DNA of 64,000 bases from an uncultured Clostridia bacterium. Its GTDB lineage: Bacteria; Acidobacteriota; Aminicenantia; UBA2199. Shown piece by piece: positions 1 to 64,000 of the stretch. The DNA lies in assembly GCA_964491915.1 (NCBI GenBank), contig CAZBHS010000027.1, positions 2,694 through 66,693 of the forward strand. The letters are read 5' to 3'. The translations under genes and the position numbers were made by a program. Numbering within the stretch: position 1 is the stretch's first letter; every line of letters starts with the position of its first letter. The notes under the pieces were generated by a model that saw nothing but the letters and a program-made list of their open reading frames with translations, did not search any database and was not told the origin of the DNA.

Positions 1-603
1 TTCGCCGCAGGCGGTGCATTTCTTTTTGCGAATACTGGGTTTGGCGGTGGAGTGCTGGAGCATCTTGCCCTTGCGGCTGGAGCACCCCATGCCGAGATTC
101 TTGATGGTGGCGCCGAATCCGGCGGCCAGATGGCCGGTGAAGTGGGAGACAACGACTAACGCCTGGGACTTGACGATCAGGGTTGCCAACTTGACGCTCT
201 TGTAGTGTTGACCGTCGATGGGAACTTCGACCTCTTCATCCCCCAGCAAACCATCGGCCATGATGATGGGGAGGCCGGTGGCCTCGTAGGTGAAGCCGTG
301 GTCGTAGGCCAGCTCCATATGCACGACGGCGTCCGAGCGGTTGCCGCGGTAGAGGGTGGAGGTCTCGGTGAGGAACGGTTTGGCGCCCTTTTTCTTGAGC
401 TCTTTGCCCATCATCTCGAAATACACAGGCCTGACAAAGCCGTTGATCTTCGCTTCGCCGAAGTGGGTCTTGACCGCCACCATATCTTTGTCTTCCACGA
501 ACGAGAACAGATCGTTCCCGGCGATGAAGTCCCGCAAGCGGGCGCAGAGGTCCGCGTCGCTCTCGTTCTCTTTTATTCTGATTAGATGTACTGTTGCTTT
601 CAT
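1..603 (-). CDS. DUF362-type Fe-S protein, N-terminal 201 codons (gene runs off the left window edge)
   Basis: Absent from the ORF track because there is no in-window stop. My reverse translation from ATG 603-601 gives MKATVHLIRIKENESDADLCARLRDFIAGNDLFSFVEDKDMVAVKTHFGEAKINGF...LIVKSQALVVVSHFTGHLAAGFGATIKNLGMGCSSRKGKMLQHSTAKPSIRKKKCTACGE. This is colinear with the paralog at 40850-41890 (HFGEKGN; ISHFKGHMMAGFGGAIKQLAMGCASKGGK; KCKKCNLC). Plus-strand ORFs 205-585 and 356-631 are its shadows. Confidence 0.75.
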   Translation of the reverse strand, partial: MKATVHLIRIKENESDADLCARLRDFIAGNDLFSFVEDKDMVAVKTHFGEAKINGFVRPVYFEMMGKELKKKGAKPFLTETSTLYRGNRSDAVVHMELAYDHGFTYEATGLPIIMADGLLGDEEVEVPIDGQHYKSVKLATLIVKSQALVVVSHFTGHLAAGFGATIKNLGMGCSSRKGKMLQHSTAKPSIRKKKCTACGE

Positions 604-710
604 GTGCTCCAAACTCCTTTCATTGAAATAAAATTTCTCTTTTAAACTTTTCTAAAGAAATGATATAACAAATTCCCTCAGGATTCAAACGGAACACATA
701 TAAAAAGGGG

Positions 711-740
711 TAAAAAAAAAGCGGACGCCGCAGCGTCCGC
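711..740 (-). terminator. Rho-independent terminator of the 767-1891 gene
   Basis: The plus strand reads A9 then GCGGACGC-cgca-GCGTCCGC (721-740). On the minus strand this is an 8-bp GC hairpin followed by a U9 run, 27 nt after the stop. Confidence 0.8.
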
Positions 741-766
741 TTTATAATTAAATCAATTAGGATTGA

Positions 767-1891
767 TTATTCGTTCGCGTGCTTTTTGGCTGCCGCGACT
801 TTCGATGCCGGCAACGCCTGGGGGGCGAAGCGCAAAGAATCGAAATCAGGAGCTTTGCTGGTGGGATTCAAGGCGATTTCTACCTCGTCTTCCTTACCCA
901 GAGTATCGATATTCAGCAAGCGGACAATGGCGTGGTTGGCGGAAGTGGCCAATTCAGGCATTTCCAGGCTGACAACCGCGTCATTGCCGGAGAGAATCAC
1001 TTCTTTGCGGGCATAGGTAAAAGCGGTGCCGTTGTGGCCGAAAATAGCTTCCACTCTGAAACGGCCGTTAGCGGCTTTCACCGGTACCTGCAAACTGCGG
1101 CCCACAACATTTACATTGGCGCTGTCTACGCGGCTGACAGAATTGGTGACCATCATGCTGTTGACCACATCGCGGTTGAATACAACGCCGTTTTCCCGTG
1201 TGCCGACGGCGTGGAAGCGGACATTCACACCTTCGAAACCGTCCACAACCGGAGCGGTGACAGTGGCGGTGTAGAGACCGTCATTGGCGACGGCATCGCC
1301 GTTTTCGCCTTTGTCGTTCAAGTAGAAGGGGGTGCAATTGGGCAACGAACCTTCAATCGTCACACCGGTGGGGATACCATTGTCCATGACGCGGGCCAGC
1401 AATGTAACGGGCTCGCCGCTACGGGGAGCCAACGGACGCACCATGACTTCCAGCGACACCGGGCTCTGGGGCTGCGCCACAACCATTTTCACCGGCTGGT
1501 CGCCGGCGAGGCCGCTCAGGTAAACCACATTTTTACCGGGTTTCAACGAATCCAGTTCGATCCGGGAGTTGACGGCGGGGATATTCATCCGCTTCATCTC
1601 GCCCTCGGAAAACCGCAGGCAATTTAGCATCCGGTTATCAGCGGTTACCGCCGACACAGACTCTTGGCCCAGCACCATGGCGATAGCCCCTTTAGGAGTA
1701 TCGAGAGACAGCAATACATCTGCCACTCCGCCATGGATGGCGGCTTCAGTCACAAAAAATTTGGAACTGGCAAGTGGGCTTGCTTTGCCGATTTCCGGCA
1801 TTTGAGTCGGATTGATGAGCGCGGACTCATCGGCCATTACCAGACCAACGAACAATACAGTAATACTGAATAGGATAAATAACTTTTTCAT
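767..1891 (-). CDS. secreted hypothetical protein
   Basis: 374-aa ORF with signal peptide MKKLFILFSITVLFVGLVMA. The composition is beta-rich and I recognise no catalytic motif. It starts 18 nt after the upstream lipase-like gene, so the two are probably co-transcribed. Confidence 0.6.
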   Translation of the reverse strand: MKKLFILFSITVLFVGLVMADESALINPTQMPEIGKASPLASSKFFVTEAAIHGGVADVLLSLDTPKGAIAMVLGQESVSAVTADNRMLNCLRFSEGEMKRMNIPAVNSRIELDSLKPGKNVVYLSGLAGDQPVKMVVAQPQSPVSLEVMVRPLAPRSGEPVTLLARVMDNGIPTGVTIEGSLPNCTPFYLNDKGENGDAVANDGLYTATVTAPVVDGFEGVNVRFHAVGTRENGVVFNRDVVNSMMVTNSVSRVDSANVNVVGRSLQVPVKAANGRFRVEAIFGHNGTAFTYARKEVILSGNDAVVSLEMPELATSANHAIVRLLNIDTLGKEDEVEIALNPTSKAPDFDSLRFAPQALPASKVAAAKKHANE

Positions 1892-1909
1892 TGTGCTTCA
1901 CTCCTTCTC

Positions 1910-2743
1910 TTATTGGAAATCAGTACCAAGCGAGTCACCGATCGCTCTGTAGTCGTTGTGCCTGTTGTGGTGATGGTTGGCTTTGGTGCGGAACCACAGG
2001 GAACCGATAGATTCAGCGGAATATTCCGCCACCATACCGTCGTCCTCACCCGGAAGGCCGGCGATACCGGACAATGTGGCGAGACCGACACATTCGGTGC
2101 ACCAGTCGTTCCAGAGACCGTAACCGGAAATGGTGTAGAAGTTTTTCGGAAGGCCCGGGCGTCCGGAAGTTCCATACAGCCAGGTGCTATTGTAGTAAGA
2201 CATAGCGCTAGTCTGGCAATTGATGGTGGAATCATTGTTCTGATCCAGGAGAGATACCAACCAGGACGTGAGCCAGGAGCCGGACAATGTACCGGCCAAA
2301 TCCGCGGCTTCGCTGCCTTTGTGCGGACCGGCAATGGTGTTGACCCAGCGGGTGGCGTTGATGATGGTGGGATAACGGGAATCCCAGGTGGGATTCGAGA
2401 AGATCCAACGAATGATAACACCGCCGAACGAATGGGTATTGATGACTAAATCATCGATGTTGTTCTGGGTGATAAAATCGTACAACTGGCCGGCGACTGT
2501 GTCGGCGCAGACCCACATATAATGGCGGCCGTCATAGTGGCAAACCACATACGGAACAGCCCAATTGTTGGTGGATGCCTGAAGCATATCAGTCGTCCAA
2601 TAATTCCAGGCCACGCTGGAACTTGCCAGGGTTTCATCGCCTTTACCATGTACAAATGCGGCGCCGGTGGCGGCGGTCAGGTTAGGCAAAATCAAGAGAC
2701 AGAAGAACACTACGATGAGCGTTCTGGTAAACAATTTTTTCAT
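1910..2743 (-). CDS. secreted alpha/beta-hydrolase, lipase/esterase-like
   Basis: 277 aa with signal peptide MKKLFTRTLIVVFFCLLILPNLTAA. The nucleophile elbow is INTHSFGG, an xHSxG variant of GxSxG as in small secreted lipases. Other-frame ORFs in this span are shadows. Confidence 0.6.
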   Translation of the reverse strand: MKKLFTRTLIVVFFCLLILPNLTAATGAAFVHGKGDETLASSSVAWNYWTTDMLQASTNNWAVPYVVCHYDGRHYMWVCADTVAGQLYDFITQNNIDDLVINTHSFGGVIIRWIFSNPTWDSRYPTIINATRWVNTIAGPHKGSEAADLAGTLSGSWLTSWLVSLLDQNNDSTINCQTSAMSYYNSTWLYGTSGRPGLPKNFYTISGYGLWNDWCTECVGLATLSGIAGLPGEDDGMVAEYSAESIGSLWFRTKANHHHNRHNDYRAIGDSLGTDFQ

Positions 2744-2915
2744 ATAGATACCTCCATTTAATAGCTACTTAAAAAAAAGATTCATTGACCGGGCAAAATT
2801 AAAAAAAAGATCGACTTTGTATAATAAACCAATTTGAGGAATTTTTCAAAGGAAATGGGGCATCAAAATCGTGTTCTGTGAAAATTATTTGGAGGGATTG
2901 ACTGGATATGAGAGA

Positions 2916-2955
2916 GAGACGGGACAGGCGGACTCGATTCAACCTGTCCCGTCTC
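2916..2955 (-). terminator. hairpin terminator candidate downstream of the TonB-like gene
   Basis: GAGACGGGACAGG (2916-2928) pairs perfectly with CCTGTCCCGTCTC (2943-2955): a 13-bp stem with a 14-nt loop. On the minus strand it is followed by a UCUCUC tract, 10 nt after the stop at 2965. Confidence 0.5.
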
Positions 2956-2964
2956 TTTGCACGA

Positions 2965-4134
2965 TCACTTCTTCTTTACAATGAGAATCGCGTCGCCATG
3001 TAATTGAGCGGTGGTACCACAGCTTTTCAGAATTTCAACCAACGCCTTGTCCCAGGGAGTTCTGTGCAGATCGCAGGTCACTTTTTTCTCCAATCCGGGG
3101 GTAATTTTAAAAGCGATTCCCGTGGTGTCGGAGAACAATTTCAAGACATCTTCCAGTTTTGCGTTCTTGAATACCAGATCCAGCGGTTCGCCGGAATATT
3201 TCTTGTTTTTGATGTTATCTATCAATTGTTTAGCCGTCAGTTTGCCGTCGGAAATTTTTGTGGACTTATCCTCCGCCGGCAAGTCGGGTCCATCATCGTC
3301 CAGGCGGAATCGCAGCATCACGGTAAATCTGACGGGTTTCGGCTTGCCGTCGATGATGTAGGGTTCATACACCCAACGCCGCACCGCGTCAATGGAGGCG
3401 GCTCTCAATGGCGGCGGCCCCGACAGCACCTGCAATTGCATCACTTTTCCATAGACATCGGCGGTGGCTTCGAGTTCGACAGTCCCCTGCACTCCGGCTT
3501 TCAACGCTTCTTTCGGATACACGGGATTCACCTTGCGGATCAACCGCGGCCGCTTGATGGATGTCACCGACAGGACATCGTTTTCATCATGTTTGAGATC
3601 TTTTTCCCTTTGGATTGAGATAAAGTAGGGTTTCTTTTGGGAATTTTCAAAACCGAAGACCGATGTCTTTTGTTGAGGAAGGAGAATCTCTGTCTCGAGA
3701 ATCGTCTTGTCCCCCGTCTTTTCCACAACCTCCAACAAGAACGAATTATCGTTGGGAGCGAGCGCCAGCTTGATGATAAATTCCCGCCCATCAATGGTCA
3801 AGACCTGAGATTGATGTTTTTGTTTCCCGGATTTCAAACCCAAATCAGCCTTGGTAACCAGACGTAAATCATTGAGGTTGAATATTTTTTTTATCTCGCC
3901 CTTCTCCTCGGTCAGCCCCACATCGAGGATCACACTACCGGAAAACATCGGTTTTAGATAATACGTGGATGTCACGTTCGCGTGTCCCGCATCAGAGGTT
4001 CTGTCACCCTCATACAATCTAAGCTTTACAATCACCACCTCCGGCTTTGCCATCAGACCGGAGGTCATGGTAAACAACAAACCTATCACTATTAATATAA
4101 TCCACTTTATTGAAGCGGTATTCAAAATTTTCAT
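2965..4134 (-). CDS. TonB C-terminal-domain protein with an extra C-terminal STN-like domain
   Basis: I moved the start to ATG 4134 (MKILNTASIKW..., AGGAG upstream). The track start 4161 would overlap the anti-sigma gene. It has an N-terminal TM anchor and the TonB_C pattern PRLIRKVNPVYPKEALKAGVQGTVELEATADVYGKV. The final ~75 aa (LDLVFKNAKLEDVLKLFSDTTGIAFKITPGLEKKVTCDLHRTPWDKALVEIL) fit the secretin/TonB short N-terminal (STN) pattern. Confidence 0.7.
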   Translation of the reverse strand: MKILNTASIKWIILIVIGLLFTMTSGLMAKPEVVIVKLRLYEGDRTSDAGHANVTSTYYLKPMFSGSVILDVGLTEEKGEIKKIFNLNDLRLVTKADLGLKSGKQKHQSQVLTIDGREFIIKLALAPNDNSFLLEVVEKTGDKTILETEILLPQQKTSVFGFENSQKKPYFISIQREKDLKHDENDVLSVTSIKRPRLIRKVNPVYPKEALKAGVQGTVELEATADVYGKVMQLQVLSGPPPLRAASIDAVRRWVYEPYIIDGKPKPVRFTVMLRFRLDDDGPDLPAEDKSTKISDGKLTAKQLIDNIKNKKYSGEPLDLVFKNAKLEDVLKLFSDTTGIAFKITPGLEKKVTCDLHRTPWDKALVEILKSCGTTAQLHGDAILIVKKK

Positions 4135-4144
4135 CGTTCTCTCC

Positions 4145-4597
4145 TTATTGAACCCAGACAATCAACCGGTTGTTGTCCTGGGATTTGAAATAGAAAGTTT
4201 TCGCCGGCCGGCTATTCACCTCCACCGACTTTATTATAATCTGATCAGATTGTTTCGTGTCTTGATTGATTGCCGCTGTTTCATCCACAGAGGTTTTATG
4301 GAACGGCACAAATAGAACCGCCAACACCAACGCCGCCGCCATACCAATGGTGGCGAGACGAAAGCCCGAGACTCTTTTTGAAGTGGTTTTGCCAATAATC
4401 CCCGCCCGCACCTTCAGCCACACATCCACATCATCGCCGGTCGGACCGGACTCTTCCACCAATCGCCGCAGATTGACATCATCGATAAGCTGTTTGGAAC
4501 AATGGGGACAGGCAGAGAAGTGCCTGTCGATCAACCGCGCCCTCAATAGATTTAAAGGTACTAATATATATACAATAGTATAGAACAGGCATTTCAT
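4145..4597 (-). CDS. anti-sigma factor (zf-HC2 type), single-pass membrane protein
   Basis: HFSACPHCSKQL matches the H-x3-C-x2-C motif. There is one central TM (LATIGMAAALVLAVLFVPF). The ATG overlaps the sigma-factor stop (ATGA at 4594-4597). Confidence 0.65.
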   Translation of the reverse strand: MKCLFYTIVYILVPLNLLRARLIDRHFSACPHCSKQLIDDVNLRRLVEESGPTGDDVDVWLKVRAGIIGKTTSKRVSGFRLATIGMAAALVLAVLFVPFHKTSVDETAAINQDTKQSDQIIIKSVEVNSRPAKTFYFKSQDNNRLIVWVQ

Positions 4598-5160
4598 AAC
4601 ACCACCTCCCGCGTGGTTTTTTGTGAGTGTTTTTTTTCCGCTTCCATCAGCGCTTTTTTCAACTTTTTCCGGGCATTAAATTGATGGACCCTCACCGTAC
4701 TCTCACTACATTCCAGCACCTCGCCGATTTCCCTTGCGGAATAGCCGTCGTTCACATCAAGTACAATAGCGAGATACTCTTTGGGTTTCAGTGTTTTCAA
4801 GTAGGGGCCGAACAAAGCCGACTCTTCGATATCCGTGTTTTTCGGTTGATGGTAGCCGGTCAGATTTCGCGCTTCTCCGGTGAAGAATTTCAGGAAGGAA
4901 TTTCTCTTGCGCAACCGGTCCAGACTCCGTTTCACCACAATCGCCATGATCCAGGTTTTAAAACTACGCCCCATATCAAAACGGCGCAAATTCTTGAACG
5001 CCTGAACCAACGCCTCTTGAACCGCGTCATGAGCCTCGTCTTCGTCTCCCAACAGCCGGCGGGCCATCGCGATCAACCGGCTTTGATACTTGCGCACCAA
5101 TGGAGCGAAGGCTTCGATGTCGCCTGCCAGGCATTCTGCGATTTTCTTTTGTTCCTGCAT
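4594..5160 (-). CDS. ECF-type RNA polymerase sigma-70 family factor
   Basis: 188 aa. Region 2 is DEAHDAVQEALVQAFKNLRRFD...FKTWIMAIVVKRSLDRLRKR and the region 4 HTH is YSAREIGEVLECSESTVRVHQFNARKKL. Confidence 0.9.
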   Translation of the reverse strand: MQEQKKIAECLAGDIEAFAPLVRKYQSRLIAMARRLLGDEDEAHDAVQEALVQAFKNLRRFDMGRSFKTWIMAIVVKRSLDRLRKRNSFLKFFTGEARNLTGYHQPKNTDIEESALFGPYLKTLKPKEYLAIVLDVNDGYSAREIGEVLECSESTVRVHQFNARKKLKKALMEAEKKHSQKTTREVVL

Positions 5161-5205
5161 CTTACCTTCAATACGTCCCAGGTGGCGGAACCATTTAGAA
5201 AAAAA

Positions 5206-5979
5206 TTACCTTTTTGCGAAAATCGCTTCAAAGCTCCTGTTCATCGCATCGTTCAGTTCAGACACCTGGATACCTTTTAATTGGGCGACAGTATCTGCGA
5301 CAATCCGGACCCGCAAGGGGGTGTTGGTTTTTCCCCGGAAAGGGACGGGTGATAAATAGGGAGAATCCGTCTCGGTAAAAATAGATTCAATCGGGATCAT
5401 CGTGGCGATTTCCCGGAGGAAATCGGATTTCTTGAAGGTGACAATCCCGGAGATGGAAATCCTGTATCCCCGCTTCAATATTTCCCCGGCATCGGCTATA
5501 TTACCGGTATAGCAATGAAAAATCACATGACCATCGAATTTTTCTTCCTCGATAATTTTCAAGACCAAAGGCTCCGCCTCACGGGAATGGATAGTGAGAG
5601 GAAGCTTCATCTCCCGGGCGATGGCTATTTGCCGGCGGAACACACGTTCCTGGTTTTCCGGGGAGGACAGGTTGTAGTGAAAATCGAGACCCGCCTCTCC
5701 AATCCCAATGGCCCGCGGATGCTGCATCAACGTCAGGATGCGGGCTTCGATAGCCGGTGCGTAAGAATCCGCGTTATGGGGATGGGCCGCAATCATGCAC
5801 GCCACATGCTCATGGTAGTCCATAGCTTCCAATGTCCGCTCGATGGAACCATCCTCATAAGGGTCCGCCACAGTGACCATTCTCTTGAATCCAGCGGCGA
5901 AACACTCATCCACTATTTGTTTGCGGTTCGCATCAAACTCCCTGTAATCCAGGTGGCAATGAAAATCGATATAATTCAT
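5206..5979 (-). CDS. tatD: TatD-family metal-dependent hydrolase
   Basis: Motifs IDFHCHLDY, EAGLDFHY, LTIHSREA, FHCYTG and TETDSPYLSP. I set the start at ATG 5979 (MNYIDFHCHL); the track start 6012 is also possible. Confidence 0.9.
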   Translation of the reverse strand: MNYIDFHCHLDYREFDANRKQIVDECFAAGFKRMVTVADPYEDGSIERTLEAMDYHEHVACMIAAHPHNADSYAPAIEARILTLMQHPRAIGIGEAGLDFHYNLSSPENQERVFRRQIAIAREMKLPLTIHSREAEPLVLKIIEEEKFDGHVIFHCYTGNIADAGEILKRGYRISISGIVTFKKSDFLREIATMIPIESIFTETDSPYLSPVPFRGKTNTPLRVRIVADTVAQLKGIQVSELNDAMNRSFEAIFAKR

Positions 5980-6104
5980 CTTGTCCTCAATGTTCCAGTA
6001 TACACGAATCACCAGTATAGCATATAAATCCCCCTATTTGCATAAAATTCCCGGATGTGATACAAACTAAATTTCAAACCATTTACAAGAAAAGAGGTAT
6101 TTAT

Positions 6105-7865
6105 ATGAGACGAGTCATTTTAATTATTATTTTTTCAATTATGTTGAGCTTTCCGGCGCTGGCGGACGACCAGCAAATGATATCCGCCGACACGGAATTC
6201 CTGATCAAAGGCACTGTCACCAATGCCGCGAACAATGAACCCTTCAGTCACGGAAACATCCTTTTAAGAAAACACACAGCGGGAAAAATCACGACCACAT
6301 CCTTTGCCATAGGAGACGATGGAACCTTCAGGCTCCCGGACATACCCACCGGGACATACACCATCGCCATAGATATTTTCGGAGCCTCGCTAAAAACCGT
6401 TGACTCGTTTAAAATTACTGAATTCAAGCTAGAGAGCGATCAGACATTCAATATTTTGGTCAAGCCGCGGGCAATGGATTTCGTCCTGATATATGTGGGA
6501 AAAATCCGGGACTTCATGTGGGGCAATTGGATGATCCTCCTCCTGGTTGGGGCCGGAGTTCTTGTCACCTTCGCCACACGCTTCGTTCAGATCAGAAGGC
6601 TAGCCAGGGCTCTTGGTTATGTCTTCAAAGGCAATTCCAAATCCGAAAGAGAAAAGATGAAAAAAATGGAAGGTGACATCTCACCCTTCCAGGCGTTGAT
6701 GACGGCCCTCGCAGCCACAGTCGGCAATGGAAACATCGCCGGCGTAGCAACGGCAATCGCGGTGGGCGGCCCCGGAGCTCCATTATGGATGTGGATCGCG
6801 GGCTTTTTCGGAATGGCGACCAAATATGCCGAAGGATTTCTAGGAGTGAAATTCCGTATCAAAAATAAATTGGGCGAAATGGCCGGCGGCCCCATGTATT
6901 ATGCCCGCGAGGGTATTAAAAACAAGACTATCGGTAAAGCCTTAGGCGCCACATTCGCCGTCATGGGCGGAGTCGCCGCTCTGTTCGGCACCGGTAACAT
7001 GGCCCAGTCAAACTCTATGGCGCTGGCGGTCAACACCGAGTTTAGCATCCCGTTTTGGGTAACCGGCCTGCTTTTGGCTATCTTTACCGGGATTGTCACC
7101 ATCGGCGGCATCAAGCGAATCGGCGAAGTTACAGAAAAATTGGTTCCCTCGATGATTTTCCTCTACTTCGGAGGCGCATTGATCATCATTCTGGCGAATT
7201 TCTCCGGCATCCCCGAAGCGTTCAAAATCATATTCCAGGCCGCCTTCACCGGAAAAGCCGCGGCCGGAGCATTAATCGGAACCTCGATCCAGCGGGCTAT
7301 ATCCATCGGCGTTAGCCGCGGAGTACTATCCAACGAATCAGGAATGGGCACAGCCTCCATCGCGCAGGCAGCCTCGTCGTCGCCGGACCCCACCTACAAC
7401 GGGCTGATCGCCATGACCGGCACTTTTATCGATACCATCCTCGTCAACACCCTCACAACGCTATCCATTGTCCTCTCGGGCATGTACCTGCACACCCAGG
7501 CGTTCGGTGTTTCCAACGGGCTCACGTCAACGGCATTGACTCAATCGGCGTTCAATACAGTCATACCTTTCGGAGGAATAATCGTAGCTGTGGCCTCACT
7601 GCTATTTGGGTACTCCACATTGGTCGCCTGGTCATATTATGGTGAGAAATGCCTCGAGTACCTATTCGGTGTAAAAATTATCATGAGCTACCGGTTGGCG
7701 TTTGTAGTACTGATTTTTGTGGGAGCGATCATTCAGGGCGCCCACCTAAACATAATCTGGTACATCGGCGATATCAGCAATGCCCTATTAATCATCCCCA
7801 ACGTACTCGCCATCGTGTTTCTCACAAAAATATTGCGCCGGGAAACCATCAAAAAACTATACTAG
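6105..7865 (+). CDS. alanine/glycine:cation symporter (AGCS family) with an N-terminal signal peptide plus CarboxypepD_reg-like extension
   Basis: AGCS signature SPFQALMTALAATVGNGNIAGVATAIAVGGPGAPLWMWI followed by a multi-TM body. I set the start at ATG 6105 (MRRVILIII, AGAGG 7 nt upstream) rather than track start 6057. Confidence 0.9.
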   Translation: MRRVILIIIFSIMLSFPALADDQQMISADTEFLIKGTVTNAANNEPFSHGNILLRKHTAGKITTTSFAIGDDGTFRLPDIPTGTYTIAIDIFGASLKTVDSFKITEFKLESDQTFNILVKPRAMDFVLIYVGKIRDFMWGNWMILLLVGAGVLVTFATRFVQIRRLARALGYVFKGNSKSEREKMKKMEGDISPFQALMTALAATVGNGNIAGVATAIAVGGPGAPLWMWIAGFFGMATKYAEGFLGVKFRIKNKLGEMAGGPMYYAREGIKNKTIGKALGATFAVMGGVAALFGTGNMAQSNSMALAVNTEFSIPFWVTGLLLAIFTGIVTIGGIKRIGEVTEKLVPSMIFLYFGGALIIILANFSGIPEAFKIIFQAAFTGKAAAGALIGTSIQRAISIGVSRGVLSNESGMGTASIAQAASSSPDPTYNGLIAMTGTFIDTILVNTLTTLSIVLSGMYLHTQAFGVSNGLTSTALTQSAFNTVIPFGGIIVAVASLLFGYSTLVAWSYYGEKCLEYLFGVKIIMSYRLAFVVLIFVGAIIQGAHLNIIWYIGDISNALLIIPNVLAIVFLTKILRRETIKKLY

Positions 7866-8021
7866 CGACAAAGGCTTCAATATAAAAAAAGTAAACTCAA
7901 TCTAAAGAATAGGTAAACGGGGTAGCAAAAAGACAACTTTTTGTTGCCCCACCATCAATTATTTGTAACACCGTCGAATTTAGAGCCGAAATCCCAAAAC
8001 ATTGAATGCACACGCTTAAAG

Positions 8022-8042
8022 AGTGTAAAGTTTTTTTACACT
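8022..8042. promoter_or_regulatory. palindrome AGTGTAAA-gtttt-TTTACACT (candidate enhancer/UAS site 1)
   Basis: Perfect 8-bp arms with a 5-nt spacer. The core is TGTAAA-N5-TTTACA. It sits about 248 bp upstream of the sigma-54 -24 element. Confidence 0.55.
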
Positions 8043-8092
8043 ATCACTACAAGAAATCCCTTTTGTAACAGTATTATCGAAAAAAATCAAAA

Positions 8093-8113
8093 AGTGTAAA
8101 AATTTTTTACACT
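8093..8113. promoter_or_regulatory. palindrome AGTGTAAA-aattt-TTTACACT (candidate UAS site 2)
   Basis: Perfect 8-bp arms identical to site 1, 71 bp downstream of it and about 177 bp upstream of the -24 element. Confidence 0.55.
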
Positions 8114-8177
8114 AATCAAAAACACCGCGAATAACACCGATAACACAACCTAAACACCGATACGCGGATACTTGCGC

Positions 8178-8196
8178 CTGTAAAGGTTCTTTACAG
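8178..8196. promoter_or_regulatory. palindrome CTGTAAAG-gtt-CTTTACAG (candidate UAS site 3)
   Basis: It contains the same core, TGTAAA-ggttc-TTTACA (8179-8195), about 93 bp upstream of the -24 element. Confidence 0.5.
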
Positions 8197-8278
8197 TAAT
8201 TATCAAACACAAATATGATTAAAAGAACAAACATCTCAAAACCGCCAATATATTAGCATCCTATCAAAATAGAAAACC

Positions 8279-8294
8279 TGGCATCCGATTTGCT
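8279..8294 (+). promoter_or_regulatory. sigma-54 (RpoN) -24/-12 promoter
   Basis: TGGCAT-ccgat-TTGCT. GG is at 8280-8281 and GC at 8292-8293, giving exact GG-N10-GC spacing. It lies in a gene-free gap between convergent genes. Confidence 0.65.
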
Positions 8295-8305
8295 ATACAA
8301 TATAG

Positions 8306-8498
8306 TGGTAATTGAAATGATGAGAAAAACAGAAATTCTAGTAAATATCGCGGTAGCTGCCGGATGGGACGGCAACTTCAGCGTTCGTTCATTTCAATCT
8401 GACCGAGTAACTTTTATTAACAGAACACTTTCCTATTGGGGTGGGAAAAGTGATAGATAAAAGGGGGGGATGGCAGTAAGCTATCCTCCCCCTTTTGT
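8306..8498 (+). ncRNA. candidate sigma-54-dependent short transcript (~190 nt): structured sRNA, or mRNA for a 47-codon ORF (8317-8460)
   Basis: It is bounded by the sigma-54 promoter and a hairpin terminator. ATTGAAATGA (8311-8320) is perfectly complementary to TCATTTCAAT (8389-8398), a 10-bp long-range helix. The ORF reads MMRKTEILVNIAVAAGWDGNFSVRSFQSDRVTFINRTLSYWGGKSDR and has no convincing Shine-Dalgarno, unlike most genes here. Confidence 0.35.
8463..8498 (+). terminator. Rho-independent terminator
   Basis: GGGGGGGAT (8463-8471) pairs with ATCCTCCCC (8483-8491), including one G-U pair, with an 11-nt loop. It is followed by CTTTTGT. Confidence 0.6.
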
Positions 8499-8634
8499 AT
8501 CAAAAGGGGTAGTCAGCAATTCCAAACTTTAAGATAACCGACTTGTATTTCAAATCAAGATAACAATTTTTGGTATCCTATTACAAAAAAATGTCACAAA
8601 CGCTTGAGGATTGTTTTTTGGAGGGAAGGGAGAA

Positions 8635-8666
8635 GCCCCCGGTCATCCCGGGGGCCGTTGTTTTTT
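8635..8666 (+). terminator. orphan Rho-independent terminator
   Basis: GCCCCCGG-tcatc-CCGGGGGC followed by cgTTGTTTTTT. No supported ORF lies upstream on the plus strand. Confidence 0.5.
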
Positions 8667-8795
8667 ATATAAAGGGACTTTATATAAAAAAAGGAGGTGA
8701 AACCATTAATATTTTACCATGTTTTTTTTAAATTTCAACCCCTAATGGTATTTTTTTGTAAAAATATTTTTTGGTTTGTTAAATATACAAACAAA

Positions 8796-9905
8796 TCAGT
8801 TTCGCTCCGCTAAAACTTTTCCCAATTTATTTAAAAAATACTCATTATCGGCTTCGATTCCAACCGTGACCCGCATCGCGTTATCAAACCCAAAAGGCTG
8901 AAGTGGACGGATGATCACCCCTTCACGCAAGAGGCTATCATTCAATCGACCAATATCGGTCTCCGGGAAAAACAAAATGAAGTTGGCCTGGGAAGGAATT
9001 GGAGACAGCCCCATATCCTGGAGCTTAGCGAATAAAACCTCTCTATTTTTCGCGTTCAAATCCGCGGATTTCTTTTTAAAATCATCGGATTCTAGAGAAG
9101 CGATGGCTGCCCGCTGGGCCACACGGCTGATGTTAAACGGTGATTTAACCTTGCCGAGATAGAAGATCAAGTCTTTATTCGCAATCGCGTATCCTACTCG
9201 AAGGCCGGCGAGAGCGTAAATCTTGGAGAACGTCCTGAGCACAATTACATTTTTCCGGTTCACGGCAAGCTCAATTCCATCAAGATAACGATCTTCGTCC
9301 AACACATATTCCTGATAGGCGTTGTCCAAAACAACCAATTTATCCTCAGGAACCTCGTCGATAAATTTCATCAGTTCATCTTTTGGGAGCATTGTTCCTG
9401 TGGGGTTATTGGGGTTGGCGATAAAAATAATCTTGGTGTTCTCATCCATCTTGCTCCGGAATCCATCAAGATCATAGCAATACTCATCCGTAATCTCTAC
9501 TTGCGCGAAGCTTTCCTTTCCGCATGCCTCGATACTCGCGATCCTATACATCAAGAATGTTTTATCGGACGTCAATACCGTTTCCCCCGGTTTGAGGAAG
9601 GCCCTCACAATCATTTTGATCACCTCGGAGGAGCCGGGGCTCAGGATCAGATTCTCACTCCGAACATTTAAATAAGAGGCGATTTTTTCTTTAAGATAAT
9701 AGCTATCGGAATCAGGGTAAAAATGCAATGAGCCTAATTCGTCCCGAATAGCATTCGCCACATGACCGGGAATCGGAAATGGATTTTCATTGGAAGCGAG
9801 TTTCACAACTTTGTCAAGGTTATAGGTTCTCTGGATTTCCTCAATTGGCTTCCCCGGTTTGTAAGGACTTAAATCATGTAGATTTGGATTCACTAATTGT
9901 TTCAT
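8796..9905 (-). CDS. hisC: histidinol-phosphate aminotransferase
   Basis: 369 aa with LASNENPFPIP, ANPNNPTG and the PLP-lysine motif RTFSKIYALAGLRVGY. Confidence 0.9.
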   Translation of the reverse strand: MKQLVNPNLHDLSPYKPGKPIEEIQRTYNLDKVVKLASNENPFPIPGHVANAIRDELGSLHFYPDSDSYYLKEKIASYLNVRSENLILSPGSSEVIKMIVRAFLKPGETVLTSDKTFLMYRIASIEACGKESFAQVEITDEYCYDLDGFRSKMDENTKIIFIANPNNPTGTMLPKDELMKFIDEVPEDKLVVLDNAYQEYVLDEDRYLDGIELAVNRKNVIVLRTFSKIYALAGLRVGYAIANKDLIFYLGKVKSPFNISRVAQRAAIASLESDDFKKKSADLNAKNREVLFAKLQDMGLSPIPSQANFILFFPETDIGRLNDSLLREGVIIRPLQPFGFDNAMRVTVGIEADNEYFLNKLGKVLAERN

Positions 9906-9941
9906 GATATATCTCCTAATATTTGCGTCTTAACGTATCGT

Positions 9942-10535
9942 TCACAAATTTTGAAATAGCGAAGGCTGTTCCTTGTCTTCAAACATTTCAGTCAACTCTT
10001 CCAATGAAGGCAGCTCTGATAAATCGTATAGACCGAAATACAGCAAAAATTCTTTTGTAGTGGAATATAGAGCGGGAAGTCCCGGCACTTTTTTACGCCC
10101 GGTAATCCTGATCAATTTCTTCTGCAATAAATTCTTTACCGGGCCTGTGGAATTGACTCCCCTTAAATCGGATATTTCGGCGATTGTAACCGGCTGACGA
10201 TAAGCGACGATTGCGAGGGTTTCCAGTGACGGCACCGATAGCCTGGAGGAAGAGCGGATGGTGAAGAAATCCTTTAAAAGATGATGCATCGAAGGCTTCG
10301 TCACCAACTGAACGCCGCCGCCACTCCGTTTCAAACTAAGGCCCCGGTCGTTTTTACTATACACATGTTCCATATGGGTGATCAAATCTTCGAATTCCTG
10401 GATATTCCGACAATTAAGAAAATTCATGATCCGTTCAGGTTCAACCGGTTCTTTGGATACAAACAAAATGGATTCGACAAAAGCTGTTTTTTCTTCTATG
10501 GATTCCGGAATCGATAATTTTTCGTCACTGCTCAT
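9942..10535 (-). CDS. scpB: segregation and condensation protein B
   Basis: 197 aa with ESILFVSKEPV and LETLAIVAYRQPVTIAEISDLRGVNSTGPVKNLLQKKLI (winged-helix pair). It lies immediately downstream of scpA with a 1-nt overlap. Confidence 0.9.
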   Translation of the reverse strand: MSSDEKLSIPESIEEKTAFVESILFVSKEPVEPERIMNFLNCRNIQEFEDLITHMEHVYSKNDRGLSLKRSGGGVQLVTKPSMHHLLKDFFTIRSSSRLSVPSLETLAIVAYRQPVTIAEISDLRGVNSTGPVKNLLQKKLIRITGRKKVPGLPALYSTTKEFLLYFGLYDLSELPSLEELTEMFEDKEQPSLFQNL

Positions 10536-11272
10536 TACGCTTGTTCACCCTCATCGTTCGTCTCAATATTTTTCCAAACCGAAATTGAATCGAACAGTTT
10601 CTTTTGAATAGCAATCACCAAACTGCGCTTCACCATTTCCAGCAACGTAAAAAAACTGACCAATACCTCTTCTATAGTATCCAGCCCTTCCACATATTCA
10701 TTAAAATCAATATATCCCTTGTCGTCGAGGATTTGCAGAATTTCATCCCGCTTACCCTGAATTGAATAATGCTTGGTCTCGATATACAGAAATTCCTCTT
10801 TCTCTTTTTTTCTCACCAGATTCATAAAAACTTCAGCCAACTGAAAGGAGGTCACCTCTTTCAACTCGAATTCTTTATGCGCGAAACTCTCCGTAACCTC
10901 TTCCCGGCGCCAGAGTACCAATTCATTGTCCTCCAGCTCCTTGAGCATGCTGGAGATTTTTTGAATTTTATCATATTCAATCAACGTATTGATTAACTGC
11001 GTTTCGGGAGATTCTTCCTGCAATATTTCAGGTCTGGGCAATAACGACCGGGACTTGATATAAATGAGAGTGGAAGCGGTCATCAAGAAATCACCTTCCC
11101 TGGAGGGATTGATACCTTTTTGACTCTCCAGGTAATAAAGATACTCCGAAGTGATCTCCGACAGTTTGACATCCATGATGTTCATCTTGTTTTTGCGGAT
11201 GAGATGGAGCATTAGATCGAGGGGCCCCTCAAAATAATCGGTATGAATATTATATACTTCGGTAGCCATCAA
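10535..11272 (-). CDS. scpA: segregation and condensation protein A (kleisin)
   Basis: 245 aa. The N-terminus FEGPLDLMLHLIRKNKMNIMDVKLSEIT is typical of ScpA. Confidence 0.9.
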   Translation of the reverse strand: MMATEVYNIHTDYFEGPLDLMLHLIRKNKMNIMDVKLSEITSEYLYYLESQKGINPSREGDFLMTASTLIYIKSRSLLPRPEILQEESPETQLINTLIEYDKIQKISSMLKELEDNELVLWRREEVTESFAHKEFELKEVTSFQLAEVFMNLVRKKEKEEFLYIETKHYSIQGKRDEILQILDDKGYIDFNEYVEGLDTIEEVLVSFFTLLEMVKRSLVIAIQKKLFDSISVWKNIETNDEGEQA

Positions 11273-11275
11273 ATT

Positions 11276-11932
11276 CTACAGGGATAGAATCGCCCGTATC
11301 AACATGAACACCGGTTGCGCAATAAATTGAAACAGGCCCAGATAGATAATACCGATCAGAATAATAAATCCATAAGGCTTCAGCGACAGATACATGCGCA
11401 ACGCTTCGCCTTTGAGCAATCCCTCAAGTATCCCACTGCCGTCCAACGGGGGAATCGGGATCAAATTGAATATTGCCAGAAAAACATTGATGATGATTAA
11501 ATAAAAAAGGATGGCCGCCACAACTTCGATCAATCCGCCAGCCATGACGTAGAGACCTAACTTTTTTAAAATCAAAAACAAGACAATTGCCGTAAAAGCA
11601 ACCACCAGGTTGGAAATTGGACCGGCGGCGGCAATAAACATGTGATCCCTACGGGGATTTCTGAGGTTATACGGATTCACCATCACCGGCTTCGCCCATC
11701 CAAAAACCGGCTGCCCCATTACTGCCAACAATAAGGGAAATATAATGGTGCCGATTAAATCGATGTGTGGAATCGGATTGAGTGTGACGCGCCCTTGCAA
11801 TTTTGCGGTGGGATCGCCAAAGCGGTCCGCAGTCCATGCATGCGCTGCTTCGTGCACAGAGATCGCAAACATCACCGCGGCAAATTGGATAACAATAGGT
11901 AATATATCTCTCATAACATGAAAAAATAACAC
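11276..11932 (-). CDS. site-2 protease family (peptidase M50) membrane metalloprotease
   Basis: 218 aa, multi-TM, with HEAAHAWTADRFGD (HExxH) and NLIPIPPLDGS motifs. Confidence 0.85.
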   Translation of the reverse strand: MLFFHVMRDILPIVIQFAAVMFAISVHEAAHAWTADRFGDPTAKLQGRVTLNPIPHIDLIGTIIFPLLLAVMGQPVFGWAKPVMVNPYNLRNPRRDHMFIAAAGPISNLVVAFTAIVLFLILKKLGLYVMAGGLIEVVAAILFYLIIINVFLAIFNLIPIPPLDGSGILEGLLKGEALRMYLSLKPYGFIILIGIIYLGLFQFIAQPVFMLIRAILSL

Positions 11933-12085
11933 AAATCGGTATATCCGTCAACACTTGATATCCTTACCTCATAGCTATATTTATTTGACAAAAAAAAATA
12001 TAATTGATATAGTAGATTTTATCATGTATGACTAGAATAAAAAATTTGCAATTGTTCATACTCGTTCTTTATACAGGAGGTTATT

Positions 12086-13075
12086 ATGAAAAAAACTATC
12101 GTCTTTATGGTGATCCTTTCGTTCGTTCTCGGATCAGTCCAGCTCCAGGCGGGAAAAAAAGAAAAAGAGGCGCTTTACATTGCGGCTATCACTGAGCAGA
12201 ACCCTGAAATCAAGATGCAAAAACTCGAAGAATATTTTTCGAAATTCGGGAAAAAGAAAAAAAACCAGACTGCGCCTTTGTTCATCCACCTTGTGGAAAC
12301 CGCATATAAGCTGAAAAGTTGGGATAAACTGCTTAACTATTCAACGTTGGCCTTTGATTCCGGTAAACTGTCTGAAATAGACAATATGAACGTAAAACTC
12401 AAATTGGCATACTACAATATGACTGCCAAAAAAGACCTGGCGGAAGCTGAAAAATTAGCCGATGAGATTTTAGTGTTCGGAAAAAAGATCAATAACGCCA
12501 TGTGCGATAAAATGTTCTGCGCCCCGGCGTTGAGAATTAAAATCGCTATTCTTGAAGCTCAGTCCACCGATTCCAAAGCCATTACAAAAGCGTTGGATGC
12601 GTCATTTGAAGTTTACAAAATTGATAAATCCCAGAAATCCGCTGATTTTATCTTCTACTTCGCCCAGAAAGCCTACAATGAGTTGAGCTTATATGATACA
12701 GCGATTGCCGCGCTCGAAAAAATCTGTGATATCCCGAAAGCCAAAGTCGAACACATGGAAAAATTAGCATCCTGGTACATGTCCGACGGATACAATGACA
12801 AGGCTTTGAAATATTACTCAAAGTCCTACAATGTATCAAAAAATGCGCAGACAGCGTATTTGATCGGAAAACTCACTTACAAAAACGACTTGACAAAAGG
12901 ATTGAATTACCTGGCGGAAGCCTATGTATTTGATGAAGCTCCATACTCGGATCAGGCGAAAGAACTACTGGACGCAGCCTATAAAGAATCTCAACCGGAA
13001 GAGACAACTCCGGAACAGATCGACGAGGCTATCCAGCAGATGATCGAAGACGCCCGGCTGAGATTGGGTAAATAA
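12086..13075 (+). CDS. secreted helical-repeat (TPR-like) hypothetical protein
   Basis: 329 aa with signal peptide MKKTIVFMVILSFVLGSVQLQA and AGGAGG upstream. TTGACA-N17-TATAGT (11985-12013) is a plausible promoter. Confidence 0.6.
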   Translation: MKKTIVFMVILSFVLGSVQLQAGKKEKEALYIAAITEQNPEIKMQKLEEYFSKFGKKKKNQTAPLFIHLVETAYKLKSWDKLLNYSTLAFDSGKLSEIDNMNVKLKLAYYNMTAKKDLAEAEKLADEILVFGKKINNAMCDKMFCAPALRIKIAILEAQSTDSKAITKALDASFEVYKIDKSQKSADFIFYFAQKAYNELSLYDTAIAALEKICDIPKAKVEHMEKLASWYMSDGYNDKALKYYSKSYNVSKNAQTAYLIGKLTYKNDLTKGLNYLAEAYVFDEAPYSDQAKELLDAAYKESQPEETTPEQIDEAIQQMIEDARLRLGK

Positions 13076-13176
13076 ATCAATCCGCATAAAGTGATAGCGG
13101 TACATAATTTTTTTATACAAAATTTATAATTTGATCTTGACTTAATTCAAATTTTGTTTTATCATTAATACTTCCA

Positions 13177-13249
13177 GCCGGGATAGCTCAGTAGGTAGAG
13201 CGAGGGACTGAAAATCCCTGCGTCCGTGGTTCAACTCCGCGTCCCGGCA
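13177..13249 (+). tRNA. tRNA-Phe (anticodon GAA)
   Basis: A 73-nt cloverleaf folded by hand: acceptor GCCGGGA/TCCCGGC, D stem GCTC/GAGC, anticodon stem AGGGA/TCCCT with loop CTGAAAA, T stem CGTGG/CCGCG with loop TTCAACT. CCA is not encoded. Confidence 0.95.
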
Positions 13250-13273
13250 ATTTATTCATTCAATAGGCATATC

Positions 13274-14134
13274 TTGGAAGATAATAAGATAAATTCAAAT
13301 TTTTCAGATTTGGTTCGCCAGCGCTATTCTTGCCGTTCGTTTTCCGAAGATCCAATCATCCCTGAGATTGTACATATAATCAATAAATACAATTCATCGG
13401 TATCCCCCCCCTTCTACAACGACGTACGTATTTCCTACCTGTCGAGAGAACGTTTGAAAGAGGAAAAATTTTTTACCACCGGCACTTATGGAATGATCAA
13501 AGGTGTGAAAGGATATCTCGTCGGTATAACCGGAACAAAATCCAGTCAGACTTTTGAGAACTTCGGATATTGCATGGAGGAAGCGCTGTTGCGTCTCACC
13601 GCCCTGGGAATAGATACATGTTGGATCGGAGGAGTATTTGACCGCAAAACCTTCGGTCGCTTATTTTCAATCGAAGCAAACGAGATTGTTCCGGCCGTCA
13701 TTGCCATGGGATACGCCTCGCACCACAGAACCTTTCGGGACAAAATTGTCCGGTGGAGCGCTAGAGGAAATCATCGTAAGCCAATGGACCGACTCTTTTT
13801 CGAAAACACCTGCCAAACTCCATTGCGATTAAGTAAAGATTCGCAATTGTATCAACTATTTGAAAATGTACGACTGGCGCCGTCAGCGTCCAACAAGCAG
13901 CCCTGGCGCATAATCAAACAAGACCGCCTACTCCACTTTTTCCTGGATCGGGACAAACTATACAGTAAACTCATTCCCAACGTCGATTTGCAACGTATCG
14001 ACATTGGGGTCGCCCTTTACCACTTTGAAATGTCGGCCCAAGAGGCCGGCGTACACATTTCGAGAGAGACACACGCAAAGCCGCTTCATGTTCCTCGACA
14101 TTTCGAGCATATCATTTCTTACTCCATTGAATAG
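13274..14134 (+). CDS. nitroreductase-family protein
   Basis: Motifs RYSCRSF and LAPSASNKQPWRI. The track start (GTG 13226) lies inside tRNA-Phe, so I placed the start at the in-frame TTG 13274. The start is uncertain; the stop is firm. Confidence 0.7.
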   Translation: MEDNKINSNFSDLVRQRYSCRSFSEDPIIPEIVHIINKYNSSVSPPFYNDVRISYLSRERLKEEKFFTTGTYGMIKGVKGYLVGITGTKSSQTFENFGYCMEEALLRLTALGIDTCWIGGVFDRKTFGRLFSIEANEIVPAVIAMGYASHHRTFRDKIVRWSARGNHRKPMDRLFFENTCQTPLRLSKDSQLYQLFENVRLAPSASNKQPWRIIKQDRLLHFFLDRDKLYSKLIPNVDLQRIDIGVALYHFEMSAQEAGVHISRETHAKPLHVPRHFEHIISYSIE

Positions 14135-14219
14135 AAGAATAAATCAATCTAACCCGCCAAACATCTCCAAACCATTACTATATAAAGCTTTTCTAGAAAT
14201 CGGCAGCGGCTCGAATAAA

Positions 14220-14248
14220 TTGACAAATTTTCAGAAATCCTGTAGAAT
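14220..14248 (+). promoter_or_regulatory. sigma-70-type promoter of GWxTD module 1
   Basis: TTGACA (14220-14225), 17-nt spacer, TAGAAT (14243-14248). AGAGG lies before the ATG at 14265. Confidence 0.6.
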
Positions 14249-14264
14249 CACATTATAGAGGTAT

Positions 14265-16355
14265 ATGATGAACGAATTCACAAAACGATCTAATTCAATT
14301 ATTACTTTATTAATAATCCTGGCTTTGAGTGTCACTTTACTACCGGGGAAAACCAAAGAAACGGATTTACCCGAGAAATATCGCAAATGGTTGACTGAAG
14401 ATGTCACCTACATAATTACTCCGCTTGAAAAAAAGGTATTTCTTGAGTTGGAAACCGCGAAAGAGCGGGATCTCTTTATAGACGCTTTTTGGAAAAACAG
14501 GGATCCCAACCCAAACACTCCGGAAAACGAATTCAAAATCGAGCATTACAAGCGCATGCAATATGCCACCCTAAACTTTGGTAGAGGCACACCGACAAAA
14601 GGTTGGCGAACAGAAATGGGCAAAATGTATATCATATTAGGAATGCCCAACGCAATCAACCGCTATGAAAACGATACGGAAATATATCCGACAATTGTGT
14701 GGTTTTACCAGGGATTCGCCAAATATGGCCTTCCCGATGCGTTTAGCGTTGTGTTTTTTAAAAAATACGGGGCGGGAGATTACCTCCTCTACAGTCCTAT
14801 CAAGGACGGCCCGCAAAGCCTTTTAATTCATTATATGGGAGATCCTAAAGATTATGTGGCGGCTTACGACAAACTCAATTACATTGAACCGGATGTCGCG
14901 AAAATATCTCTGTCTCTCATTGAGAGTGAACGCCGATTAACCATGTCCCCCTCTATCTCTTCAGAAATTTTGATTACTAAAAAGATCGCCGAGACTCCCA
15001 CAAAAAAAGTCAATGATACATACGCAAGTAAATTATTGAAATACAAAGAATACATCGAGAGCGACTATTCGGTAAACTATGTGGACAGTAGCTCCATGGC
15101 TCAGGTTCTTCGGAGTAATTCCGGGGCGTACTATGTGCACTATTTATTGGAGCCCAAAAAACTCACCCTGGAACAATACGATGATATGTTCTATTCCAAC
15201 CTTGAGATCGATTGCAGCGTCATCGATGAAGAGACGAACATGACTGTTTACCAGTTCAATAAAACCGTCCCCATTAAATTGGAGCGGGAGCAAATGGAAA
15301 AAATTCAATCAAAATTATTTAGCTTCCAATCCTATCTGCCATTGATCGAAGGTCGCTACATAATAAATCTGTTATTTAGAAATAAAGTATCCAAGGAATT
15401 CGCTTCAATGGAAAAACATGTCGTGATCCCCTCTTACGATATTACCAAACCCACTATCAGCCCGCTCATTTTGGCTAACCGGATAAAACGATCACCACAG
15501 AATCTCGATAAGAAAAAAGCCTTCGTATTCAATGATGTGCAGTTATCGCCATCCCCTCGTAACGACTTTTCCACCAGGGATACGATCTACCTCTATTATC
15601 AATTGGAGGGGCCGAAAGAACAAATCGCCAATGGGAACATTAAATATTCTATTTACAAAGACGCCAAAGAAATCTATTCCCGCCAGAAAAAACTGAAGGG
15701 CTATGATACCGGGCAACAGATCATGGAGGAGTTCCCCCTCGCAGGAAATGTCCCCGCCTACTATAAACTCCGTGTGTCCTTATATGGCCCCACAAACAAT
15801 TTCATAACGCTTCAGGAATCGGATTTCTATATTTCACCCCTATCCCAACTCCCAAGACCCTGGGTCGTATCTCTATCTGAAAACCTTGATGACGCAGGCT
15901 TGTTCAACATTCTTGGTATCCAGTATTTCAACAAGAAAGAATATAAAAAAGCGTTTGCGCTATTGGAGAGAGCGTACAATAATAAGCCGCTCAATCCCAA
16001 ATTCGCTCTCGATTATTGCCGTATTTTATTGTTAGCCCAAAAATACGAAAAAATAATAAAAATCGCATCGGTATTCACCACTACCGAAGACAAGAAAAAC
16101 TTTTCAGGCATGATGGGTGTGGCTTCAGAAAAACTCGGCCAGTATGAAGAGGCCATTCAGCACTACAAAAATTATCTTGAGTATCATGGAACAAACATCA
16201 AGATTCTTAACTCCATCGGCGCCAGTTATGCTCACTTAGGAGATATTGACGAAGCGCTGGTTGCACTGGAGAAATCCCTGGAGCTCGAGCCCAATCAAAA
16301 AAATCTCAAAGCACAGATTGAAGAATTGAAGAAAAAAAAACAATTAAACAAATAA
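14265..16355 (+). CDS. GWxTD-domain protein, long form with C-terminal TPR repeats (module 1, A)
   Basis: 696 aa with a signal peptide. Motifs are FWKNRDPNPNTPENEF and GWRTEMGKMYIILGMP (GWxTD-type). The C-terminal TPR is YEEAIQHYKNYLEYHGTN...ALEKSLELEPNQ. It is a paralog of 27225-29342. Confidence 0.85.
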   Translation: MMNEFTKRSNSIITLLIILALSVTLLPGKTKETDLPEKYRKWLTEDVTYIITPLEKKVFLELETAKERDLFIDAFWKNRDPNPNTPENEFKIEHYKRMQYATLNFGRGTPTKGWRTEMGKMYIILGMPNAINRYENDTEIYPTIVWFYQGFAKYGLPDAFSVVFFKKYGAGDYLLYSPIKDGPQSLLIHYMGDPKDYVAAYDKLNYIEPDVAKISLSLIESERRLTMSPSISSEILITKKIAETPTKKVNDTYASKLLKYKEYIESDYSVNYVDSSSMAQVLRSNSGAYYVHYLLEPKKLTLEQYDDMFYSNLEIDCSVIDEETNMTVYQFNKTVPIKLEREQMEKIQSKLFSFQSYLPLIEGRYIINLLFRNKVSKEFASMEKHVVIPSYDITKPTISPLILANRIKRSPQNLDKKKAFVFNDVQLSPSPRNDFSTRDTIYLYYQLEGPKEQIANGNIKYSIYKDAKEIYSRQKKLKGYDTGQQIMEEFPLAGNVPAYYKLRVSLYGPTNNFITLQESDFYISPLSQLPRPWVVSLSENLDDAGLFNILGIQYFNKKEYKKAFALLERAYNNKPLNPKFALDYCRILLLAQKYEKIIKIASVFTTTEDKKNFSGMMGVASEKLGQYEEAIQHYKNYLEYHGTNIKILNSIGASYAHLGDIDEALVALEKSLELEPNQKNLKAQIEELKKKKQLNK

Positions 16356-16365
16356 GAAGGAAAAT

Positions 16366-17310
16366 ATGAAACTAAAGCAATTCACGTCGCACGTTTCGAT
16401 TGTGATGCTGGGTATCATACTATTGTTCAACGCATGTGGCGGTGGTATGACGAAACTCGTCAAACAATTACCGCCCAAGGACCAGGATTTTCTTTCTACC
16501 GTAAGATACCTGATCACAAAACAGGAAAAAAAGATATTTCTCAATCTCGCCACCGAGCCAGAGCGTTCGGAATTTATCAAACATTTTTGGAAGCAGCGGG
16601 ATCCCGACCCGAACACTGAGGTCAATGAATATAAGGAAGAGTACCTCGACCGCATTGAAACATCCAATCAACTTTTTGGGAAGAACGGTTGGCTGGGCGA
16701 CCGAGGACGTGTTTTAATCATATTAGGACCGCCGGAAACCAAACGGGTGTACCCAACCGGCCTCACGATAAACACAATGTCCGGTGAACCGAGCATTTAC
16801 GAATACCCAACTGAAGTATGGTACTATGGCTACTACAATTTCCCGATCGTGTTTGTGGATCTCCACAGAAGCAATTCCTACCAATTAACCCCTCTCAGTT
16901 CTCAACATATCGCCACCATCAACAAAGCCGGAATGCTGTTCAGGCCAGTGATTCAGGAACTCGAGCGCCCTCTGGAATTCAACCTGAAAATTACAAAAAA
17001 TAGAGACGGTCAGCACATCATCCATGCGGAACTTCCATATAAAAATATAGTGTTTGTCGAAGCCGGAGATAAATACACCGCCGACCTGGTATTAAGTGTC
17101 AAGACGTATAGTCAGGATGGAAGAGAATTCCCCCCAATCACCAAAAAATACACACTATCTCTTACCAAAGACGACCTTCAAAAAAAAGCGGACCGATTCA
17201 CAATGTCGATCCCAATACAATTGAAATCCGGTGAATACAACATGGAGATTTCGATAGAAAATAAAAATGACAAACTCAAAACGACCAAAAAAATATCGTT
17301 TAAAAATTGA
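16366..17310 (+). CDS. GWxTD-domain lipoprotein, short form (module 1, B)
   Basis: 314 aa with a lipobox-like LLFNAC. Motifs are FWKQRDPDPNTEVNEY and GWLGDRGRVLIILGPPE. It starts 10 nt after gene A and is a paralog of 26270-27247. Confidence 0.85.
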   Translation: MKLKQFTSHVSIVMLGIILLFNACGGGMTKLVKQLPPKDQDFLSTVRYLITKQEKKIFLNLATEPERSEFIKHFWKQRDPDPNTEVNEYKEEYLDRIETSNQLFGKNGWLGDRGRVLIILGPPETKRVYPTGLTINTMSGEPSIYEYPTEVWYYGYYNFPIVFVDLHRSNSYQLTPLSSQHIATINKAGMLFRPVIQELERPLEFNLKITKNRDGQHIIHAELPYKNIVFVEAGDKYTADLVLSVKTYSQDGREFPPITKKYTLSLTKDDLQKKADRFTMSIPIQLKSGEYNMEISIENKNDKLKTTKKISFKN

Positions 17311-17377
17311 AATAATCTCAGAACGTTTGTTTAAGAGGCAAAAAAGAATGAGCTTCATATATATCAAACTTTATTAA

Positions 17378-18370
17378 ATGATTAAGGAGATGATGATGAT
17401 CAAAACACACAGAATTTTTACGGTTTTATTGACCATACTTGTAATAAGTATCCTCATTCCCGTATCTGCATTCGCCCAAACTGGACGTGGAACCGCTAGA
17501 CAGAAAATCGTAGTTGTAGACAAGAATGATCAACCAATCGAAGATGCAACCGTCACCCTCGAATTTCTAGATAGCCGCGATCCAATCATTAAGCACGAAA
17601 AAAAAACCAATGAAAAAGGTGAAGTCGTTTTCTTCGGTCTTGGTTACGGTAAATGGGAAATCACAGCCAGTTACCAAGACCTCACCCCTGAAACCAAAAA
17701 AGTGACGGTGAGCCAGGTCAATATTAACCAGGTTAAAACCATGAAGCTGGTAAAATCCGCTCAAAAAATCGCCGAGGAAAAATTGAAAACCGAGGCCAAT
17801 TTGGTGGCCCAGGGAAACCAGCTTTTTAATGAAGGCAAATATCCAGACGCCCTCGCCGCTTATCAAGAATTTTTGGTGAAAAATCCTGAATTTTATCAAT
17901 TGCACTTGAATATTGGTAATTGCCATAAGGAATTAGAGCAAAATGAACTTGCTATCGCTGAATTCAATAAAATCATCGAATCTGCGAAAGACGAGGAAAA
18001 AGACAAAGCGCTCAAAGCCAAAGCTCTTGCAGCCATCGGGGAAATTCACCTCAAAAACCAGGATACAGATAAAGCGACTGAATTTTTTCAGAAATCCATC
18101 GCCCTGAATCCCAAGGATGAAATCCTCGCTTACAATGTCGCCGAGATCTTTTTCGCCAGCAATAACAACGAAGAGGCAGTCAAATATTACGACCTAGCCC
18201 TTCAGATTAAACCAAAATGGGCTGAGTTGTACCTTAAAAAAGGCTACGTTTATATGAACATGGGTGACTTTCCCAAAGCGATCGAATCTTTGAAAAAATT
18301 CATCGAATTGGATCCACAAAATGCTCAGGTCCCGGTAGCGGAAGAAATCATAAAAAGTCTTCAACAGTAA
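17378..18370 (+). CDS. CarboxypepD_reg-like domain plus TPR protein (module 1, C)
   Basis: 330 aa with a signal peptide. The beta-sandwich segment is VVVDKNDQPIEDATVTLEF...NEKGEVVFFGLGYGKWEITA, followed by TPRs (GNCHKELEQNELAIAEFNKII; KKGYVYMNMGDFPKAIESLKKFIELDPQN). AAGGAG at 17384-17389 suggests the real start is one of the in-frame ATGs at 17390-17396. Confidence 0.8.
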   Translation: MIKEMMMIKTHRIFTVLLTILVISILIPVSAFAQTGRGTARQKIVVVDKNDQPIEDATVTLEFLDSRDPIIKHEKKTNEKGEVVFFGLGYGKWEITASYQDLTPETKKVTVSQVNINQVKTMKLVKSAQKIAEEKLKTEANLVAQGNQLFNEGKYPDALAAYQEFLVKNPEFYQLHLNIGNCHKELEQNELAIAEFNKIIESAKDEEKDKALKAKALAAIGEIHLKNQDTDKATEFFQKSIALNPKDEILAYNVAEIFFASNNNEEAVKYYDLALQIKPKWAELYLKKGYVYMNMGDFPKAIESLKKFIELDPQNAQVPVAEEIIKSLQQ

Positions 18371-18613
18371 CATCAGATAAGTATATATAAAAAGAGCAGG
18401 CAATAGAATCCCTATTGCCTGCGCCCCTCCAGAATGTCCCGTTTTGTGTACTCATCCCCACTCTATGTTGATATATCTATTATAGCGACCGCCACCCTGC
18501 CGACTTCCATATAAAATCATAAGTCCAAGAGTGCGGTATTCTAGAGATTCGCCGGTGTGTTTTATGTTGTCTTTGCTTAGGGAAAAATTTTCGAAGTATA
18601 CTCGGAAGGTTTT

Positions 18614-18651
18614 ATAAAAAAAAAGGCCCTCCCGGAGGAGGGCCCTTTTTT
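18614..18651. terminator. bidirectional Rho-independent terminator between convergent genes C and D
   Basis: An A-run, then GGCCCTCC-cgga-GGAGGGCC (18625-18644), then a T-run. Confidence 0.8.
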
Positions 18652-18692
18652 ATTTGAGAACTTTTCAGTTCTAGTTCGGTTTATAAACCTGA

Positions 18693-21671
18693 TTAGAACA
18701 TCAACTTAACGCCGATCCGGGCAGCCAGAGAGGCGAGATAGTTTCTCTCCATCTTGTACTGAGGATCGAGTTTTGCGCCTTTGGACTGTACCTGGCCAAC
18801 TGCGTCGAAGCCGTCAAAGATGACCTGTTCGTCAACATAGATAACGCCTTCGTTGTAAAGCTGATGGATTCTCTGAGCGATTTCGTTGTTGGTAACGTTA
18901 GTTACGTTTACATTGAACTGTAAGGTATATCTGTCGCTCAGTTTCATGTTATATTCCAGATAAGCATCGGCGGCCCACAGGAACGGAGTCCGATCCAGGT
19001 TGCCTCTGCCGTAAGGATACCATCCCTGCATACCGTTCAGATAAACTTCTGTCTGCACGGGGGTACCGGTCATTGCATAGGCGTTGAAACCAATGGTCAG
19101 ACCGAAATCCCAGGAATAGGCGCCATACAGTTTGAACTGTAAGCTTCTGTCGGTGGGCAGAGGACCGGTGTGGTCTTTGCCATCTTCAGTGTAGGTCATG
19201 AACCAGGCGTCAAAGTATCTTTCAACGCCGGGGTCTTTACGACCATGCTCATCGGAACTGGCCAAACCAGAGAAGTTACCTTTCAAGCTACTCCAGGTCA
19301 AGGACAAACCACCCAACCAGTTGTTGGAGAATTTTTTATCCAAATTGGCCTGAATGGAGTAGTAATTACGGATAGCTTTTGTGGCCTGGATACCCTGCGG
19401 CATAAGACCCAGAGCCTGCACTTCGTCATACTTCTGCTGGATCCAGTCGGAGCCGGGGTTGCCATTGAAATAAATTTCGCCTTCGGGATACTGCACACCG
19501 ATGTCTTCGATGGCGTTCACGATGGTGTTGTGTAAGAATCTTACGCTCAACGCAACATCTTCAGTAATTTTTTTCTGCACACCGAGGGTGTACTCATATT
19601 TGCTGAAGGGTTTCATGTTGGGCTGAGTGGTATCGAAGGACGGGATCCTCCAGTTACGGGATTCCAGATAGGGATTGCCATTAAAACTGTCAACCGGGTG
19701 TACATCTACGTTAGTATATGCATCCCAATTGGGGTTCTGAATGTTGTAATAATGGGAAACCCATTTGAATCCACCATAGGAACCTTCAGCCATGGCCAGC
19801 TTCATTACGTCATAATAGATACCGAAAGATCCGAAGATCTTGAGGTCGGAATCGCCAAAAACGTCATAGGCAAAACCAAGCCTAGGAGCAATTTTGTCGC
19901 CGAAACCAAACTGGATCGGCGGATCGGAATATTCAGGAAGGTCGCTGAAGGAGGGGATATCCTCTTTCTCAAACCTAACACCGGCGTTGACAGTCAATTT
20001 TTCTCCGACGGTCCACGCATCCTGAAGATAAACCGCAAAACGGTTGCTGGAAATGTTAGCAATCGAACCAAAAGGAGATCTTACTTCAACATAACCCAGG
20101 TCGGTACCAATGGTCTGACCGGAATTGGGGGATTCAAAATCGTCGCCCCAGTAAAAGCGGTTGTAGTTGTAAGGATAAGCGTCATCCTTATCAACACCGA
20201 CTTTCACATACTGAAAACCGATCTTCCATACATGTTCGCCAGCTAGATTCATGTAGTAGGTCAAATCAGCGGTGGCGGTCAACTTGTTGTTGATGTCTTT
20301 GTTGGTTGCGAAACCATCATAGTAACCATAGTTTGCATAATATAGGGGTACTACGGGGTTGCCATAACCAGAAGAAGCTCTCAAGTGATAGAAACGGGGG
20401 CCTTCGGGTTTGACGCCCTGGAGCCGGTTCGTTTTCCAGTAACCAGCGGTGACGTTCAACATCGCGTTGTTACCGATGGTATAATCCAGGCTACCACCAA
20501 CGGTGAAGCTGGGATATTCCCAAGTCTGGTCTTCCCAGGCTTTGAGACCGTTACCGGAACCATCCAACGGAGGCAGTTCGCCGTCTTCATTCCAGCTATC
20601 AATGGTACCACTCAAGGACAAACGCACATTATTGGCAACCTGACCAGTCAATTTCAAAGAACCGGCATAATAGGTGCGATCACGGGTGATTTCCCTATTC
20701 AGTTCGGGCGAAGCTGAAAAGACTCCGTCTCTGGTGGTTTTGTAGAACTTAGGCATAAAGCTGCCGAAGAACCACAATTTGTCTTTGATGATATAGCCGC
20801 CGATACCGATACCGGGCTCGATACGAGACCATGAATCTTCGGGATAGGTGACGTATTCAGCGATTGTGTCATCATAAGGATTGTGACGCAGAGTCGGAAC
20901 TGGGTCATAACCCAGGGCGCTACCGTCATAATACAACATGGCAGAACCGTGGAATTCATTACCACCACTACGGGTGATAACACTGATAACACCACCCATG
21001 GACCCACCGTATTCAGCAGCGTAACCGGAAGATTTTACCTGGACTTCTTCGATGAAGTCAAAGTTTACGTCCTGCCCGGATTCACCACTGAACAATGTGG
21101 TTGTGTCGACACCGTCTACGAAAAAGACATTTTCAGAACTACTTGCACCGTCAAACGAAATACCGCCGAGCTCTTCTTCATTGTTAACACCAGCAGAGGT
21201 GGTAACGATGGAGGTAAAGTTACGGCCTTTCGGTAATTTGGTGAAGGTTTCTTTGGTGATATTTACCGTGGTGGCACTCTTACGAACATCCAGAACGGGG
21301 GACTGTCCGGTGACGACGATCTCTTCACGGATAGCACCAGTCTGCATGATCACATTGATTTTAATGGTTCTACCGATATCAACCCTGATCTTTTCCCGTT
21401 TGATGGTTTTAAAACCTTCAAGACTAAAGGTGATGGTATAATCACCGGTGGGAAGAGCGAGCAACCGAAAGCCACCATTTTCATTCGATACTGTCGTACG
21501 GACACCAACCATGTTAGTACCAGTCGCTTCGATTGCTACGCCTGGGATAGCGGAGCCATCTTCGAGCACTACTGTTCCAATAACTTCACCTGTCTGCTCC
21601 TGAGCGAACATTGTACCGCCAAAGAGTAACGCAACAGCGAAGAACAAAACCAAACATTTTTTGTTAAACAT
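18693..21671 (-). CDS. Oar-like TonB-dependent outer-membrane barrel with N-terminal CarboxypepD_reg domain (module 1, D)
   Basis: 992 aa with a signal peptide. The CarboxypepD_reg segment is GTVVLEDGSAIPGVAIEA...NENGGFRLLALPTGDYTITFSLEGF. A plug-like region follows (VVTGQSPVLDVRKSATTVNITKETFTKLP), then a long beta-rich body. The C-terminal residue is Phe (GVKLMF). GGAGG lies before the ATG. Confidence 0.85.
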   Translation of the reverse strand: MFNKKCLVLFFAVALLFGGTMFAQEQTGEVIGTVVLEDGSAIPGVAIEATGTNMVGVRTTVSNENGGFRLLALPTGDYTITFSLEGFKTIKREKIRVDIGRTIKINVIMQTGAIREEIVVTGQSPVLDVRKSATTVNITKETFTKLPKGRNFTSIVTTSAGVNNEEELGGISFDGASSSENVFFVDGVDTTTLFSGESGQDVNFDFIEEVQVKSSGYAAEYGGSMGGVISVITRSGGNEFHGSAMLYYDGSALGYDPVPTLRHNPYDDTIAEYVTYPEDSWSRIEPGIGIGGYIIKDKLWFFGSFMPKFYKTTRDGVFSASPELNREITRDRTYYAGSLKLTGQVANNVRLSLSGTIDSWNEDGELPPLDGSGNGLKAWEDQTWEYPSFTVGGSLDYTIGNNAMLNVTAGYWKTNRLQGVKPEGPRFYHLRASSGYGNPVVPLYYANYGYYDGFATNKDINNKLTATADLTYYMNLAGEHVWKIGFQYVKVGVDKDDAYPYNYNRFYWGDDFESPNSGQTIGTDLGYVEVRSPFGSIANISSNRFAVYLQDAWTVGEKLTVNAGVRFEKEDIPSFSDLPEYSDPPIQFGFGDKIAPRLGFAYDVFGDSDLKIFGSFGIYYDVMKLAMAEGSYGGFKWVSHYYNIQNPNWDAYTNVDVHPVDSFNGNPYLESRNWRIPSFDTTQPNMKPFSKYEYTLGVQKKITEDVALSVRFLHNTIVNAIEDIGVQYPEGEIYFNGNPGSDWIQQKYDEVQALGLMPQGIQATKAIRNYYSIQANLDKKFSNNWLGGLSLTWSSLKGNFSGLASSDEHGRKDPGVERYFDAWFMTYTEDGKDHTGPLPTDRSLQFKLYGAYSWDFGLTIGFNAYAMTGTPVQTEVYLNGMQGWYPYGRGNLDRTPFLWAADAYLEYNMKLSDRYTLQFNVNVTNVTNNEIAQRIHQLYNEGVIYVDEQVIFDGFDAVGQVQSKGAKLDPQYKMERNYLASLAARIGVKLMF

Positions 21672-21710
21672 TAAACCTCCTCAAAATTTTGTGGATTGAG
21701 GTATAATACA

Positions 21711-21726
21711 AGCAATAATTTTGCCA
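21711..21726 (-). promoter_or_regulatory. sigma-54 promoter of the minus-strand barrel gene
   Basis: The minus strand reads TGGCAA-aatta-TTGCT with exact GG-N10-GC spacing. The -12 element is about 40 nt upstream of ATG 21671, with GGAGG in between. Confidence 0.65.
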
Positions 21727-21794
21727 AGCCCCTTCACTTTGTGAAACCTCTTAACAATTAGTTTTCACAATAGTAGAAAAAAATAAACCAAAAG

Positions 21795-21813
21795 TTTGGA
21801 TTCCACATCCAAA
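21795..21813. promoter_or_regulatory. palindrome TTTGGAT-tccac-ATCCAAA between the two divergent sigma-54 promoters
   Basis: Perfect 7-bp arms with a 5-nt spacer. It sits about 80 bp upstream of the minus-strand -24 and about 175 bp upstream of the plus-strand -24, which is a candidate activator-site position. Confidence 0.35.
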
Positions 21814-21976
21814 ATAACGGATCGCCTATTACGGGAATCTATTTTCCATTATATAAAGATTTGATATAATATGAAAGAAGTTGAACTCTATGCAGTAACC
21901 TATTAGTTGGGGTTCAGGGAAAACACAAATACTTTTTTACACTATTTTAGAATTGAAAGAGCAGGCCAACCGCATA

Positions 21977-21992
21977 TGGCACGACTTTTGCT
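21977..21992 (+). promoter_or_regulatory. sigma-54 promoter of the plus-strand barrel gene
   Basis: TGGCAC-gactt-TTGCT, a full consensus with GG at 21978-21979 and GC at 21990-21991. It is about 110 nt upstream of ATG 22102, which is preceded by AGGAGG. Confidence 0.7.
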
Positions 21993-22101
21993 AAATATTT
22001 TAGCTATGTATTTAAAGAAATGTGCTAAATTTTATAGAGCCAGGCCCAATTGGCAAAAAAAGCTTTATAGGATCTAGCCTAAGTTTAGTTAGGAGGTATT
22101 T

Positions 22102-24909
22102 ATGCTAAAACGTATTTCCATTGTAATTGCTGCTGTATTCTTCCTGGTTTCAGTTAATTATGCACAGTTGAACCAGACAGGAATGATTAGCGGTATCGTA
22201 AATTCCCCAGACGGAACCCCGATGCCAGGAGTCACCGTCGTAATCAAATCACCGGCGTTGGTTCTTCCTGAGATGACAACTATTTCCTCTGAAAATGGAA
22301 GATATCGGTTTCCCTCCCTTGCTCCCGGTACTTATGAAGTAAGCTTCATACTCGAAGGAATGAACACTCTAGTCCACAAAGGCATTGTTGTTAGCGTTGG
22401 CGTTACCAGCCGTGTCGATGTGACGATGGAACTTCAGTCCATTCAGGAAAGTGTCGTGGTTGAGGGACAGTCTCCCACGGTTGACCGTCAGAGCACAACC
22501 AGAGCCGCTAACCTGGATTCTGAGTTTCTGGATTCAATCCCCGCATTGAGAAACCTGGGTACCTATTTCAATATGACCCCCGGTGTCACCAGCGATTCAG
22601 TACATGGAAGCTCCGTTCGCGACAGCGCTTACAACCTTGATGGCGTCAATCTGGCCGACCCCACAGTCGGAACCCAGGGTGTCTTCTTCGGAATGGACAT
22701 CATGGAAGAGGTCTCCGTTCAGAGCGGCGGTCTCTCGGCTGAATACGGTAGTGTCAGAGGCGCGGTCATCAACGTCGTCTCCAAATCCGGTGGAAACAAA
22801 TTCAGCGGAACCGCCAGCGTCTATTACAGACATGAAAGTCTGCAGTCGGACAACACAACCGGTACTCCGTTAGAAGGCGAATTCAGCGGTTACAAGTACG
22901 AGGTAGAACCGGGAATCACCCTCGGCGGCCCCATTGTAAAGGACAAATTGTGGTTTTTTACCAACCTCAGTTTCAACAAGAGAGAGCAGTTCATCTCCGG
23001 TTATCCTTACGACGCCCCCGAAGGCCAGGAAATCCCTTATGATGATTACCGTCCCTATCCTTACATCAAGTTGACTTTCCAGCCCAACCAGGCCAACAAG
23101 TTCATCTTGTCGTACAATTATTCCGACATCACGAGAAATCACCGTGGAGCCAGCCGTTATATGCTGGAAGAGTCCACCCGCACCCAGGAAACACCGACTC
23201 ACGTTTTTAATGCGCATTGGACCCGCTCCTTCGGTAGTAATTTCTTCATGAACTTCAAAGCCGGCGGTTACGTGAGCGACTTCAACATGCTCACCAAAAC
23301 CGCCGCTTTACCCACCTACGAATATCTGAATAACCGTCAGACCGGTAACTATGGTTATGACGATTTAAACCAGAGGGACCGTCTGCAGATTAACGTCGAC
23401 GGCACCATGTTTGTGGATGACCTCGCAGGCGCCCACGAGCTAAAATTCGGCGGCGAATTCCAGTATGGTTGGACCGGCCGTCAGCTCAATTTCCCCGGCG
23501 TCGCAAGCCCGGAGTATCCCGGTTTGAACGCTTACTCCGTATATCTGTGGGACGGCGAACCTTTTTATGCGACATTCTATGCTCCTTACGACGTAAAAGA
23601 GCAGATGATGAATGTATCGCTGTTCGTTCAGGATACATGGTCTATCACCAACAACCTCACCTTGAACCTGGGCCTCCGTTATGAATACCAGAAAGGCATG
23701 ATTCCCGTACAGGGAGTCGATGCAGGCCCGATGGAGCTCTTTGGTTATTCCTACTTCAGGAATGTCGATGAGACTATCACCGCCAACACCTGGAACACAT
23801 TGGCGCCCAGGGCCGGCTTCATCTATGATCTTTTCAGCGATGGCACGACCTTATTGAAAGGTAGTTACGCCAGATATTACATCGCCAACATTACCCAGTG
23901 GTTCTCCGGTATCAATCCTAACGGATTCGTCAGCTATAGCGGCTACATCTATCCCGACCTCAGTCTCCAACAGCTCGCGGGATTGGGCGTACCCACTCCG
24001 GAAGACCTGGCCCAGTTGGGATACAACGATTATGATCTCGAAGCTCCTTATGTAGACGAGGTCACAATCGGTATCGAAAAAGAACTCTGGGAAGATTGGT
24101 CCATCGGTCTCCGTTACATCAAAAAATGGGACAAAAAACTCATCGAAGATGTCAACTCCAAAGCCTTGGATATCGACGCCTTGATGGACAATGGCGAACT
24201 CATCTGGACCAACTGGGAACCCCTTACCGTCACCGATCCTTATGACGGCAACTCGGTCACTTTTTGGCAAGAGAAGCAGACTTTCAACCCCAAATATTAC
24301 GTAGTGAACGCGCCTGGCGCCACAAGAGATTACGATGGTATCGAGTTCACCTTGAACAAACGTTACTCTAACGGATGGTCTTTGAACGCATCCTACGTCT
24401 TCCAGAATTCCCGTGGTTTGATCGGAACCGACTTCGACGACAGTTGGGGCGGCACCGGTTACTACGACAATCCCAACAACCATATCTACGCTGTTGGTAG
24501 ATTCCCGTTGGAAAGACGTCACCAGGTTAAAATCCAGGGTCTGGTCAAAGGTCCTTGGGGAGTCAACCTGAGTGGTTACTTCAGATACCTCTCCGGTCAG
24601 AGATACACCCGGGCGGTTCGCTCGTTGGATCTCGGACTGCAGCTCAGCCATGATGATGAAACCATCTATGCTGAGGAAAGAGGTTCTAGAGGTTATCCGG
24701 GCCTCGCCATCCTCGACTTGAGGGTGGAGAAAGCTTTCAAACTCGGCCCCGTTACGTTGCGCGCCTTCGTTGACATTTTCAACGTATTCAATAGCGGCGT
24801 AGCCACTGAATACTACACAATTTCCAGTAATCCTGGTATTGAATTCGAGACTATGGAAAGCATTTCCGATCCGAGAATTTTCAGATTGGGCGCCAAGATC
24901 GAATTTTAA
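22102..24909 (+). CDS. Oar-like TonB-dependent outer-membrane barrel with N-terminal CarboxypepD_reg domain (module 2, D')
   Basis: 935 aa with a signal peptide. The CarboxypepD_reg segment is GIVNSPDGTPMPGVTVVIKS...SENGRYRFPSLAPGTYEVSFILEGM and the plug-like region is VVEGQSPTVDRQSTTRAANLDSEFLDSIP. The C-terminal residue is Phe (GAKIEF). It is a paralog of 18693-21671. Confidence 0.85.
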   Translation: MLKRISIVIAAVFFLVSVNYAQLNQTGMISGIVNSPDGTPMPGVTVVIKSPALVLPEMTTISSENGRYRFPSLAPGTYEVSFILEGMNTLVHKGIVVSVGVTSRVDVTMELQSIQESVVVEGQSPTVDRQSTTRAANLDSEFLDSIPALRNLGTYFNMTPGVTSDSVHGSSVRDSAYNLDGVNLADPTVGTQGVFFGMDIMEEVSVQSGGLSAEYGSVRGAVINVVSKSGGNKFSGTASVYYRHESLQSDNTTGTPLEGEFSGYKYEVEPGITLGGPIVKDKLWFFTNLSFNKREQFISGYPYDAPEGQEIPYDDYRPYPYIKLTFQPNQANKFILSYNYSDITRNHRGASRYMLEESTRTQETPTHVFNAHWTRSFGSNFFMNFKAGGYVSDFNMLTKTAALPTYEYLNNRQTGNYGYDDLNQRDRLQINVDGTMFVDDLAGAHELKFGGEFQYGWTGRQLNFPGVASPEYPGLNAYSVYLWDGEPFYATFYAPYDVKEQMMNVSLFVQDTWSITNNLTLNLGLRYEYQKGMIPVQGVDAGPMELFGYSYFRNVDETITANTWNTLAPRAGFIYDLFSDGTTLLKGSYARYYIANITQWFSGINPNGFVSYSGYIYPDLSLQQLAGLGVPTPEDLAQLGYNDYDLEAPYVDEVTIGIEKELWEDWSIGLRYIKKWDKKLIEDVNSKALDIDALMDNGELIWTNWEPLTVTDPYDGNSVTFWQEKQTFNPKYYVVNAPGATRDYDGIEFTLNKRYSNGWSLNASYVFQNSRGLIGTDFDDSWGGTGYYDNPNNHIYAVGRFPLERRHQVKIQGLVKGPWGVNLSGYFRYLSGQRYTRAVRSLDLGLQLSHDDETIYAEERGSRGYPGLAILDLRVEKAFKLGPVTLRAFVDIFNVFNSGVATEYYTISSNPGIEFETMESISDPRIFRLGAKIEF

Positions 24910-24945
24910 TCCAATTCTGAAACTGTAGTAACATTCAAATAAAAA

Positions 24946-24977
24946 GGGGACGCTTTAACCAGCGTCCCTTTTTTTTA
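24946..24977 (+). terminator. Rho-independent terminator
   Basis: GGGACGCT-ttaacc-AGCGTCCC followed by T9, about 35 nt after the stop. Confidence 0.85.
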
Positions 24978-25140
24978 TCCAATTATTTGGATCATCACTC
25001 CCCACCAACCCCCCACTGAATATTCCCTCATATTAGGAAGAACTCCCCGCTGATCTGGACCACCCGCATGATGATCTCTCAAGATATAAGAGCGCTCTTA
25101 GTGAGGAGTATTAGGAGGATCGGTGAGAAGGTGATGGGTA

Positions 25141-25167
25141 GTTAGTGTGGCCACTGGCCACACTAAC
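25141..25167. repeat. perfect 12-bp-stem hairpin GTTAGTGTGGCC-act-GGCCACACTAAC
   Basis: A perfect inverted repeat 29 nt beyond the stop of the minus-strand gene 25196-26161. No U-run follows on that strand, so it is not a canonical terminator. Confidence 0.5.
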
Positions 25168-25195
25168 ATTCGATATTTTCTATTCTAGGTTTTAC

Positions 25196-26161
25196 TTACT
25201 TTAAATCTTTTATTAAGCTCTTTATTGTATCTGCCTGGGGATCATCCGGAGCTATTTCCACGAACTTTTCCATATAGGAAACAGCTTTGACGGTATCGCC
25301 TTTATTCAGATAGGCATATCCGAGTTTCAAGTAAGATTTCGGCCAATCGGGCTTGATTTTGATAGCCATCTCATAATACTTGACAGCCTCATCCACTTTA
25401 TTCATGTTGAAAAGGATTTCCGCGACATTGTAGGCAAGCGCATGATCGGTGGGATCGATTTCCATTGATTTCTTGAAATTGGCTTCGGCTTCCGCGAATT
25501 TGTCCTGGGCCATGAAAGCTTCGCCAAGACTGGCGTAAACCCTTGCGGAAATGGTATTGATTTCTTTGGTTTGTTCAGCTTCCGCCGCCAATCCCGCCAA
25601 TACTTTTTTGTACTCTGCTATCGATTCGGGGTATTTACGGAGCCGGAAATAGCAATTGCCTATATTGATTCCCACCTTATAGAGCAATGGATTTTTTTCA
25701 CGGAATTTTAAAAACATATCGAGAGCGCCTTTATAGTTATCCTGTTTAAACATTTGATTGCCCTGCAAAAATTCCGACCTTGAGCCATCATCCTTGATAC
25801 CCACAGGCGTCTCTTCAGAAATCTTTTCCATTTCAATTCTCTGCTTCGGGTTTTTTCCAGCCTGACTTAACTGTATCGGCATGATAGTGCGAACATATCC
25901 CTCTTTTTCTGCAGTCACCCGGTACGGGCCGTTGGCGAAGCCATAGAATCCCCACTTTCCCTTCTCATCGGAAACAGTCTCCATGCTAAATTTATACTTC
26001 AAGGATTCCAACAAAATTTTGACCCCGCCCACAGTATTACCATCCTGATCCTGCACAATACCGGTCACCCGCCCCACGCCTCTTCCTTCCTGGGACAATA
26101 CCAACGAAGATCCAGCAAATACAATCATTATCAATACGAAAAAAAGCGAGAGTTTTTTCAT
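25196..26161 (-). CDS. CarboxypepD_reg-like domain plus TPR protein (module 2, C')
   Basis: I set the start at ATG 26161 (MKKLSLFFVLIMIVFAGSSLVLS, AGGAGG upstream) rather than track start 26233. The beta-sandwich segment is GIVQDQDGNTVGGVKILLES...DEKGKWGFYGFANGPYRVTA. The TPRs (GNCYFRLRKYPESIAEYKKVL; KLGYAYLNKGDTVKAVSYMEKFVEIAPDD) are colinear with 17378-18370. Confidence 0.8.
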   Translation of the reverse strand: MKKLSLFFVLIMIVFAGSSLVLSQEGRGVGRVTGIVQDQDGNTVGGVKILLESLKYKFSMETVSDEKGKWGFYGFANGPYRVTAEKEGYVRTIMPIQLSQAGKNPKQRIEMEKISEETPVGIKDDGSRSEFLQGNQMFKQDNYKGALDMFLKFREKNPLLYKVGINIGNCYFRLRKYPESIAEYKKVLAGLAAEAEQTKEINTISARVYASLGEAFMAQDKFAEAEANFKKSMEIDPTDHALAYNVAEILFNMNKVDEAVKYYEMAIKIKPDWPKSYLKLGYAYLNKGDTVKAVSYMEKFVEIAPDDPQADTIKSLIKDLK

Positions 26162-26269
26162 CTTATTCCTCCTAATTATCAGGTTAATCATTCTGATCAT
26201 AACCACACATTCTACCAAAATTCCCTGGTACAATCAATGAACCGGGACTCCACAATAGAGCCGCGGATA

Positions 26270-27247
26270 TCAATGGGCTTTTATTTCATATACCTTTCTG
26301 GTCTTAATATTCGAATTCAAATCTGTCAAAACCGCATCCACAGTCACATTACCTTCCGGCCGGGGAAGCGACACACTCATTGCCAAAGGAGCGGAACGTT
26401 TCAGTAATTCCTCTTTAGAAAATTCAAACGAGACTTGCTTCGAAATTTTCTTGATCTTTTCAGTTTTAGAGAAAACAACAAGATCAAGATTCAAACGGGC
26501 AACCATCTTGCCGTCCCTTCCCTCGAATTCCAGATGGTTCGGTTCCACCTGAACATTGAATTCCTGCGTCGAGGTATCATAGCTATAATCGAAGGATAAT
26601 TCTCCGAATTCAAATGTTCTCCCTTCTGAATTGTTGATTTGATTGTATTTCATCCGCTCTATCATATCAAAAGTCCGAAGCGGCGTCGCCAGGATATCCA
26701 ACCGGTAAAAGCCGTACCCATCCTTATCGATAAACCGGAAAAACATGCCTCCGGCGCCGGCGTAGGTATAATCGGAGTTGACCGAATCAGTCATTCCATA
26801 GAACCAATGGATAATGCGCCCCTTCAACATGGGGTCCTCGGTATAGACATTGGGATCGATCCGGTCCGGGGGTCCAAGAACCAAATATATTCTACCCCGG
26901 TCGGTTTCCCATCCTGGGCGCCCTGCTTCCCGGAGGTATTCGGACACGAACTCGAATCTCCGCTCGATCTCCTCCTTGAATTCATTTTCTTCGGTCAAGG
27001 GATCGGGATCACGAATTTCCCAAAAATAGCGGATAAACTCCCGGCGCCGTTCAGGAGTTCCAAGATTTTTAAATATCTTGCGCTCATTTTTTGTGAACAA
27101 ATACCGTGCCCGCTGGTAGAAATCTTCACTGGCGGGGTCCAATGCAGCCCGCCGGGACACGCCGCATTGAATAGTAAACATCGCTAACACTAGAGAAACA
27201 AGCAGGTTGCGCACCAGGAAAAATTTAGTCTGTTTTAGTCTCCTCAT
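26270..27247 (-). CDS. GWxTD-domain lipoprotein, short form (module 2, B')
   Basis: 325 aa with a signal and Cys (MFTIQCG). Motifs are FWEIRDPDPLTEENEF and GWETDRGRIYLVLGPPD. It overlaps the end of gene A' by 23 nt. Confidence 0.85.
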   Translation of the reverse strand: MRRLKQTKFFLVRNLLVSLVLAMFTIQCGVSRRAALDPASEDFYQRARYLFTKNERKIFKNLGTPERRREFIRYFWEIRDPDPLTEENEFKEEIERRFEFVSEYLREAGRPGWETDRGRIYLVLGPPDRIDPNVYTEDPMLKGRIIHWFYGMTDSVNSDYTYAGAGGMFFRFIDKDGYGFYRLDILATPLRTFDMIERMKYNQINNSEGRTFEFGELSFDYSYDTSTQEFNVQVEPNHLEFEGRDGKMVARLNLDLVVFSKTEKIKKISKQVSFEFSKEELLKRSAPLAMSVSLPRPEGNVTVDAVLTDLNSNIKTRKVYEIKAH

Positions 27248-29342
27248 CGAGTCTCCTCAACAATTCGGTAATCTCCGGCTGATTGGGATTGATTTTTAGC
27301 GAAGCGGTAAACGCCTTATGCGCCTCGCCTTTCTGTCCCACCTGGAGCAAAGCGGCGCCTAGCGCATTTAACACCGTCGTATCACTATCATACTCTGCAT
27401 TCGCCTTTAACAAGTTTTCCACCGCCAAATCATAGAAACCTTTGCGGAAATACGCCTTTCCTTTATAGGCATAATAATCGAATGCAGCTTCGGGAATGCC
27501 TTTCATGCCCTCGATAACCTCGATAACACGGTCATACTTTTTCGCCCGGAAAAGAAACGCCGTGTACACTTTCACCAATTCCGGGAAGCGTGGGTTCATT
27601 GACAGAGCCTTTTGGTAATTGGCTTCGGCCAATGTGTCGTTTTTAAGACTCTCATACTGCCTCCCCAGCATCATGTACAACAAGAATTTATTTTGCCTGG
27701 ACAGTTTTTTGGAAGCGGACGGCGGATGGGAAATGACTCCGAGGGGCGAAATGGAGAAATCGCTCTCCGCCGTACCCAATACGTTGCCGTTCTGATCCAT
27801 GATCTTGGCGGTCATCAAGTACGTTCCGGTCCCCGGATTTTCTATATCGGTCTTGAAACAATATAAATCCGTTTCCTCAGGGAATTCAAACGGATAGACC
27901 TTACGGTACTCTTTGTAACCATGTTGATTTTTCACTTCCAACGCCACGTTAAGCTTGCCCTTGTAGGTTCCCTTTCGAACGCAAAAATACGAGAACAACA
28001 ATTCCCTCGTGCCGAATTCCCGGCGCGGATCGATCATCACCCGGTCATCCACAAAATTGTATGATGCGAAGAACAACTGGTTGGCGCGGCTAATCTGATA
28101 GCTGATGAGCGGTTGCCAAACCTTTGGCAGGCCTGGAGTCGGGGATTCTACCTTCACATTTCTCTCATAATAGGTTATTTCCCTATTTACTGAATTCTCG
28201 ATGATGGCGCTGAATTCGAATTCGCCGTCGATCGCGGGGAAATAATCGGCGATCACCAGCCCATGAGATAAAGAGCCCTCCAATTCCTCTTTTGAATAAT
28301 AAAAGGGATAGTTCTTGGAGTATTGAAAAATAACGGAACCCTCTTTCTTCAAGAGGACTGTGAGTTGATAACTGAAATAAAACTTATCCTTTTTTTCCGA
28401 ATAATCCACGGACAACCGCTCAGGCAAAATCGAGAAATGAATCATATTGAGCTTTAGGATCGGATCCGGAAACACCGCCAAATCGCAGCGGCTGTTAATA
28501 TAATTTGTGGTAACACTCACATCCACCACCCCCTTGAAATTCAGAAAGTTCCTGGCATAGGTGGCATTGATGGCACGCTTCGGTAACTCATAAATCCTGG
28601 ACATCAAGATGGGGGATTGCAACGACGGGGTGAAGTTATAGAGCTCTTCGCCGGGAATCAAACTGAGAGACACTTCCGCCACTTGAGGATTCAATTCTCT
28701 GAGTTTTTGATAAATTTTAGCGTAATCGTTATCTTCAAACTCCCCGGTATGCCTCACCAGCAAATTTCCCGGCCCGTCCACAGTCGGAATATACAATTTA
28801 TAATCCCCCGCTCCGGACTTCTTATAGAACGCGACCCTGAATGCGGTCGGAAGCCCTATTTCAGGATTCCCATAATATTCCCATATTTCCACCGGGTAGA
28901 TCCCCCTGGTAATCACTTCGTTGCGACTGACAGGAGGGCCAAGAAGTATCCAAATTCTTCCCCGATCCGTTTTCCAGCCGGGTAGAGGGGAACCGAAACC
29001 AAAATAATATGACGCATAATTGAACCGCTTCATGTGCTCTTCTTCGAATTCATTCTCAGGCGTCCCCTTACTGGGGTCACGCTGATTCCAGAACATTGAG
29101 ATAAATGAATCCCGGTCGCGGTTATTGGTCAAATCCAAAAAGACCTTGCGCTCAAGGGGAGTGCTGATATGAGCCACAAGATCCCACCATGTTTGATATT
29201 TCTCATCCAGGCCCTTAAGTATCGAATTTGCCGAGCCATTGGTTCCGGCAGCGGACAGGAATGAACCGGCCCCGGGAAAATTTATCACAAGAATCCCAAA
29301 CAATACTAGTATCACCAATCTTATACACGTTCTGTTTTTCAT
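27225..29342 (-). CDS. GWxTD-domain protein, long form with C-terminal TPR repeats (module 2, A')
   Basis: 705 aa with a signal peptide. Motifs are FWNQRDPSKGTPENEF and GWKTDRGRIWILLGPPV. The C-terminal TPR is LAEANYQKALSMNPRFPE...AHKAFTASLKINPNQ. Confidence 0.85.
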   Translation of the reverse strand: MKNRTCIRLVILVLFGILVINFPGAGSFLSAAGTNGSANSILKGLDEKYQTWWDLVAHISTPLERKVFLDLTNNRDRDSFISMFWNQRDPSKGTPENEFEEEHMKRFNYASYYFGFGSPLPGWKTDRGRIWILLGPPVSRNEVITRGIYPVEIWEYYGNPEIGLPTAFRVAFYKKSGAGDYKLYIPTVDGPGNLLVRHTGEFEDNDYAKIYQKLRELNPQVAEVSLSLIPGEELYNFTPSLQSPILMSRIYELPKRAINATYARNFLNFKGVVDVSVTTNYINSRCDLAVFPDPILKLNMIHFSILPERLSVDYSEKKDKFYFSYQLTVLLKKEGSVIFQYSKNYPFYYSKEELEGSLSHGLVIADYFPAIDGEFEFSAIIENSVNREITYYERNVKVESPTPGLPKVWQPLISYQISRANQLFFASYNFVDDRVMIDPRREFGTRELLFSYFCVRKGTYKGKLNVALEVKNQHGYKEYRKVYPFEFPEETDLYCFKTDIENPGTGTYLMTAKIMDQNGNVLGTAESDFSISPLGVISHPPSASKKLSRQNKFLLYMMLGRQYESLKNDTLAEANYQKALSMNPRFPELVKVYTAFLFRAKKYDRVIEVIEGMKGIPEAAFDYYAYKGKAYFRKGFYDLAVENLLKANAEYDSDTTVLNALGAALLQVGQKGEAHKAFTASLKINPNQPEITELLRRLDEETKTD

Positions 29343-29348
29343 GAATTA

Positions 29349-29377
29349 ATTATATTCAATAGGATGAATCAAGTCAA
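29349..29377 (-). promoter_or_regulatory. sigma-70-type promoter of GWxTD module 2 (leaderless geometry)
   Basis: The minus strand reads TTGACT (29377-29372), a 17-nt spacer, then TATAAT (29354-29349). The A of ATG 29342 is 7 nt after the -10 hexamer, and there is no Shine-Dalgarno. Confidence 0.6.
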
Positions 29378-29514
29378 ATAATCGCCGTCCCATCACATTA
29401 ACTTTTTTCGCAGCGCCTACGTATGAAAAAATTATGAGCCATATAAATTTTGTATTTTTCGAAAGAAAATGGTAAAATGCAACATCAAGCAATCGATTTA
29501 AAGGAGAAGCGATT

Positions 29515-30552
29515 ATGACTAAGAAACTTTTAATTGTATTATTCATCCTGGTATTCTCGATCCAGGGGGCCATTCTTACAGCAGAGGTTTCTAAAAAAGC
29601 GTTGAAGCAAGTTACGAAAGCGGAAAAAGCCATCCAGAAAAAGGATCTGGCAAAAGCTTATGACCACTACAAAAAAGCGATTGAAATCGAACCGGAATAT
29701 GCCGAACCCTATTTTGGCATCGCTCGCCTGTTGGTAGGCAAGCGCCAGTTCGATGCGGCTATCAAACAATTGGACAAAGCCCTCGAATATCAGCCTGAAT
29801 TTCCAAAAGCATCGGAATTGTTGGCTAAAATATATTTTAACTTCGGTCAGCAGCACAACCGGAACCAGGAATTGGGCAAAGCCAATGAAAACTATCGGAA
29901 AGTCATTGCCGTACCCGGCGCCGCTACTGCCACGAAGGCCGTCTATTCAAAGGCGACCTATCAGATCGGACTTAACCTGTACACACTGCAGAATTTTGAA
30001 GAATCAAACAAAATGTTGAAAAAATTCACCAAAATTGAAGGTGTGGACACAGAATTTACCGAACTGTACAAAACCGCCATCTATGTGATAGGCGTTAACC
30101 TCACACAGATGAAGAGAAACGATGAATCCAACGAATACCTTTTGAAATACATCGAGTTGGATAAAGCCGCACCCAATGCGCAGTTAGCGCCAATCGCAAA
30201 CTTCTTGGTAGGCTCCAACAACTTCATGAAGTTGGAAAAAGAAGTAGAAAAAATCAAAAGCGACAAAGACAAAGAGAAGAAAAAACGGATTGCCGAATTA
30301 ACCAAGAAGCATGAAGAAAAAATCTTACCTTATCTCTTGAGCGCGATTGAATTGAAAGGCGATTTAGAACCGGCACTCATGACTTTAGGTAACTTCTACT
30401 ACTACTGCGACAATCTCGAAAAAACCAAAGAAACGTATGAAAGCCTCACCACCAAATTTCCCGGGTCCCCTGACATAGCAATGTATAAATCATTTTTAGA
30501 GGATATTAACATAGAGATCGAGAAAGAAAAAAAAACCAAGAAGAAAAAATAA
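29515..30552 (+). CDS. secreted TPR-repeat protein with Lys-rich tail
   Basis: 345 aa with a signal peptide, TPR-like AYDHYKKAIEIEPEYAEPYFGIARLL, and tail EKEKKTKKKK. AAGGAG lies before the ATG, and TTGTAT-N17-TAAAAT is upstream. Confidence 0.7.
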   Translation: MTKKLLIVLFILVFSIQGAILTAEVSKKALKQVTKAEKAIQKKDLAKAYDHYKKAIEIEPEYAEPYFGIARLLVGKRQFDAAIKQLDKALEYQPEFPKASELLAKIYFNFGQQHNRNQELGKANENYRKVIAVPGAATATKAVYSKATYQIGLNLYTLQNFEESNKMLKKFTKIEGVDTEFTELYKTAIYVIGVNLTQMKRNDESNEYLLKYIELDKAAPNAQLAPIANFLVGSNNFMKLEKEVEKIKSDKDKEKKKRIAELTKKHEEKILPYLLSAIELKGDLEPALMTLGNFYYYCDNLEKTKETYESLTTKFPGSPDIAMYKSFLEDINIEIEKEKKTKKKK

Positions 30553-30567
30553 AAGTTCAATAAATAC

Positions 30568-30592
30568 GAGACCGGGATCTCTTCCCGGTCTC
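30568..30592 (+). terminator. hairpin terminator candidate
   Basis: GAGACCGGGA-tctct-TCCCGGTCTC, a 10-bp perfect stem 16 nt after the stop. The U-tract is weak. Confidence 0.5.
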
Positions 30593-30663
30593 TCGCTTCC
30601 GAAATATAATAAAAAAAAGATAATTTCTTGAGATATCCCCTGTAATTTGCGTATACTTATAAT

Positions 30664-31023
30664 ATGAAACAACATGTCATCTTTGGTTCAATTATCGTTC
30701 TACTGACGATATCCATCCTTCAAGCCGGTACCGTCAACGTCATTTACCCAAACGGCGGCGAAGTGTTGAAACTGAATTCATCAATCAACATAAAATGGGC
30801 TTCCTCGGGAGTAGCGGGAAAGGTGGTGATCGTACTGTACCGGGGCGGCGTCAAATTCCATACAATCGCAGCCGGCGCACAGAATACAGGGATGTTCAAC
30901 TGGCGCGTCACAGGGAACATTCCCGCGGGAGACCGCTACAGAATTCGCATCCGGTCGGCCGTCGATTTATCCATCAACGATTTTTCAGACTTTGACTTCA
31001 GAATTGCGCCTCCTACAAAATAG
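30664..31023 (+). CDS. small secreted Ig-like/beta-sandwich protein
   Basis: 119 aa with a signal peptide. The pattern IYPNGGEVLKLNSSINIKW...VVIVLYRGG...NTGMFNWRVTGNIPAGDRYRIRIRS resembles Kre9/KNH-type N-terminal Ig-like domains. This is a motif-level impression only. Confidence 0.6.
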   Translation: MKQHVIFGSIIVLLTISILQAGTVNVIYPNGGEVLKLNSSINIKWASSGVAGKVVIVLYRGGVKFHTIAAGAQNTGMFNWRVTGNIPAGDRYRIRIRSAVDLSINDFSDFDFRIAPPTK

Positions 31024-31061
31024 TTAACTTTTTTCAAAAAAAAGAGTATAATTATTTTGAG

Positions 31062-33461
31062 ATGAGACATTTGAGAATAATCCTACCTTTCGTTTTGATC
31101 ATTGTATCGTTCAATACCGCCCCGGCATCGACTGTGGAATTGCAAGACTATATCTCAACCAAAAATTGGGCCGCCCTCGAGTCGGTATTCATGGATGCGA
31201 GCCATGAAATCCTGAGAAAATACTTCACCCCTTGCCAGGGAATCAAGTTTGTGACGTTTGTCCAGGACAAGCTGACCTATAAGGCAAAATTCGAAAAATA
31301 CGCCGAAGTGGGCACCATCCTCTTTGAAAAAAAAGATGGGAAATATCTGAAGGCGGAAATCATCAACCAAATTAGCCCCCTTTATTTCATCGAAAGCTTC
31401 AACAAATATACAGTCCAAAATTTGACCATCACATTGGGCGACGCCCGGGTAACCTTGCAGAATGGCTTCCTATATGAATCGATCCCCTTCAAGCAAGTCA
31501 TGCTGTTCAAAGGGCGGCTCAGATTCGAAATCGAACCCAGCGATGAGGAAGAACGTCTGACCTTGCAATATCTCTTCAAAAAAAACAAGGTGGAAACCGA
31601 TGGGGACTGGGGAATTTTCGTAGTGGGCGACAAGTCGTTCCTCAAAGGATTGGAAGTAGCGCCGGAGCCAGTCAATGACGACTCAGAGACACTCTCCCCC
31701 ACCCTTGAAATCTACAAGGAATACTTCGGCATCAAAATACAACAATTCAATGAATTCTGGTTCCTGCCGTTCAACAGCGAAGACAATCTGGTTATTTTCA
31801 AAAAAAACAAGGATGAATTATACCTATATGACTACAATCCCGTTATGGTTCCCGACACCCAATTGCGCACCTCGAAAAGTAGCAAGGTTCTATTGGCGTA
31901 CAACGCCCTAAAAAAGCCGAAGTTTATATTCGATCAAAAAGAAAAGATAAAAAAACTCAAGGTGGATTTGTTCTTCAATCCCGAATCGGAATTCCTCTCA
32001 GGCACCGTCAGACTCTCATTTCAGTTCCCCGCCACCTTTCGGGTGATACGGCTGGCCGAAGGTTTGAAGATTCGCGGCAGCCTGGATCCAAAAGCGAAAG
32101 ATTTATCGGTTCTCCGCAAAAACAATGTCTACTATTTCCTCGGAGCCGACACCAACCACCTGTCGTTTTTCTGGAAAGGTTCGATCAAGCCTCACACAGC
32201 AATCGAAGATGTCTTCAAACAACGTCTCTCCGCATTGGACCAGGTAGAACGGGAGAATTATTTTTACCTTTCGAGGGACCAAAATTATTACCCTAACCCA
32301 GGCATCGATTTTACCGATACCGAATGCTCCATATCAGTCCCTTCAAAGCTAAACTGCCTGGCATCCGGGCAATTCGTGAAAAAACAAGAACTGAACCGGA
32401 ATATCTATCGATTCAGCAGTCCGGGCCTCAAAGGCATTTCTTTGGCCTGCGGCAATTTCACACTCCTGGAAACATTAAAGAGCAAAGTCCCCATCAACAT
32501 ATACAGTGATCCGATGAGCCAGCCGATGCAGTATTTTGACCGCGACAACGTTTCCGGAGGCCTGAATTTTTTAATCTCCAAATTTGGACCCCCAGCCACA
32601 AAAGAGATCAATATTCTGTTTCAAAAGGGATATATCGAGGGGGGGGTCAGCGACCAGGGCTTCATTTTGTTTAATTACAGCCCTCACCTGAACCGCATGA
32701 TGGCCTCCCGGAGCGACACTCCCCTAATCAGCACCAAAAATAGCCCCATCAACTTCCGCAACGATTCCACCGACTACCTCATTCACGAGTTGGCCCATCA
32801 ATGGTGGGGAGGGATCACATCGTGGGATTCGTACCGGGACTTGTGGATAACCGAAGGATTGGCGCAATTTTCAGTCATCTACTTTTTACAAAACCAATTA
32901 CCGGAAAAACGCTTCAATAGAGTGTTGAAGAAAATAAAACGTTGGATCATGAATAAAAGCGACTCAGGACCTATCATCTACGGCAAGCGTGTCAGTCATA
33001 TGGGAAACGGTCGCGAGACCTTCCAGACAATCGTATACAATAAAACCGCATTTGTATTCTTGATGTTAAAAGAAATCATGGGGGAAAAGAAGTTTCTCAA
33101 ATCAATTCGTTCGATATTACGGGATCTGAAATTTAAAAGTGTAAATTCAAAACGTTTCATCTCTCATTTCAGCCAAAAAAACAAAACTGTATCCCGGTTC
33201 CTGGAGCAATGGATCTATTCACGCAAAATCCCCAAAATCTCGATCGAAAAATCCATCAACGGCGTCAACGGCGAGATTCGCATCACCCAGAAAAACACCG
33301 ATTTTATATTCCCGTTACGCGTAAAAATCCTGACGAGCAATAAAGAGGTTGTAAAATCTATCGTGGTAGACAGCAAGGAAAAAATCGTAAGGTTTCAGGA
33401 AAAAACGCCTATCCGGTCGATCCAGGTAGACGAAAGATATTCTTTGGTAAAAATCAATTAA
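31062..33461 (+). CDS. M1-family (aminopeptidase N-like) zinc metallopeptidase
   Basis: 799 aa with a signal peptide. The gluzincin motif is HELAHQWWG...WITEGLAQF, i.e. HExxH-x18-E. Confidence 0.85.
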   Translation: MRHLRIILPFVLIIVSFNTAPASTVELQDYISTKNWAALESVFMDASHEILRKYFTPCQGIKFVTFVQDKLTYKAKFEKYAEVGTILFEKKDGKYLKAEIINQISPLYFIESFNKYTVQNLTITLGDARVTLQNGFLYESIPFKQVMLFKGRLRFEIEPSDEEERLTLQYLFKKNKVETDGDWGIFVVGDKSFLKGLEVAPEPVNDDSETLSPTLEIYKEYFGIKIQQFNEFWFLPFNSEDNLVIFKKNKDELYLYDYNPVMVPDTQLRTSKSSKVLLAYNALKKPKFIFDQKEKIKKLKVDLFFNPESEFLSGTVRLSFQFPATFRVIRLAEGLKIRGSLDPKAKDLSVLRKNNVYYFLGADTNHLSFFWKGSIKPHTAIEDVFKQRLSALDQVERENYFYLSRDQNYYPNPGIDFTDTECSISVPSKLNCLASGQFVKKQELNRNIYRFSSPGLKGISLACGNFTLLETLKSKVPINIYSDPMSQPMQYFDRDNVSGGLNFLISKFGPPATKEINILFQKGYIEGGVSDQGFILFNYSPHLNRMMASRSDTPLISTKNSPINFRNDSTDYLIHELAHQWWGGITSWDSYRDLWITEGLAQFSVIYFLQNQLPEKRFNRVLKKIKRWIMNKSDSGPIIYGKRVSHMGNGRETFQTIVYNKTAFVFLMLKEIMGEKKFLKSIRSILRDLKFKSVNSKRFISHFSQKNKTVSRFLEQWIYSRKIPKISIEKSINGVNGEIRITQKNTDFIFPLRVKILTSNKEVVKSIVVDSKEKIVRFQEKTPIRSIQVDERYSLVKIN

Positions 33462-33482
33462 AACCGGACGCCCGGGAACCCT

Positions 33483-33815
33483 CTATCGAGAATTCCCGGA
33501 CAACCAACTCAAATATTTCTGTTCTCCGTTCACTATTGGAACAACAATTATTTCCGGTAATTCATAGCTGTGATTTTCCTGGATCAGTTTCTCCACCTCA
33601 GGGTAACTCTGCTCCCGGGTTCTGATCACTAACATAGATTCGGTTTCATTCCGAACCTTGCCCTTCCACCGGTAAATCGAGGTGAGCGGAGACGTAATCG
33701 AAACACCTGCGGCAATCCGTCGCTCTACCAGCATCCGGGCAATGTCTTGCGCTTTCTCCCTATCGTCGATAGTGGAAAGCACCAGGATAAAATCACTACT
33801 TTTTTTCACCTTCAA
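33483..33815 (-). CDS. cutA: divalent-cation tolerance protein CutA
   Basis: 110 aa. ILVLSTIDDREKAQDIARMLVERRIAAGVSI...SIYRWKGKV...HSYELPEIIVVPI is the typical CutA1 pattern. Confidence 0.85.
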   Translation of the reverse strand: MKVKKSSDFILVLSTIDDREKAQDIARMLVERRIAAGVSITSPLTSIYRWKGKVRNETESMLVIRTREQSYPEVEKLIQENHSYELPEIIVVPIVNGEQKYLSWLSGNSR

Positions 33816-34608
33816 CGGTTTCCTTTGCCGGAGCGTCTTCGGTCTCTTCTTTTACCTCTTCCTCGGTAACCTCTTCTTTTTTATCTTTTTCCATTTCTTT
33901 CACCAAAGCGGCGGCAACCTCTTCGGAATTGAAGTCTTCGAGGGTCTGGATTTTCAAAATGATGTAACGGTTCGGCAAGACTCTGTCTTCCACTTTCAGC
34001 ATATACTTTACCAGGACGAACACATAATCTTTCACATCGCCTTCGGGGAGTGTGATTTTGACATCGGTGCGGATATTGTAGACTTCACCATTGTAGATTT
34101 CCGCCCTATTATCGATACCGGCGGACAGACGTACAAGGGTTCTCTCTCTTTCGATCTCTCTTTTTACCCGGTCTCTCTCTTTCACGAGCTCTTTGTATTT
34201 AGCTTCAGCTTCTTTGAAAGCGGTTTCAGTAGCGGTCAAGTCTTCCTGCAATTCTTGTTTCCGCTTTCTGCTCCGGGTATCAGCGATCTCATCCTGGATA
34301 TCAAGCATCTCATCCCTCTTGTCACTCGCTTCCCGCGCCATATCCTGCATATCTTTTTTGACCTGAGTAGACTCCTTAATCAAAGCGGGAAGTTTGTACT
34401 CACCGATAACCGGTTCGGCGATCGTGACAACCTCAAAAGATTTGTAGTCGATATTTTTGGGTTCAAGTGCCATTGAACCCATCGTATCACGGTCATTATG
34501 AACCATGGCCTGGAAATACTGTGAGAGGGTTACCTCTTCCGGCTGCTGGCATGATGTCATGATCACGATTAAACCGAAAAGTGCAATTAACACGAGATGT
34601 TTTTTCAT
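33796..34608 (-). CDS. coiled-coil lipoprotein, function unknown
   Basis: 270 aa with lipobox IVIMTSC, Glu/Lys-rich helices and an acidic tail. The opposite-strand ORF 33682-34476 is low-complexity and I reject it. Confidence 0.65.
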   Translation of the reverse strand: MKKHLVLIALFGLIVIMTSCQQPEEVTLSQYFQAMVHNDRDTMGSMALEPKNIDYKSFEVVTIAEPVIGEYKLPALIKESTQVKKDMQDMAREASDKRDEMLDIQDEIADTRSRKRKQELQEDLTATETAFKEAEAKYKELVKERDRVKREIERERTLVRLSAGIDNRAEIYNGEVYNIRTDVKITLPEGDVKDYVFVLVKYMLKVEDRVLPNRYIILKIQTLEDFNSEEVAAALVKEMEKDKKEEVTEEEVKEETEDAPAKETVEGEKK

Positions 34609-34617
34609 TTTTGCCTC

Positions 34618-36015
34618 CTAAAAATGACTAATGATTTTATTCAATTTTTCTGACAAGATGAATATATTTTCCTCGTCGCCTACTTGCCCGATACATTGAA
34701 TCCCAACCGTAAGGTTTTGTCGATCGCAGTACCAGGGTATAGAAATTGCCGGATAACCGGCAAGGCTAGCAGGCGCCGTAAACCAATCTGACATATACAT
34801 ATCTATGGGATTCGCTTTCGCGCCTAACTTAAACGGCAATTCTGGGGCCGTGGGAGTCAACAAAAAATCAACTCCCTGGAAATTCTCCCGGAATTCCCGC
34901 TTTAACATTTCCCTGAGAACATTGGCTTTTTTATAGTACTTATCATAATATCCAGCGCTCAGCGCGAATGTCCCAAGAAATATTCTCCGCTTCACCTCGT
35001 CGCCAAACCCTTTGGTCCTTGTGGAAAAATAGGTGCCGATCAGGTTTTCTTCATTCCGGCGAGCTCCATATCTGACGCCGTCATAGCGTGCTAGATTGGA
35101 ACTGGCTTCCGACGAAGTGATAATATAATACGCGTTTAACGCGTACTTCCACAAATCCGTGGTCACTATCCGGATCTTCAATCCCTCTGCCGTGAGACTA
35201 TCGATCAATTTCCGGTACGCATCCAGTATTACAGGATTGATGGTCTCCAACCACTTTTCATCCAACACACCGATGGTGCAATCATCGAGATTGACCGCCG
35301 GCCGTGTATGGGACGCGCTGGTGGAATCGAGGGGATCAATACCCGCAATCACCCGGTACAATAATTCTGCGTCCTCTAGATTAGACGCCATCGGTCCAAT
35401 CACATCCAATGACGACGCGAACGCCGCCAAACCATAACGGGAGACATTCCCGTAGGTGGGTTTTAGAGCCACAGTCCCGGTAAACGAAGCCGGTTGCCGC
35501 ACCGAACCGCCGGTATCGGATCCCAATGCCAACGGAACCATACCGGCTGCCACCGCGGCTGCCGATCCTCCGGAGGAACCGCCGGGAACATAATCCGGCG
35601 CAAGAGGATTCCGGGTGGGGGAAAAAGCCGAATACTCCGTCGAAGAGCCCATGGCAAATTCATCAAGATTGGTTTTGCCGATAATAACGGCGTCTTCCGC
35701 CAATATTTTTTCCACCACAGTGGCGGAATAGGGGCTGACATAATCATCGAGAATTCTCGAGCCGCAGGTCAGGCGAACGCCTTCCACCGCTATATTGTCC
35801 TTGACGGCAACAGGGATTCCAAACAACCTGCCGCGCTCTCCGGCTTTTTTATCCAGTTCTTTCGCTCTCTCCAAAACCTTTTCCCGTTCTATAGTGATAA
35901 AAATATGGTATTTTTCGTTTTCCGATTCGATAGAATCCAGCGCTTCGCTCATGACATCATGGACGGTCCTCGTTTTATACAGTTTCCTGAAATGATCAAT
36001 CCCCTTCATCATCAT
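34618..36015 (-). CDS. gatA: Asp/Glu-tRNA amidotransferase subunit A
   Basis: 465 aa. The amidase signature is [36 protein letters not shown], with [18 protein letters not shown] upstream. It overlaps the gatC stop by 1 nt. Confidence 0.95.
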
Positions 36016-36293
36016 TATTTTTTAATCACTTCAGATACGATAAAAAAATCTCCGTCGCTTTCAGGGGCATTGGACAGCGCCCCTGATTTTCCCAATCCGC
36101 TGTCCACAAAACGATCTTCTTGTAGGGGTGTACAGGGCAATTCAAAATCAAGATGGTCCCCTGCGTCAGAAATTGTATCAATTTCTTCCACCCAGGAGAT
36201 GATCTGTTGCATCTGCCGTTCGAATACAAATTCCTTACCAGGTTCCAATCTAATTCGCGACAATTCAATTATTCTACCTATATCTACTTCCAT
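36015..36293 (-). CDS. gatC: Asp/Glu-tRNA amidotransferase subunit C
   Basis: 92 aa. IIELSRIRLEPGKEFVFERQMQQIISWVEEIDTI is the GatC pattern, and it lies directly upstream of gatA. Confidence 0.85.
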   Translation of the reverse strand: MEVDIGRIIELSRIRLEPGKEFVFERQMQQIISWVEEIDTISDAGDHLDFELPCTPLQEDRFVDSGLGKSGALSNAPESDGDFFIVSEVIKK

Positions 36294-36383
36294 TTCTCTA
36301 AGATTATAAAAAATTTATGCTTGAAAATCAAGGAAAACCAGTAATAGAAAACACAAAATCGTTGTTTCCCAAAACAAATTACG

Positions 36384-38498
36384 TTAAAATTGCTTCCACA
36401 TTTCAATACTTTGAATCGCTTGCTTGCGAGTGGCGTCTTCCTGCGGATGCTTTTCCAGGAATTTCCGCATTTTTTCGATTGCCTCCGCGAATTTTCCCGC
36501 GTTGGCTAAAATAGCGGCATGATCAAAAAACACCACAGGTTTTGGGTTGATTGCCGCCGCCTTTTCAAAATACCTGAACGATTCGGGATAGCGCTTTAGC
36601 AAGCCGTAAACCATCGCGAGATTGAACATCAGGTCAAAATCATCGGGAATCTTCTCCTCCAATTGAACAAAGATCTCCAAAGCTTCCCGGTGCTCACCGA
36701 TCCTCTGGTGGAAGAACCCCATTTTCTTTTTCACCTCGAAATTCTCCGGTTCAATTTCCAGCACACGTCGGTAATGTTTTATGGCTTCACGATATTCACC
36801 CCTGATTTCGAAGATTTTCGCCATCAAATTCTCCACCTGGGCCCCTGCATCCAGAGGATTCAATTTCTTGAGTTCCTTCAAGATCTCGAACGCCTCATAG
36901 AACTCCGACTGGGAAATCAACAAGTTCACGTAATCGATGCGCAGGATATAGTCTCCGGGATTCGCGCTAATTCCGGCTTTATACCAATGGGCAGCTTTTT
37001 GGGGGTCCCCCTGGGAATAATAAATATATGCCAACTTGGAATAGGACCAGGAAAAATGCGGATTTTCTTCAATCGCCTTCAAGAAGACAGGGATCGCCTC
37101 TTCCGCCTTCCCCCGGCTATACAGGTCGTTCGCTTCGAGGTATACGCTCCATGCATGAATCCGGTCCTTGGGATCCGGCAAGTCGCCCTTGGCCTCCTGC
37201 CCGGAGGAGACCAGGTACCCCAACGACTCCAATTGCTGGCGTTCAGACCGAGAAAGAGTCCGCTGAGACTTGAACGTCACCTTTCTATGTAGATCGATAA
37301 TATGAAATAATTCGTTTTTCAAATCCCAGCATTTAGCCGGATCCTGGTCAGCAAGATTCATTGTCTCGAATGGATCGGACTCGAGGTTGTAGAGCTCCGG
37401 CTGGGGAAGGTCGAGATATTTATACTCTTCATACACAACTCCCCTAACCGCCGCGCAACCCAACGATTCCCTGGCGAACACACTTTCGATGTAATACGGC
37501 CTTTTTTTCACCATTGGCCGGTTGTTGGAAATCACCGGCAATAACGAATCGCCCTGAATATGGGACGGAACATCGTATCCCAGGTAATCCAACACCGTAG
37601 GCATCATATCGATCAGCCCAACCTGACGAGTAATTTTTATATTTTCCCATTCCGTACCGGGAAACACAAAAATCAAAGGAACCCGGATATTTTCCTCATA
37701 ACAAAAAATCTGATGCCCCACCTCTCCATGCTCGCCGAACGCTTCGCCATGGTCGCCCGCCAACACGATCAACGTGTTATCATAGACCCCCCGCTCTTTA
37801 AGAAGCGTAATGATTTTACCTATATACTCGTCCATGTAGGCGATTTCACCGTCGTACGGCTCATCCGGGAACCGGCTCTTGTATGGTTCCGGTGGCGCAT
37901 AGGGTAAATGGGGATCGTAAAAATGGACCCAACTGAAGAACTTCTGCGAAGAGTTCTTCTCGAACCATGAGGCAAAATCGGCAAACACCAGGTCCGCCGG
38001 TCGTTCGGACGAAAAACTCTTTACCAAACGCTCATCCAATACAACATCATCGCTATAAATATCGAATCCCTGATCCAATCTGAAGCGGGAATCCAGGGTG
38101 AATGACGAGATAAAGGCCGCGGTCAGGTATCCGTCTCTCTTGAAGAGTTCCGCCATGGTATCGATCCCATCGGGCAAAAAATAACTGCCGTTATTGCGAA
38201 CTTTGTGATAGAGCGGAATGGTTCCGGTAAACAGAGAACAATGGGCCGGTAATGTCAATGGCGCCGGCGTAATGGTATCCTGAAACAAAATTCCGTTTCC
38301 AGCCAGAGCATCGATATTCGGAGTCCGGGCCTCCTGGTAACCATAAGCGCCGATCCGGTCTGCTCTGGTGGTGTCCATGGAAATCACCAGAACATTCATA
38401 TCTTTCTTGCCCTGACCGCAACCGATCATCCACAATGGGGCCACAATGAGAATCAACAAGCAAAACCCCTTCATTTTTAACGATATCCGTTCCGACAT
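36384..38498 (-). CDS. sulfatase-fold (alkaline-phosphatase superfamily) enzyme fused to C-terminal TPR repeats
   Basis: 704 aa with a signal/lipobox-like WMIGCG. N-terminal metal site VLVISMDTTRADRIGAYGY...TPNIDALAGNGILF. The nucleophile position reads LTLPAHCSLFTG, not C-x-P-x-R. GDHGEAFGEHGE is present, and the last ~270 aa are TPR. Confidence 0.8.
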   Translation of the reverse strand: MSERISLKMKGFCLLILIVAPLWMIGCGQGKKDMNVLVISMDTTRADRIGAYGYQEARTPNIDALAGNGILFQDTITPAPLTLPAHCSLFTGTIPLYHKVRNNGSYFLPDGIDTMAELFKRDGYLTAAFISSFTLDSRFRLDQGFDIYSDDVVLDERLVKSFSSERPADLVFADFASWFEKNSSQKFFSWVHFYDPHLPYAPPEPYKSRFPDEPYDGEIAYMDEYIGKIITLLKERGVYDNTLIVLAGDHGEAFGEHGEVGHQIFCYEENIRVPLIFVFPGTEWENIKITRQVGLIDMMPTVLDYLGYDVPSHIQGDSLLPVISNNRPMVKKRPYYIESVFARESLGCAAVRGVVYEEYKYLDLPQPELYNLESDPFETMNLADQDPAKCWDLKNELFHIIDLHRKVTFKSQRTLSRSERQQLESLGYLVSSGQEAKGDLPDPKDRIHAWSVYLEANDLYSRGKAEEAIPVFLKAIEENPHFSWSYSKLAYIYYSQGDPQKAAHWYKAGISANPGDYILRIDYVNLLISQSEFYEAFEILKELKKLNPLDAGAQVENLMAKIFEIRGEYREAIKHYRRVLEIEPENFEVKKKMGFFHQRIGEHREALEIFVQLEEKIPDDFDLMFNLAMVYGLLKRYPESFRYFEKAAAINPKPVVFFDHAAILANAGKFAEAIEKMRKFLEKHPQEDATRKQAIQSIEMWKQF

Positions 38499-38631
38499 TG
38501 TATCTCCTGAGTTTAAAAGTAAATGCTAGCACAAAGTTTTATAAAAAAGAAGTCCCCCGAATTTATAAGGACTTTACAAGAGCCGTTGTTTTTAATAAAA
38601 TAAGGAATTCTAACCAAGCTAGGAGGACCAA

Positions 38632-40668
38632 ATGTCTGGTAAAGAAAAAGACAATCAGAAAGCAAAAGCCACCCATTCATTCCAGGCGGAAACAAAGGAA
38701 TTGTTGAACTTGATGGTAAACTCCCTTTACACCCACAGGGAAATTTTCTTGAGAGAATTAATCTCGAACGCTTCCGACGCCATCGATAAAATAAAATTTC
38801 ACTCCCTCACGAACCCGGAGATGCTAGAAAGCGACGAAAGCGAATTCACCATCACCATGGATGTCAATCGCGAAGCCGGAACTCTTCTCATCAGCGACAA
38901 CGGCATCGGCATGTCGTACCAGGAAGTCATCGACAACATCGGCACCATTGCCAGGTCCGGTTCCAAATCGTTTCTGGAAAATCTGCAACAAAATGAAAAC
39001 AAAGATGTCGAGCTGATCGGCAAATTCGGAGTGGGGTTCTACTCAGCCTTTATGGTGGCGGAACGGGTCACACTGACCACCCGCGCCCCGGGCGAAGCGA
39101 AAGGCGTTCGCTGGGAATCGGAAGGAGACGGTTCGTACACAATCGAAGAAGTGGAAAAAGAAAAACGGGGAACCGACATCATTCTCCATCTCCGCGAAAA
39201 TTGCACCGATAAAGACAAACCCGAAGAGGACTTCCTCAATCCCTACACCATCCGCAACCTGGTGGAAAAATACTCGAACTACATCATCTACCCCATCAAG
39301 ATGGATTTCATCCGGGAAGAAAAACCCCGGGACAAAGAGGGAAAGGTCATCGAAGACGCCGAACCGCAGACAGTCATCGAAAATAAGACCCTCAACTCCA
39401 TGACCCCCATCTGGGAAAAAGACAAGCGGAAAATCACCGACGACGAGTATTTCCAATTCTACAAACACCATTTCCACGACTGGAACGACCTGGCGGACGT
39501 CATCCACGTCAAAGCCGAAGGCAAAGTCCAATACACCGCCTTATTGTTTATCCCCTCCAGGGCGCCCTCCAATCTCTACGACAAGAACTACTCCGACGGC
39601 ATCCAGCTCTACTCCAACCACGTGTTTGTAATGAAAGACTGCAAAGACCTACTCCCCGACCACCTGCGCTTTGTCCGCGGATTGGTGGACTCCCCCGATT
39701 TTTCACTCAATATCTCCAGGGAAATCCTGCAGCATGACGATCAATTGAAAATCATCGGCAAAAACCTCGAGAAAAAAGTGCTCAAAGCCCTGGAAAAATT
39801 GATGCAAAAAGAGAGAAAGAAATACGAAGAACTCTGGGATCAGATGGGTAAAGCCCTCAAAGGCGGCATCTATATGAAATACAAGAACAAAGAATCCCTG
39901 CAGGATCTGTTGCTCTTCTCCTCTTCAAAATCCGGCGAAGGTATGGCTACCCTGAAGGAATATGTGGAGCGCATGCCCGAAGGCCAGAAGGAAATCTTCT
40001 ACGCCACCGGCAAAGATGTCGATACCATCCACCGCATGCCGCAGATGGAAATCTTCCGGGAAAAAGATGTGGAAATCCTCTACTTCGTGGATAAAATCGA
40101 CGAATTCCTCACCCAGAACCTCGATGAATACGACGGCAAAAAGTTGAAATCCGTGATTCGCGAAGATTTCAACATCGACGACATCATCCCTGCGGACAAA
40201 AATAAAGACAAAGAGAAAAAAGACGAGGACAAAAAAGAGGAAGACAAGCCCAAAGACGAGGTGCAGGAGTTGGAAGAACAGAATAAAGAACTCCTGGGAC
40301 TGATCCAGAAAAATCTCGGCGAAAAGGTCAAGGGCGTCAAATTGAGCCGCCGCCTCAAATCGAGCCCCGTCTGTTTGGTAACCACCAGTAGCGGCGTCAC
40401 GTTCAACATGGAGCAGTTACTCCAGAGCGCAAATCAGATCACCCCTAAAGCCGGAAAAATCCTCGAGATCAATCCCAAGCACAAAATCTTCACTGTATTG
40501 CAGACTATCTTCAACACGGACAAAGATTCGGAGAAGATGAAAGATTACAGCGAAGTACTCTATTCACAGGCCATGCTGATCGAAGGGTATGAACTGGAAG
40601 ACCCGGCAGAATTCTCTCGCCGTCTCACCAACTTGATGGTGGAAGCACACGAAACAACCGGAAACTAA
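38632..40668 (+). CDS. htpG: molecular chaperone HtpG (Hsp90 family)
   Basis: 678 aa. FQAETKELLNLMVNSLYTHREIFLRELISNASDAIDKI and GQFGVGFYS-type IGKFGVGFYSAFMVA. AGGAGG lies upstream. Confidence 0.95.
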   Translation: MSGKEKDNQKAKATHSFQAETKELLNLMVNSLYTHREIFLRELISNASDAIDKIKFHSLTNPEMLESDESEFTITMDVNREAGTLLISDNGIGMSYQEVIDNIGTIARSGSKSFLENLQQNENKDVELIGKFGVGFYSAFMVAERVTLTTRAPGEAKGVRWESEGDGSYTIEEVEKEKRGTDIILHLRENCTDKDKPEEDFLNPYTIRNLVEKYSNYIIYPIKMDFIREEKPRDKEGKVIEDAEPQTVIENKTLNSMTPIWEKDKRKITDDEYFQFYKHHFHDWNDLADVIHVKAEGKVQYTALLFIPSRAPSNLYDKNYSDGIQLYSNHVFVMKDCKDLLPDHLRFVRGLVDSPDFSLNISREILQHDDQLKIIGKNLEKKVLKALEKLMQKERKKYEELWDQMGKALKGGIYMKYKNKESLQDLLLFSSSKSGEGMATLKEYVERMPEGQKEIFYATGKDVDTIHRMPQMEIFREKDVEILYFVDKIDEFLTQNLDEYDGKKLKSVIREDFNIDDIIPADKNKDKEKKDEDKKEEDKPKDEVQELEEQNKELLGLIQKNLGEKVKGVKLSRRLKSSPVCLVTTSSGVTFNMEQLLQSANQITPKAGKILEINPKHKIFTVLQTIFNTDKDSEKMKDYSEVLYSQAMLIEGYELEDPAEFSRRLTNLMVEAHETTGN

Positions 40669-40680
40669 CACATAAAAATA

Positions 40681-40708
40681 GAGCGGCAACCCAGCCGGGT
40701 TGCCGCTC
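40681..40708. terminator. 12-bp-stem hairpin terminator between convergent htpG and the DUF362 gene
   Basis: GAGCGGCAACCC-agcc-GGGTTGCCGCTC. On the minus strand it is followed by TATTTTTAT. It lies 13 nt after the htpG stop. Confidence 0.7.
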
Positions 40709-40849
40709 CGTTCAAACCCTATAGGACAACGCCACTCCATCCCTGAGCGGCAACTGAATCGTCATGAAATCGTCGTGCTCCGAAATCAGGCGGTTAAACT
40801 CCAACACTCCCCGGGAGAATTCGTGGGGACAGGCGCAGGGTTTTCAGAA

Positions 40850-41890
40850 CTAGATTTGAATGAGCCGGTATGTTGTCGAACCGAGCCCTATTTTTTCAGC
40901 GTACAAAAGTTGCTCGCCCCCTTTGAAGGCTTTGCCTTTTTCTTCAGCCATATCGAGGCATACTTTGTCGATGGCCACCGGATCCGTCGAAACGAAGATC
41001 CCAAAATCCTCCATGATAGGATCCATCTTTTTGGGCTCGCAGTCGCAGCCCTTGGTGACATTCATGGCCAAATTGAAGTAGATGTTCTTCTTGCCCAATT
41101 GCGCCGCATAGGCGTATTCCGCCAATTTTTCCCTGAACTTTTTCCCTTGCAACAAACCGTTGTAGATCCCCTTCAATGAGATGATGGAGATCGCCTTCTC
41201 CGGACAAATGGCAACGCACGCCCCGCAACCGACACATTTCTCGTGATCGATGAAGGATTTCTCGCCGATAGTGATGGCATCCTCATTGCATCGAGTCTTG
41301 CAAAGATTGCATTTCTTGCATTTGCGGTTGACGATCCTGGGCTTGATGCCCATGTGCATGGCCAATTTCCCTCCCTTGGAGGCGCAGCCCATGGCCAACT
41401 GTTTAATGGCTCCGCCGAATCCCGCCATCATATGTCCCTTGAAATGGGAAATAACAATGAGCTGATCATAATCTAAAAAAGCTTTACCAATTTTGCAGGT
41501 TTCAAAGTGATTCATATCGATGGGAATCTCGACAAACGCTTCGCCTTGATCTCCATCGGCGATGATGATGGGAAGCTGGTTAAAGCCGTGCTCTTCGGCG
41601 GTTTTCAAATGAAGGTCTTTCTTGTATCTCTGCCCCCCGTACATGACGCTGGTCTCCATATAGCAGGTTTCGATATCCCTCTCTTCCAAAAACCCGATGA
41701 TCCCCTCGTAATTCTCCGACTTGAGGAAGGTGGTGTTTCCCTTCTCGCCAAAATGAACCTTCAACGGAACCTTCAGACCAAGTTCGATATTCTCTCTCTC
41801 TACGATTTCCCGCAACAATCGCCGCGTGATTCCTTGAATCTCTTCCACCGTCGTGTTTGAATCCACCTTTTTATAATACACATTCGACAT
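40850..41890 (-). CDS. DUF362-domain protein with 4Fe-4S dicluster ferredoxin insert
   Basis: 346 aa with HFGEKGN, ISHFKGHMMAGFGGAIKQLAMGCASKGGK, and two Cys clusters (CKKCNLCKTRC and CVGCGACVAICP). Confidence 0.8.
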   Translation of the reverse strand: MSNVYYKKVDSNTTVEEIQGITRRLLREIVERENIELGLKVPLKVHFGEKGNTTFLKSENYEGIIGFLEERDIETCYMETSVMYGGQRYKKDLHLKTAEEHGFNQLPIIIADGDQGEAFVEIPIDMNHFETCKIGKAFLDYDQLIVISHFKGHMMAGFGGAIKQLAMGCASKGGKLAMHMGIKPRIVNRKCKKCNLCKTRCNEDAITIGEKSFIDHEKCVGCGACVAICPEKAISIISLKGIYNGLLQGKKFREKLAEYAYAAQLGKKNIYFNLAMNVTKGCDCEPKKMDPIMEDFGIFVSTDPVAIDKVCLDMAEEKGKAFKGGEQLLYAEKIGLGSTTYRLIQI

Positions 41891-42015
41891 GCTGTTCTCC
41901 TAAGATTTTTTTCTACAACCTCTTCCTGGTGAAATTCCCGAATTACACCAATTCTAATCGAACCTTCACGTTATTATACACCAATAACAAAATCTTTCTC
42001 AATATCTTCCCCTCG

Positions 42016-42094
42016 GTATTTTGAAAGACTCCCTTTCAAAACACCCTTGTATTTCGAAAGGGTAAGTTGCAAAACACCCTTGTATTTTGAAAGG
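42016..42094 (+). repeat. 33-bp-phased direct repeats overlapping the promoter of the AAA ATPase gene
   Basis: CAAAACACCCTTGTATTTCGAAAGG (42037-42061) and CAAAACACCCTTGTATTTTGAAAGG (42070-42094) differ at 1 of 25 positions. A partial copy GTATTTTGAAAG lies at 42016-42027. TATAAT is at 42102-42107 and a TTGTAT -35 sits inside the last repeat. Confidence 0.7.
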
Positions 42095-42128
42095 ATTAGA
42101 GTATAATAGGGAGTGAAAGGAGCGAAAA

Positions 42129-43433
42129 ATGAAGCGGTGGATTGAAAGACAACTGCTGGAATGGAAAGACAGCAAGAGAAGAAAACCCCTCATCTTGAGG
42201 GGAGCCCGGCAAGTGGGAAAGACCTGGAGTGTAAAAAAACTGGGGGCGGACCATTTTGAAAATACCGTCCACATGGATTTAGAGAAAAATCGTCAATTTC
42301 ATTCCCTGTTCGAAGGCGATCTCGATCCAAAAATCATTGTCCAGAACATCGAAGTTCTTTTGAAGACGAAGATAACTTCCGGGAAAACATTGCTGTTCAT
42401 CGACGAGATTCAGAGCTGCCCAAGGGCCATTATGGCGCTTCGATATTTCTACGAGGAGATGCCGCAACTCCATCTGATCGCCGCAGGCTCGCTGCTGGAG
42501 TTCGCTTTATCCGAAATCTCATTTCCCGTCGGCAGAATACAATATCTACACATGACGCCGATGACCTTTTCGGAATATCTAATGGCGATGGGAAACGAAA
42601 AGGCCCTGGAAATCATTCAATACAAACCTCAAAAATTGCCGGAGCCGATCCACCTCTCTCTCCTCAGGGATCTTAAAACATATTTCTTCGTAGGAGGAAT
42701 GCCGGAGAGCGTCAAATCCTTCGTTCAAACCGGCAGTATCGCCGAGTGCTTCAAAATTCATGAAGAGCTTGTCCACTCATTTAAAGACGATTTTGGAAAA
42801 TACGCCGCCCTATCCAACAAAGATTGCCTGGAAGAGATATTTACCAACACCTCCAAAAACATTGGGAATCAACTGGTTTACTCCGGTTTATCCAACACCT
42901 TTTCCCATCCTACGATAAAAAAGGCGTTTGATTTGCTCGTGAAGGCCAGGATGATCAAGAAGGTTGAATCGGTGGGAAAGCTGGAGCTTCCCTTGGATGT
43001 ACAGAGTTCTTCGCGAAAATTCAAGGCCATTATGCTGGACATCGGGATCTGGCAACAATTGAGCGGAATTTCTGTTGAAAACGCGATAGCTGAATCCGAT
43101 TTGATGAACATATACCGTGGGGCGTTGGCTGAGCAATATGTGGGCCAGGAACTGGCGGCCTCCACCGGCGAAAGCCTTTACTATTGGGCCAGAGGCGCCA
43201 AAAGCAGCGCCGCGGAGGTCGATTATATCGTTACAGTAAAAGGAAAAATCTACCCCATCGAGGTGAAAAGCGGCAGTTCAGGCTCGCTAAAAAGTCTCCA
43301 CCTGGCCTTGAAAACCTATCCCGATTGTCCCGGAGGCATCGTCTTTTCAACCAGAGAGTACGGCGAAATCCCAGAGCAAAAACTAACCTTCCTTCCCCTC
43401 TACTACGCCGCCCATTTCACCAATTCCCTCTAG
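42129..43433 (+). CDS. AAA+ ATPase of the AAA_14/DUF4143 type
   Basis: 434 aa with Walker A GARQVGKTW and Walker B LLFIDEIQ, plus a C-terminal restriction-endonuclease-like tail (EVDYIV...IYPIEVKSG). Confidence 0.8.
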   Translation: MKRWIERQLLEWKDSKRRKPLILRGARQVGKTWSVKKLGADHFENTVHMDLEKNRQFHSLFEGDLDPKIIVQNIEVLLKTKITSGKTLLFIDEIQSCPRAIMALRYFYEEMPQLHLIAAGSLLEFALSEISFPVGRIQYLHMTPMTFSEYLMAMGNEKALEIIQYKPQKLPEPIHLSLLRDLKTYFFVGGMPESVKSFVQTGSIAECFKIHEELVHSFKDDFGKYAALSNKDCLEEIFTNTSKNIGNQLVYSGLSNTFSHPTIKKAFDLLVKARMIKKVESVGKLELPLDVQSSSRKFKAIMLDIGIWQQLSGISVENAIAESDLMNIYRGALAEQYVGQELAASTGESLYYWARGAKSSAAEVDYIVTVKGKIYPIEVKSGSSGSLKSLHLALKTYPDCPGGIVFSTREYGEIPEQKLTFLPLYYAAHFTNSL

Positions 43434-43440
43434 GAAATTT

Positions 43441-43549
43441 TATGATGGTCACCCAAATGGTCACCGGGGTGGAGGGGGAATCTGGGGAGGTTGATTATAA
43501 GCGAGCCGATGGGCGGAGTCGAACCGCCGACCTTTTGATTACGAATCAA
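43441..43549 (-). repeat. distal att repeat of the island (displaced 3' part of tRNA-Thr plus flank)
   Basis: 43492-43549 is identical over 58 bp to 52992-53049. A further ~50 bp (43441-43491) aligns with mismatches and one indel to 52934-52991. Confidence 0.85.
43504..43549 (-). pseudogene. tRNA-Thr fragment (positions 28-73 only)
   Basis: It is identical to the 3' 46 nt of the intact tRNA-Thr at 53004-53076. Identity ends inside the anticodon stem, and the 5' half is missing. Confidence 0.85.
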
Positions 43550-43933
43550 GGACACAGTTTTTCGTCCCCTTTCGAGGGGAATAAAAAAACCATTAAATAT
43601 CCGCCATTTCACCCTCACAATCAACCTTTTACCCAAAAGGCCACCAAACAAATTCGCATAGTTAAAAGCAGTAAAAACCACTCTTTTCTCACTTAATATG
43701 ATATAAATTAGCCACCATTTGGACACCAAACGACTAAAGAAACTCCAAACGAACCCAAACGAGAGCCATATTTTTTTCTCTCTATCCTGCCCTATTGGCA
43801 GATTGCAGACAATATTTACCGGTAACCAGTTTTTTCAAAATAATTGAAAAAAAATTCAAAAAAAAAATAAAAACCCGAATTACAGAAGGTCCACCCATAG
43901 AGTCTGAGCAGCCACAAATATATTATAATGTGT

Positions 43934-45799
43934 TCAACGGAAGCTGGTCTTTTCTGTGTCGATCCCTTCAAAGATCAGATAATCAGAAGTTTTGTAATGG
44001 GATACGCTGATATTATAAATCTCGGTTCCTAAATAAACGACTGTTTTTCCTTGATTGATCAGTTGATCTATAAGGTTGAGGAAATGTTTTTCAAAGGGCC
44101 GTGATTCGCCTTTTAGATAATCGTTGATTATAAATGTTTCTCCTTTCGCAAACGTGAGGGACGAGTAGAGTTTTTTCAATAACTCTATAGATGGGTTCGG
44201 CTCTTTCAAATCCATTTCTTTTACATCCAGGGCCTTGAGGTTATCCAGGACCTTGTTTTTTTCTACTTCCAGGATATTGGGGAAGATGTCTATTACTTTT
44301 TGGGGGGCCATTTCAAAACCAAGATCAATCTCCGACATAGAATCCAGGCCTGATATATTGTTTCCCTGGCGAGTTAGAATTTTGAAAACGTTGTTTCGGT
44401 ATTCTTCGTCACGGCACAGCACAAAAAATGAAGTTCCTTTCTTGTATTCCAATTTTGGGCTTCGTTCCTCAAGCGGGATATAATTGAGCGTTTTCTTGAT
44501 TCTGTAGACTGAAATCAGGAGTAGTGCCAAAAGATAGATAATTGTCGTCAAAAGGCCGGGGGGAAAATTCCCGGGTAACTTACTCTGAGCTTTGATGATG
44601 TTTTCTTCGCCACTGAAAAAGGGATCTACGGTTTTATCCTGTTCGACATATCTTTTTTGCACATAGAACGCCAAAAAATTGTCTCTGATTTTTTCAATGG
44701 CTTTTAGAAAATCAATATAACTCAAAAATCCTTCGCTTGATAATTCAGTGGACAAACAATTGTAGAAGGTCGTCGGGAAAATGAACGATATTTTCTCTCG
44801 ATAGTCGATCACAGCGTTCATTTGGTTTTGAAACGCTTTTTCTTTCTGCTTGTTGATTTTATACCCTTCGGTCCAATATTGGATTGACTCTTTCAAGCGA
44901 AGGGCCTTTATTTCCTCATTGGATCCATTTTGGCTTTTTAGGTCCTCGACCTTTCTGTTTATCGCTTGTTGAGCGTCCATTAAATTGGTGATTTTTTCTA
45001 AATGCAACGCCTCTAAAGGTTCAATTGAAGCTGTCCTATTGTAGATGCTCGTCCTGGAAATTTCTGGGATAACAAAAATGAATAATGCCCATACGGCAAT
45101 GGCTACCCAGGTTTTTTTAGTCTTTCTGAATAACGAAAGAAGCAATCCCACCATATAAAAAAACAGGAAGTAGCAAAGCGCAAACATGCAATATCGTAGA
45201 AAATTGCTAGTATCCAATTCTGAAAAGATGATTCCCCTTTCTATAGCAAACAAATAGTTCAAGAAAAAAATAAAGCAAAACGCCGCACTTAAAAAGAGCA
45301 CCCTAAATAAAATCGAAAACAAGACCTTCTTTCTGGTAATTATATGTTCAATAAACTTTGTGCTTCGGAAATTCAAGAATCCCATTATTATCATATACAG
45401 GCTACCTAAAACAAAAAGAATCCCTCCGAAATCCTTCATCTTTCCGTCATCGAATAGGGCGCGCCCCTTGAAGCTCTTTATCGGTTTGATTATCTCGCTA
45501 GTATCGATGTTACTTTCAAGAGTATGGAGAATCTTGTATTTTTCAAAGAAAATCACCAGTGGCGACGGTTCGTATAGAATCCTAAAACCATATCCGCCAT
45601 ATTGATCATAATACATGTATCTAGACACTTTGGCTTTTTCATATCTCAAGAAATCCTGTTTATTCTGCTCAAAATTCTTGTAATCCGTTATCCCGGAATT
45701 TACGAAATAGAGGGTCAAGAACAAGATTATAATAATGGCGGCAATACTTTTTTTGTTGTAGAAAATCCGTAAAAATTCAAATTTAGCGATATCAATCAC
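43934..45799 (-). CDS. island cargo: multi-pass membrane protein (ABC-2-permease-like) fused to a degenerate ABC-ATPase-like C-terminal domain
   Basis: 621 aa. It has an N-terminal TM, a cluster of ~5 TMs (residues ~125-260), a long helical segment and one more TM (~400-420). The soluble tail has Walker-A position LEYKKGTSFFVLCRDEEYRNNVFKIL (no GxxGxGK[ST]) and Walker-B position GETFIINDYLKG...GKTVVYLGTE (no D-E). Confidence 0.6.
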   Translation of the reverse strand: MIDIAKFEFLRIFYNKKSIAAIIIILFLTLYFVNSGITDYKNFEQNKQDFLRYEKAKVSRYMYYDQYGGYGFRILYEPSPLVIFFEKYKILHTLESNIDTSEIIKPIKSFKGRALFDDGKMKDFGGILFVLGSLYMIIMGFLNFRSTKFIEHIITRKKVLFSILFRVLFLSAAFCFIFFLNYLFAIERGIIFSELDTSNFLRYCMFALCYFLFFYMVGLLLSLFRKTKKTWVAIAVWALFIFVIPEISRTSIYNRTASIEPLEALHLEKITNLMDAQQAINRKVEDLKSQNGSNEEIKALRLKESIQYWTEGYKINKQKEKAFQNQMNAVIDYREKISFIFPTTFYNCLSTELSSEGFLSYIDFLKAIEKIRDNFLAFYVQKRYVEQDKTVDPFFSGEENIIKAQSKLPGNFPPGLLTTIIYLLALLLISVYRIKKTLNYIPLEERSPKLEYKKGTSFFVLCRDEEYRNNVFKILTRQGNNISGLDSMSEIDLGFEMAPQKVIDIFPNILEVEKNKVLDNLKALDVKEMDLKEPNPSIELLKKLYSSLTFAKGETFIINDYLKGESRPFEKHFLNLIDQLINQGKTVVYLGTEIYNISVSHYKTSDYLIFEGIDTEKTSFR

Positions 45800-45837
45800 A
45801 GTTCACCATCCTTCCTTTTAAGAGTGTTGTTTAGGAT

Positions 45838-46497
45838 CTACAAGAAAGCCTTTCTCGATAAAACCGTTGAATAATTACCAAATAAGGCGGTTTCGGAAAA
45901 CTTTTGATAAACTGCCCAGTAGAGAGTGATATCCGACTTGATTCCCTTACCGAGGTCATTGGAAATCAACTTTAAAGAATCAAGGATATCATTGAGCTTC
46001 TCCAGGTGACGCCGATAAAGCCCCAGGACATCGCCCTTACTCAAATATCCTTTTACTTCATTCGCTATGATTGAATTTAAATTTTTCTCAATTATCGCCG
46101 AATCATAATCAAAATGCAGCAGCTTGTTTCTGTAAAATTCCACGTACTGGAGTTGTTCGCCCAATGAAATGATCGTGGCATACTTTTCTATTGAAGCTTC
46201 AAGTTTAGCGATCGTGGATTCCAGTTTTTCGCAAGCTGTCCCTAGATTGAAAACAGCTTTTCCCGAACTTTCATACTCTTTTAGCAATAACAATGACTCT
46301 GAATAGGAATCAATAAACAGAGCCGCTCCGTCGATAAGCAAATCACTTATTTCTTCACGTCCACCGGTCAATGCTTGCAACGGTGTATCCGGTGCCGGTG
46401 GGAATATCGGATCAGAATCATTTAAGTGCAAATCCGAGATCAACAAACCTGATGTAGAAACAACGAGAATTAAGAAAAGAATTGCCTTGGTTTTCAT
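45838..46497 (-). CDS. island cargo: secreted all-helical hypothetical protein
   Basis: I set the start at ATG 46497 (MKTKAILFLILVVSTSG, GGAG 9 nt upstream) rather than track start 46539. The stop is 38 nt upstream of the next gene. Confidence 0.6.
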   Translation of the reverse strand: MKTKAILFLILVVSTSGLLISDLHLNDSDPIFPPAPDTPLQALTGGREEISDLLIDGAALFIDSYSESLLLLKEYESSGKAVFNLGTACEKLESTIAKLEASIEKYATIISLGEQLQYVEFYRNKLLHFDYDSAIIEKNLNSIIANEVKGYLSKGDVLGLYRRHLEKLNDILDSLKLISNDLGKGIKSDITLYWAVYQKFSETALFGNYSTVLSRKAFL

Positions 46498-46684
46498 AGC
46501 TGAGACTCCTTTAAAGTTTAGTTTCCTTAGTCGTTTCACCTGATTAGAAAGCGTTCTAGATCCTGAATTATAGCAAGTGGTAAAAATTAATTCAATACTA
46601 CTCCTCCTGTCTTGTAAATTTTTTCATATTTTTAATCTATCAATCTTAAAGCGGGAATTGATATCGTTCATTAGCTCTCGAATA

Positions 46685-47383
46685 TTAGCCAGAAGTAAAA
46701 TCAACCAAATCTTTATCGAGTAGCGGTTTCCACCGTAAGTAAAACTCCGCGATGATGTGTTCTCTAAAATTCGGATATTTCTCCATGTAGTGGAGAAGGT
46801 CTGTATAGCGGTACTCTATGGCTTTACCAGTATAATCTTTCGATATCTGAATAACCGCTTCTTTCTTTTGTGTTGGTTCCAACTTCGGTGTATTTAACTC
46901 TTCTTCGGAGACCTCGCGAATGCTTCCCACCACGTAATCAATGACATACCTTGTAAACCTAATGTCGAAGGTCTTCTTCCCGGAGGGGGTGTCGAAGGTC
47001 TCCCGGAGCCGGTACATTTTTTCGGGATCTATTTTATATGAGTTTATTTCCTTCAATAATCCGGGGGGGAGGATCTCGTCAATCTGAACGGTTTGAGGTG
47101 GTTCCGGTTCGATAAGAGTGATTTTCCATTTTGATAAATCTACCGTATGCAGGTCAAAACGATAAGCTGGAGATGTCGGTCTCTCGTTTTCATAAACTTC
47201 CATTTGCCCATAAGCAATTTCGCGGTATTTTCTTTTTAAATTTCTGATAGCCTTCAGAGGGAATTGATTAATGAACTGGGATTCTCTCAATGTATAAAAT
47301 AAATAGTCACGTGCAGATGGAAGGTCCAATAACTCATCGAACTGCCCCATCAAGTATTCTTTTGATCTTTCATAATCTTCCAT
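46685..47383 (-). CDS. island cargo: hypothetical cytoplasmic protein translationally coupled to an XRE regulator
   Basis: 232 aa with no motif I recognise. The ATG is 3 nt after the stop of the XRE gene 47387-47827. Confidence 0.6.
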   Translation of the reverse strand: MEDYERSKEYLMGQFDELLDLPSARDYLFYTLRESQFINQFPLKAIRNLKRKYREIAYGQMEVYENERPTSPAYRFDLHTVDLSKWKITLIEPEPPQTVQIDEILPPGLLKEINSYKIDPEKMYRLRETFDTPSGKKTFDIRFTRYVIDYVVGSIREVSEEELNTPKLEPTQKKEAVIQISKDYTGKAIEYRYTDLLHYMEKYPNFREHIIAEFYLRWKPLLDKDLVDFTSG

Positions 47384-47386
47384 GTT

Positions 47387-47827
47387 TCACCTCCGATTTA
47401 ATTTTTCAGATAGTACTTTTTCTATATATTCTTGATTGGCTGTTTGGAATTCGATAAAATACTTCAGCATTGAATAACGAACCAAATCTACATGCTTCAT
47501 GGCCTCAAAAAGGTTTTTTACATTCTCTCGCTCCAATCCAAATTCACTTGAAGAGACGATTTGATCCACAAACGCAGCTCCAGTTCCATTTAAAATATAG
47601 TTGATGTTCACTCCGAATTTGTCCAAAAGTGCGAATAGATACCGTGACGACGGTTTTTTGAGTCCATTCTCCGCCTCGGAGATCAAACTTCGGGAAAAGC
47701 CGGTTTGCCGGTACGCTTCTTCGATAGTAAGATGCAACTTTTTCCTAACTTCGCGAAGCCGCCGGCCAATTAATTCTCTATTAAATTGATCTATTTCCAT
47801 TTGCTCATTCGCGTTATTGAGATGCAA
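47387..47827 (-). CDS. XRE-family HTH regulator (paralog 2)
   Basis: 146 aa. The HTH is IGRRLREVRKKLHLTIEEAYRQTGFSRSLISEAENGLKKPSSRYLFALLDKFGVNINYIL. Its C-terminal ~60-aa domain is shared with paralog 1. Confidence 0.85.
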   Translation of the reverse strand: MHLNNANEQMEIDQFNRELIGRRLREVRKKLHLTIEEAYRQTGFSRSLISEAENGLKKPSSRYLFALLDKFGVNINYILNGTGAAFVDQIVSSSEFGLERENVKNLFEAMKHVDLVRYSMLKYFIEFQTANQEYIEKVLSEKLNRR

Positions 47828-47881
47828 TTACGAATAATTATATATCACAATCAATAGAAAAATCAATAGCCTTGAAAATCT

Positions 47882-48298
47882 TTATGCAGACCCTTTGTCG
47901 TCCTCAATCTGATTTCGAATCAATTCATCATATTGGGCTTTGTATTCGAGGAAATATTTAAGGATGGTGAACCTTACCACATCAGCCTTTTTCATATACA
48001 ACAATAGGCTGTGAACAAGTTTTGCGTCCTTCCCGAAGTCTTCAAAAACAAGCTCTTCACCCAAAAACATATCGCCTCGCCCGGACAAAATATAATTCAG
48101 GTTCACTTTAAATAAATCCAACAAGGCGAATAAATAAGTAGAGGACGGTTTCTTCAATCCGTTTTCGGCCTCGGAGATAAGACTACGGGAAAACCCCGTT
48201 GCCTGATACATCTTTTCAATAGTAAGGTTCAAGGTCTCGCGTACCTGGCGAAGACGTTCCCCAACTTCTTCCTGATTTAATTTCGTTTTTTTAGTCAT
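47882..48298 (-). CDS. XRE-family HTH regulator (paralog 1)
   Basis: 138 aa. The HTH is VGERLRQVRETLNLTIEKMYQATGFSRSLISEAENGLKKPSSTYLFALLDLFKVNLNYIL. Confidence 0.85.
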   Translation of the reverse strand: MTKKTKLNQEEVGERLRQVRETLNLTIEKMYQATGFSRSLISEAENGLKKPSSTYLFALLDLFKVNLNYILSGRGDMFLGEELVFEDFGKDAKLVHSLLLYMKKADVVRFTILKYFLEYKAQYDELIRNQIEDDKGSA

Positions 48299-48492
48299 TT
48301 TGTTTGCAAAACCCTTTATCTTATAATATAATTTACAACAATGAGAATATTTAATTTAAATTCGCGGCACTCATTCCGCTTACTTAGAGAATCATACGTT
48401 TCCCTGACGTTCATCTTTTCAAATATACCCTATCAATTGAGAAAAAACAAGTATATAAGCGAAATTCGCGAACAAAGGAGAGTAAACCAATT

Positions 48493-48909
48493 ATGGAAAA
48501 ACATTTTCGCTTAACTATAGACCTGAAGGTGGATATTAAGGAATCGGTGGAAAGGGGAATCAAGAACCGTAACTTGATAGAGGCCTTTGTCAAACAGTTT
48601 TTAGCTGATGACGAGGCGGTCTTGAAATTCTTTCGCATGTGGTTGCGGGATGAATTCAGGACCGGGGATTTGGGGGAGAAAATTTCCGATAGCTTTCCAA
48701 GGGAGCGAGACACCGACATATTACGTCCAGTGGCTGAGGCATGCACTCAAAAAGTGAGAGAACACTTTTTAAACGCCCTTATCACGGAAGAAAAACAGGG
48801 ACATAACGAAAATTACTCAGATTGGGAATGTTTTTTTGAACAGATCCGCTTTTTTGATGTGGAAGGTGTGATTTTCGAGCTGGCGGGAGCGGCAAAAGAG
48901 CATGGTTGA
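48493..48909 (+). CDS. island cargo: hypothetical protein
   Basis: 138 aa, divergent from XRE paralog 1, with AAGGAG upstream of the ATG and no recognisable motif. Confidence 0.5.
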   Translation: MEKHFRLTIDLKVDIKESVERGIKNRNLIEAFVKQFLADDEAVLKFFRMWLRDEFRTGDLGEKISDSFPRERDTDILRPVAEACTQKVREHFLNALITEEKQGHNENYSDWECFFEQIRFFDVEGVIFELAGAAKEHG

Positions 48910-49200
48910 GGTGATTGTAGGATTTAACATAAACCGGCGTAGTCCCACGCCGGATTGTTCCTTTCTCTATTTTAATAACCAAAATAGTTTAAAGCCGGTC
49001 CTCGCAGTTCGCGGGGGCCGGTCATTTCGTTTTGTTCACTCAAACAGACGACTTACTCTAAAACATTCATCGCGGGAGAGAAAAACTTGGTTTCACCTCC
49101 TTTTTTTGATAGCCTCTCGAAGCGGATATTGGGGCCGGGTCCTCAACCTAAGGACCCGGCTCTCATTCCCACAAGCCAAACGTAAAGCAAAGGTGACTGC

Positions 49201-49533
49201 ATGAACAATTCAAAAAACGCCCTAGCGTTCAACCGGAAATCTCCCGAAATCTCAGAGCTACGCAATTCCCTGGCTTTCAATTTGGAGTCAGCAACAATCA
49301 TCGAAGAAGACGACGGTTTCAGATTAGAAGTCCAGCAATCAAAAACCTCTCCCCTCTCAAAATCCTACCCAACTCTCACCCAAGCCCGCCAAGACTTCCT
49401 CAACCGCTATGGAACCCTCACAAATGAAGGAAAACCAACAATCCACCCCCAATGGACCGAATTCTTCACCCCCGACACAGAACCCGACCTGTTAATCCTA
49501 TATATCGTCAATCAAGACCGGATCCCAAAATGA
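49201..49533 (+). CDS. island cargo: hypothetical protein
   Basis: 110 aa. It contains an internal repeat NALAFNRKSPEISELRNSLAFNLES and is followed by a GC-rich hairpin plus T-run near 49685-49720. Confidence 0.45.
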   Translation: MNNSKNALAFNRKSPEISELRNSLAFNLESATIIEEDDGFRLEVQQSKTSPLSKSYPTLTQARQDFLNRYGTLTNEGKPTIHPQWTEFFTPDTEPDLLILYIVNQDRIPK

Positions 49534-49883
49534 TCCCCAGCAAACCCGAACTCCATATTGTTAATTTTTTAGATAGTTCATGAAGGCACGCCGGGCCGCG
49601 CGAGCCCCGACGCAATCGCGGCCCGCCGGCCCACCTTTCTTCCCTTGCAATCCAATCAAAGGATATTTACTTTGATTTTCATCAGCCGGCCTTTCCCCCA
49701 CGGAAGGGCCGGTCTTTTTCCAATCCAACATCGATGACCAAAACCACCACCAACTTCAGCCTTCGGCCCCAACCATAAATAAGCCAAAAAAAACATCACA
49801 CACTACGCAACCTTTCAGGTTAAAGCCTTTCGTCCAAAAAAACCATCACCAAAAAATATACAAGAAAATCACAAACGTTGCAG

Positions 49884-49960
49884 ATGGCACCTTTTATGGC
49901 ACCAAAGAGTGCGATAAGCTTTGCTGTGAAAGGTTATTGTATGGCACCCCAAATGGCACC
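49884..49960 (+). repeat. four phased ATGGCACC direct repeats (two pairs, 12-bp spacing)
   Basis: ATGGCACC occurs at 49884, 49896, 49941 and 49953. The second pair, ATGGCACCCCAAATGGCACC, closely matches ATGGTCACCCAAATGGTCACC at 43445-43465 beside the distal att repeat. Confidence 0.75.
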
Positions 49961-50200
49961 TCGCAAATTCGAGGGAATAATTTCGCAGGAGATTGCGCAC
50001 CGGTCCACATTTTTTACAAGTCCAACAGTTAACCTTTACATTTTTTTTCATACCGCCCTCATCTGAACTCACAAGCATAACACAATTACAAGGCAGAATA
50101 GAAATCCCAAAAAAACACATGGGAAGCTTGAAAATAACACAATTTTAGTATATAAATAATGTAAAAGGGAAAGACAAATTTAAAAATTAGGAGATGCACA

Positions 50201-50437
50201 ATGAATTTGACTGACCACAGAAAATCCAGGACAAAGGGGCGTAGGCTTAAGATTGAGCCTAGCGCACTCTCAGTCCGATTTCACACTTTATCTGGATTTG
50301 AGAAGGAGGTAACTCATGATCAAAAAAAGAAAGTTCTGAGTGAGGCATACTACAACACCGTATCCTTTGCTTTTCGCAAAGGAGTTGGATTTTTCTTTGG
50401 CAAGCCAAGAAAAATAATTCTTAAATTCTCCGCATGA
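50201..50437 (+). CDS. island cargo: small basic hypothetical protein
   Basis: 78 aa with AGGAG 8 nt upstream of the ATG. It is the first of three same-strand small genes. Coding status is uncertain. Confidence 0.35.
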   Translation: MNLTDHRKSRTKGRRLKIEPSALSVRFHTLSGFEKEVTHDQKKKVLSEAYYNTVSFAFRKGVGFFFGKPRKIILKFSA

Positions 50438-50478
50438 AAATTTAAGTTAAGCATCCCTATAAAAATAAGGAGTTTAGC

Positions 50479-50682
50479 ATGCCTAGGTTGACAGTTGAAT
50501 TTACAGATGAAGCGTACAAGCTCTTAGAAAAGATTGCAGAAGAGATGGGCAATTCGAAAAAAGAAGCAATTAAAAGGGCAATTTCACTACTTGGGCTAGC
50601 AATTGAAGAGCAAAAAAACGGGAGTGTTCTTGAATTTGCAAATGAGAAAAAGAACTATAGGCGGGAGATTGCTTTTTTATAG
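50479..50682 (+). CDS. ribbon-helix-helix (CopG/Arc-like) DNA-binding protein
   Basis: 67 aa. MPRLTVEFTDEAYKLLEKIAEEMGNSKKEAIKRAISLL fits the strand-helix-helix pattern. AAGGAG lies upstream. Confidence 0.6.
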   Translation: MPRLTVEFTDEAYKLLEKIAEEMGNSKKEAIKRAISLLGLAIEEQKNGSVLEFANEKKNYRREIAFL

Positions 50683-50747
50683 GATCCTACCTGATTCTAT
50701 AATCAAAACCATCATGCGGATGACTATAGACACAGAGAGGAAACCAA

Positions 50748-51089
50748 ATGAAACATTATTTTGAAGATACTCAAAAATCCGGTCGCGATGGTCAAAGCGG
50801 TGATTCACACTCGCCCGATCATCCTATATTAATTGATGATGTCTATGAGAAGAAAGATATGATCAAGAAAGAAGATGTTTATAGCAGAGCAAAAACACAA
50901 CATCGCCTATCTATGTCCATCGTCTTCTCTCTGGCAATTATCATTTGCACTTTGTTCCTTTCTCTCACCTATTCTTCACCTGAAAATATAGCTGCACTCA
51001 AAGATATTGGTTATCACGCTATTTCAATTTTCTCTACGTTGACAGGTTTGGTTATAGGTTTTTATTTCTGTCAGTCCAACCGTAAATAA
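50748..51089 (+). CDS. small two-TM membrane protein
   Basis: 113 aa with a polar N-terminal half followed by two hydrophobic helices (LSMSIVFSLAIIICTLFLSL; ISIFSTLTGLVIGFYF). GAGAGG lies upstream. Confidence 0.5.
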   Translation: MKHYFEDTQKSGRDGQSGDSHSPDHPILIDDVYEKKDMIKKEDVYSRAKTQHRLSMSIVFSLAIIICTLFLSLTYSSPENIAALKDIGYHAISIFSTLTGLVIGFYFCQSNRK

Positions 51090-51109
51090 CATTTCTGCTT
51101 CTTTTTGTT

Positions 51110-51140
51110 ACGCAGGAGGAATTTCTATTTCCTCCTGCGT
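51110..51140. repeat. 12-bp-stem hairpin between convergent island genes
   Basis: ACGCAGGAGGAA-tttctat-TTCCTCCTGCGT. No U-run follows on either strand. Confidence 0.5.
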
Positions 51141-51223
51141 GGCAAAAAGTGATGGATTGAGTATGATGGTACTATAAAAAGAGTCATTTTTCATTTCAGA
51201 AGGAGCTAAAAAAGCTCCCCCCA

Positions 51224-52240
51224 TCATTCCCAAACTTCGAAGGCGTTTACTAGTTTTTGTTGGCCTTCTAGGAGGGCTTTGGTGTATCTGGAGGTGGTTT
51301 GGATGTCTGAATGCCCGAGTGTTTCTTTTAGGGAGATTAGATCTCCGCCGTTTAGTAGGGCGTAGGTGGCGAAGCAATGTCTAAGGTCGTGGAAGCGGGA
51401 ATCTTTGATTGTGGCTCTTTTTAGGAGCGTATACCATGATTTTTTTATGTCGGTGTAGGGCTTTCCTGTTTTTGGGTTTTCGAATACATAGTCCCGGTTG
51501 TTTTTGTCGGATTGGAGTTTGGCTAGTAATTTTTTTGTGGCGTTGTTGAGTGGTATGCGCCTTAGTTTTTTGGACTTGGTTTTTTGAACGGTTATAAATC
51601 CTTTTTCGACATTCACCTGGCTCCATTTTAGCTTTAGGATTTCTCCTTTTCTCATCCCTGTGTTCAGTGCCACCAGTATGATGTATTTCAAGGGGATTCC
51701 CGCCAGGGCGAGTAACCGTTGAATTTCATTTTCGGTTAGAATTCTCTCTTTCGGCTCTTCTTTGAACATTGGTAATTTGGAGAGGGGGTTGGAATCGAGA
51801 ATTTTCCATTCTACCGCTTTGTTCAAGACACTTCTTAGTAGTGCGCCTTCTCTGTTTACTGTGGTTTTGGACACTAGCTTGTTTTGGTTCTTTGATTTTT
51901 GGTTAAGTCTAATATTGCGGTATTGTTCAAAGTGGAAGGTGGAGATTTCGTGGAGGTCTAGATCTCCCAGGAAGGTGATTAGATTTTTCATGAGGCTGAT
52001 GTCTGTTCCGTAGCTTCGTTTGGTGGGGACTGAGACTTTTTCTAAATAGAACATTGCAAAATTGGAGAATTTCACTTTCTGATGGTCTTCCGGTTCGGTT
52101 TTTTTATTTAATTCCTCAGCCCTCAAAGCTAGTAAAGCTTTCTCGGCTTCCCGCTTATTTTTTGAAACCGGCTTTCTGATTCTTTCGCCATCAACATAAT
52201 AGTCCACCCACCATTTATCATTTTTTTTGAAGAGCCCCAT
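51224..52240 (-). CDS. tyrosine recombinase (phage-type integrase)
   Basis: 338 aa. The C-terminal catalytic region is NTGMRKGEIL...HDLRHCFATYAL...LGHSDIQTTSRYT (R...HxxR...Y). It lies about 760 bp from tRNA-Thr. Confidence 0.9.
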   Translation of the reverse strand: MGLFKKNDKWWVDYYVDGERIRKPVSKNKREAEKALLALRAEELNKKTEPEDHQKVKFSNFAMFYLEKVSVPTKRSYGTDISLMKNLITFLGDLDLHEISTFHFEQYRNIRLNQKSKNQNKLVSKTTVNREGALLRSVLNKAVEWKILDSNPLSKLPMFKEEPKERILTENEIQRLLALAGIPLKYIILVALNTGMRKGEILKLKWSQVNVEKGFITVQKTKSKKLRRIPLNNATKKLLAKLQSDKNNRDYVFENPKTGKPYTDIKKSWYTLLKRATIKDSRFHDLRHCFATYALLNGGDLISLKETLGHSDIQTTSRYTKALLEGQQKLVNAFEVWE

Positions 52241-52243
52241 TTC

Positions 52244-52594
52244 TTAATTCCTTTTTCTGGTCTTCAATTGCTCTAAAAAAAAGTCAAATTGTTGGACAGT
52301 CTTGGTACTAGCGCTTTTTAACTTTGGTAGATTCGGGATTCCAGCGATCATGCTTTCACTTTCAAACTCAATGTCCCCAGGCCTGACAGAATGACAATCA
52401 ATCCAGTCATTTAAGGATACGGGATTGAATTTAACAAGTCCCCCTATCCCTGTCCCAAATTTTACAAAAGGAATTTTCTTTTCTAACACCCAAACTCTGA
52501 TCGTTGATGTTGAAATATTCAAAATCTCTGCGACTTCATCTACATTTAAAAGATTATTCCCAGTAAAAAGCGCCAATTGTACCTCCAGTTTCAT
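52244..52594 (-). CDS. excisionase-family (MerR-like) HTH protein
   Basis: LLNVDEVAEILNISTSTIRVWVLEKKIPFVKFG. I set the start at ATG 52594; the track start 52639 is possible. The stop is 3 nt before the integrase ATG. Confidence 0.7.
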   Translation of the reverse strand: MKLEVQLALFTGNNLLNVDEVAEILNISTSTIRVWVLEKKIPFVKFGTGIGGLVKFNPVSLNDWIDCHSVRPGDIEFESESMIAGIPNLPKLKSASTKTVQQFDFFLEQLKTRKRN

Positions 52595-52933
52595 TTTCAG
52601 TTTCGTCAAAAGCCGGCAAAATAGCCGCTTCAAGAACATTAAACCTTAATACCATATCAGTCTCCAAGATAAAATTTCCCGATATAAATCAATATAATAC
52701 TAGCAAAACCATTTGTCAAGCACCAGTAAACTAGAAGTGCCGAACCTACAATACCATCCCAAACCCTTACTATAAAACACTATTCACAACCTATACAAAA
52801 ACATAGCGCCCACTTATCAAAACACTAAAGCAGACGTATTTGGACGAATGTGAAAGAATTTAAGAGCATCACTTATTGTTAAATATATACCTTTGAAATA
52901 GATGGTCAACTTTTTAGCGAACAGGGTTTTGTT

Positions 52934-53049
52934 ATGGTCACTATTTGGTCACTGAAATGGCCGCCGGAATGGAGGGGGAATCTGGAAAGGCTGATTATAA
53001 GCGAGCCGATGGGCGGAGTCGAACCGCCGACCTTTTGATTACGAATCAA
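52934..53049 (-). repeat. tRNA-proximal att repeat of the island
   Basis: This is the counterpart of 43441-43549. It contains phased ATGGTCAC (52934), TTGGTCAC (52945) and ATGGCCGC (52957), plus ATGGTCAA at 52902. Confidence 0.85.
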
Positions 53050-53076
53050 ACGCTCTACCAACTGAGCTACATCGGC
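53004..53076 (-). tRNA. tRNA-Thr (anticodon CGT)
   Basis: A 73-nt cloverleaf folded by hand on the minus strand: acceptor GCCGATG/CATCGGC, D stem GCTC/GAGC, anticodon stem TTTGA/TCAAA with loop TTCGTAA, T stem GGCGG/CCGCC with loop TTCGACT. Confidence 0.95.
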
Positions 53077-53249
53077 TAACTTTTTGGTAAGCTGTATTAT
53101 ATGCGATTGGGGCGGTTTTGTCAAAGGGGAATCGGAGTTGGCGGGGGATTTTTTTGCCGATATTTCAGGGCTTTTGCATACAAAATTTTTCCGGGGCGTG
53201 CTATAATTTTAGTTCTTAACTACAAAAATTTGATTGCAAAGGGAAAACT

Positions 53250-54599
53250 ATGCTGGAAATGATTGATCAAGCGATACGGTCCTTCGCCACCTGGATGTGG
53301 GGCTATCCGATGTTGGTGTTTCTGTCGTTGGTGGGGATCTATTTTACTATTCGCCTCAAAGGGCTGCAATTCAGCAACTTCTTCAAAGCGGGGGCGTTGA
53401 CCTACCGCTACCGCACCGGCACGGGAGAAGGCAACATCACGCCGTTGCAATCGTTGTTCTCCGCCCTGGGGGGCGTCATCGGCAACGGCAATATCGCCGG
53501 CGTTGCCACCGCCATCGCTATCGGCGGACCGGGGGCGATTTTTTGGTTGTGGATCGCGTCGCTCATCGCCATGATCATTGTGTACGCCGAGACCTATCTG
53601 GCCCTCACCAATAGGCAGAAGGACGTGGACGGGACGTTTTCCGGCGGACCGATGTATTATATCGAAAAGATGCTGAAGCTCAAGTGGCTGGCGGTCTTGT
53701 TCGCCTTTGCCATGGGCTTCAAGACATTGCTGGCCACCTCCACCATCCAATCGAACTCCATCTCGTTGGCGATTTACAAATCATTCGACTTTAGTTGGCT
53801 GCCCCAATGGATGCCTCCCCTATTACCCATCTCCATCATCCTGGCCTTCCTCACCTGGCTGGTGATTATCGGCGGTTTGAAATCCATCGCCAAAACCCTG
53901 GAAAAATTGACGCCGTTGATGGTGCTCCTTTACATGCTACTGGGCCTGGCCATCCTCATCAACCATCTGGATGTATTGATTGGAATCTTCAAACTCATCA
54001 TCAGCCGCGCGTTCACTCCGGCGGGAGCCGGCGGCGGATTCGCCGGCGCTACCGTGATGATGGCGATCCGTTATGGCGTGGCCCGGGGATTTTATTCCAA
54101 TGAAGCGGGGACCGGGAGCTCCCCCATCATGTTCTGCACCGCCAAGACCGACGATCCGGTGAAGCAGAGCCTCATCGGCATGTTCGGAGTGGTGATCGAC
54201 ACGGCTGTGGCGACGCTGACAGCGTTGATTATCCTCTCCACCGGCGTGTGGACCAGCGGCGACACCAGCACGGCCCTCGCCACCTCGGCATTCAACGAGT
54301 CGTTCGGCATCTATGGGAAATACATTATTTGCCTGGCCTCTTTCATGTTCGGCTATTCGACATTGGTGGCCTGGTGTTTTTACGGCGAGCAATGCTTCGT
54401 CTACATCTGGGGCAGCGGGCTGCGCAAGTTTTTTCGTTGGGCCTTTTGCGTCGCCATTGTGTTCGGATTCCTGGAAGCGGAAGCGTTATGGAGTTGGGGC
54501 GATTTACTCAATGGATTTACAGTGTTGATCAATGTGGTGGCCGTGATATTGCTGATAAAATTCGTGAAACGTAAAAAGGAACTGGAATCTCAGCTTTGA
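53250..54599 (+). CDS. alanine/glycine:cation symporter (AGCS family)
   Basis: 449 aa with TPLQSLFSALGGVIGNGNIAGVATAIAIGGPGAIFWLWI. It is multi-TM and has no N-terminal extension. Confidence 0.9.
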   Translation: MLEMIDQAIRSFATWMWGYPMLVFLSLVGIYFTIRLKGLQFSNFFKAGALTYRYRTGTGEGNITPLQSLFSALGGVIGNGNIAGVATAIAIGGPGAIFWLWIASLIAMIIVYAETYLALTNRQKDVDGTFSGGPMYYIEKMLKLKWLAVLFAFAMGFKTLLATSTIQSNSISLAIYKSFDFSWLPQWMPPLLPISIILAFLTWLVIIGGLKSIAKTLEKLTPLMVLLYMLLGLAILINHLDVLIGIFKLIISRAFTPAGAGGGFAGATVMMAIRYGVARGFYSNEAGTGSSPIMFCTAKTDDPVKQSLIGMFGVVIDTAVATLTALIILSTGVWTSGDTSTALATSAFNESFGIYGKYIICLASFMFGYSTLVAWCFYGEQCFVYIWGSGLRKFFRWAFCVAIVFGFLEAEALWSWGDLLNGFTVLINVVAVILLIKFVKRKKELESQL

Positions 54600-55624
54600 T
54601 GGTGATTGCCGGAGCCCGTGTACTTCGGATCTTTGAGGATCTCAACCGCCTCTTCGGGAAAAACAGTGTTGATGTAGCTCTGGGTCCCTAATTCAAATCC
54701 GCCGGTTCCGGTTATTAAAGGAATGATTTCCAGATACCAATGGAAGAAGGGGGAGATATCGCCGTCGAATGGGGCGTTGGTCAGAATCCAGTGATAGTCG
54801 GGGTAATCCAATACCCGGTTGAGCCGCTCAATTGTATTTTTCACCGCTCGAGCAAGCCCTTCCAGCAGGGAATCATCCAGGTCTTCGAACCGCGTTTTAT
54901 GCTGTATAGGATAGAGAGACAACTCAAAGGGGTAACGCGACGCATAGGGAGCCAGAACGACAAAATCTTCATTCTCCAATAGGACACGATGCTGAAGCTC
55001 CCGCTCATGGGCGATAATATCGCAACAGAGGCAACGCTCTTTCGCCAGGTAATGCCGGCGGGCTATCTCGACCTTCTCTTTTAAAAGCGAAGGCACCACC
55101 GGTAAAGCGATGATCTGGGAATGTGAATGGGGAATGGTGGCTCCGGCTCCGGCGCCATGATTCTTGAATAGTTTGATATAACGGAAGCGGGAATCCTTTT
55201 TTAGATCCAGCAACCTCGATTTATAAGCGTAGAAAATTTGCCGGACATTGGAGATGGTCATATCGCCGATCCCCTGATTGTGCGACGGTGTTTCGATCAG
55301 CACTTCGTGGGCGCCGACGCTATTCATGCGGTCATAGAAGCCGTCGGCCCCGCGGCCTACGCCTCCCTCCACCTTCAAGGCCGGGAATTTGTTAGGCACC
55401 ACCCTCAAACTCCAACCCTCCTGGTTGGCTTTACTATGGTCGCCCCGGTACGCGAAAACCTCCGGCGGCGTCAATGCTTCATTCCCATTGCAAAAGGGAC
55501 AATCGCCGGACACCGAATGATCGATTCCATCATGCGAGCGGTCAATGTATTGGGGTCGCCGCTTCCGTTCGGGCGCATACACCACCCAACGGCCGGTCAA
55601 CGGATCCCGCCTTATCTCAGACAT
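54590..55624 (-). CDS. galT: galactose-1-phosphate uridylyltransferase-family nucleotidyltransferase (HIT superfamily)
   Basis: 344 aa with RRDPLTGRWVVYAPERKRRP, zinc motif CPFCNGNE and active-site HSHSQ. Substrate specificity cannot be read from the sequence. Confidence 0.75.
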   Translation of the reverse strand: MSEIRRDPLTGRWVVYAPERKRRPQYIDRSHDGIDHSVSGDCPFCNGNEALTPPEVFAYRGDHSKANQEGWSLRVVPNKFPALKVEGGVGRGADGFYDRMNSVGAHEVLIETPSHNQGIGDMTISNVRQIFYAYKSRLLDLKKDSRFRYIKLFKNHGAGAGATIPHSHSQIIALPVVPSLLKEKVEIARRHYLAKERCLCCDIIAHERELQHRVLLENEDFVVLAPYASRYPFELSLYPIQHKTRFEDLDDSLLEGLARAVKNTIERLNRVLDYPDYHWILTNAPFDGDISPFFHWYLEIIPLITGTGGFELGTQSYINTVFPEEAVEILKDPKYTGSGNHHQS

Positions 55625-55639
55625 GGTTACCTCCCCTTA

Positions 55640-55999
55640 CTATTCTTCGAACGCGTGCTCGATATGGTCGATGTTAAAACAATTGTTTTCCCAAAGGACC
55701 GACATCACATCGAAGCGGGCCTTACAGCCCACAAAACGTTTTTTTTCATAATAAACTTTGGCCCCCCTGATGAGCCGCCGGATTTTCCTTTCATCGACAA
55801 ATTCTTCCGGCAACCCGGATTGGTCGGAAACCCGTGTCTTCACCTCCACAAAGCAGACGGTCTCGTCCTTGAAGGCGATGATATCGAATTCCACTCCCAC
55901 TACAATCTTGTTACGCGCCAGGATTTTATAACCCCGGCGCGTCAGATAATCCGCCGCCGCGTTTTCACCGGCTTTACCAAGGGAATTCGCTTCAGCCAT
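55640..55999 (-). CDS. yraN: YraN-family (UPF0102) endonuclease-like protein
   Basis: 119 aa with GENAAADYLTRRGYKILARN...EFDIIAFKDETVCFVEVKTR. Confidence 0.85.
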   Translation of the reverse strand: MAEANSLGKAGENAAADYLTRRGYKILARNKIVVGVEFDIIAFKDETVCFVEVKTRVSDQSGLPEEFVDERKIRRLIRGAKVYYEKKRFVGCKARFDVMSVLWENNCFNIDHIEHAFEE

Positions 56000-56002
56000 A
56001 CA

Positions 56003-57328
56003 TCAGACCCCAGCGCGTTTTTCCACCATTTTTATATTCAGTTTTTCCAATTCTTCGAGAACAGTTTCATAGATCGCTTTTTCCCTGGGAATCTGCACAC
56101 CCTTGAGGCTGATTTCCCCTTCCGCCATCAATTTTACGCCGATGGCCAGGGGGAAGCTCACGGTCCGGGCCATGGAGGTATCGCCGTGGGGAACTCCGTA
56201 ATCGATCAGCGTGGAGGTGATCTGGTACCTGGTTTTGTCTTTGTTTTCGACGGTGAATTTGTGCTGCAGGACGATCATGTCTTTTTCGCCATCTTTATAA
56301 TACAATTTTTCCTGTAACCGCCGGCTCAGGATGTCGAGGTAATTATTCTCGTCCGGCACGATGTCGTCGGAGAACAATCCCAGCCATTCCATGCGCCCGA
56401 TTGCCGCTGCGTCGGGAGCGAGTCCGACCTTTTCAGCGATAGCGGCTTTGACGTCGCCGCCGTTTTCCACCCCGGCGATTTTGGCCATCATCTGCTTGAA
56501 GGTGATGCCGTTCAGACCCTCTTTAGCTGTATCGTCCACCAGTCCGAGATCCACCAATTTCTTGAAGGTTTCGCACCAACCGCAATAACGGTAAGTACCC
56601 CTCATCACAGTCTCGGCCTCCTGGATGCCGTAGATGTCTTTATAGACGACGGAATCGCGATTGGGATAGACCTCCAATTGGCCGACGCCATCGACCTCTT
56701 CAGACCGGACGCAGCGGAACAGGTCTTTGCCGACGATTTCTTTCACCTCGCCGTTTTCCAGGAAGCGGGCGGAATTACGGGACGCCAACACAACGCCCCT
56801 GGGACTCCAGGAAAATTTATAGCCGAAGGGATTGTCGTTGTCATCCGGCGCCGGCAAGCCGCCGCAATAGGAATAGAAGTGAACGATCTTACCGCCCTCT
56901 TCATGAACCTGGTCGATAATCTTCTTGGCGGACATATGGTCGATGCCTGGATCGACGCCCATTTCGTTCAAAAAAAGAAGACCTTTGGCTTTCACCTCTT
57001 CATCCAACTGTCTCATCTCTTCGCTGACATAGGATGTGGTGGCCATATCTTTATTGTGCTTGAGGCAAAGCTTCGCCACTTTGATATGAAAAATCCAGGG
57101 CAACAAGCTGATGACGATATCGTTCTCCTGGATCAATTTTTCGAGCGCGGCTTCGTCCTGCACATCCACATAACAGGCAACGCCGTTGTCATACCCTTTC
57201 ACCAATTTTTCCGCCTCGCTCAATTCCAACGAAGCCACTGTCACTTGCAAATGTTTCTGGTCCAATAAATAAGTAACACCGGGCCGGCTCACAAAGCCGG
57301 AACCCAACACCAATATCTTATTCTTCAT
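56003..57328 (-). CDS. saccharopine dehydrogenase (NADP-binding, LYS9/SDH-like)
   Basis: 441 aa. The Rossmann start is KILVLGSGFVSRPGVTYLL, and the length and C-terminal domain are consistent with saccharopine reductase. Confidence 0.8.
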   Translation of the reverse strand: MKNKILVLGSGFVSRPGVTYLLDQKHLQVTVASLELSEAEKLVKGYDNGVACYVDVQDEAALEKLIQENDIVISLLPWIFHIKVAKLCLKHNKDMATTSYVSEEMRQLDEEVKAKGLLFLNEMGVDPGIDHMSAKKIIDQVHEEGGKIVHFYSYCGGLPAPDDNDNPFGYKFSWSPRGVVLASRNSARFLENGEVKEIVGKDLFRCVRSEEVDGVGQLEVYPNRDSVVYKDIYGIQEAETVMRGTYRYCGWCETFKKLVDLGLVDDTAKEGLNGITFKQMMAKIAGVENGGDVKAAIAEKVGLAPDAAAIGRMEWLGLFSDDIVPDENNYLDILSRRLQEKLYYKDGEKDMIVLQHKFTVENKDKTRYQITSTLIDYGVPHGDTSMARTVSFPLAIGVKLMAEGEISLKGVQIPREKAIYETVLEELEKLNIKMVEKRAGV

Positions 57329-57356
57329 ATGTCCTCCGGTTTTTCATGATCATCAC

Positions 57357-58664
57357 TTATTTTAGGTAGTCTTCCATATACTTATACTCTTCCGTTAGCT
57401 CGCCCTTCTGCAGGATCAACGCTTTTGCGGAAGCGGTCGCCAAATCCAGTTCTTCGAAGCCTTTATCGTAATTCTGGGAGGCTATATTATCCACATAATC
57501 TTTTAATACTTCCGAAAACTCCATACTGGCTTCCCTGGAAAATTCACAGGGCAGATTGTCCACCGCCATCACCGTGACGCCGCGACGGTGTACGCCGTCT
57601 TCAAACGCGTCTTTGTCGGCACAGTAGGTGAAATTGGGAATGTCCGGCATGGTGGCTTTATGAGTAATCTCGATGGAGCCGCCGATATCGCAACTGATGT
57701 CGCCGATTACCTTGAGATTTAAGTTGGATCTCAGCAGGGTGTTTGTCTTGAGATATTCTTTGGTCACCAGGCGGGGATAGTCCTCGGTCCAGTAAATACA
57801 ATTCACTAATATCTGAAGGTACGGGATGTACTCTTCGAATTGGGACACATACTTTTCAGGATGGTCGTAGTAGTCCTGAAGGTCGAACGGTCCTTCTTTC
57901 GGTCTCACCAGGTCCTCTTCCTTGAAGATCACTTTATAGAGATTGAAGTGATCCAGAGTGAAGTTTTCGTACATTTCCGACAGGATATGAGGGGACATGG
58001 TTTTGTAGGGCAAGAGGTCGAATATTTCCTGCGCCCCGCGGGACACATTACCGTATCCGGTAAATCCCACCACCAGCGGGCTGACCTCTTCACCGAAGCC
58101 ATTCTCGTCGATCTCCTCGCCGATTTGGGCGATATGTTGTTTAGCCGCTTCGAGGGAGGGATACTCGAACGCCTGCTTGATTCCGGCGAAGGGGGTGTCG
58201 TGCCCCAGTAGCTTCAGCTTCTGCCCGTAAGCGTGGAGAGTCTCGATCATGCCTGCCAATCCGGCATAGCGGCCGAAAAAGATCAAACGGCGATTGCCGT
58301 CATCCACGAACCGCTCGTAATCGAACAAGTTGACCTTCAACGCCTTCATACGCCGCAGCATATCCATATTGTATGCCTGCCCTTTGATGGTATGGGAAAA
58401 GAAAATATAGGTTTTCCCCTCTTCGAAGAGTTCGATGGGGATCTCTTTCACGGCGAAAATAGTCTGGGCTTTGCCGAGATCTTCATTGATTTCCGCTCCG
58501 GCGGCCCGGAATTCATCGTCGGTGAAAATCCGGTTTTCCGAGGGTTGAATAATTGTATGAATTCCATATTTCTCTTTCAAGAAACGAACATGGTCCGGAA
58601 TCAAGGGAACGCGACGCTCCCATTTGTTTTTATCTTCTCTACGAATGCCTATTATCTTCTGCAT
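57357..58664 (-). CDS. lysine-ketoglutarate reductase-like (AlaDH/PNT-fold, LKR/LOR domain) protein
   Basis: 435 aa. The N-terminus IGIRREDKNKWERRVPLIPDHVRFL matches the LKR half of bifunctional LKR/SDH enzymes. Confidence 0.75.
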   Translation of the reverse strand: MQKIIGIRREDKNKWERRVPLIPDHVRFLKEKYGIHTIIQPSENRIFTDDEFRAAGAEINEDLGKAQTIFAVKEIPIELFEEGKTYIFFSHTIKGQAYNMDMLRRMKALKVNLFDYERFVDDGNRRLIFFGRYAGLAGMIETLHAYGQKLKLLGHDTPFAGIKQAFEYPSLEAAKQHIAQIGEEIDENGFGEEVSPLVVGFTGYGNVSRGAQEIFDLLPYKTMSPHILSEMYENFTLDHFNLYKVIFKEEDLVRPKEGPFDLQDYYDHPEKYVSQFEEYIPYLQILVNCIYWTEDYPRLVTKEYLKTNTLLRSNLNLKVIGDISCDIGGSIEITHKATMPDIPNFTYCADKDAFEDGVHRRGVTVMAVDNLPCEFSREASMEFSEVLKDYVDNIASQNYDKGFEELDLATASAKALILQKGELTEEYKYMEDYLK

Positions 58665-58740
58665 AGAAACCTCACATTATGAAAATTTAATCTATCAAAG
58701 TCACCGGATGAAGTCAAACAAAATCTGCGTTATTTTTCAA

Positions 58741-60456
58741 TTATCGCCGTTTCATCATCTTCTCGATTTCTTCGAGGCTGAACGTCGCGATAATCGGCCT
58801 CTTGTGAGGGCAAAAATGGGGATTACCGGTGTCGAACAATTCCCGCACGATTTTTTTCATCTCTTCGGGAAGCAATTTGTGGTTGACCTTTATGGCGCTC
58901 TTGCAGGCGACGGTGGCAAGCACGCTATCCTCGAACGCCGCTTCGTCGTATTTTAAATGTATCACCTCCAGCACCGCCTCTTTGATGTTACGCTCGTTGA
59001 GGATTTGGGGGAATTTTTTTATATCGTAAGCATTGGCGCTCAAAGGTTGGATTTCGAAACCCAACCTTTCGAGGGCCTCCATCTTGCCGTCCTCGAGAGC
59101 GGAAATCTCGGAAGGGGAGAGTTCGATGATAATGGGGAACAATGGGGATATCGACGGAACGGCGTTCTCCCGGTAATTCTTTTTGAGGCGGTCGTAATTG
59201 GCCCGTTCATGGGCGTTGTGCTGGTCAACCACCAGAAGTTCTCCCTCTTTTTCAATGATAATATAGGAATCCTTGTATTGACCTAAAAGCCTAAAACCGT
59301 CTTCGTTGTCGAAGGATGACAACGGGGATTCGCTGAAGAGCGATTGTTGCCTGCCAGCGTCAGCCTCCTCCTGTTGGTGGTGGGACCTGAGGGTCATACC
59401 TCCGAACGCGGGAGTTTCCAGCCGGTTATCTGTTTTGCGGCTAAAATCCACCTCCATCTCCATTCGCGCGTCTTGACCGAAGCTGCTATCGATGGCGTGC
59501 TTGAGGAACCGGTACATCCAACCGGAATCGAGGAACTTGATTTCCAACTTCATGGGATGGATGTTGACATCGATATCGACGGGGGGGATATCCAGAAGCA
59601 GGATGCCCACCGGATTCTGGCGCTTTTCCAGGTAGCGGTCGAAGGTTCGGTTCAAGGAGGCGATGAGGGTTTTTTCGCGGACCGGTCGTTTATTGACGAA
59701 AAAAAACTGGTATTTTTTAGAAGAGACTCCGGCATTGAGCTTCGATACAAAACCGGCGCAGCCATAATTGTCCTGGCGGAAGTCAACCGGTTGCAACGAG
59801 TCGAGAAAATCCTTCCCGAACACCTGATAGATTCTGTCCCTCAAATCGGCAGCCTTTTGATAACTAAATATCGTGCGGTTCTGGTGAGCGAGGGTAAAGG
59901 AAATATCGTGATGCGCCAGCACCATGGGTTCCAGGAACGCCACCACCTGATTCAATTCTGTGCGGTCGCTCTTGAGGAACTTGCGCCGCACCGGGAAGTT
60001 AAAAAACAGATCGCGGACCTCGATGGTGGTCCCCCTCTGGAACACAATCCCCTTGCGCTCCAGCATGACGCCCCCTTCGAGGTAACAGAGGGTTCCCTGG
60101 CCATTGTCGTTATTGGAGGTTCTCAATTCGATTTTGGCCACCTGGAGAATGGAAGCCAGGGCTTCGCCTCTGAAGCCAAGGGTGTACAGATCATCCAGAT
60201 CGTTCAATTCCACCAGTTTTGATGTGGAATGGCGACGGAAGGCCGTTTCAATATCATCATCCGCGAAGCCTTCGCCATTGTCCGAGACTCTAATGAGCCG
60301 CTTCCCTCCTTCCGCCATTTCGATAAAAATCTCGTCGGCGCCGGCATCGACAGCATTCTCCACCAATTCTTTCACAACGGAGAGCGGGCGTTCCACCACC
60401 TCGCCGGCAGCGATTTTCCGGTATACATCTTCTTTCAATTCAACAATCTTTCCCAT
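58741..60456 (-). CDS. mutL: DNA mismatch repair protein MutL
   Basis: I set the start at ATG 60456 (MGKIVELKEDVYRKIAAGEVVERPLSVVKELVENAVDAGADEI...VSDNGEG). The C-terminal dimerisation region is present. Confidence 0.95.
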   Translation of the reverse strand: MGKIVELKEDVYRKIAAGEVVERPLSVVKELVENAVDAGADEIFIEMAEGGKRLIRVSDNGEGFADDDIETAFRRHSTSKLVELNDLDDLYTLGFRGEALASILQVAKIELRTSNNDNGQGTLCYLEGGVMLERKGIVFQRGTTIEVRDLFFNFPVRRKFLKSDRTELNQVVAFLEPMVLAHHDISFTLAHQNRTIFSYQKAADLRDRIYQVFGKDFLDSLQPVDFRQDNYGCAGFVSKLNAGVSSKKYQFFFVNKRPVREKTLIASLNRTFDRYLEKRQNPVGILLLDIPPVDIDVNIHPMKLEIKFLDSGWMYRFLKHAIDSSFGQDARMEMEVDFSRKTDNRLETPAFGGMTLRSHHQQEEADAGRQQSLFSESPLSSFDNEDGFRLLGQYKDSYIIIEKEGELLVVDQHNAHERANYDRLKKNYRENAVPSISPLFPIIIELSPSEISALEDGKMEALERLGFEIQPLSANAYDIKKFPQILNERNIKEAVLEVIHLKYDEAAFEDSVLATVACKSAIKVNHKLLPEEMKKIVRELFDTGNPHFCPHKRPIIATFSLEEIEKMMKRR

Positions 60457-60546
60457 GAATTTATTGTACCATATTCCCCAATTACAAGCCAAAACAACAA
60501 CTCAAAGGAAATTGACAAATATTAGAAAAGTAATATAATTCATACT

Positions 60547-61077
60547 ATGGAAGTAAATAAAGAAACAGGAATTTTAGAGATTTGTAAGTTTGGAGAGGAG
60601 GTCTTGAAGGTCAAGGCTGCCGACCTTACAGAGATAGATGAACACATCGTCCAGATGGTGGAATTGATGAAGAAGACCATGTACCTATCCAACGGCGTTG
60701 GTCTTGCGGCGCCCCAAATCGGGGAATCTCTCCAATTGGCAGTGGTGGATATCACCCAGGGAGAAGATCCTGAGGCATTCAGGGTCTTGATCAATCCCAA
60801 AATTGTCGAAACAAACGGCAATGAACCGGGCACAGAGGGCTGCCTATCGATCCCCGGCTTCTCCATGGAAGTCTCGCGCAGCACCCAGGTGATGGTCAGC
60901 GCTGTGGATCTAGACGGCGATGAATATGAATATGATTTAGAGGGCTTCGAAGCCCGGGTGTTTCAACATGAGATCGACCATCTCTACGGCTTTTTGATCC
61001 TGGATCGTGTGTCAACACTAAAACGTCAAATGATCAAACGGGAAATCAAGAGATTGGAGCGCACAGGTAAGTGGTAA
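60547..61077 (+). CDS. def: peptide deformylase
   Basis: 176 aa carrying all three motifs: GVGLAAPQIG, EGCLSIPG and QHEIDHL. Confidence 0.95.
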   Translation: MEVNKETGILEICKFGEEVLKVKAADLTEIDEHIVQMVELMKKTMYLSNGVGLAAPQIGESLQLAVVDITQGEDPEAFRVLINPKIVETNGNEPGTEGCLSIPGFSMEVSRSTQVMVSAVDLDGDEYEYDLEGFEARVFQHEIDHLYGFLILDRVSTLKRQMIKREIKRLERTGKW

Positions 61078-62030
61078 TAGCGAAGAAAAAGATTGTTTTT
61101 TTCGGAACCGCCGGGATTTGTTTACCCTACATCGAGCTCTTGAAGGAGCGTTTCGACTTGCGGCTCATTGCCACCCAGCCCGACGCCATGGGAGGCAGGC
61201 ACAAAAAAAAGATGGTGCCGCCGGTCAAACAATTCGCCCTGAACCACGGTATCCCTTTGATCCAGCCGGACCAATTAAAATGCGGAGCCGTGGCGGAGAG
61301 GCTGGAGGAAATCCAACCGGAAATCGGAGTGGTCATCGCCTACGGCAAACTCATTCCACGTAAGGTATTCACCGTCCCCCGCCTTAATTTGGTCAACGTC
61401 CATTTTTCGTTATTACCCCAATACAGGGGCGCGGCTCCTGTCCAGCGGGCGTTGGAGCATGGCGAGACCACAACCGGCATCACGATTTTCGAGATCGCGA
61501 AAAAATTAGACAGCGGCGACATCTGGAGCCGGAAAGAATACCCTATCCATGCGGACGACACCACGGAAACCCTGTTCGATCGCCTCAGCCGCGAAGGCGC
61601 GCCATTCTTGATCGAGACATTGGAACAAATAGTGAACGGAGACATAAAAAAAATCCCACAGGAACACGAAAAAGCCACATTCGCCCCTCCGATCGAAAAG
61701 GGAGAGGGAACAATCGACTGGCACTTGCCGGCGGAGACATTATACAACAAGTTCAGAGCGTTCTCTCCCTGGCCCGGACTCCATTTCCATATCCAGGACA
61801 TTCTGGTAAACGTCAAGCAAGTCCGGCCTCTACCCCAAACGGAAAAACTGACGGTCATGATGGCCGGCAAAGAACCCGGAGATGTGTTGGCGATGGACAA
61901 GCATAGCCTCAAAGTCTGTTGCGGACGGAACACCGCCGTCGAAATCCTGGAAATGCAACCCCAATGCAAAAAGCCGATGTCTCCCTATTGTTATTCCCTG
62001 GGCAATCCAATTCCCGCCAAACTAAATTGA
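61071..62030 (+). CDS. fmt: methionyl-tRNA formyltransferase
   Basis: 319 aa with a GTG start overlapping the def stop. Motifs are VNVHFSLLPQYRGAAPVQRAL and VFFGT. Confidence 0.9.
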   Translation: MVIAKKKIVFFGTAGICLPYIELLKERFDLRLIATQPDAMGGRHKKKMVPPVKQFALNHGIPLIQPDQLKCGAVAERLEEIQPEIGVVIAYGKLIPRKVFTVPRLNLVNVHFSLLPQYRGAAPVQRALEHGETTTGITIFEIAKKLDSGDIWSRKEYPIHADDTTETLFDRLSREGAPFLIETLEQIVNGDIKKIPQEHEKATFAPPIEKGEGTIDWHLPAETLYNKFRAFSPWPGLHFHIQDILVNVKQVRPLPQTEKLTVMMAGKEPGDVLAMDKHSLKVCCGRNTAVEILEMQPQCKKPMSPYCYSLGNPIPAKLN

Positions 62031-63379
62031 ATCATCTTCTCGATGCCTATCACATACTGACGGACTACTACCGGACGCCGGAAACAAATTTGAAATTATT
62101 GATAAGCCGGCATCTCGACAGAACCGGAAGCCAGGATGCCGCCAATACCAGCCGCACGGTGTACGGGATTATCCGCAAGGAAAAATTACTAGACGTCGTC
62201 ATAAGAAGGTTCTCCCGTATCCCCCTCAAAAAGATCGACCTCCCCACCTCCACATTGCTTAAAATCGGTATTTTTTTGATGCTTTTTTCCGGCGGCTTCC
62301 CGGATTACGCAGTGGTCAACGAAGTTGTCTCGGCCGCCCCTAAAAAATCTAAACAATTTATCAACGGAATACTGAGAGCCCTCGGCAGGCAAAAAGAAAG
62401 CGCCCACACAGCTATCGCCGCGGTAACCGATGCAGCCGTCCGCCACTCGCTGAACCCGACTCTGGTCCGCCAGCTCAGCGAACTCGCCGGCGACAAGCTC
62501 CAGGCCGCCCTGGAATACCTGGATAGCGAACCGGTCTTCCATCTCAAACCCAATCCGGCCAAAATCAGCTATCCGGCTCTCGTGAAAGAATTAAGCGCCG
62601 CGGCCATTCCCATAAAAGAACTCCCCTCTTTCCAATCCATCGAAATCAAGCAACCGGGAAAGATTAAAAACCTGGTATCCAGTCACACCGCCTATTTTCA
62701 AAACACCGCCTCCCAACTCATCTCTTTTTTGGCCGCCCATTATGGGAAAAAATCAGTTCTGGATTGTTGCGCCGCCCCCGGCAGTAAAACCGCCACCCTC
62801 AAACAACAGAAGCCCGACCTACGGATCGTGGCGGCTGATATCAACCACAGCCGCTTGCGGATGTTGCAACCGGTCATCCGGCAACACAAATTGAGGGATG
62901 TATCTCTAATGGTCATGGACGCGCAACATCCGGCCCTTCACAATTGTTTCGACCTGGTGATGGTTGACGCCCCATGTAGTTCCGTCGGCACAATCCGCAA
63001 GAACCCCGATTTAAAACTGAAAACCGACGAAAAAATTATCCTACGCAACGCCGGCCGGCAGAAAAAGATACTCGACTCCCTGCTCAAACAATTCCCCGGC
63101 CGCACATACTTGTATTCAGTATGCTCGTTCACGGCCCAGGAATCCGAAGATGTTATCGCCGCTCTATCACAAAACCACTGTATCGAAGAAATCGATATCT
63201 CTGAATTGTTGGAGGGCTATGGCTTTAATTTTGTACGCGGGCAACACGGCGCCTTCCTATTACCCACGCCATCGCTGAATAACGACCTTTTTTACATCAG
63301 TCTATTTAGTGATGGTTGTGACTACACGCATCCTGAGGAGCTAATTCCTGAAGCTTTCCCTCTGCGGCCGCCTGGATGA
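62027..63379 (+). CDS. rsmB: 16S rRNA (cytosine-C5)-methyltransferase RsmB/Sun family
   Basis: SAM-binding LDCCAAPGSKTA and catalytic VMVDAPCSSVGTIRKNPD and YSVCSF. I placed the start at the in-frame TTG 62027 (TTGA overlap with the fmt stop). The track ATG 61919 would overlap fmt by 112 nt. Confidence 0.85.
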   Translation: MNHLLDAYHILTDYYRTPETNLKLLISRHLDRTGSQDAANTSRTVYGIIRKEKLLDVVIRRFSRIPLKKIDLPTSTLLKIGIFLMLFSGGFPDYAVVNEVVSAAPKKSKQFINGILRALGRQKESAHTAIAAVTDAAVRHSLNPTLVRQLSELAGDKLQAALEYLDSEPVFHLKPNPAKISYPALVKELSAAAIPIKELPSFQSIEIKQPGKIKNLVSSHTAYFQNTASQLISFLAAHYGKKSVLDCCAAPGSKTATLKQQKPDLRIVAADINHSRLRMLQPVIRQHKLRDVSLMVMDAQHPALHNCFDLVMVDAPCSSVGTIRKNPDLKLKTDEKIILRNAGRQKKILDSLLKQFPGRTYLYSVCSFTAQESEDVIAALSQNHCIEEIDISELLEGYGFNFVRGQHGAFLLPTPSLNNDLFYISLFSDGCDYTHPEELIPEAFPLRPPG

Positions 63380-63674
63380 TTTCTCCGGCGGTGATATACT
63401 GCTCCAGCGGACGGAACACACGGATCCCCAACGCTTTCAAACTCTCGAGCGCCCGGAGTCCCATGCCATTGCACACCACAGTATCCACTTCCAATTCTTT
63501 AAGAGTATGAACCGGCATGCATTGACCGTGGTCCTCATGGTCACTGGAATTATCCACTACCCGGACATTTTTGTCGCTATCGTCGTACACCAAAAATAAG
63601 GGCGCGCTACCAAAATGGCCCGACACTTTCGATTGAATATCATTATCTTCTACAACAGGAATACAAAGTTTCAT
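63306..63674 (-). CDS. NifB/NifX-family (dinitrogenase Fe-Mo cofactor-like domain) protein
   Basis: 122 aa with KVSGHFGSAPLFLVYD...VDTVVCNGMGLRALESLKALGIRVF. It overlaps the upstream DUF134 gene by 4 nt. Confidence 0.75.
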   Translation of the reverse strand: MKLCIPVVEDNDIQSKVSGHFGSAPLFLVYDDSDKNVRVVDNSSDHEDHGQCMPVHTLKELEVDTVVCNGMGLRALESLKALGIRVFRPLEQYITAGEIIQAAAEGKLQELAPQDACSHNHH

Positions 63675-64000
63675 GTTTTTTTCTCCTCATTTTCCGAATC
63701 ATGTTGCGACCAGCGTCTTCCGCACCCGTCCTTCTTGCACGTAAAAAGGTGTTCATCCAAAGCCACGGGACCACCTTCAATTTTTATCGCCTTCCCGTTC
63801 ACCAGGCAATCTGCGATCTTGCGGTGCGCACTGTTCAGAATGTTGCCGAATGTCTGCCGCGAAATATTCATGGACCTGGCGGCATCTTCCTGGTAAAGCC
63901 CTCCCAAATCCCTCAGGCGAACGGCCTCCAATTCATCCAGGGACAACGGCACCCACTCCAATTCCTTCAAAGGAGCGGACGCCGGCTTGTAAAACACTTC
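63671..64000 (-). CDS. DUF134 (UPF0251) predicted DNA-binding protein, 5' end cut by the window edge
   Basis: LSLDELEAVRLRDLGGLYQEDAARSMNISRQTFGNILNSAHRKIADCLVNGKAIKIEGG. The track start at 63997 is a GTG and the frame stays open to position 64000, so the N-terminus is probably outside the window. Confidence 0.7.
   Translation of the reverse strand, partial: EVFYKPASAPLKELEWVPLSLDELEAVRLRDLGGLYQEDAARSMNISRQTFGNILNSAHRKIADCLVNGKAIKIEGGPVALDEHLFTCKKDGCGRRWSQHDSENEEKKT

Follow-up and report, generated by a model that had tools for sequence, protein, structure and literature searches.

A tRNA-Thr(CGT) island with a lambda-type integrase, probably lying beside the relic arm of an earlier related element

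The window analysed here, a 64,000-nucleotide stretch of DNA from an uncultured bacterium with 'bacterium SM23_31', Aminicenantes and KSB1 as its nearest genomes, carries an intact minus-strand tRNA-Thr(CGT) gene, which ARAGORN places at 53003-53076 and Rfam RF00005 matches at 53004-53076 (76.3 bits; gathering score 29). Its anticodon is at 53041-53043 in a loop spanning 53039-53045, and a perfect sigma-70 consensus (TTGACA-17-TATAAT, 53124-53096) stands immediately upstream. Beside this gene lies an island of exactly 9,500 bp, bracketed by a direct repeat of 104 nt whose copies are 91% identical and start 9500 nt apart (Table 1). All nine mismatches are confined to 43453-43491, and the perfect 58-bp block ends sharply at tRNA position 28, in the anticodon stem, where the next base is G in one copy and A in the other; a perfect repeat of this length cannot have arisen by chance within 64 kb. 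The tRNA-proximal copy comprises tRNA positions 28-73, 12 identical nucleotides beyond the tRNA end and 46 nt at 80% identity, with one additional 11-nt unit (TGGTCACTATT) extending the similarity on this side to about 52934, while the distal copy comprises the displaced tRNA 3' fragment (43504-43549) and its flank (43446-43503). The 5' part of the intact gene (53050-53076) is host DNA and the 3' part comes from the island. No further tRNA-Thr fragments were found in the window.

Table 1. Features of the island and its borders, in positions of the window
Feature	Position	Strand	Basis or remark
Intact tRNA-Thr(CGT), integration target	53004..53076	-	ARAGORN; Rfam RF00005
tRNA-proximal copy of 104-nt repeat	52946..53049	.	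Direct-repeat comparison
Perfect 58-bp identity block (= 43492-43549)	52992..53049	.	Includes anticodon stem-loop
Integrase-proximal (P') arm of island	52903..52991	-	Comparison with L096, L094, L194
Excisionase-type HTH_17 gene	52244..52639	-	PF12728 E 1.8e-11; phrog_66
Tyrosine integrase, 338 aa, lambda-Int-type three-domain architecture	51224..52240	-	PF00589; AlphaFold; lambda Int alignment
Hairpin (inverted repeat I8) facing integrase gene end	51101-51149	.	After the small plus-strand genes (50201..51149)
Membrane protein, 113 aa	50748-51089	+	Also called on L081
Ribbon-helix-helix protein, 67 aa	50479-50682	+	RHH_1 E 6e-6; also called on L081
Gene of 78 aa	50201-50437	+	Also called on L081
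Two tandem ATGGCACC pairs, 12-bp period, pairs 57 bp apart	49884..49960	.	Stretch without called gene
Gene of 110 aa, no assigned family	49201-49533	+	ORF; region 48493..49713
Gene of 138 aa, no assigned family	48493-48909	+	ORF; region 48493..49713
XRE-type helix-turn-helix regulator, 138 aa	47882-48298	-	HTH_19/HTH_3; phrog_8
XRE-type helix-turn-helix regulator, 146 aa	47387-47827	-	HTH_19/HTH_3; phrog_8
Orphan gene, 232 aa	46685..47383	-	No family matches
233-aa protein, N-terminal hydrophobic segment	45838-46539	-	First gene of cargo cassette 43934..46539
621-aa ABC-2-type membrane protein, C-terminal nucleotide-binding-like domain	43934-45799	-	Second cassette gene
Candidate arm-type site pair, distal (P) arm	43709..43727	-	Alignment with L096
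Distal copy of 104-nt repeat	43446..43549	.	Junction also on independent contigs L082, L200
Probable relic P' arm of earlier related element, outside present island	43441..43503	-	Homology to four islands' arms

The integrase matches PF00589 (E 8e-32) and phrog_1 (E 8.5e-72), and its residues R197, K222, H284, R287, H310 and Y319 are conserved in an alignment of 25 sequences. Its AlphaFold model (pLDDT 83.5) shows an N-terminal beta-beta-beta-alpha domain (residues 2-47), and full-length lambda Int (1z1b, 5j0n) aligns with the model over 341-347 columns at TM 0.64. The two share the three-domain fold, including the N-terminal domain of three strands plus a helix, as well as an adjacent excisionase gene, whereas their sequences are 16-17% identical and Pfam finds no arm-binding domain in the N-terminus of the window integrase. 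The excisionase gene is called as 110 aa (52244-52576) on the independent contig L081, which is likely to be the actual product. A promoter scan placed a promoter-like site ahead of it (52719-52691), and its homologues, at 32-55% identity, adjoin related integrases.

The rest of the island is cargo, the functions of which are predicted. The cassette at its distal end recurs as a pair in L201 (49% and 40% identity), there in the company of genes for an XRE regulator, an integrase and an excisionase homologue (55% identity), and its protein family has only 14 members. The Walker A motif is missing from the 621-aa protein, as read directly from its sequence, and the cassette's AlphaFold model (pLDDT 82.5) finds its best fold matches among ABC transporters (ABCA1 and ABCA4, TM 0.39-0.40). 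A search of 5.8 billion proteins gave just two homologues of the 232-aa orphan, at 91% and 84% identity. Beyond this orphan gene stand the two XRE regulators, which are paralogous (HTH_19 and HTH_3, E 1e-10 to 1e-11), and divergent from these run the 138-aa and 110-aa plus-strand genes, which have no family matches in Pfam, PHROGs, NCBIfam or PADLOC and are followed by strong terminator-like hairpins at 48994-49022 and 49685-49713.

The GC content of the island is 0.394 compared with 0.467 for the remainder of the window, with one GC-richer stretch inside it at 49-50 kb, and the chromosomal flanks carry ordinary genes (HtpG, a sulfatase, an amidase, a DUF362 protein, a sodium:alanine symporter and GalT). 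None of the island's genes was recognised by Pfam, PHROGs, NCBIfam or PADLOC as coding for a capsid, a terminase, a relaxase, type IV secretion or replication, and this absence of recognisable genes supports a small island rather than a prophage or an ICE. Much of this anatomy had been described in the original prediction, which reported the minus-strand tRNA-Thr with a displaced copy of positions 28-73, perfect identity over 58 bp ending in the anticodon stem, imperfect similarity past the tRNA 3' end, a tyrosine recombinase and an excisionase-type HTH gene next to the tRNA, an AT-richer interior and no capsid, terminase, relaxase or replication genes. ARAGORN, Rfam, the recomputed repeat and GC comparisons and the family searches agree with each of these points, and the reading drawn from them holds: an integrative element has inserted at the tRNA gene, duplicating the 3' part of the tRNA and placing its integrase beside the intact copy.

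Read on the tRNA strand, the P' arm contains GCGGCCA-TTTCA-GTGACCA-AATA-GTGACCA (52964-52935) and a further TTGACCA (52909-52903), and these GTGACCA-type repeats are candidate arm-type integrase-binding sites. Over about 75 nt beyond the tRNA end, the window shares homologous sequence with three related islands whose integrases are 59-63% identical, at tRNA-Arg(ACG) (L096), tRNA-Asn(GTT) (L094) and tRNA-Arg(TCT) (L194). In all four a tandem AGTGACCAAATAGTGACYA motif lies 45-51 nt past the tRNA end, and the arm that carries it is always followed by the excisionase and integrase genes. A second copy of the motif is found in the opposite arm of both the window island and L096: some 160 nt away from the core the tRNA strand of the window reads GGTGTCCAAATGGTGGCTA, a pair that L096 matches in the alignment with CAGTGACCAAATGGTGACTA at the corresponding position (9243-9260). 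Since the same arm stands beside different tRNAs and has a second copy in the other arm, it belongs to the element and not to the host. Some 20 more distant integrase loci have, 40-80 nt beyond their tRNA, a tandem 7-8-mer specific to the lineage.

On either side of the core stand tandem direct repeats of about 11-bp period, an arrangement like that of heterobivalent lambda-type systems, with the difference that the layout of sites in the window comes from sequence comparison and not from footprinting. The best explanation of the locus, and in our judgement a probable one, is a lambda-type-integrase island in tRNA-Thr(CGT) beside the relic arm of an earlier related element, which would make it an ordinary island at a re-used landing site. 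An earlier related element would once have rebuilt the tRNA-Thr and then lost everything by deletion except its integrase-proximal arm, which would persist as about 60 bp (43441-43503). The present 9,500-bp element would then have inserted in the anticodon-loop region of the rebuilt gene, displacing the relic. Its att site would hold the part of the tRNA that starts in the anticodon stem and finishes at the 3' end, so that on integration the host 5' part and the element's 3' part would have been joined into an intact tRNA and the original 3' half moved 9.5 kb away. The catalytic and core-binding domains of the integrase would act at the anticodon stem-loop, where we place the crossover within the 58-bp block, its N-terminal domain may bind the tandem arm sites of GTGACCA type that flank the core on either side, and the adjacent HTH_17 protein may direct excision. 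The sharp end of the block at tRNA position 28 has a parallel in L096 (63%-identical integrase, island of about 8.5 kb), in which a perfect repeat of 47 bp starts within the anticodon stem and extends 1 nt beyond the tRNA.

It is conceivable, though rather unlikely, that the integration signature is real but the island has become a fixed remnant that now neither excises nor transfers. Such a state would fit the occupied junction in every contig from the same population, the lack of transfer, replication or packaging genes in our searches, and the absence here of a gene of about 207-259 aa that lies between excisionase and integrase in L094, L096, L194 and L195. The island nevertheless retains intact integrase and excisionase frames with conserved catalytic residues, core copies identical over 58 bp, motif pairs in both arms and the promoter-like site ahead of the excisionase gene, and a relative, equal to it in size, is known as a free circle. 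This relative, L195, whose integrase is 62% identical, has identical 127-bp termini that close it into a circle of about 9.6 kb, the junction of which is spanned by the independent contig L196. Its att site holds the 3' half of a tRNA-Thr(CGT) with tandem motif pairs on both sides. In contrast to the window, this tRNA half is inverted with respect to integrase and motifs, a point against the proposed scheme. For the window's own element no circular junction was found, and no empty tRNA-Thr site either, the window and both contigs over the distal junction (L082, L200) showing the occupied state.

For the similarity beyond the tRNA, the original prediction had offered either a related element that occupied the site before or an unusually long recombining core; the conserved arm at four tRNAs and the 47-bp block of L096 favour the first and speak against the second. 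The relic candidate reads GGTGACCA-TTTG-GGTGACCA (43465-43446), without one 11-nt unit, can be aligned from end to end with the arms that four islands carry and is 80% identical to the present island's arm. Because the arm is borne by elements and not by the host, 43441-43503 is most probably what remains of the arm of a related island that came earlier, a reading drawn from homology. If instead the whole 104 nt were a single att identity block, the element would have copied the native host flank of tRNA-Thr, through imprecise excision or because recombination requires it, and no earlier element need have existed. Some phages, such as HP1, do have long identity blocks extending past tRNA genes, and the similarity here runs on from the core and peaks beside it, with 12 perfect nucleotides past the tRNA end. 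We nonetheless regard this alternative as improbable: the sequence past the tRNA has homologues in arms that adjoin three further tRNA species in different hosts, each time together with a related integrase, and so moves with the element; of the two copies here, the island's lies nearer to the family consensus than the host-side one; and L096, the closest relative examined, needs just 47 bp ending at the tRNA 3' end and has a host flank without the arm motif. A relic arm at this place has a cost of its own: just 8-13 bp separate its end from the stop codon of the intact ATPase gene next to it, so that either a deletion must by good fortune have stopped there or the earlier element carried the ATPase as cargo. 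The 43 kb to the left yielded neither an integrase or excisionase of that element nor a second tRNA fragment, so that the case for prior occupancy is made by some 60 bp of homologous arm.

Still less probable is a phage satellite or degraded prophage in place of a mobilisable island. The integrase, the excisionase, a size in the satellite range and the divergent XRE regulator pair, which is like a phage switch, would suit it, but PHROGs and Pfam found no primase, replication, capsid, terminase, portal or packaging-redirection gene, and integrase relatives in viral contigs are at 35% identity or less, whereas nearer relatives carry restriction-modification or type IV secretion genes. That repeat and island are an artefact of assembly or binning, which had been raised for the 58-bp repeat, is hardly credible, for although short same-sample contigs break near the tRNA (L083-L085 begin at 53158-53165) and L081 ends in 33 unmatched bases, independent contigs from three samples reproduce the locus at 99.6-100% identity, L082 and L200 across the distal junction and L081 over the integrase, excisionase and most of the arm.

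Islands in tRNA genes with an att site centred on the anticodon were reportedly recognised by Williams in 2002. In Islander, 2083 of 3919 islands belong to this anticodon-centred class 'A' (Hudson et al. 2015, PMC4383910). The window island resembles them in its intact tRNA with a displaced 3' fragment in the same orientation, its internal tyrosine integrase, an identity block from anticodon stem to tRNA 3' end and a size within the usual range, and differs in its uncultured host, a cargo almost all of orphan genes and a repeat that runs about 58 nt past the tRNA. With the tandem accretion and decay known from other sites (ICESt1/ICESt3 and cis-mobilisable elements, Pavlovic 2004, Bellanger 2011; SXT/R391 arrays; PMC5812530), the proposed history shares the re-use of a rebuilt target by a second related element and the older element's material left beyond the distal junction. 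In contrast to those accounts, the window keeps only about 60 bp of the older arm, and its relic is not bounded by two sites as a cis-mobilisable element would be. Because it has no second att copy and no second integrase, the locus falls outside the Islander definition of a tandem array. Like SGI1 (PMC2297512), the island is small, with integrase and excisionase and no conjugation machinery of its own, and its integration module is related to conjugative elements of the same environment, an integrase of the same clade terminating the type IV secretion elements of L197 and L099. As this module is common to conjugative elements, mobilisation would be the most likely route of spread; unlike in SGI1, no relaxase, origin of transfer or mobilisation gene was recognised in the window island.

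The ATGGCACC pairs within the island are similar to the motif of the relic arm. The four copies at 49884-49960 are the only ones in the 64 kb, where 1.4 would be expected, and a relaxed tandem pattern matches only these pairs and the relic arm (0.01 expected); the pairs may be protein-binding iterons or an operator.

ARAGORN, Rfam, a repeat finder and a base-by-base comparison all support an intact tRNA-Thr with a displaced copy of its 3' part, as the original prediction had it. The direct repeat returned by the repeat finder is imperfect, and base by base its nine mismatches all fall within 43453-43491, outside a perfect 58-bp stretch that breaks off in the 5' half of the anticodon stem, at tRNA position 28. 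The tRNA-side copy holds an extra 11-nt unit, and weaker similarity reaches about 52934. No further tRNA-Thr fragment occurs in the window, and an Rfam search of 42-54 kb at a permissive threshold returned the tRNA as its sole match. The interior had been described as richer in AT, and its GC content is indeed 39.4%, compared to 46.7% for the rest of the window. That the 58-bp repeat might be an assembly artefact had been named as a condition to check; the island arrangement is not one, because independent metagenome contigs of the same island reproduce it: two of them (L082 and L200) span the distal junction, and a third (L081) covers the integrase, the excisionase and most of the arm, all at 99.6-100% identity to the window. 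A terminal 33 nt of L081 (1-33) diverge beyond window position 52913 and a terminal 53 nt of L082 (4833-4885) beyond 44522, the rest of each matching the window perfectly; these ends match no other sequence in the comparison and could be chimeric contig ends or an island variant. On the host side, 20 nt upstream of the tRNA-Thr gene, lies a perfect sigma-70 consensus promoter, and therefore the rebuilt tRNA retains its native promoter.

Features of the island, its attachment sites and its left border (window positions unless a relative is named)
Feature	Position	Strand	Remarks
tRNA-Thr(CGT), intact	53003/4-53076	-	ARAGORN, Rfam; 53004-53076 as full tRNA for Islander
tRNA-Thr 3' fragment	43504-43549	-	cognate, same orientation, 3' side
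Direct repeat, 104 nt	43446-43549 and 52946-53049		91% identity; spacing exactly 9,500 bp
Perfect repeat, 58 bp	43492-43549 and 52992-53049		
Anticodon loop, 7 nt	53039-53045		
Promoter TTGACA-17-TATAAT	53096-53124		
Integrase gene	51224-52240		338 aa, tyrosine integrase
Second arm-motif copy, other arm	43709-43727; L096 9243-9260		same orientation, ~135-165 nt before distal core
ATGGCACC repeats, four exact copies	49884-49960		two tandem pairs, 12-bp period, 57 bp apart
Uncalled ORF, 83 aa	49869-50120	-	
Relic arm, proposed	43441-43503		
ATPase gene	42129-43433		AAA_14/DUF4143; PADLOC candidate defence family PDC-S01, E 4.5e-142
33-bp direct repeats, ~2.4 copies	42016-42095		GTATTTTGAAAG...CAAAACACCCTT; each with internal dyad symmetry
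L200 deletion, 16 bp	43395-43410		last ATPase codons
L199 repeat, 146 nt	L199 8653-8798 and 13925-14071		~80% identity

The integrase has 932 homologues at E <= 1e-20 in a database search, and in an alignment of 25 homologues R197, K222, H284, R287, H310 and Y319 are invariant or nearly so, which is the catalytic set R-K-H-R-H-Y of a lambda-type heterobivalent tyrosine integrase. In its AlphaFold model (pLDDT 83.5) the core-binding and catalytic domains are preceded by a three-stranded sheet and a helix at residues 2-47 (strands 2-6, 9-16 and 19-26, helix 29-47, pLDDT ~80-88), an N-domain recognised by its fold, Pfam giving no match. The full-length lambda Int structures 1z1b and 5j0n align over 341-347 columns with a TM of 0.64, and the modelled architecture is of the type that binds core sites as well as distant arm sites. 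Strand exchange would occur in or beside the anticodon loop with the stem halves as core sites; we place it there because of the sharp boundary of identity and the behaviour known for anticodon-centred islands in Islander, a published survey of tRNA-gene islands, behaviour that Williams reportedly described in 2002. By analogy with lambda, the N-domain may reach across to the GTGACCA pairs of both arms, and excision would be favoured by the HTH_17 protein.

Related integrases are found next to other tRNA genes. The closest of these relatives, L096 (63% identical), is an island of ~8.5 kb in tRNA-Arg(ACG) with a 47-bp perfect repeat that begins in the anticodon stem and stops 1 nt beyond the tRNA. 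L194 (60%) uses tRNA-Arg(TCT), L094 (59%) uses tRNA-Asn(GTT) and carries type I restriction-modification cargo, and L098-L100 and L197 (57-58%) use tRNA-Arg(CCT), with L197 and L099 either adjoining a type IV secretion gene set or lying at its end. These contexts indicate that small islands, defence (restriction-modification) islands and conjugative elements all use a single integrase clade, which retargets among no fewer than five tRNA genes. A metagenome profile search for integrase loci contained no close siblings among the matches listed, all of which were at most 42% identical. In L094, L096, L194 and the circular relative L195 an extra gene of 207-259 aa and of no known family lies between the excisionase and integrase genes; it is missing from the window island, where 3 nt separate the end of the excisionase gene from the start codon of the integrase. 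The cargo of L194 (2850-12150) includes several large genes made of 156-bp tandem repeats (faint to weak DUF5122 matches), a Ser/Thr kinase, a STAS protein and an 86-nt intergenic element in four copies.

With a tyrosine integrase gene between the full tRNA and its fragment, and 9,500 bp falling within the 2-200 kb of Islander, the tRNA-targeting integrative element first proposed is supported. The island is real, well delimited and ordinary in kind, an addition to the anticodon-centred class of tRNA islands from a poorly sampled lineage. Also borne out is the reported absence of capsid, terminase, relaxase and replication genes: none of these, and no type IV secretion or primase gene, was recognised in the island by Pfam, PHROGs, NCBIfam or PADLOC. 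An ICE is disfavoured, the island having no type IV secretion, coupling protein or relaxase gene; such genes adjoin the related integrases in L197 and L099. A phage satellite (PICI or P4-like) is likewise disfavoured, there being no primase/replication module and no capsid or packaging redirection genes in the island, as is a prophage, no island ORF having a capsid, portal, terminase, tail or lysis match in PHROGs or Pfam. Tandem arrays and cis-mobilisable elements, whose members each have their own attachment-site copy (tRNA fragment) and, in arrays, their own integrase, are dismissed by the one tRNA-Thr fragment and one integrase in the window. Because transfer genes are absent and conjugative elements share the integration module, the island most likely spreads through mobilisation by a helper, and of our conclusions this is the one we hold least firmly.

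Read from the tRNA end, the island begins with a promoter-like site, the HTH_17 excisionase gene and the integrase gene, followed by a convergent block of three small genes, one of them for a ribbon-helix-helix protein, a stretch without a called gene that holds the four ATGGCACC repeats, two genes without an assigned family, each with a terminator after it, two divergently transcribed XRE regulators, a 232-aa orphan gene and finally a two-gene cassette encoding a 233-aa protein with an N-terminal hydrophobic segment and a 621-aa membrane protein. Two close homologues of the 232-aa orphan were found, one of them (84% identical) on a 13.9-kb JGI contig. In PADLOC the two XRE regulators scored weakly against helix-turn-helix models (RmrA, HTH_VI and capH), no other island gene matched a model, and the flanking ATPase was the only strong match. 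The family of the 621-aa protein has 14 detectable members; its AlphaFold model (pLDDT 82.5) matches ABC transporter folds, best the ABCA type at TM 0.39-0.40, and its C-terminal domain, read from the sequence, has no Walker A motif. It could be an ABC-type protein with a dead nucleotide-binding domain. The cassette is conserved as a pair, and has so far been found only in integrase-bearing contexts: L201 carries both genes, at 40% (621-aa) and 49% (233-aa) identity, adjoining an XRE regulator, an integrase and a 55%-identical excisionase homologue. A role for the pair in export, immunity or exclusion is speculation.

Past the tRNA 3' end, ~75 nt align among the window island, L096, L094 and L194, and because the same arm thus adjoins four different tRNAs, it is borne by the element. 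All four share a block resembling GCCTTTCCAG and a C-rich run, with the tandem motif AGTGACCAAATAGTGACYA placed at +45 to +51 nt. Conserved pairs of the tandem motif occur in each arm of the window island, of L096 and of L195. Among the matches listed, at least ~20 distant integrase loci have a tandem 7-8-mer of their own, repeated every 10-11 bp and lying 40-80 nt beyond the tRNA, a comparison of sequences that showed tandem motifs past tRNAs to be general among those loci. The pattern is that expected of arm-type sites, which the integrase would bind. Scanning viral contigs for GTGACCAAATRGTGACYA gave 13 matches, which on a rough estimate is about the chance expectation; seven belong to a single coding family, and another lies 64 nt beyond a tRNA-Arg that has no related integrase. 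The ATGGCACC repeats, the only copies in the 64 kb, follow a terminator and precede a small plus-strand operon; their reverse complement, GGTGCCATTTGGGGTGCCAT, resembles GGTGACCATTTGGGTGACCAT of the relic arm. They could be binding sites, or Cys-His repeats of the uncalled ORF.

A circular form was seen only for the relative L195 (1-9773; integrase 62% identical), and no circle of the window element itself was found. Because its 127-bp termini are identical and the independent contig L196 spans the join, L195 is a circle of ~9.6 kb. Its attachment site consists of the 3' half of tRNA-Thr(CGT) flanked on either side by a tandem motif pair, the two pairs being about 250 bp apart. In L195 the tRNA half points opposite to the integrase and the arm motifs, all three being co-oriented in the window; L195 also carries an excisionase gene, an MmeI-like restriction-modification gene and iteron-like 31-35-bp repeats at 418-684. 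Given intact genes, a perfect core, both arms and this circular sibling, we infer that the window element is active, or recently was so. The search for an empty tRNA-Thr site in relatives, which the original prediction had asked for, found none in related genomes, DNA pattern scans or same-population contigs, the last being all occupied. The best match to the flanking symporter among 185,579 species genomes is 77% identical, a tRNA adjoins the symporter at none of 14 close loci, so that synteny is not conserved, and an exact 33-nt pattern (tRNA 3' end plus flank) had no match in the viral or the metagenome collections.

The relic arm, on the chromosomal side of the tRNA fragment, must also derive from an element, because the arm travels with the element and adjoins four different tRNAs. 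It aligns over the whole arm, is 80% identical to that of the present island, is without one 11-nt unit and resembles the family consensus less than the arm of the present island does. The arm motif is absent from the L096 host flank. Of the two explanations first offered for the extended similarity, prior occupancy by a related element is the better, as the relic aligns with an element-borne arm. An unusually long recombining core is not supported, as a block stopping at the 3' end of the tRNA suffices for the family, on the evidence of L096.

The most economical history of prior occupancy has three steps. An earlier related element would have rebuilt tRNA-Thr and left its arm downstream; this element would then have been deleted except for ~60 bp, deletion being required because clean excision would leave no such scar; and the present element would have integrated into the rebuilt tRNA, displacing the relic. 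The presumed deletion end-point is 8-13 bp from the stop codon of the intact ATPase gene that abuts the relic arm, and this PDC-S01 ATPase might be leftover cargo of the earlier element. Over 3.7 kb the JGI contig L200 differs from the window solely by its 16-bp deletion, so the population varies just where the old scar is presumed to lie, ~30 bp away from the relic arm. The 33-bp repeats just upstream of the ATPase gene overlap a promoter-like TTGCAA...TATAAT; we rejected them as a decayed attachment site, as they look like an operator and promoter region, and they are probably an operator. For island mapping, similarity past a displaced tRNA fragment can be the fossil of an earlier occupant, outside the present element and core, and island boundaries are therefore best set at the crossover region.

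The distal junction would combine the island's P arm (the arm distal to the integrase), the core, which holds the 3' half of the tRNA, and the P' arm of the relic, in a geometry that matches the L195 attachment site, with motif pairs ~250-260 bp apart. A reading that we hold improbable is that this junction is a composite, complete attachment site; separately, and as improbably, the cargo pair could be an undescribed exclusion or immunity module. Should integrase still bind the relic sites, the locus would be a self-renewing landing pad, and altered excision, or capture or movement of the PDC-S01 ATPase gene in cis, could follow.

The flanks are ordinary chromosome, with HtpG, a sulfatase-TPR protein, an amidase, a DUF362 iron-sulfur protein and the AAA_14/DUF4143 ATPase on the left and a sodium:alanine symporter, GalT and YraN on the right. 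A second island at tRNA-Phe (13177) was rejected, the neighbouring genes being ordinary. The nearest genomes are uncultured, 'bacterium SM23_31' first (77%, symporter) and then Aminicenantes and KSB1, and a working-looking integration module (integrase, excisionase, anticodon-loop core and candidate arm sites on both sides) is hereby documented in a poorly known lineage near them. The candidate arm motif and the circular relative are concrete substrates for biochemistry.

At a further locus, L199 (integrase 56% identical), a 146-nt repeat brackets a 5.3-kb unit, and in each copy there are an anticodon-like stem-loop (GTTTGATGAGAACAAAC) and the arm motif AACGTGACTAAAACGTGCCTA. The site has no detectable tRNA and may represent integration into a relic or pseudo-attachment site. 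It is a partial parallel to the window, since here too the repeat runs through the arm motif at both ends of the unit.

Follow-up and report, generated by a model that had tools for sequence, protein, structure and literature searches.

Two exchangeable modules with paralogous XRE regulators and an ATPase-dead permease in a tRNA-Thr-inserted element of an Aminicenantia bacterium

What could a small integrated element gain from carrying two XRE regulators, a cytoplasmic orphan, an exported protein and a permease whose ATPase domain appears to be dead? These five genes occupy positions 43934-48298 of the window (i.e., the whole 64,000-nucleotide stretch of DNA analyzed here). A preliminary description made from the letters alone had presented them as an accessory operon on a mobile island, with immunity or exclusion, abortive infection or defence, and export or self-protection as candidate roles. 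In terms of anatomy, the answer is very probably that the element, inserted at a tRNA-Thr gene, combines (i) a module formed by the XRE pair and the 232-aa protein p232; and (ii) a module formed by the 219-aa protein sec219 and the 621-aa permease with a dead nucleotide-binding domain (NBD). Its function can be answered more tentatively.

The element and its modules

The integrated element covers 9.5 kb (43.55-53.0 kb of the window) and is flanked at both ends by a 104-nt direct repeat. The left copy (attL, 43446-43549) corresponds to a 3' fragment of tRNA-Thr plus its downstream flank and includes a 56-nt perfect repeat core (43493-43549); the right copy (attR, 52946-53049) overlaps the complete tRNA-Thr(CGT) gene (53003-53076, minus strand), both together forming the feature 52946..53076. 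A tyrosine integrase (51224-52240, minus) is preceded upstream by an excisionase-like HTH gene (52244-52639, minus), whose counterpart in the related locus L034 has an HTH_17 domain. The island also encodes a ribbon-helix-helix (CopG) protein (50479-50682, plus). The GC content of the five genes is 37-39%, that of the rest of the island reaches approximately 44%, and that of the flanks is about 45-53%. An integrase gene by a tRNA gene, flanking repeats containing the 3' end of the tRNA, and a deviating composition are the attributes of tRNA-integrated tyrosine-recombinase elements, and the direct repeat, tRNA-Thr, tyrosine integrase and lower GC than in the flanks all bear out the proposed island location. 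The island is small, and genes for replication and transfer are absent from it.

All five minus-strand open reading frames were found where they had been described. The genes, their common strand and their spacing hold, including the 3-nt gap from the XRE-2 stop to the p232 start and the 38-nt gap between sec219 and the permease gene. The idea of one fixed five-gene operon does not, as the set is better described as two exchangeable modules whose collinear order is unique to the window. Genes of the set co-occur in more than 30 loci, which come from different samples and metagenome-assembled genomes, with several paralogous modules in one genome. Homologs therefore occur together in other genomes, as the preliminary description had asked to be checked: p232 is present in 13 loci and adjoins a fused permease in 12 of the 12 informative ones, some of which were retrieved starting from p232. 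Likewise, a sec219 homolog adjoins the permease in 23 of 27 loci according to ORF clustering, and tblastn finds one in each permease locus with enough sequence.

The backbone common to sister elements consists of XRE-XRE-p232 and the divergent genes o138 and o110, the latter two lying outside the segment previously described; sec219 and the permease form a pair that is exchanged separately from it. DNA similarity to the sister element L010 (79% identity, limited to positions 46681-48963) ends exactly at the p232 stop codon. At the protein level, p232 and XRE-1 are 84% and 88% identical to their L010 counterparts, and the corresponding values are 28% for the permease, 32% for sec219 and about 26% for the pseudo-NBD. 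Furthermore, in 11 other loci the two modules are arranged tail-to-tail, and they are collinear only in the window.

XRE-1 (47882-48298, minus) and XRE-2 (47387-47827, minus) share 55% identity over 122 aa (E=6e-46) spanning both the HTH and the C-terminal helical domain, in agreement with the paralogy that had been read from their sequences. Both exceed the gathering scores of Pfam HTH_3 and HTH_19 (39.7 and 40.4 bits for XRE-1; 42.9 and 43.2 bits for XRE-2). An internal ATG at 47800 offers an alternative start for XRE-2. The same XRE subfamily, with HTH and C-terminal helical domain, was found again in approximately 18 loci, and in most related loci a single XRE gene precedes p232. XRE-1 is the most conserved backbone gene, with an omega (dN/dS) of about 0.04 that is unreliable because dS is saturated (2.27); omega is 0.20 for both XRE-2 and o138. 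The intergenic region from which XRE-1 and o138 diverge, here termed the "switch" (48299-48492), is 90% identical to that of L010. On its other side, o138 (48493-48909, plus) is a conserved backbone gene, and o110 (49201-49533, plus) belongs to a family with a domain of about 100 aa that recurs beside the modules (8 loci) and is fused to an MT-A70 methyltransferase in two loci.

The cytoplasmic orphan p232 (46685-47383, minus), translationally coupled to XRE-2, evolves under purifying selection (omega 0.16) and has no match in Pfam, NCBIfam, PHROGs, PADLOC or PDB. Its fold is hinted at solely by a weak PAS-like match, a model with a pLDDT of 52 showing similarity to sensor folds of the PAS, LOV and Cache kinds (TMq 0.25). 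As to a type II toxin-antitoxin pair with an XRE antitoxin, p232 was assigned to no recognized toxin family, as p232 and 8 homologs match no Pfam, NCBIfam or PDB family.

In the other module, sec219 (45838-46497, minus) has one N-terminal hydrophobic segment and is predicted to be exported or membrane-anchored. The reading frame extends to 46539, and the Met at 46497 is favoured by the alignment of homologs. The protein is likewise under purifying selection (omega 0.15), matches nothing in Pfam, NCBIfam, PHROGs, PADLOC or PDB, and belongs to a family of 644 representative clusters, all of them without annotation. Upstream of sec219 lies a promoter-like site, TTGAAT-17-TGcTATAAT (46567-46595, minus), which matches the consensus in a sequence where the total number of such sites is not above that of shuffled sequences; it suggests that sec219 and the permease may form a separate transcription unit. 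A perfect inverted repeat, TATCAAT-N12-ATTGATA (46638-46663), stands upstream of this site as a candidate operator. A cross-locus test did not support this role: in elements with the same XRE recognition helix, the upstream regions of XRE and sec219 genes shared no operator word, and direct XRE control of the sec219-permease module is therefore no more than a proposal.

In Aminicenantes-type genomes, a split version of the permease occupies a conserved locus of the chromosome, without XRE or p232; the genes beside split forms include a single-domain response regulator and a regulator/kinase pair of the NtrC type. Consequently, the membrane core is not confined to islands, and its ancestral role would have been cellular rather than element-specific.

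A half-transporter without its motor

The 621-aa permease (43934-45799, minus) resembles an ABC-2/type V (ABCA-like) half-transporter. Its transmembrane domain (aa 1-437; 44489-45799) is of the ABC-2/type V kind, and hydropathy and charge bias predict six transmembrane segments, with the N-terminus and the pseudo-NBD inside and both large loops outside. These loops (aa 38-123 and 251-415) hold most of the invariant residues of the permease and show the highest mean identity (41% and 33%), the lowest being that of the pseudo-NBD (22%). The ABC-2-like core noticed earlier is upheld by this topology; with Pfam ABC2_membrane_2, the match of the 621-aa protein is weak (22.3 bits, under the 27.2 cut-off), the homolog P0010 passes the cut-off (37.4 bits), and 6 of 14 family members match at E<=0.1. 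An AlphaFold2 model of the full-length protein (pLDDT 82.5, pTM 0.80) displays an ABC-like order of transmembrane domain followed by NBD, and its best Foldseek superpositions are ABCA1, ABCA7 and ABCA4 (TMq 0.35-0.42). The permease is under purifying selection (omega 0.135).

The C-terminal domain (aa 438-621; 43937-44488, minus) is homologous to ABC ATPases and has lost their motifs. A profile of 12 such domains matches solved ABC ATPase domains, i.e., Wzt (6amx, E=8.6e-6), ABCA3, TagH/TarH and NosF, and the alignment confirms what had been seen by eye, namely the loss of Walker A and of the Walker B Asp-Glu. Where GPNGAGKST is expected at Walker A, the profile consensus reads "ckneklrde" and the 621-aa protein LCRDEEYRN; at Walker B, the consensus is "inDf" instead of IIDE and the protein has FIINDY (Asp to Asn, Glu to Asp); the position of the H-loop His is taken by Gly in the protein (VVYLGTE) and by Ser in most relatives (YLS) and in the consensus. 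Pattern searches for Walker A (GxxxxGK[ST]) and Walker B (hhhDE[PAS]) found neither in the 621-aa protein nor in about 40 relatives, among which all NBD-bearing members also lack the ABC signature LSGGQ. The only signature match, FSGGE, occurs in P0011, a 448-aa permease-only protein without NBD.

The loss of catalytic motifs is thus common to all relatives examined, fused or split; judged from these sequences, it appears to be family-wide and ancient, and not a recent decay. Among orthologs the pseudo-NBD evolves under purifying selection (omega about 0.19), with only 2 residues conserved at 85% or more. Furthermore, none of the loci examined contains an ATPase gene that could stand in for the dead domain. 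Since this domain occupies the place of the motor, the complex should be incapable of ATP-driven pumping.

Among known proteins, type V ABC exporters (Wzm-Wzt for O-antigen, TarGH/TagGH for teichoic acid, NosFY, and the eukaryotic ABCA1/3/4/7) have the same kind of six-segment ABC-2 domain, and the ABCA proteins, which give the best superpositions, also the same order of domains. In contrast to these exporters, every member of the 621-aa family has lost all four catalytic motifs, and the family is further set apart by its two large outside loops, which are helical, and by its obligatory exported partner (about 215 aa). The YhgE/Pip - EsaA/YueB group comprises ABC-2-like membrane proteins that lack an ATPase and bear a long extracellular domain of helical type, and includes a phage receptor and a type VIIb secretion component. 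By description, both groups combine an ABC-2-like core without ATP hydrolysis and a helical extracytoplasmic extension; nevertheless, YhgE/Pip proteins have no NBD remnant and carry their large domain between TM1 and TM2. The sequences of the two groups showed no relationship, a single family member having a weak ABC2_membrane_3 match (E=0.0013).

Protection, sensing and other possible functions

The gene set finds no match among named families, defence systems or papers. In PADLOC-DB v2, the permease, sec219 and p232 have no match, the XRE proteins match in their HTH regions only (RmrA, capH), and the 10 neighbours sampled around related modules match no defence model; p232, sec219 and the permease belong to no PHROGs family; and no relative was found in viral contigs. 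Profile and structure searches, which the preliminary description had named as a test, place the proteins in no well-characterized family, the permease being ABC-derived and without ATPase. Together with the co-occurrence of the genes, this result supports a coherent accessory system with a pseudo-ATPase permease on a mobile island; among the candidate roles initially named, ATP-driven export is the least likely.

The most likely function, proposed tentatively, is protection or exclusion by an envelope complex that works without ATP under XRE control, with sensing as the main rival. The permease would dimerize in the manner of type V ABC proteins, and sec219 would dock on its conserved periplasmic loops. 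With ATP-driven pumping out of its reach, the complex would bind, occlude or gate at the inner-membrane/periplasm interface. The XRE proteins would set the expression of this complex, with p232 as their cytoplasmic accessory; XRE-XRE-p232 lies on the maintenance side of the divergent switch. The pay-off for both host and element would most likely be protection of the immunity or exclusion type, because the module appears to be expressed from the maintenance side of the element and sister elements exchange it in the manner of a cassette. Taken as a whole (two modules plus a protective complex that binds, occludes or gates), this is the best explanation, with a likelihood somewhat below even. 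Against protection stand the periplasmic loops, conserved and not hypervariable as an arms-race surface would be; the lack of PADLOC matches beyond generic HTH and of relatives in viral contigs; the chromosomal split core without XRE or p232; and, as regards XRE control, the absence of an operator word common to the XRE and sec219 upstream regions.

A less probable reading is a pseudo-transporter sensor ("transceptor"), in which the dead ABC complex and sec219 would detect a periplasmic or envelope signal, which the pseudo-NBD would relay to p232, to the C-terminal domain of the XRE proteins or to both, so that the switch of the element or a local regulon is flipped. Membrane modules for sensing are tied to regulators in BceAB-BceRS, CylR1-CylR2 (a membrane protein and an XRE repressor) and MalK-MalT, and here also a transporter-like protein is genetically tied to a dedicated regulator, an XRE protein with an extra domain; BceAB and MalK, however, are active ATPases, and CylR1 is a small protein with three transmembrane segments. 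A non-catalytic domain kept by purifying selection suggests a role in protein interaction, the fused forms are accompanied by the dedicated XRE subfamily, and one genome can contain several paralogous modules, as is the case for families of sensing modules. But p232 and XRE-1 are nearly constant between the window and L010 (84% and 88%), whereas the pseudo-NBD is divergent (about 26%) and almost devoid of highly conserved residues; hence, allele-specific contact is unlikely, and the module swap speaks against it. The PAS-like resemblance of p232, which would suit a sensor, comes from a low-confidence model, and the two-component genes beside the split forms, which would suit it too, were inherited within one lineage. 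Regarding the regulators themselves, SinR/SlrR is a paralogous XRE pair and, similarly, the two XRE proteins with their common C-terminal helical domain could heteromerize into a switch; yet the NCBIfam similarity to SlrR is confined to the HTH and, at an E of about 0.05-0.09, falls far short of the cut-off, and most related loci have one XRE gene only before p232.

It is unlikely that the permease works as a transporter or lipid-handling device without its own ATPase, driven by proton motive force, by facilitated flipping or scrambling, or by an ATPase in trans, with XRE as a local regulator. Its intact ABC-2 domain under the strongest constraint (omega 0.135), the conserved polar residues of its outside loops, which could make a substrate site, and the fact that its type V relatives (Wzm-Wzt, TarGH, ABCA) move lipids and lipid-linked glycans would fit. 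Nevertheless, fusion or translational coupling places the dead domain exactly at the motor position, so that an ATPase in trans would have no docking site; the loci examined offer no candidate ATPase gene; and we know of no precedent for a type V fold driven by proton motive force. Quite unlikely, too, is Rex-like abortive infection, in which p232 would sense infection and open the dead ABC complex, with collapse of the membrane potential. In lambda, cI-rexA-rexB is a repressor operon with an exclusion system, and the window recalls it in its order (repressor, repressor, cytoplasmic and membrane protein), in its position on the maintenance side of a divergent switch by int/xis in an integrated element, in the strict linkage of p232 and permease, and in the cassette-like exchange of the membrane module. 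However, this order is not kept in other loci, where the modules converge; the membrane part is ABC-derived and has an exported partner; the chromosomal core set lacks p232; and the sampled neighbours include no defence genes. No homology to RexA/RexB or other phage exclusion proteins was found, PHROGs being empty for p232, sec219 and the permease and viral contigs having yielded no relative. Finally, accidental adjacency or decaying cargo of a defective island, to which the smallness of the island, its lack of replication and transfer genes, and the loss of all NBD motifs could point, is very improbable: co-occurrence across more than 30 loci and an omega of 0.04-0.20 for each gene tested contradict it, and the motif loss is ancient and family-wide.

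A wider possibility, in our opinion doubtful, is that the family represents a class of bacterial pseudo-transporters in which an ABC half-transporter that had abandoned ATP hydrolysis, its dedicated periplasmic partner, the XRE subfamily and a PAS-like cytoplasmic protein would make up a transmembrane sensing or gating device. If this were true, small integrative elements would read the envelope through a pseudo-transporter and choose among maintenance, excision and exclusion, and the family would constitute a pseudo-transporter architecture for signalling or defence without a described counterpart.

Gene set of the window and the membrane protein

Five ORFs had been read on the minus strand in the preliminary description, and all of them were found where it had placed them, as were the gaps of 3 and 38 nt between neighbours. 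They encode: (i) a 621-aa permease (43934-45799); (ii) sec219, its 219-aa exported partner (45838-46497), whose start is more likely the Met at 46497 than an upstream GTG, according to homolog alignment; (iii) p232, a 232-aa cytoplasmic protein (46685-47383); and (iv) the paralogous HTH regulators XRE-2 (47387-47827) and XRE-1 (47882-48298), both of which pass Pfam HTH_3 and HTH_19. The two regulators share not only the HTH but also the C-terminal domain, as had been claimed (55% identity over 122 residues, E=6e-46).

Hydropathy and charge bias predict that the permease has six TM segments with the N-terminus inside, two large outside loops (aa 38-123 and 251-415) and an inside C-terminal part of 185 aa. 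It scores 22.3 bits against Pfam ABC2_membrane_2, just under the cut-off of 27.2 bits; its homolog P0010 lies above the cut-off (37.4 bits) and 6 of 14 relatives reach E<=0.1. An AlphaFold2 model based on 14 sequences is confident (pLDDT 82.5, pTM 0.80) and, when searched against the PDB with Foldseek, it retrieves ABC transporters throughout, true superpositions being obtained with ABCA proteins only (TMq 0.35-0.42). ABCA proteins are type V transporters, in which the TMD is followed by the NBD. Judged by its homologies, the permease derives from a type V ABC protein.

The defining part of bacterial ABC systems is the ATP motor. When 12 C-terminal domains of the family were combined in a profile, it matched solved ABC ATPase domains of precisely the type V class, those of Wzt (8.6e-6), ABCA3 (1.4e-5), TagH/TarH and NosF. 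In the profile alignments, the position of Walker A (GPNGAGKST) is motif-less (consensus ckneklrde; LCRDEEYRN in the window), that of Walker B (IIDE) reads I-N-D, the signature motif is gone and the H-loop His is replaced by Ser. Furthermore, a regular-expression scan found no Walker A, Walker B-DE or signature motif in any NBD among about 40 family members. The earlier reading by eye, an NBD lacking Walker A and the Walker B Asp-Glu, is right for the whole family. The permease is an ABC-derived membrane protein that, on these sequence grounds, would be unable to bind or hydrolyse ATP via the canonical site; since four features that define ABC catalysis are missing, it should not be classed, in functional terms, as an ABC transporter.

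Selection on the domain was estimated by the Nei-Gojobori method on the unsaturated ortholog pair L001/L016, which gave omega values of 0.15 for sec219, 0.135 for the permease and 0.19 for the pseudo-NBD; the dead domain is, in consequence, maintained and not decaying. Among 16 forms in which it is fused to the permease, the outside loops are the most conserved parts (41% and 33% mean identity) and contain most of the polar residues that are invariant. Conservation is lowest in the pseudo-NBD (22% mean identity), where two residues are conserved at 85% or more.

Distribution, modules and regulatory DNA

A word-indexed protein search with the permease returned only 14 clusters, which include long forms (606-665 aa) and short forms (446-449 aa). 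In the latter, the pseudo-NBD is encoded separately by a 228-230-aa gene that overlaps the permease stop and is equally motif-dead. A scan of species-representative genomes yielded 21 further loci, mostly in Candidatus Aminicenantes or Acidobacteriota MAGs, at no more than three copies per MAG. Two peptide patterns found no permease relatives in IMG/VR, and Foldseek against BFVD gave generic giant-virus ABC transporters only. No ordinary ATPase gene was seen near the permease in the loci examined; in the split forms, where a separate gene does stand in the place of an ATPase, that gene is likewise motif-dead.

The protein sec219 is a dedicated partner of the permease, predicted to be exported: in the ORF clustering, 23 of 27 loci have a homolog adjacent to the permease, and tblastn detects one in every locus with enough sequence. 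An exhaustive HMMER search delimits a family of 644 representative clusters, of which 270 reach E<=1e-10; lengths nearly always fall within 205-230 aa. A profile search against PDB and Pfam returned neither a Pfam family nor a relative of solved structure.

The split forms are located at a single conserved site on the chromosome (L001:6028-12607, with orthologous loci L016, L017, L021 and L031), which is bordered upstream by a CarboxypepD_reg protein and a single-domain response regulator and downstream by a convergent NtrC-type regulator and a histidine kinase, with gcv genes beyond. XRE and p232 are absent from these loci. Fused forms occur in variable gene contexts, accompanied by a single XRE subfamily (HTH plus helical C-terminal domain); the module has dedicated regulators. 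The other recurrent neighbours of the fused forms are heterogeneous (peptidases, an LTD protein, a STAND NTPase, PFL). In L010, a sister element of the island, a giant RHS/YD-repeat protein is encoded two genes from the sec219/permease pair (7639-12407, minus strand); none such is found in the other loci.

The p232 protein is nearly an orphan: even a profile query retrieves only three database clusters, and the profile finds nothing in PDB or Pfam. By tblastn, homologs 24-35% identical are present in 13 loci, five of which were retrieved independently by querying with p232. In all 12 informative loci, p232 follows an XRE gene from the subfamily named above and directly adjoins a fused permease. 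The genes of the supposed operon do, therefore, co-occur, but the operon layout is not conserved: p232 and permease modules are arranged tail-to-tail everywhere except in the window, the only case with collinear modules, and their 3' ends overlap in several loci. A p232 model from the three database relatives (pLDDT 52) gives weak matches that hint at a PAS/Cache-like fold.

Comparison of the island with L010 by blastn shows 79% identity over 46681-48963 only, that is, from the p232 stop codon to just beyond o138, a plus-strand gene divergent from XRE-1. Identities between both elements amount to 84% for p232, 88% for XRE-1 and 70% for o138, versus 28% for the permease and 32% for sec219. The omega values for this pair are 0.04 for XRE-1 (dS 2.27, saturated), 0.20 for XRE-2, 0.16 for p232 and 0.20 for o138. 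As a refinement, the five genes can be described as two modules: (i) XRE-1, XRE-2 and p232; and (ii) sec219 and the permease. Both o138 (48493-48909) and o110 (49201-49533, plus strand) lie outside the coordinates of the preliminary description and belong to the same conserved neighbourhood. The o110 family consists of a domain of about 100 aa that is found beside the modules in eight loci and also as the N-terminus of an MT-A70 (DPPW) DNA methyltransferase (L008:3555-4547 and L024:2973-3938). The earlier interpretation as an accessory set is supported; what has been refined is that it comprises two modules in a neighbourhood larger than five genes, and that a chromosomal version of the membrane core exists.

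The 194-nt intergenic region between XRE-1 and o138 (48299-48492) is 90% identical to that of L010 despite a dS of at least 1 in the flanking genes, which points to a switch region under strong constraint, in which operators or a small RNA might reside. Each of the window's three upstream regions contains the half-site ATTGATA/TATCAAT: as a perfect inverted repeat with a 12-nt spacer upstream of sec219 (46638-46663), in the XRE-1/o138 region (48431-48437), and upstream of XRE-2, where there are two direct copies of CTATTGAT (47840-47865). It is not enriched window-wide (16 found versus 12.9 expected), and a cross-locus test found no operator words in common with the L010 sec219 or L024 XRE upstream regions. 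The gap before sec219 also contains a good promoter-like site with an extended -10, by consensus match only.

Integrated element and its surroundings

The island is an integrated element of 9.5 kb (43.55-53.0 kb), as indicated by its repeats, tRNA gene, recombination genes and GC dip, and the five genes take up its left half. The 104-nt direct repeat (43446-43549 and 52946-53049) is 91% identical, with a perfect core of 56 nt, and overlaps the 3' part of tRNA-Thr(CGT) (53003-53076). Close to the right end, within the island, lie a tyrosine integrase (51224-52240; PF00589, E=8e-32) and an excisionase-like HTH gene (52244-52639); the equivalent of the latter in a second sample with an identical integrase carries HTH_17. 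The GC content is 37-39% over the five genes and up to about 44% elsewhere in the island, versus about 45-53% in the flanks. The mobile-island setting that had been proposed is confirmed by these four features. The island flanks gave no tblastx match with the fetched related loci, and the attribution to Aminicenantes is based solely on the genomes that harbour the relatives.

The same element is present in more than one metagenome, since in the second sample an ENA scaffold of 3149 nt (L034) has integrase, TM113, RHH and o78 genes identical to those of the island and an 83-aa Cys-rich ORF, o83, that is 98.8% identical. In the window, this ORF (49869-50120, minus strand; CWTCKKCG...C..GC) may encode a small zinc-finger protein belonging to the element. 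The stretch from the permease stop to attL, the left repeat copy, contains an A/T-rich palindrome (TTTTTTCAATTATTTTGAAAAAA) together with overlapping direct repeats rich in A (43830-43871), which could represent a terminator or a recombination-associated site.

Outside the island, a 434-aa ATPase (42129-43433, plus strand) has a match in PADLOC to PDC-S01, a candidate family of defence proteins (E=4.5e-142). Its gene stops 13 nt before attL, so the island is inserted beside a candidate defence gene. Two tandem 33-nt direct repeats (GTATTTTGAAAG...CAAAACACCCTT) and related 17-mers lie directly upstream of it (42016-42095). PADLOC gave no defence match for the module components, generic XRE HTH matches aside, or for ten neighbours; with this result, and with the PDC-S01-like ATPase located outside attL, a defence-island link was discarded.

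Possible roles and significance

The claim that the set corresponds to no named system stands: nothing in Pfam, NCBIfam, PHROGs, PADLOC or PDB matches it as a whole, and a full-text literature search found no described counterpart. YhgE/Pip and EsaA are ABC-2-like proteins without an ATPase. As the closest analogies in function, these two might be compared with the permease, lambda cI-rexAB with the layout of the gene set, sensing modules such as BceAB or CylR1/CylR2 with the set as a whole, and SinR/SlrR-type pairs with XRE-1/XRE-2.

Chance adjacency or decay is excluded by co-occurrence and dN/dS. Tentatively, we favour an XRE-controlled envelope complex that gives a benefit of the immunity or exclusion type and does not pump. 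Such a complex would act at the envelope through binding, occlusion or gating; the XRE proteins would control its expression, which would proceed from the element's maintenance side; and its pay-off would be protection. A transporter energised by other means is improbable, because the dead domain fills the place of the motor and an ATPase gene was found in that position at no locus examined. Slightly less probable still is a Rex-like abortive system, which the gene layout of the window would fit, but not that of the other loci, and for which PHROGs, PADLOC and viral contigs offer no support.

The main rival reading, though unlikely, sees the complex as a pseudo-transporter sensor, with p232 and the XRE proteins as recipients of its signal. 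It would account for a cytoplasmic domain that is non-catalytic yet selected and for a dedicated XRE subfamily, and the weak PAS-like hint from the p232 model would agree with it. Nevertheless, the specific contact that it entails is at odds with the finding that permease alleles are freely exchanged while p232 and XRE stay almost constant, as well as with the poor conservation of the pseudo-NBD.

In any case, the anatomy is clean and unusual, and the function proposed is tentative. The whole family keeps a motor domain that is selected but motif-dead, a clean natural example of a pseudo-enzyme domain inside a membrane machine, to which one branch adds a dedicated XRE regulator and the orphan p232. 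A conserved neighbourhood of four to six genes, currently annotated as "ABC transporter permease" or "hypothetical", is thereby defined in an uncultivated Aminicenantes/Acidobacteriota lineage. Should the module turn out to serve mobile elements in exclusion or sensing, that field would gain a new mechanism; if it is an envelope housekeeping complex, a systematic mis-annotation as a transporter would be corrected.
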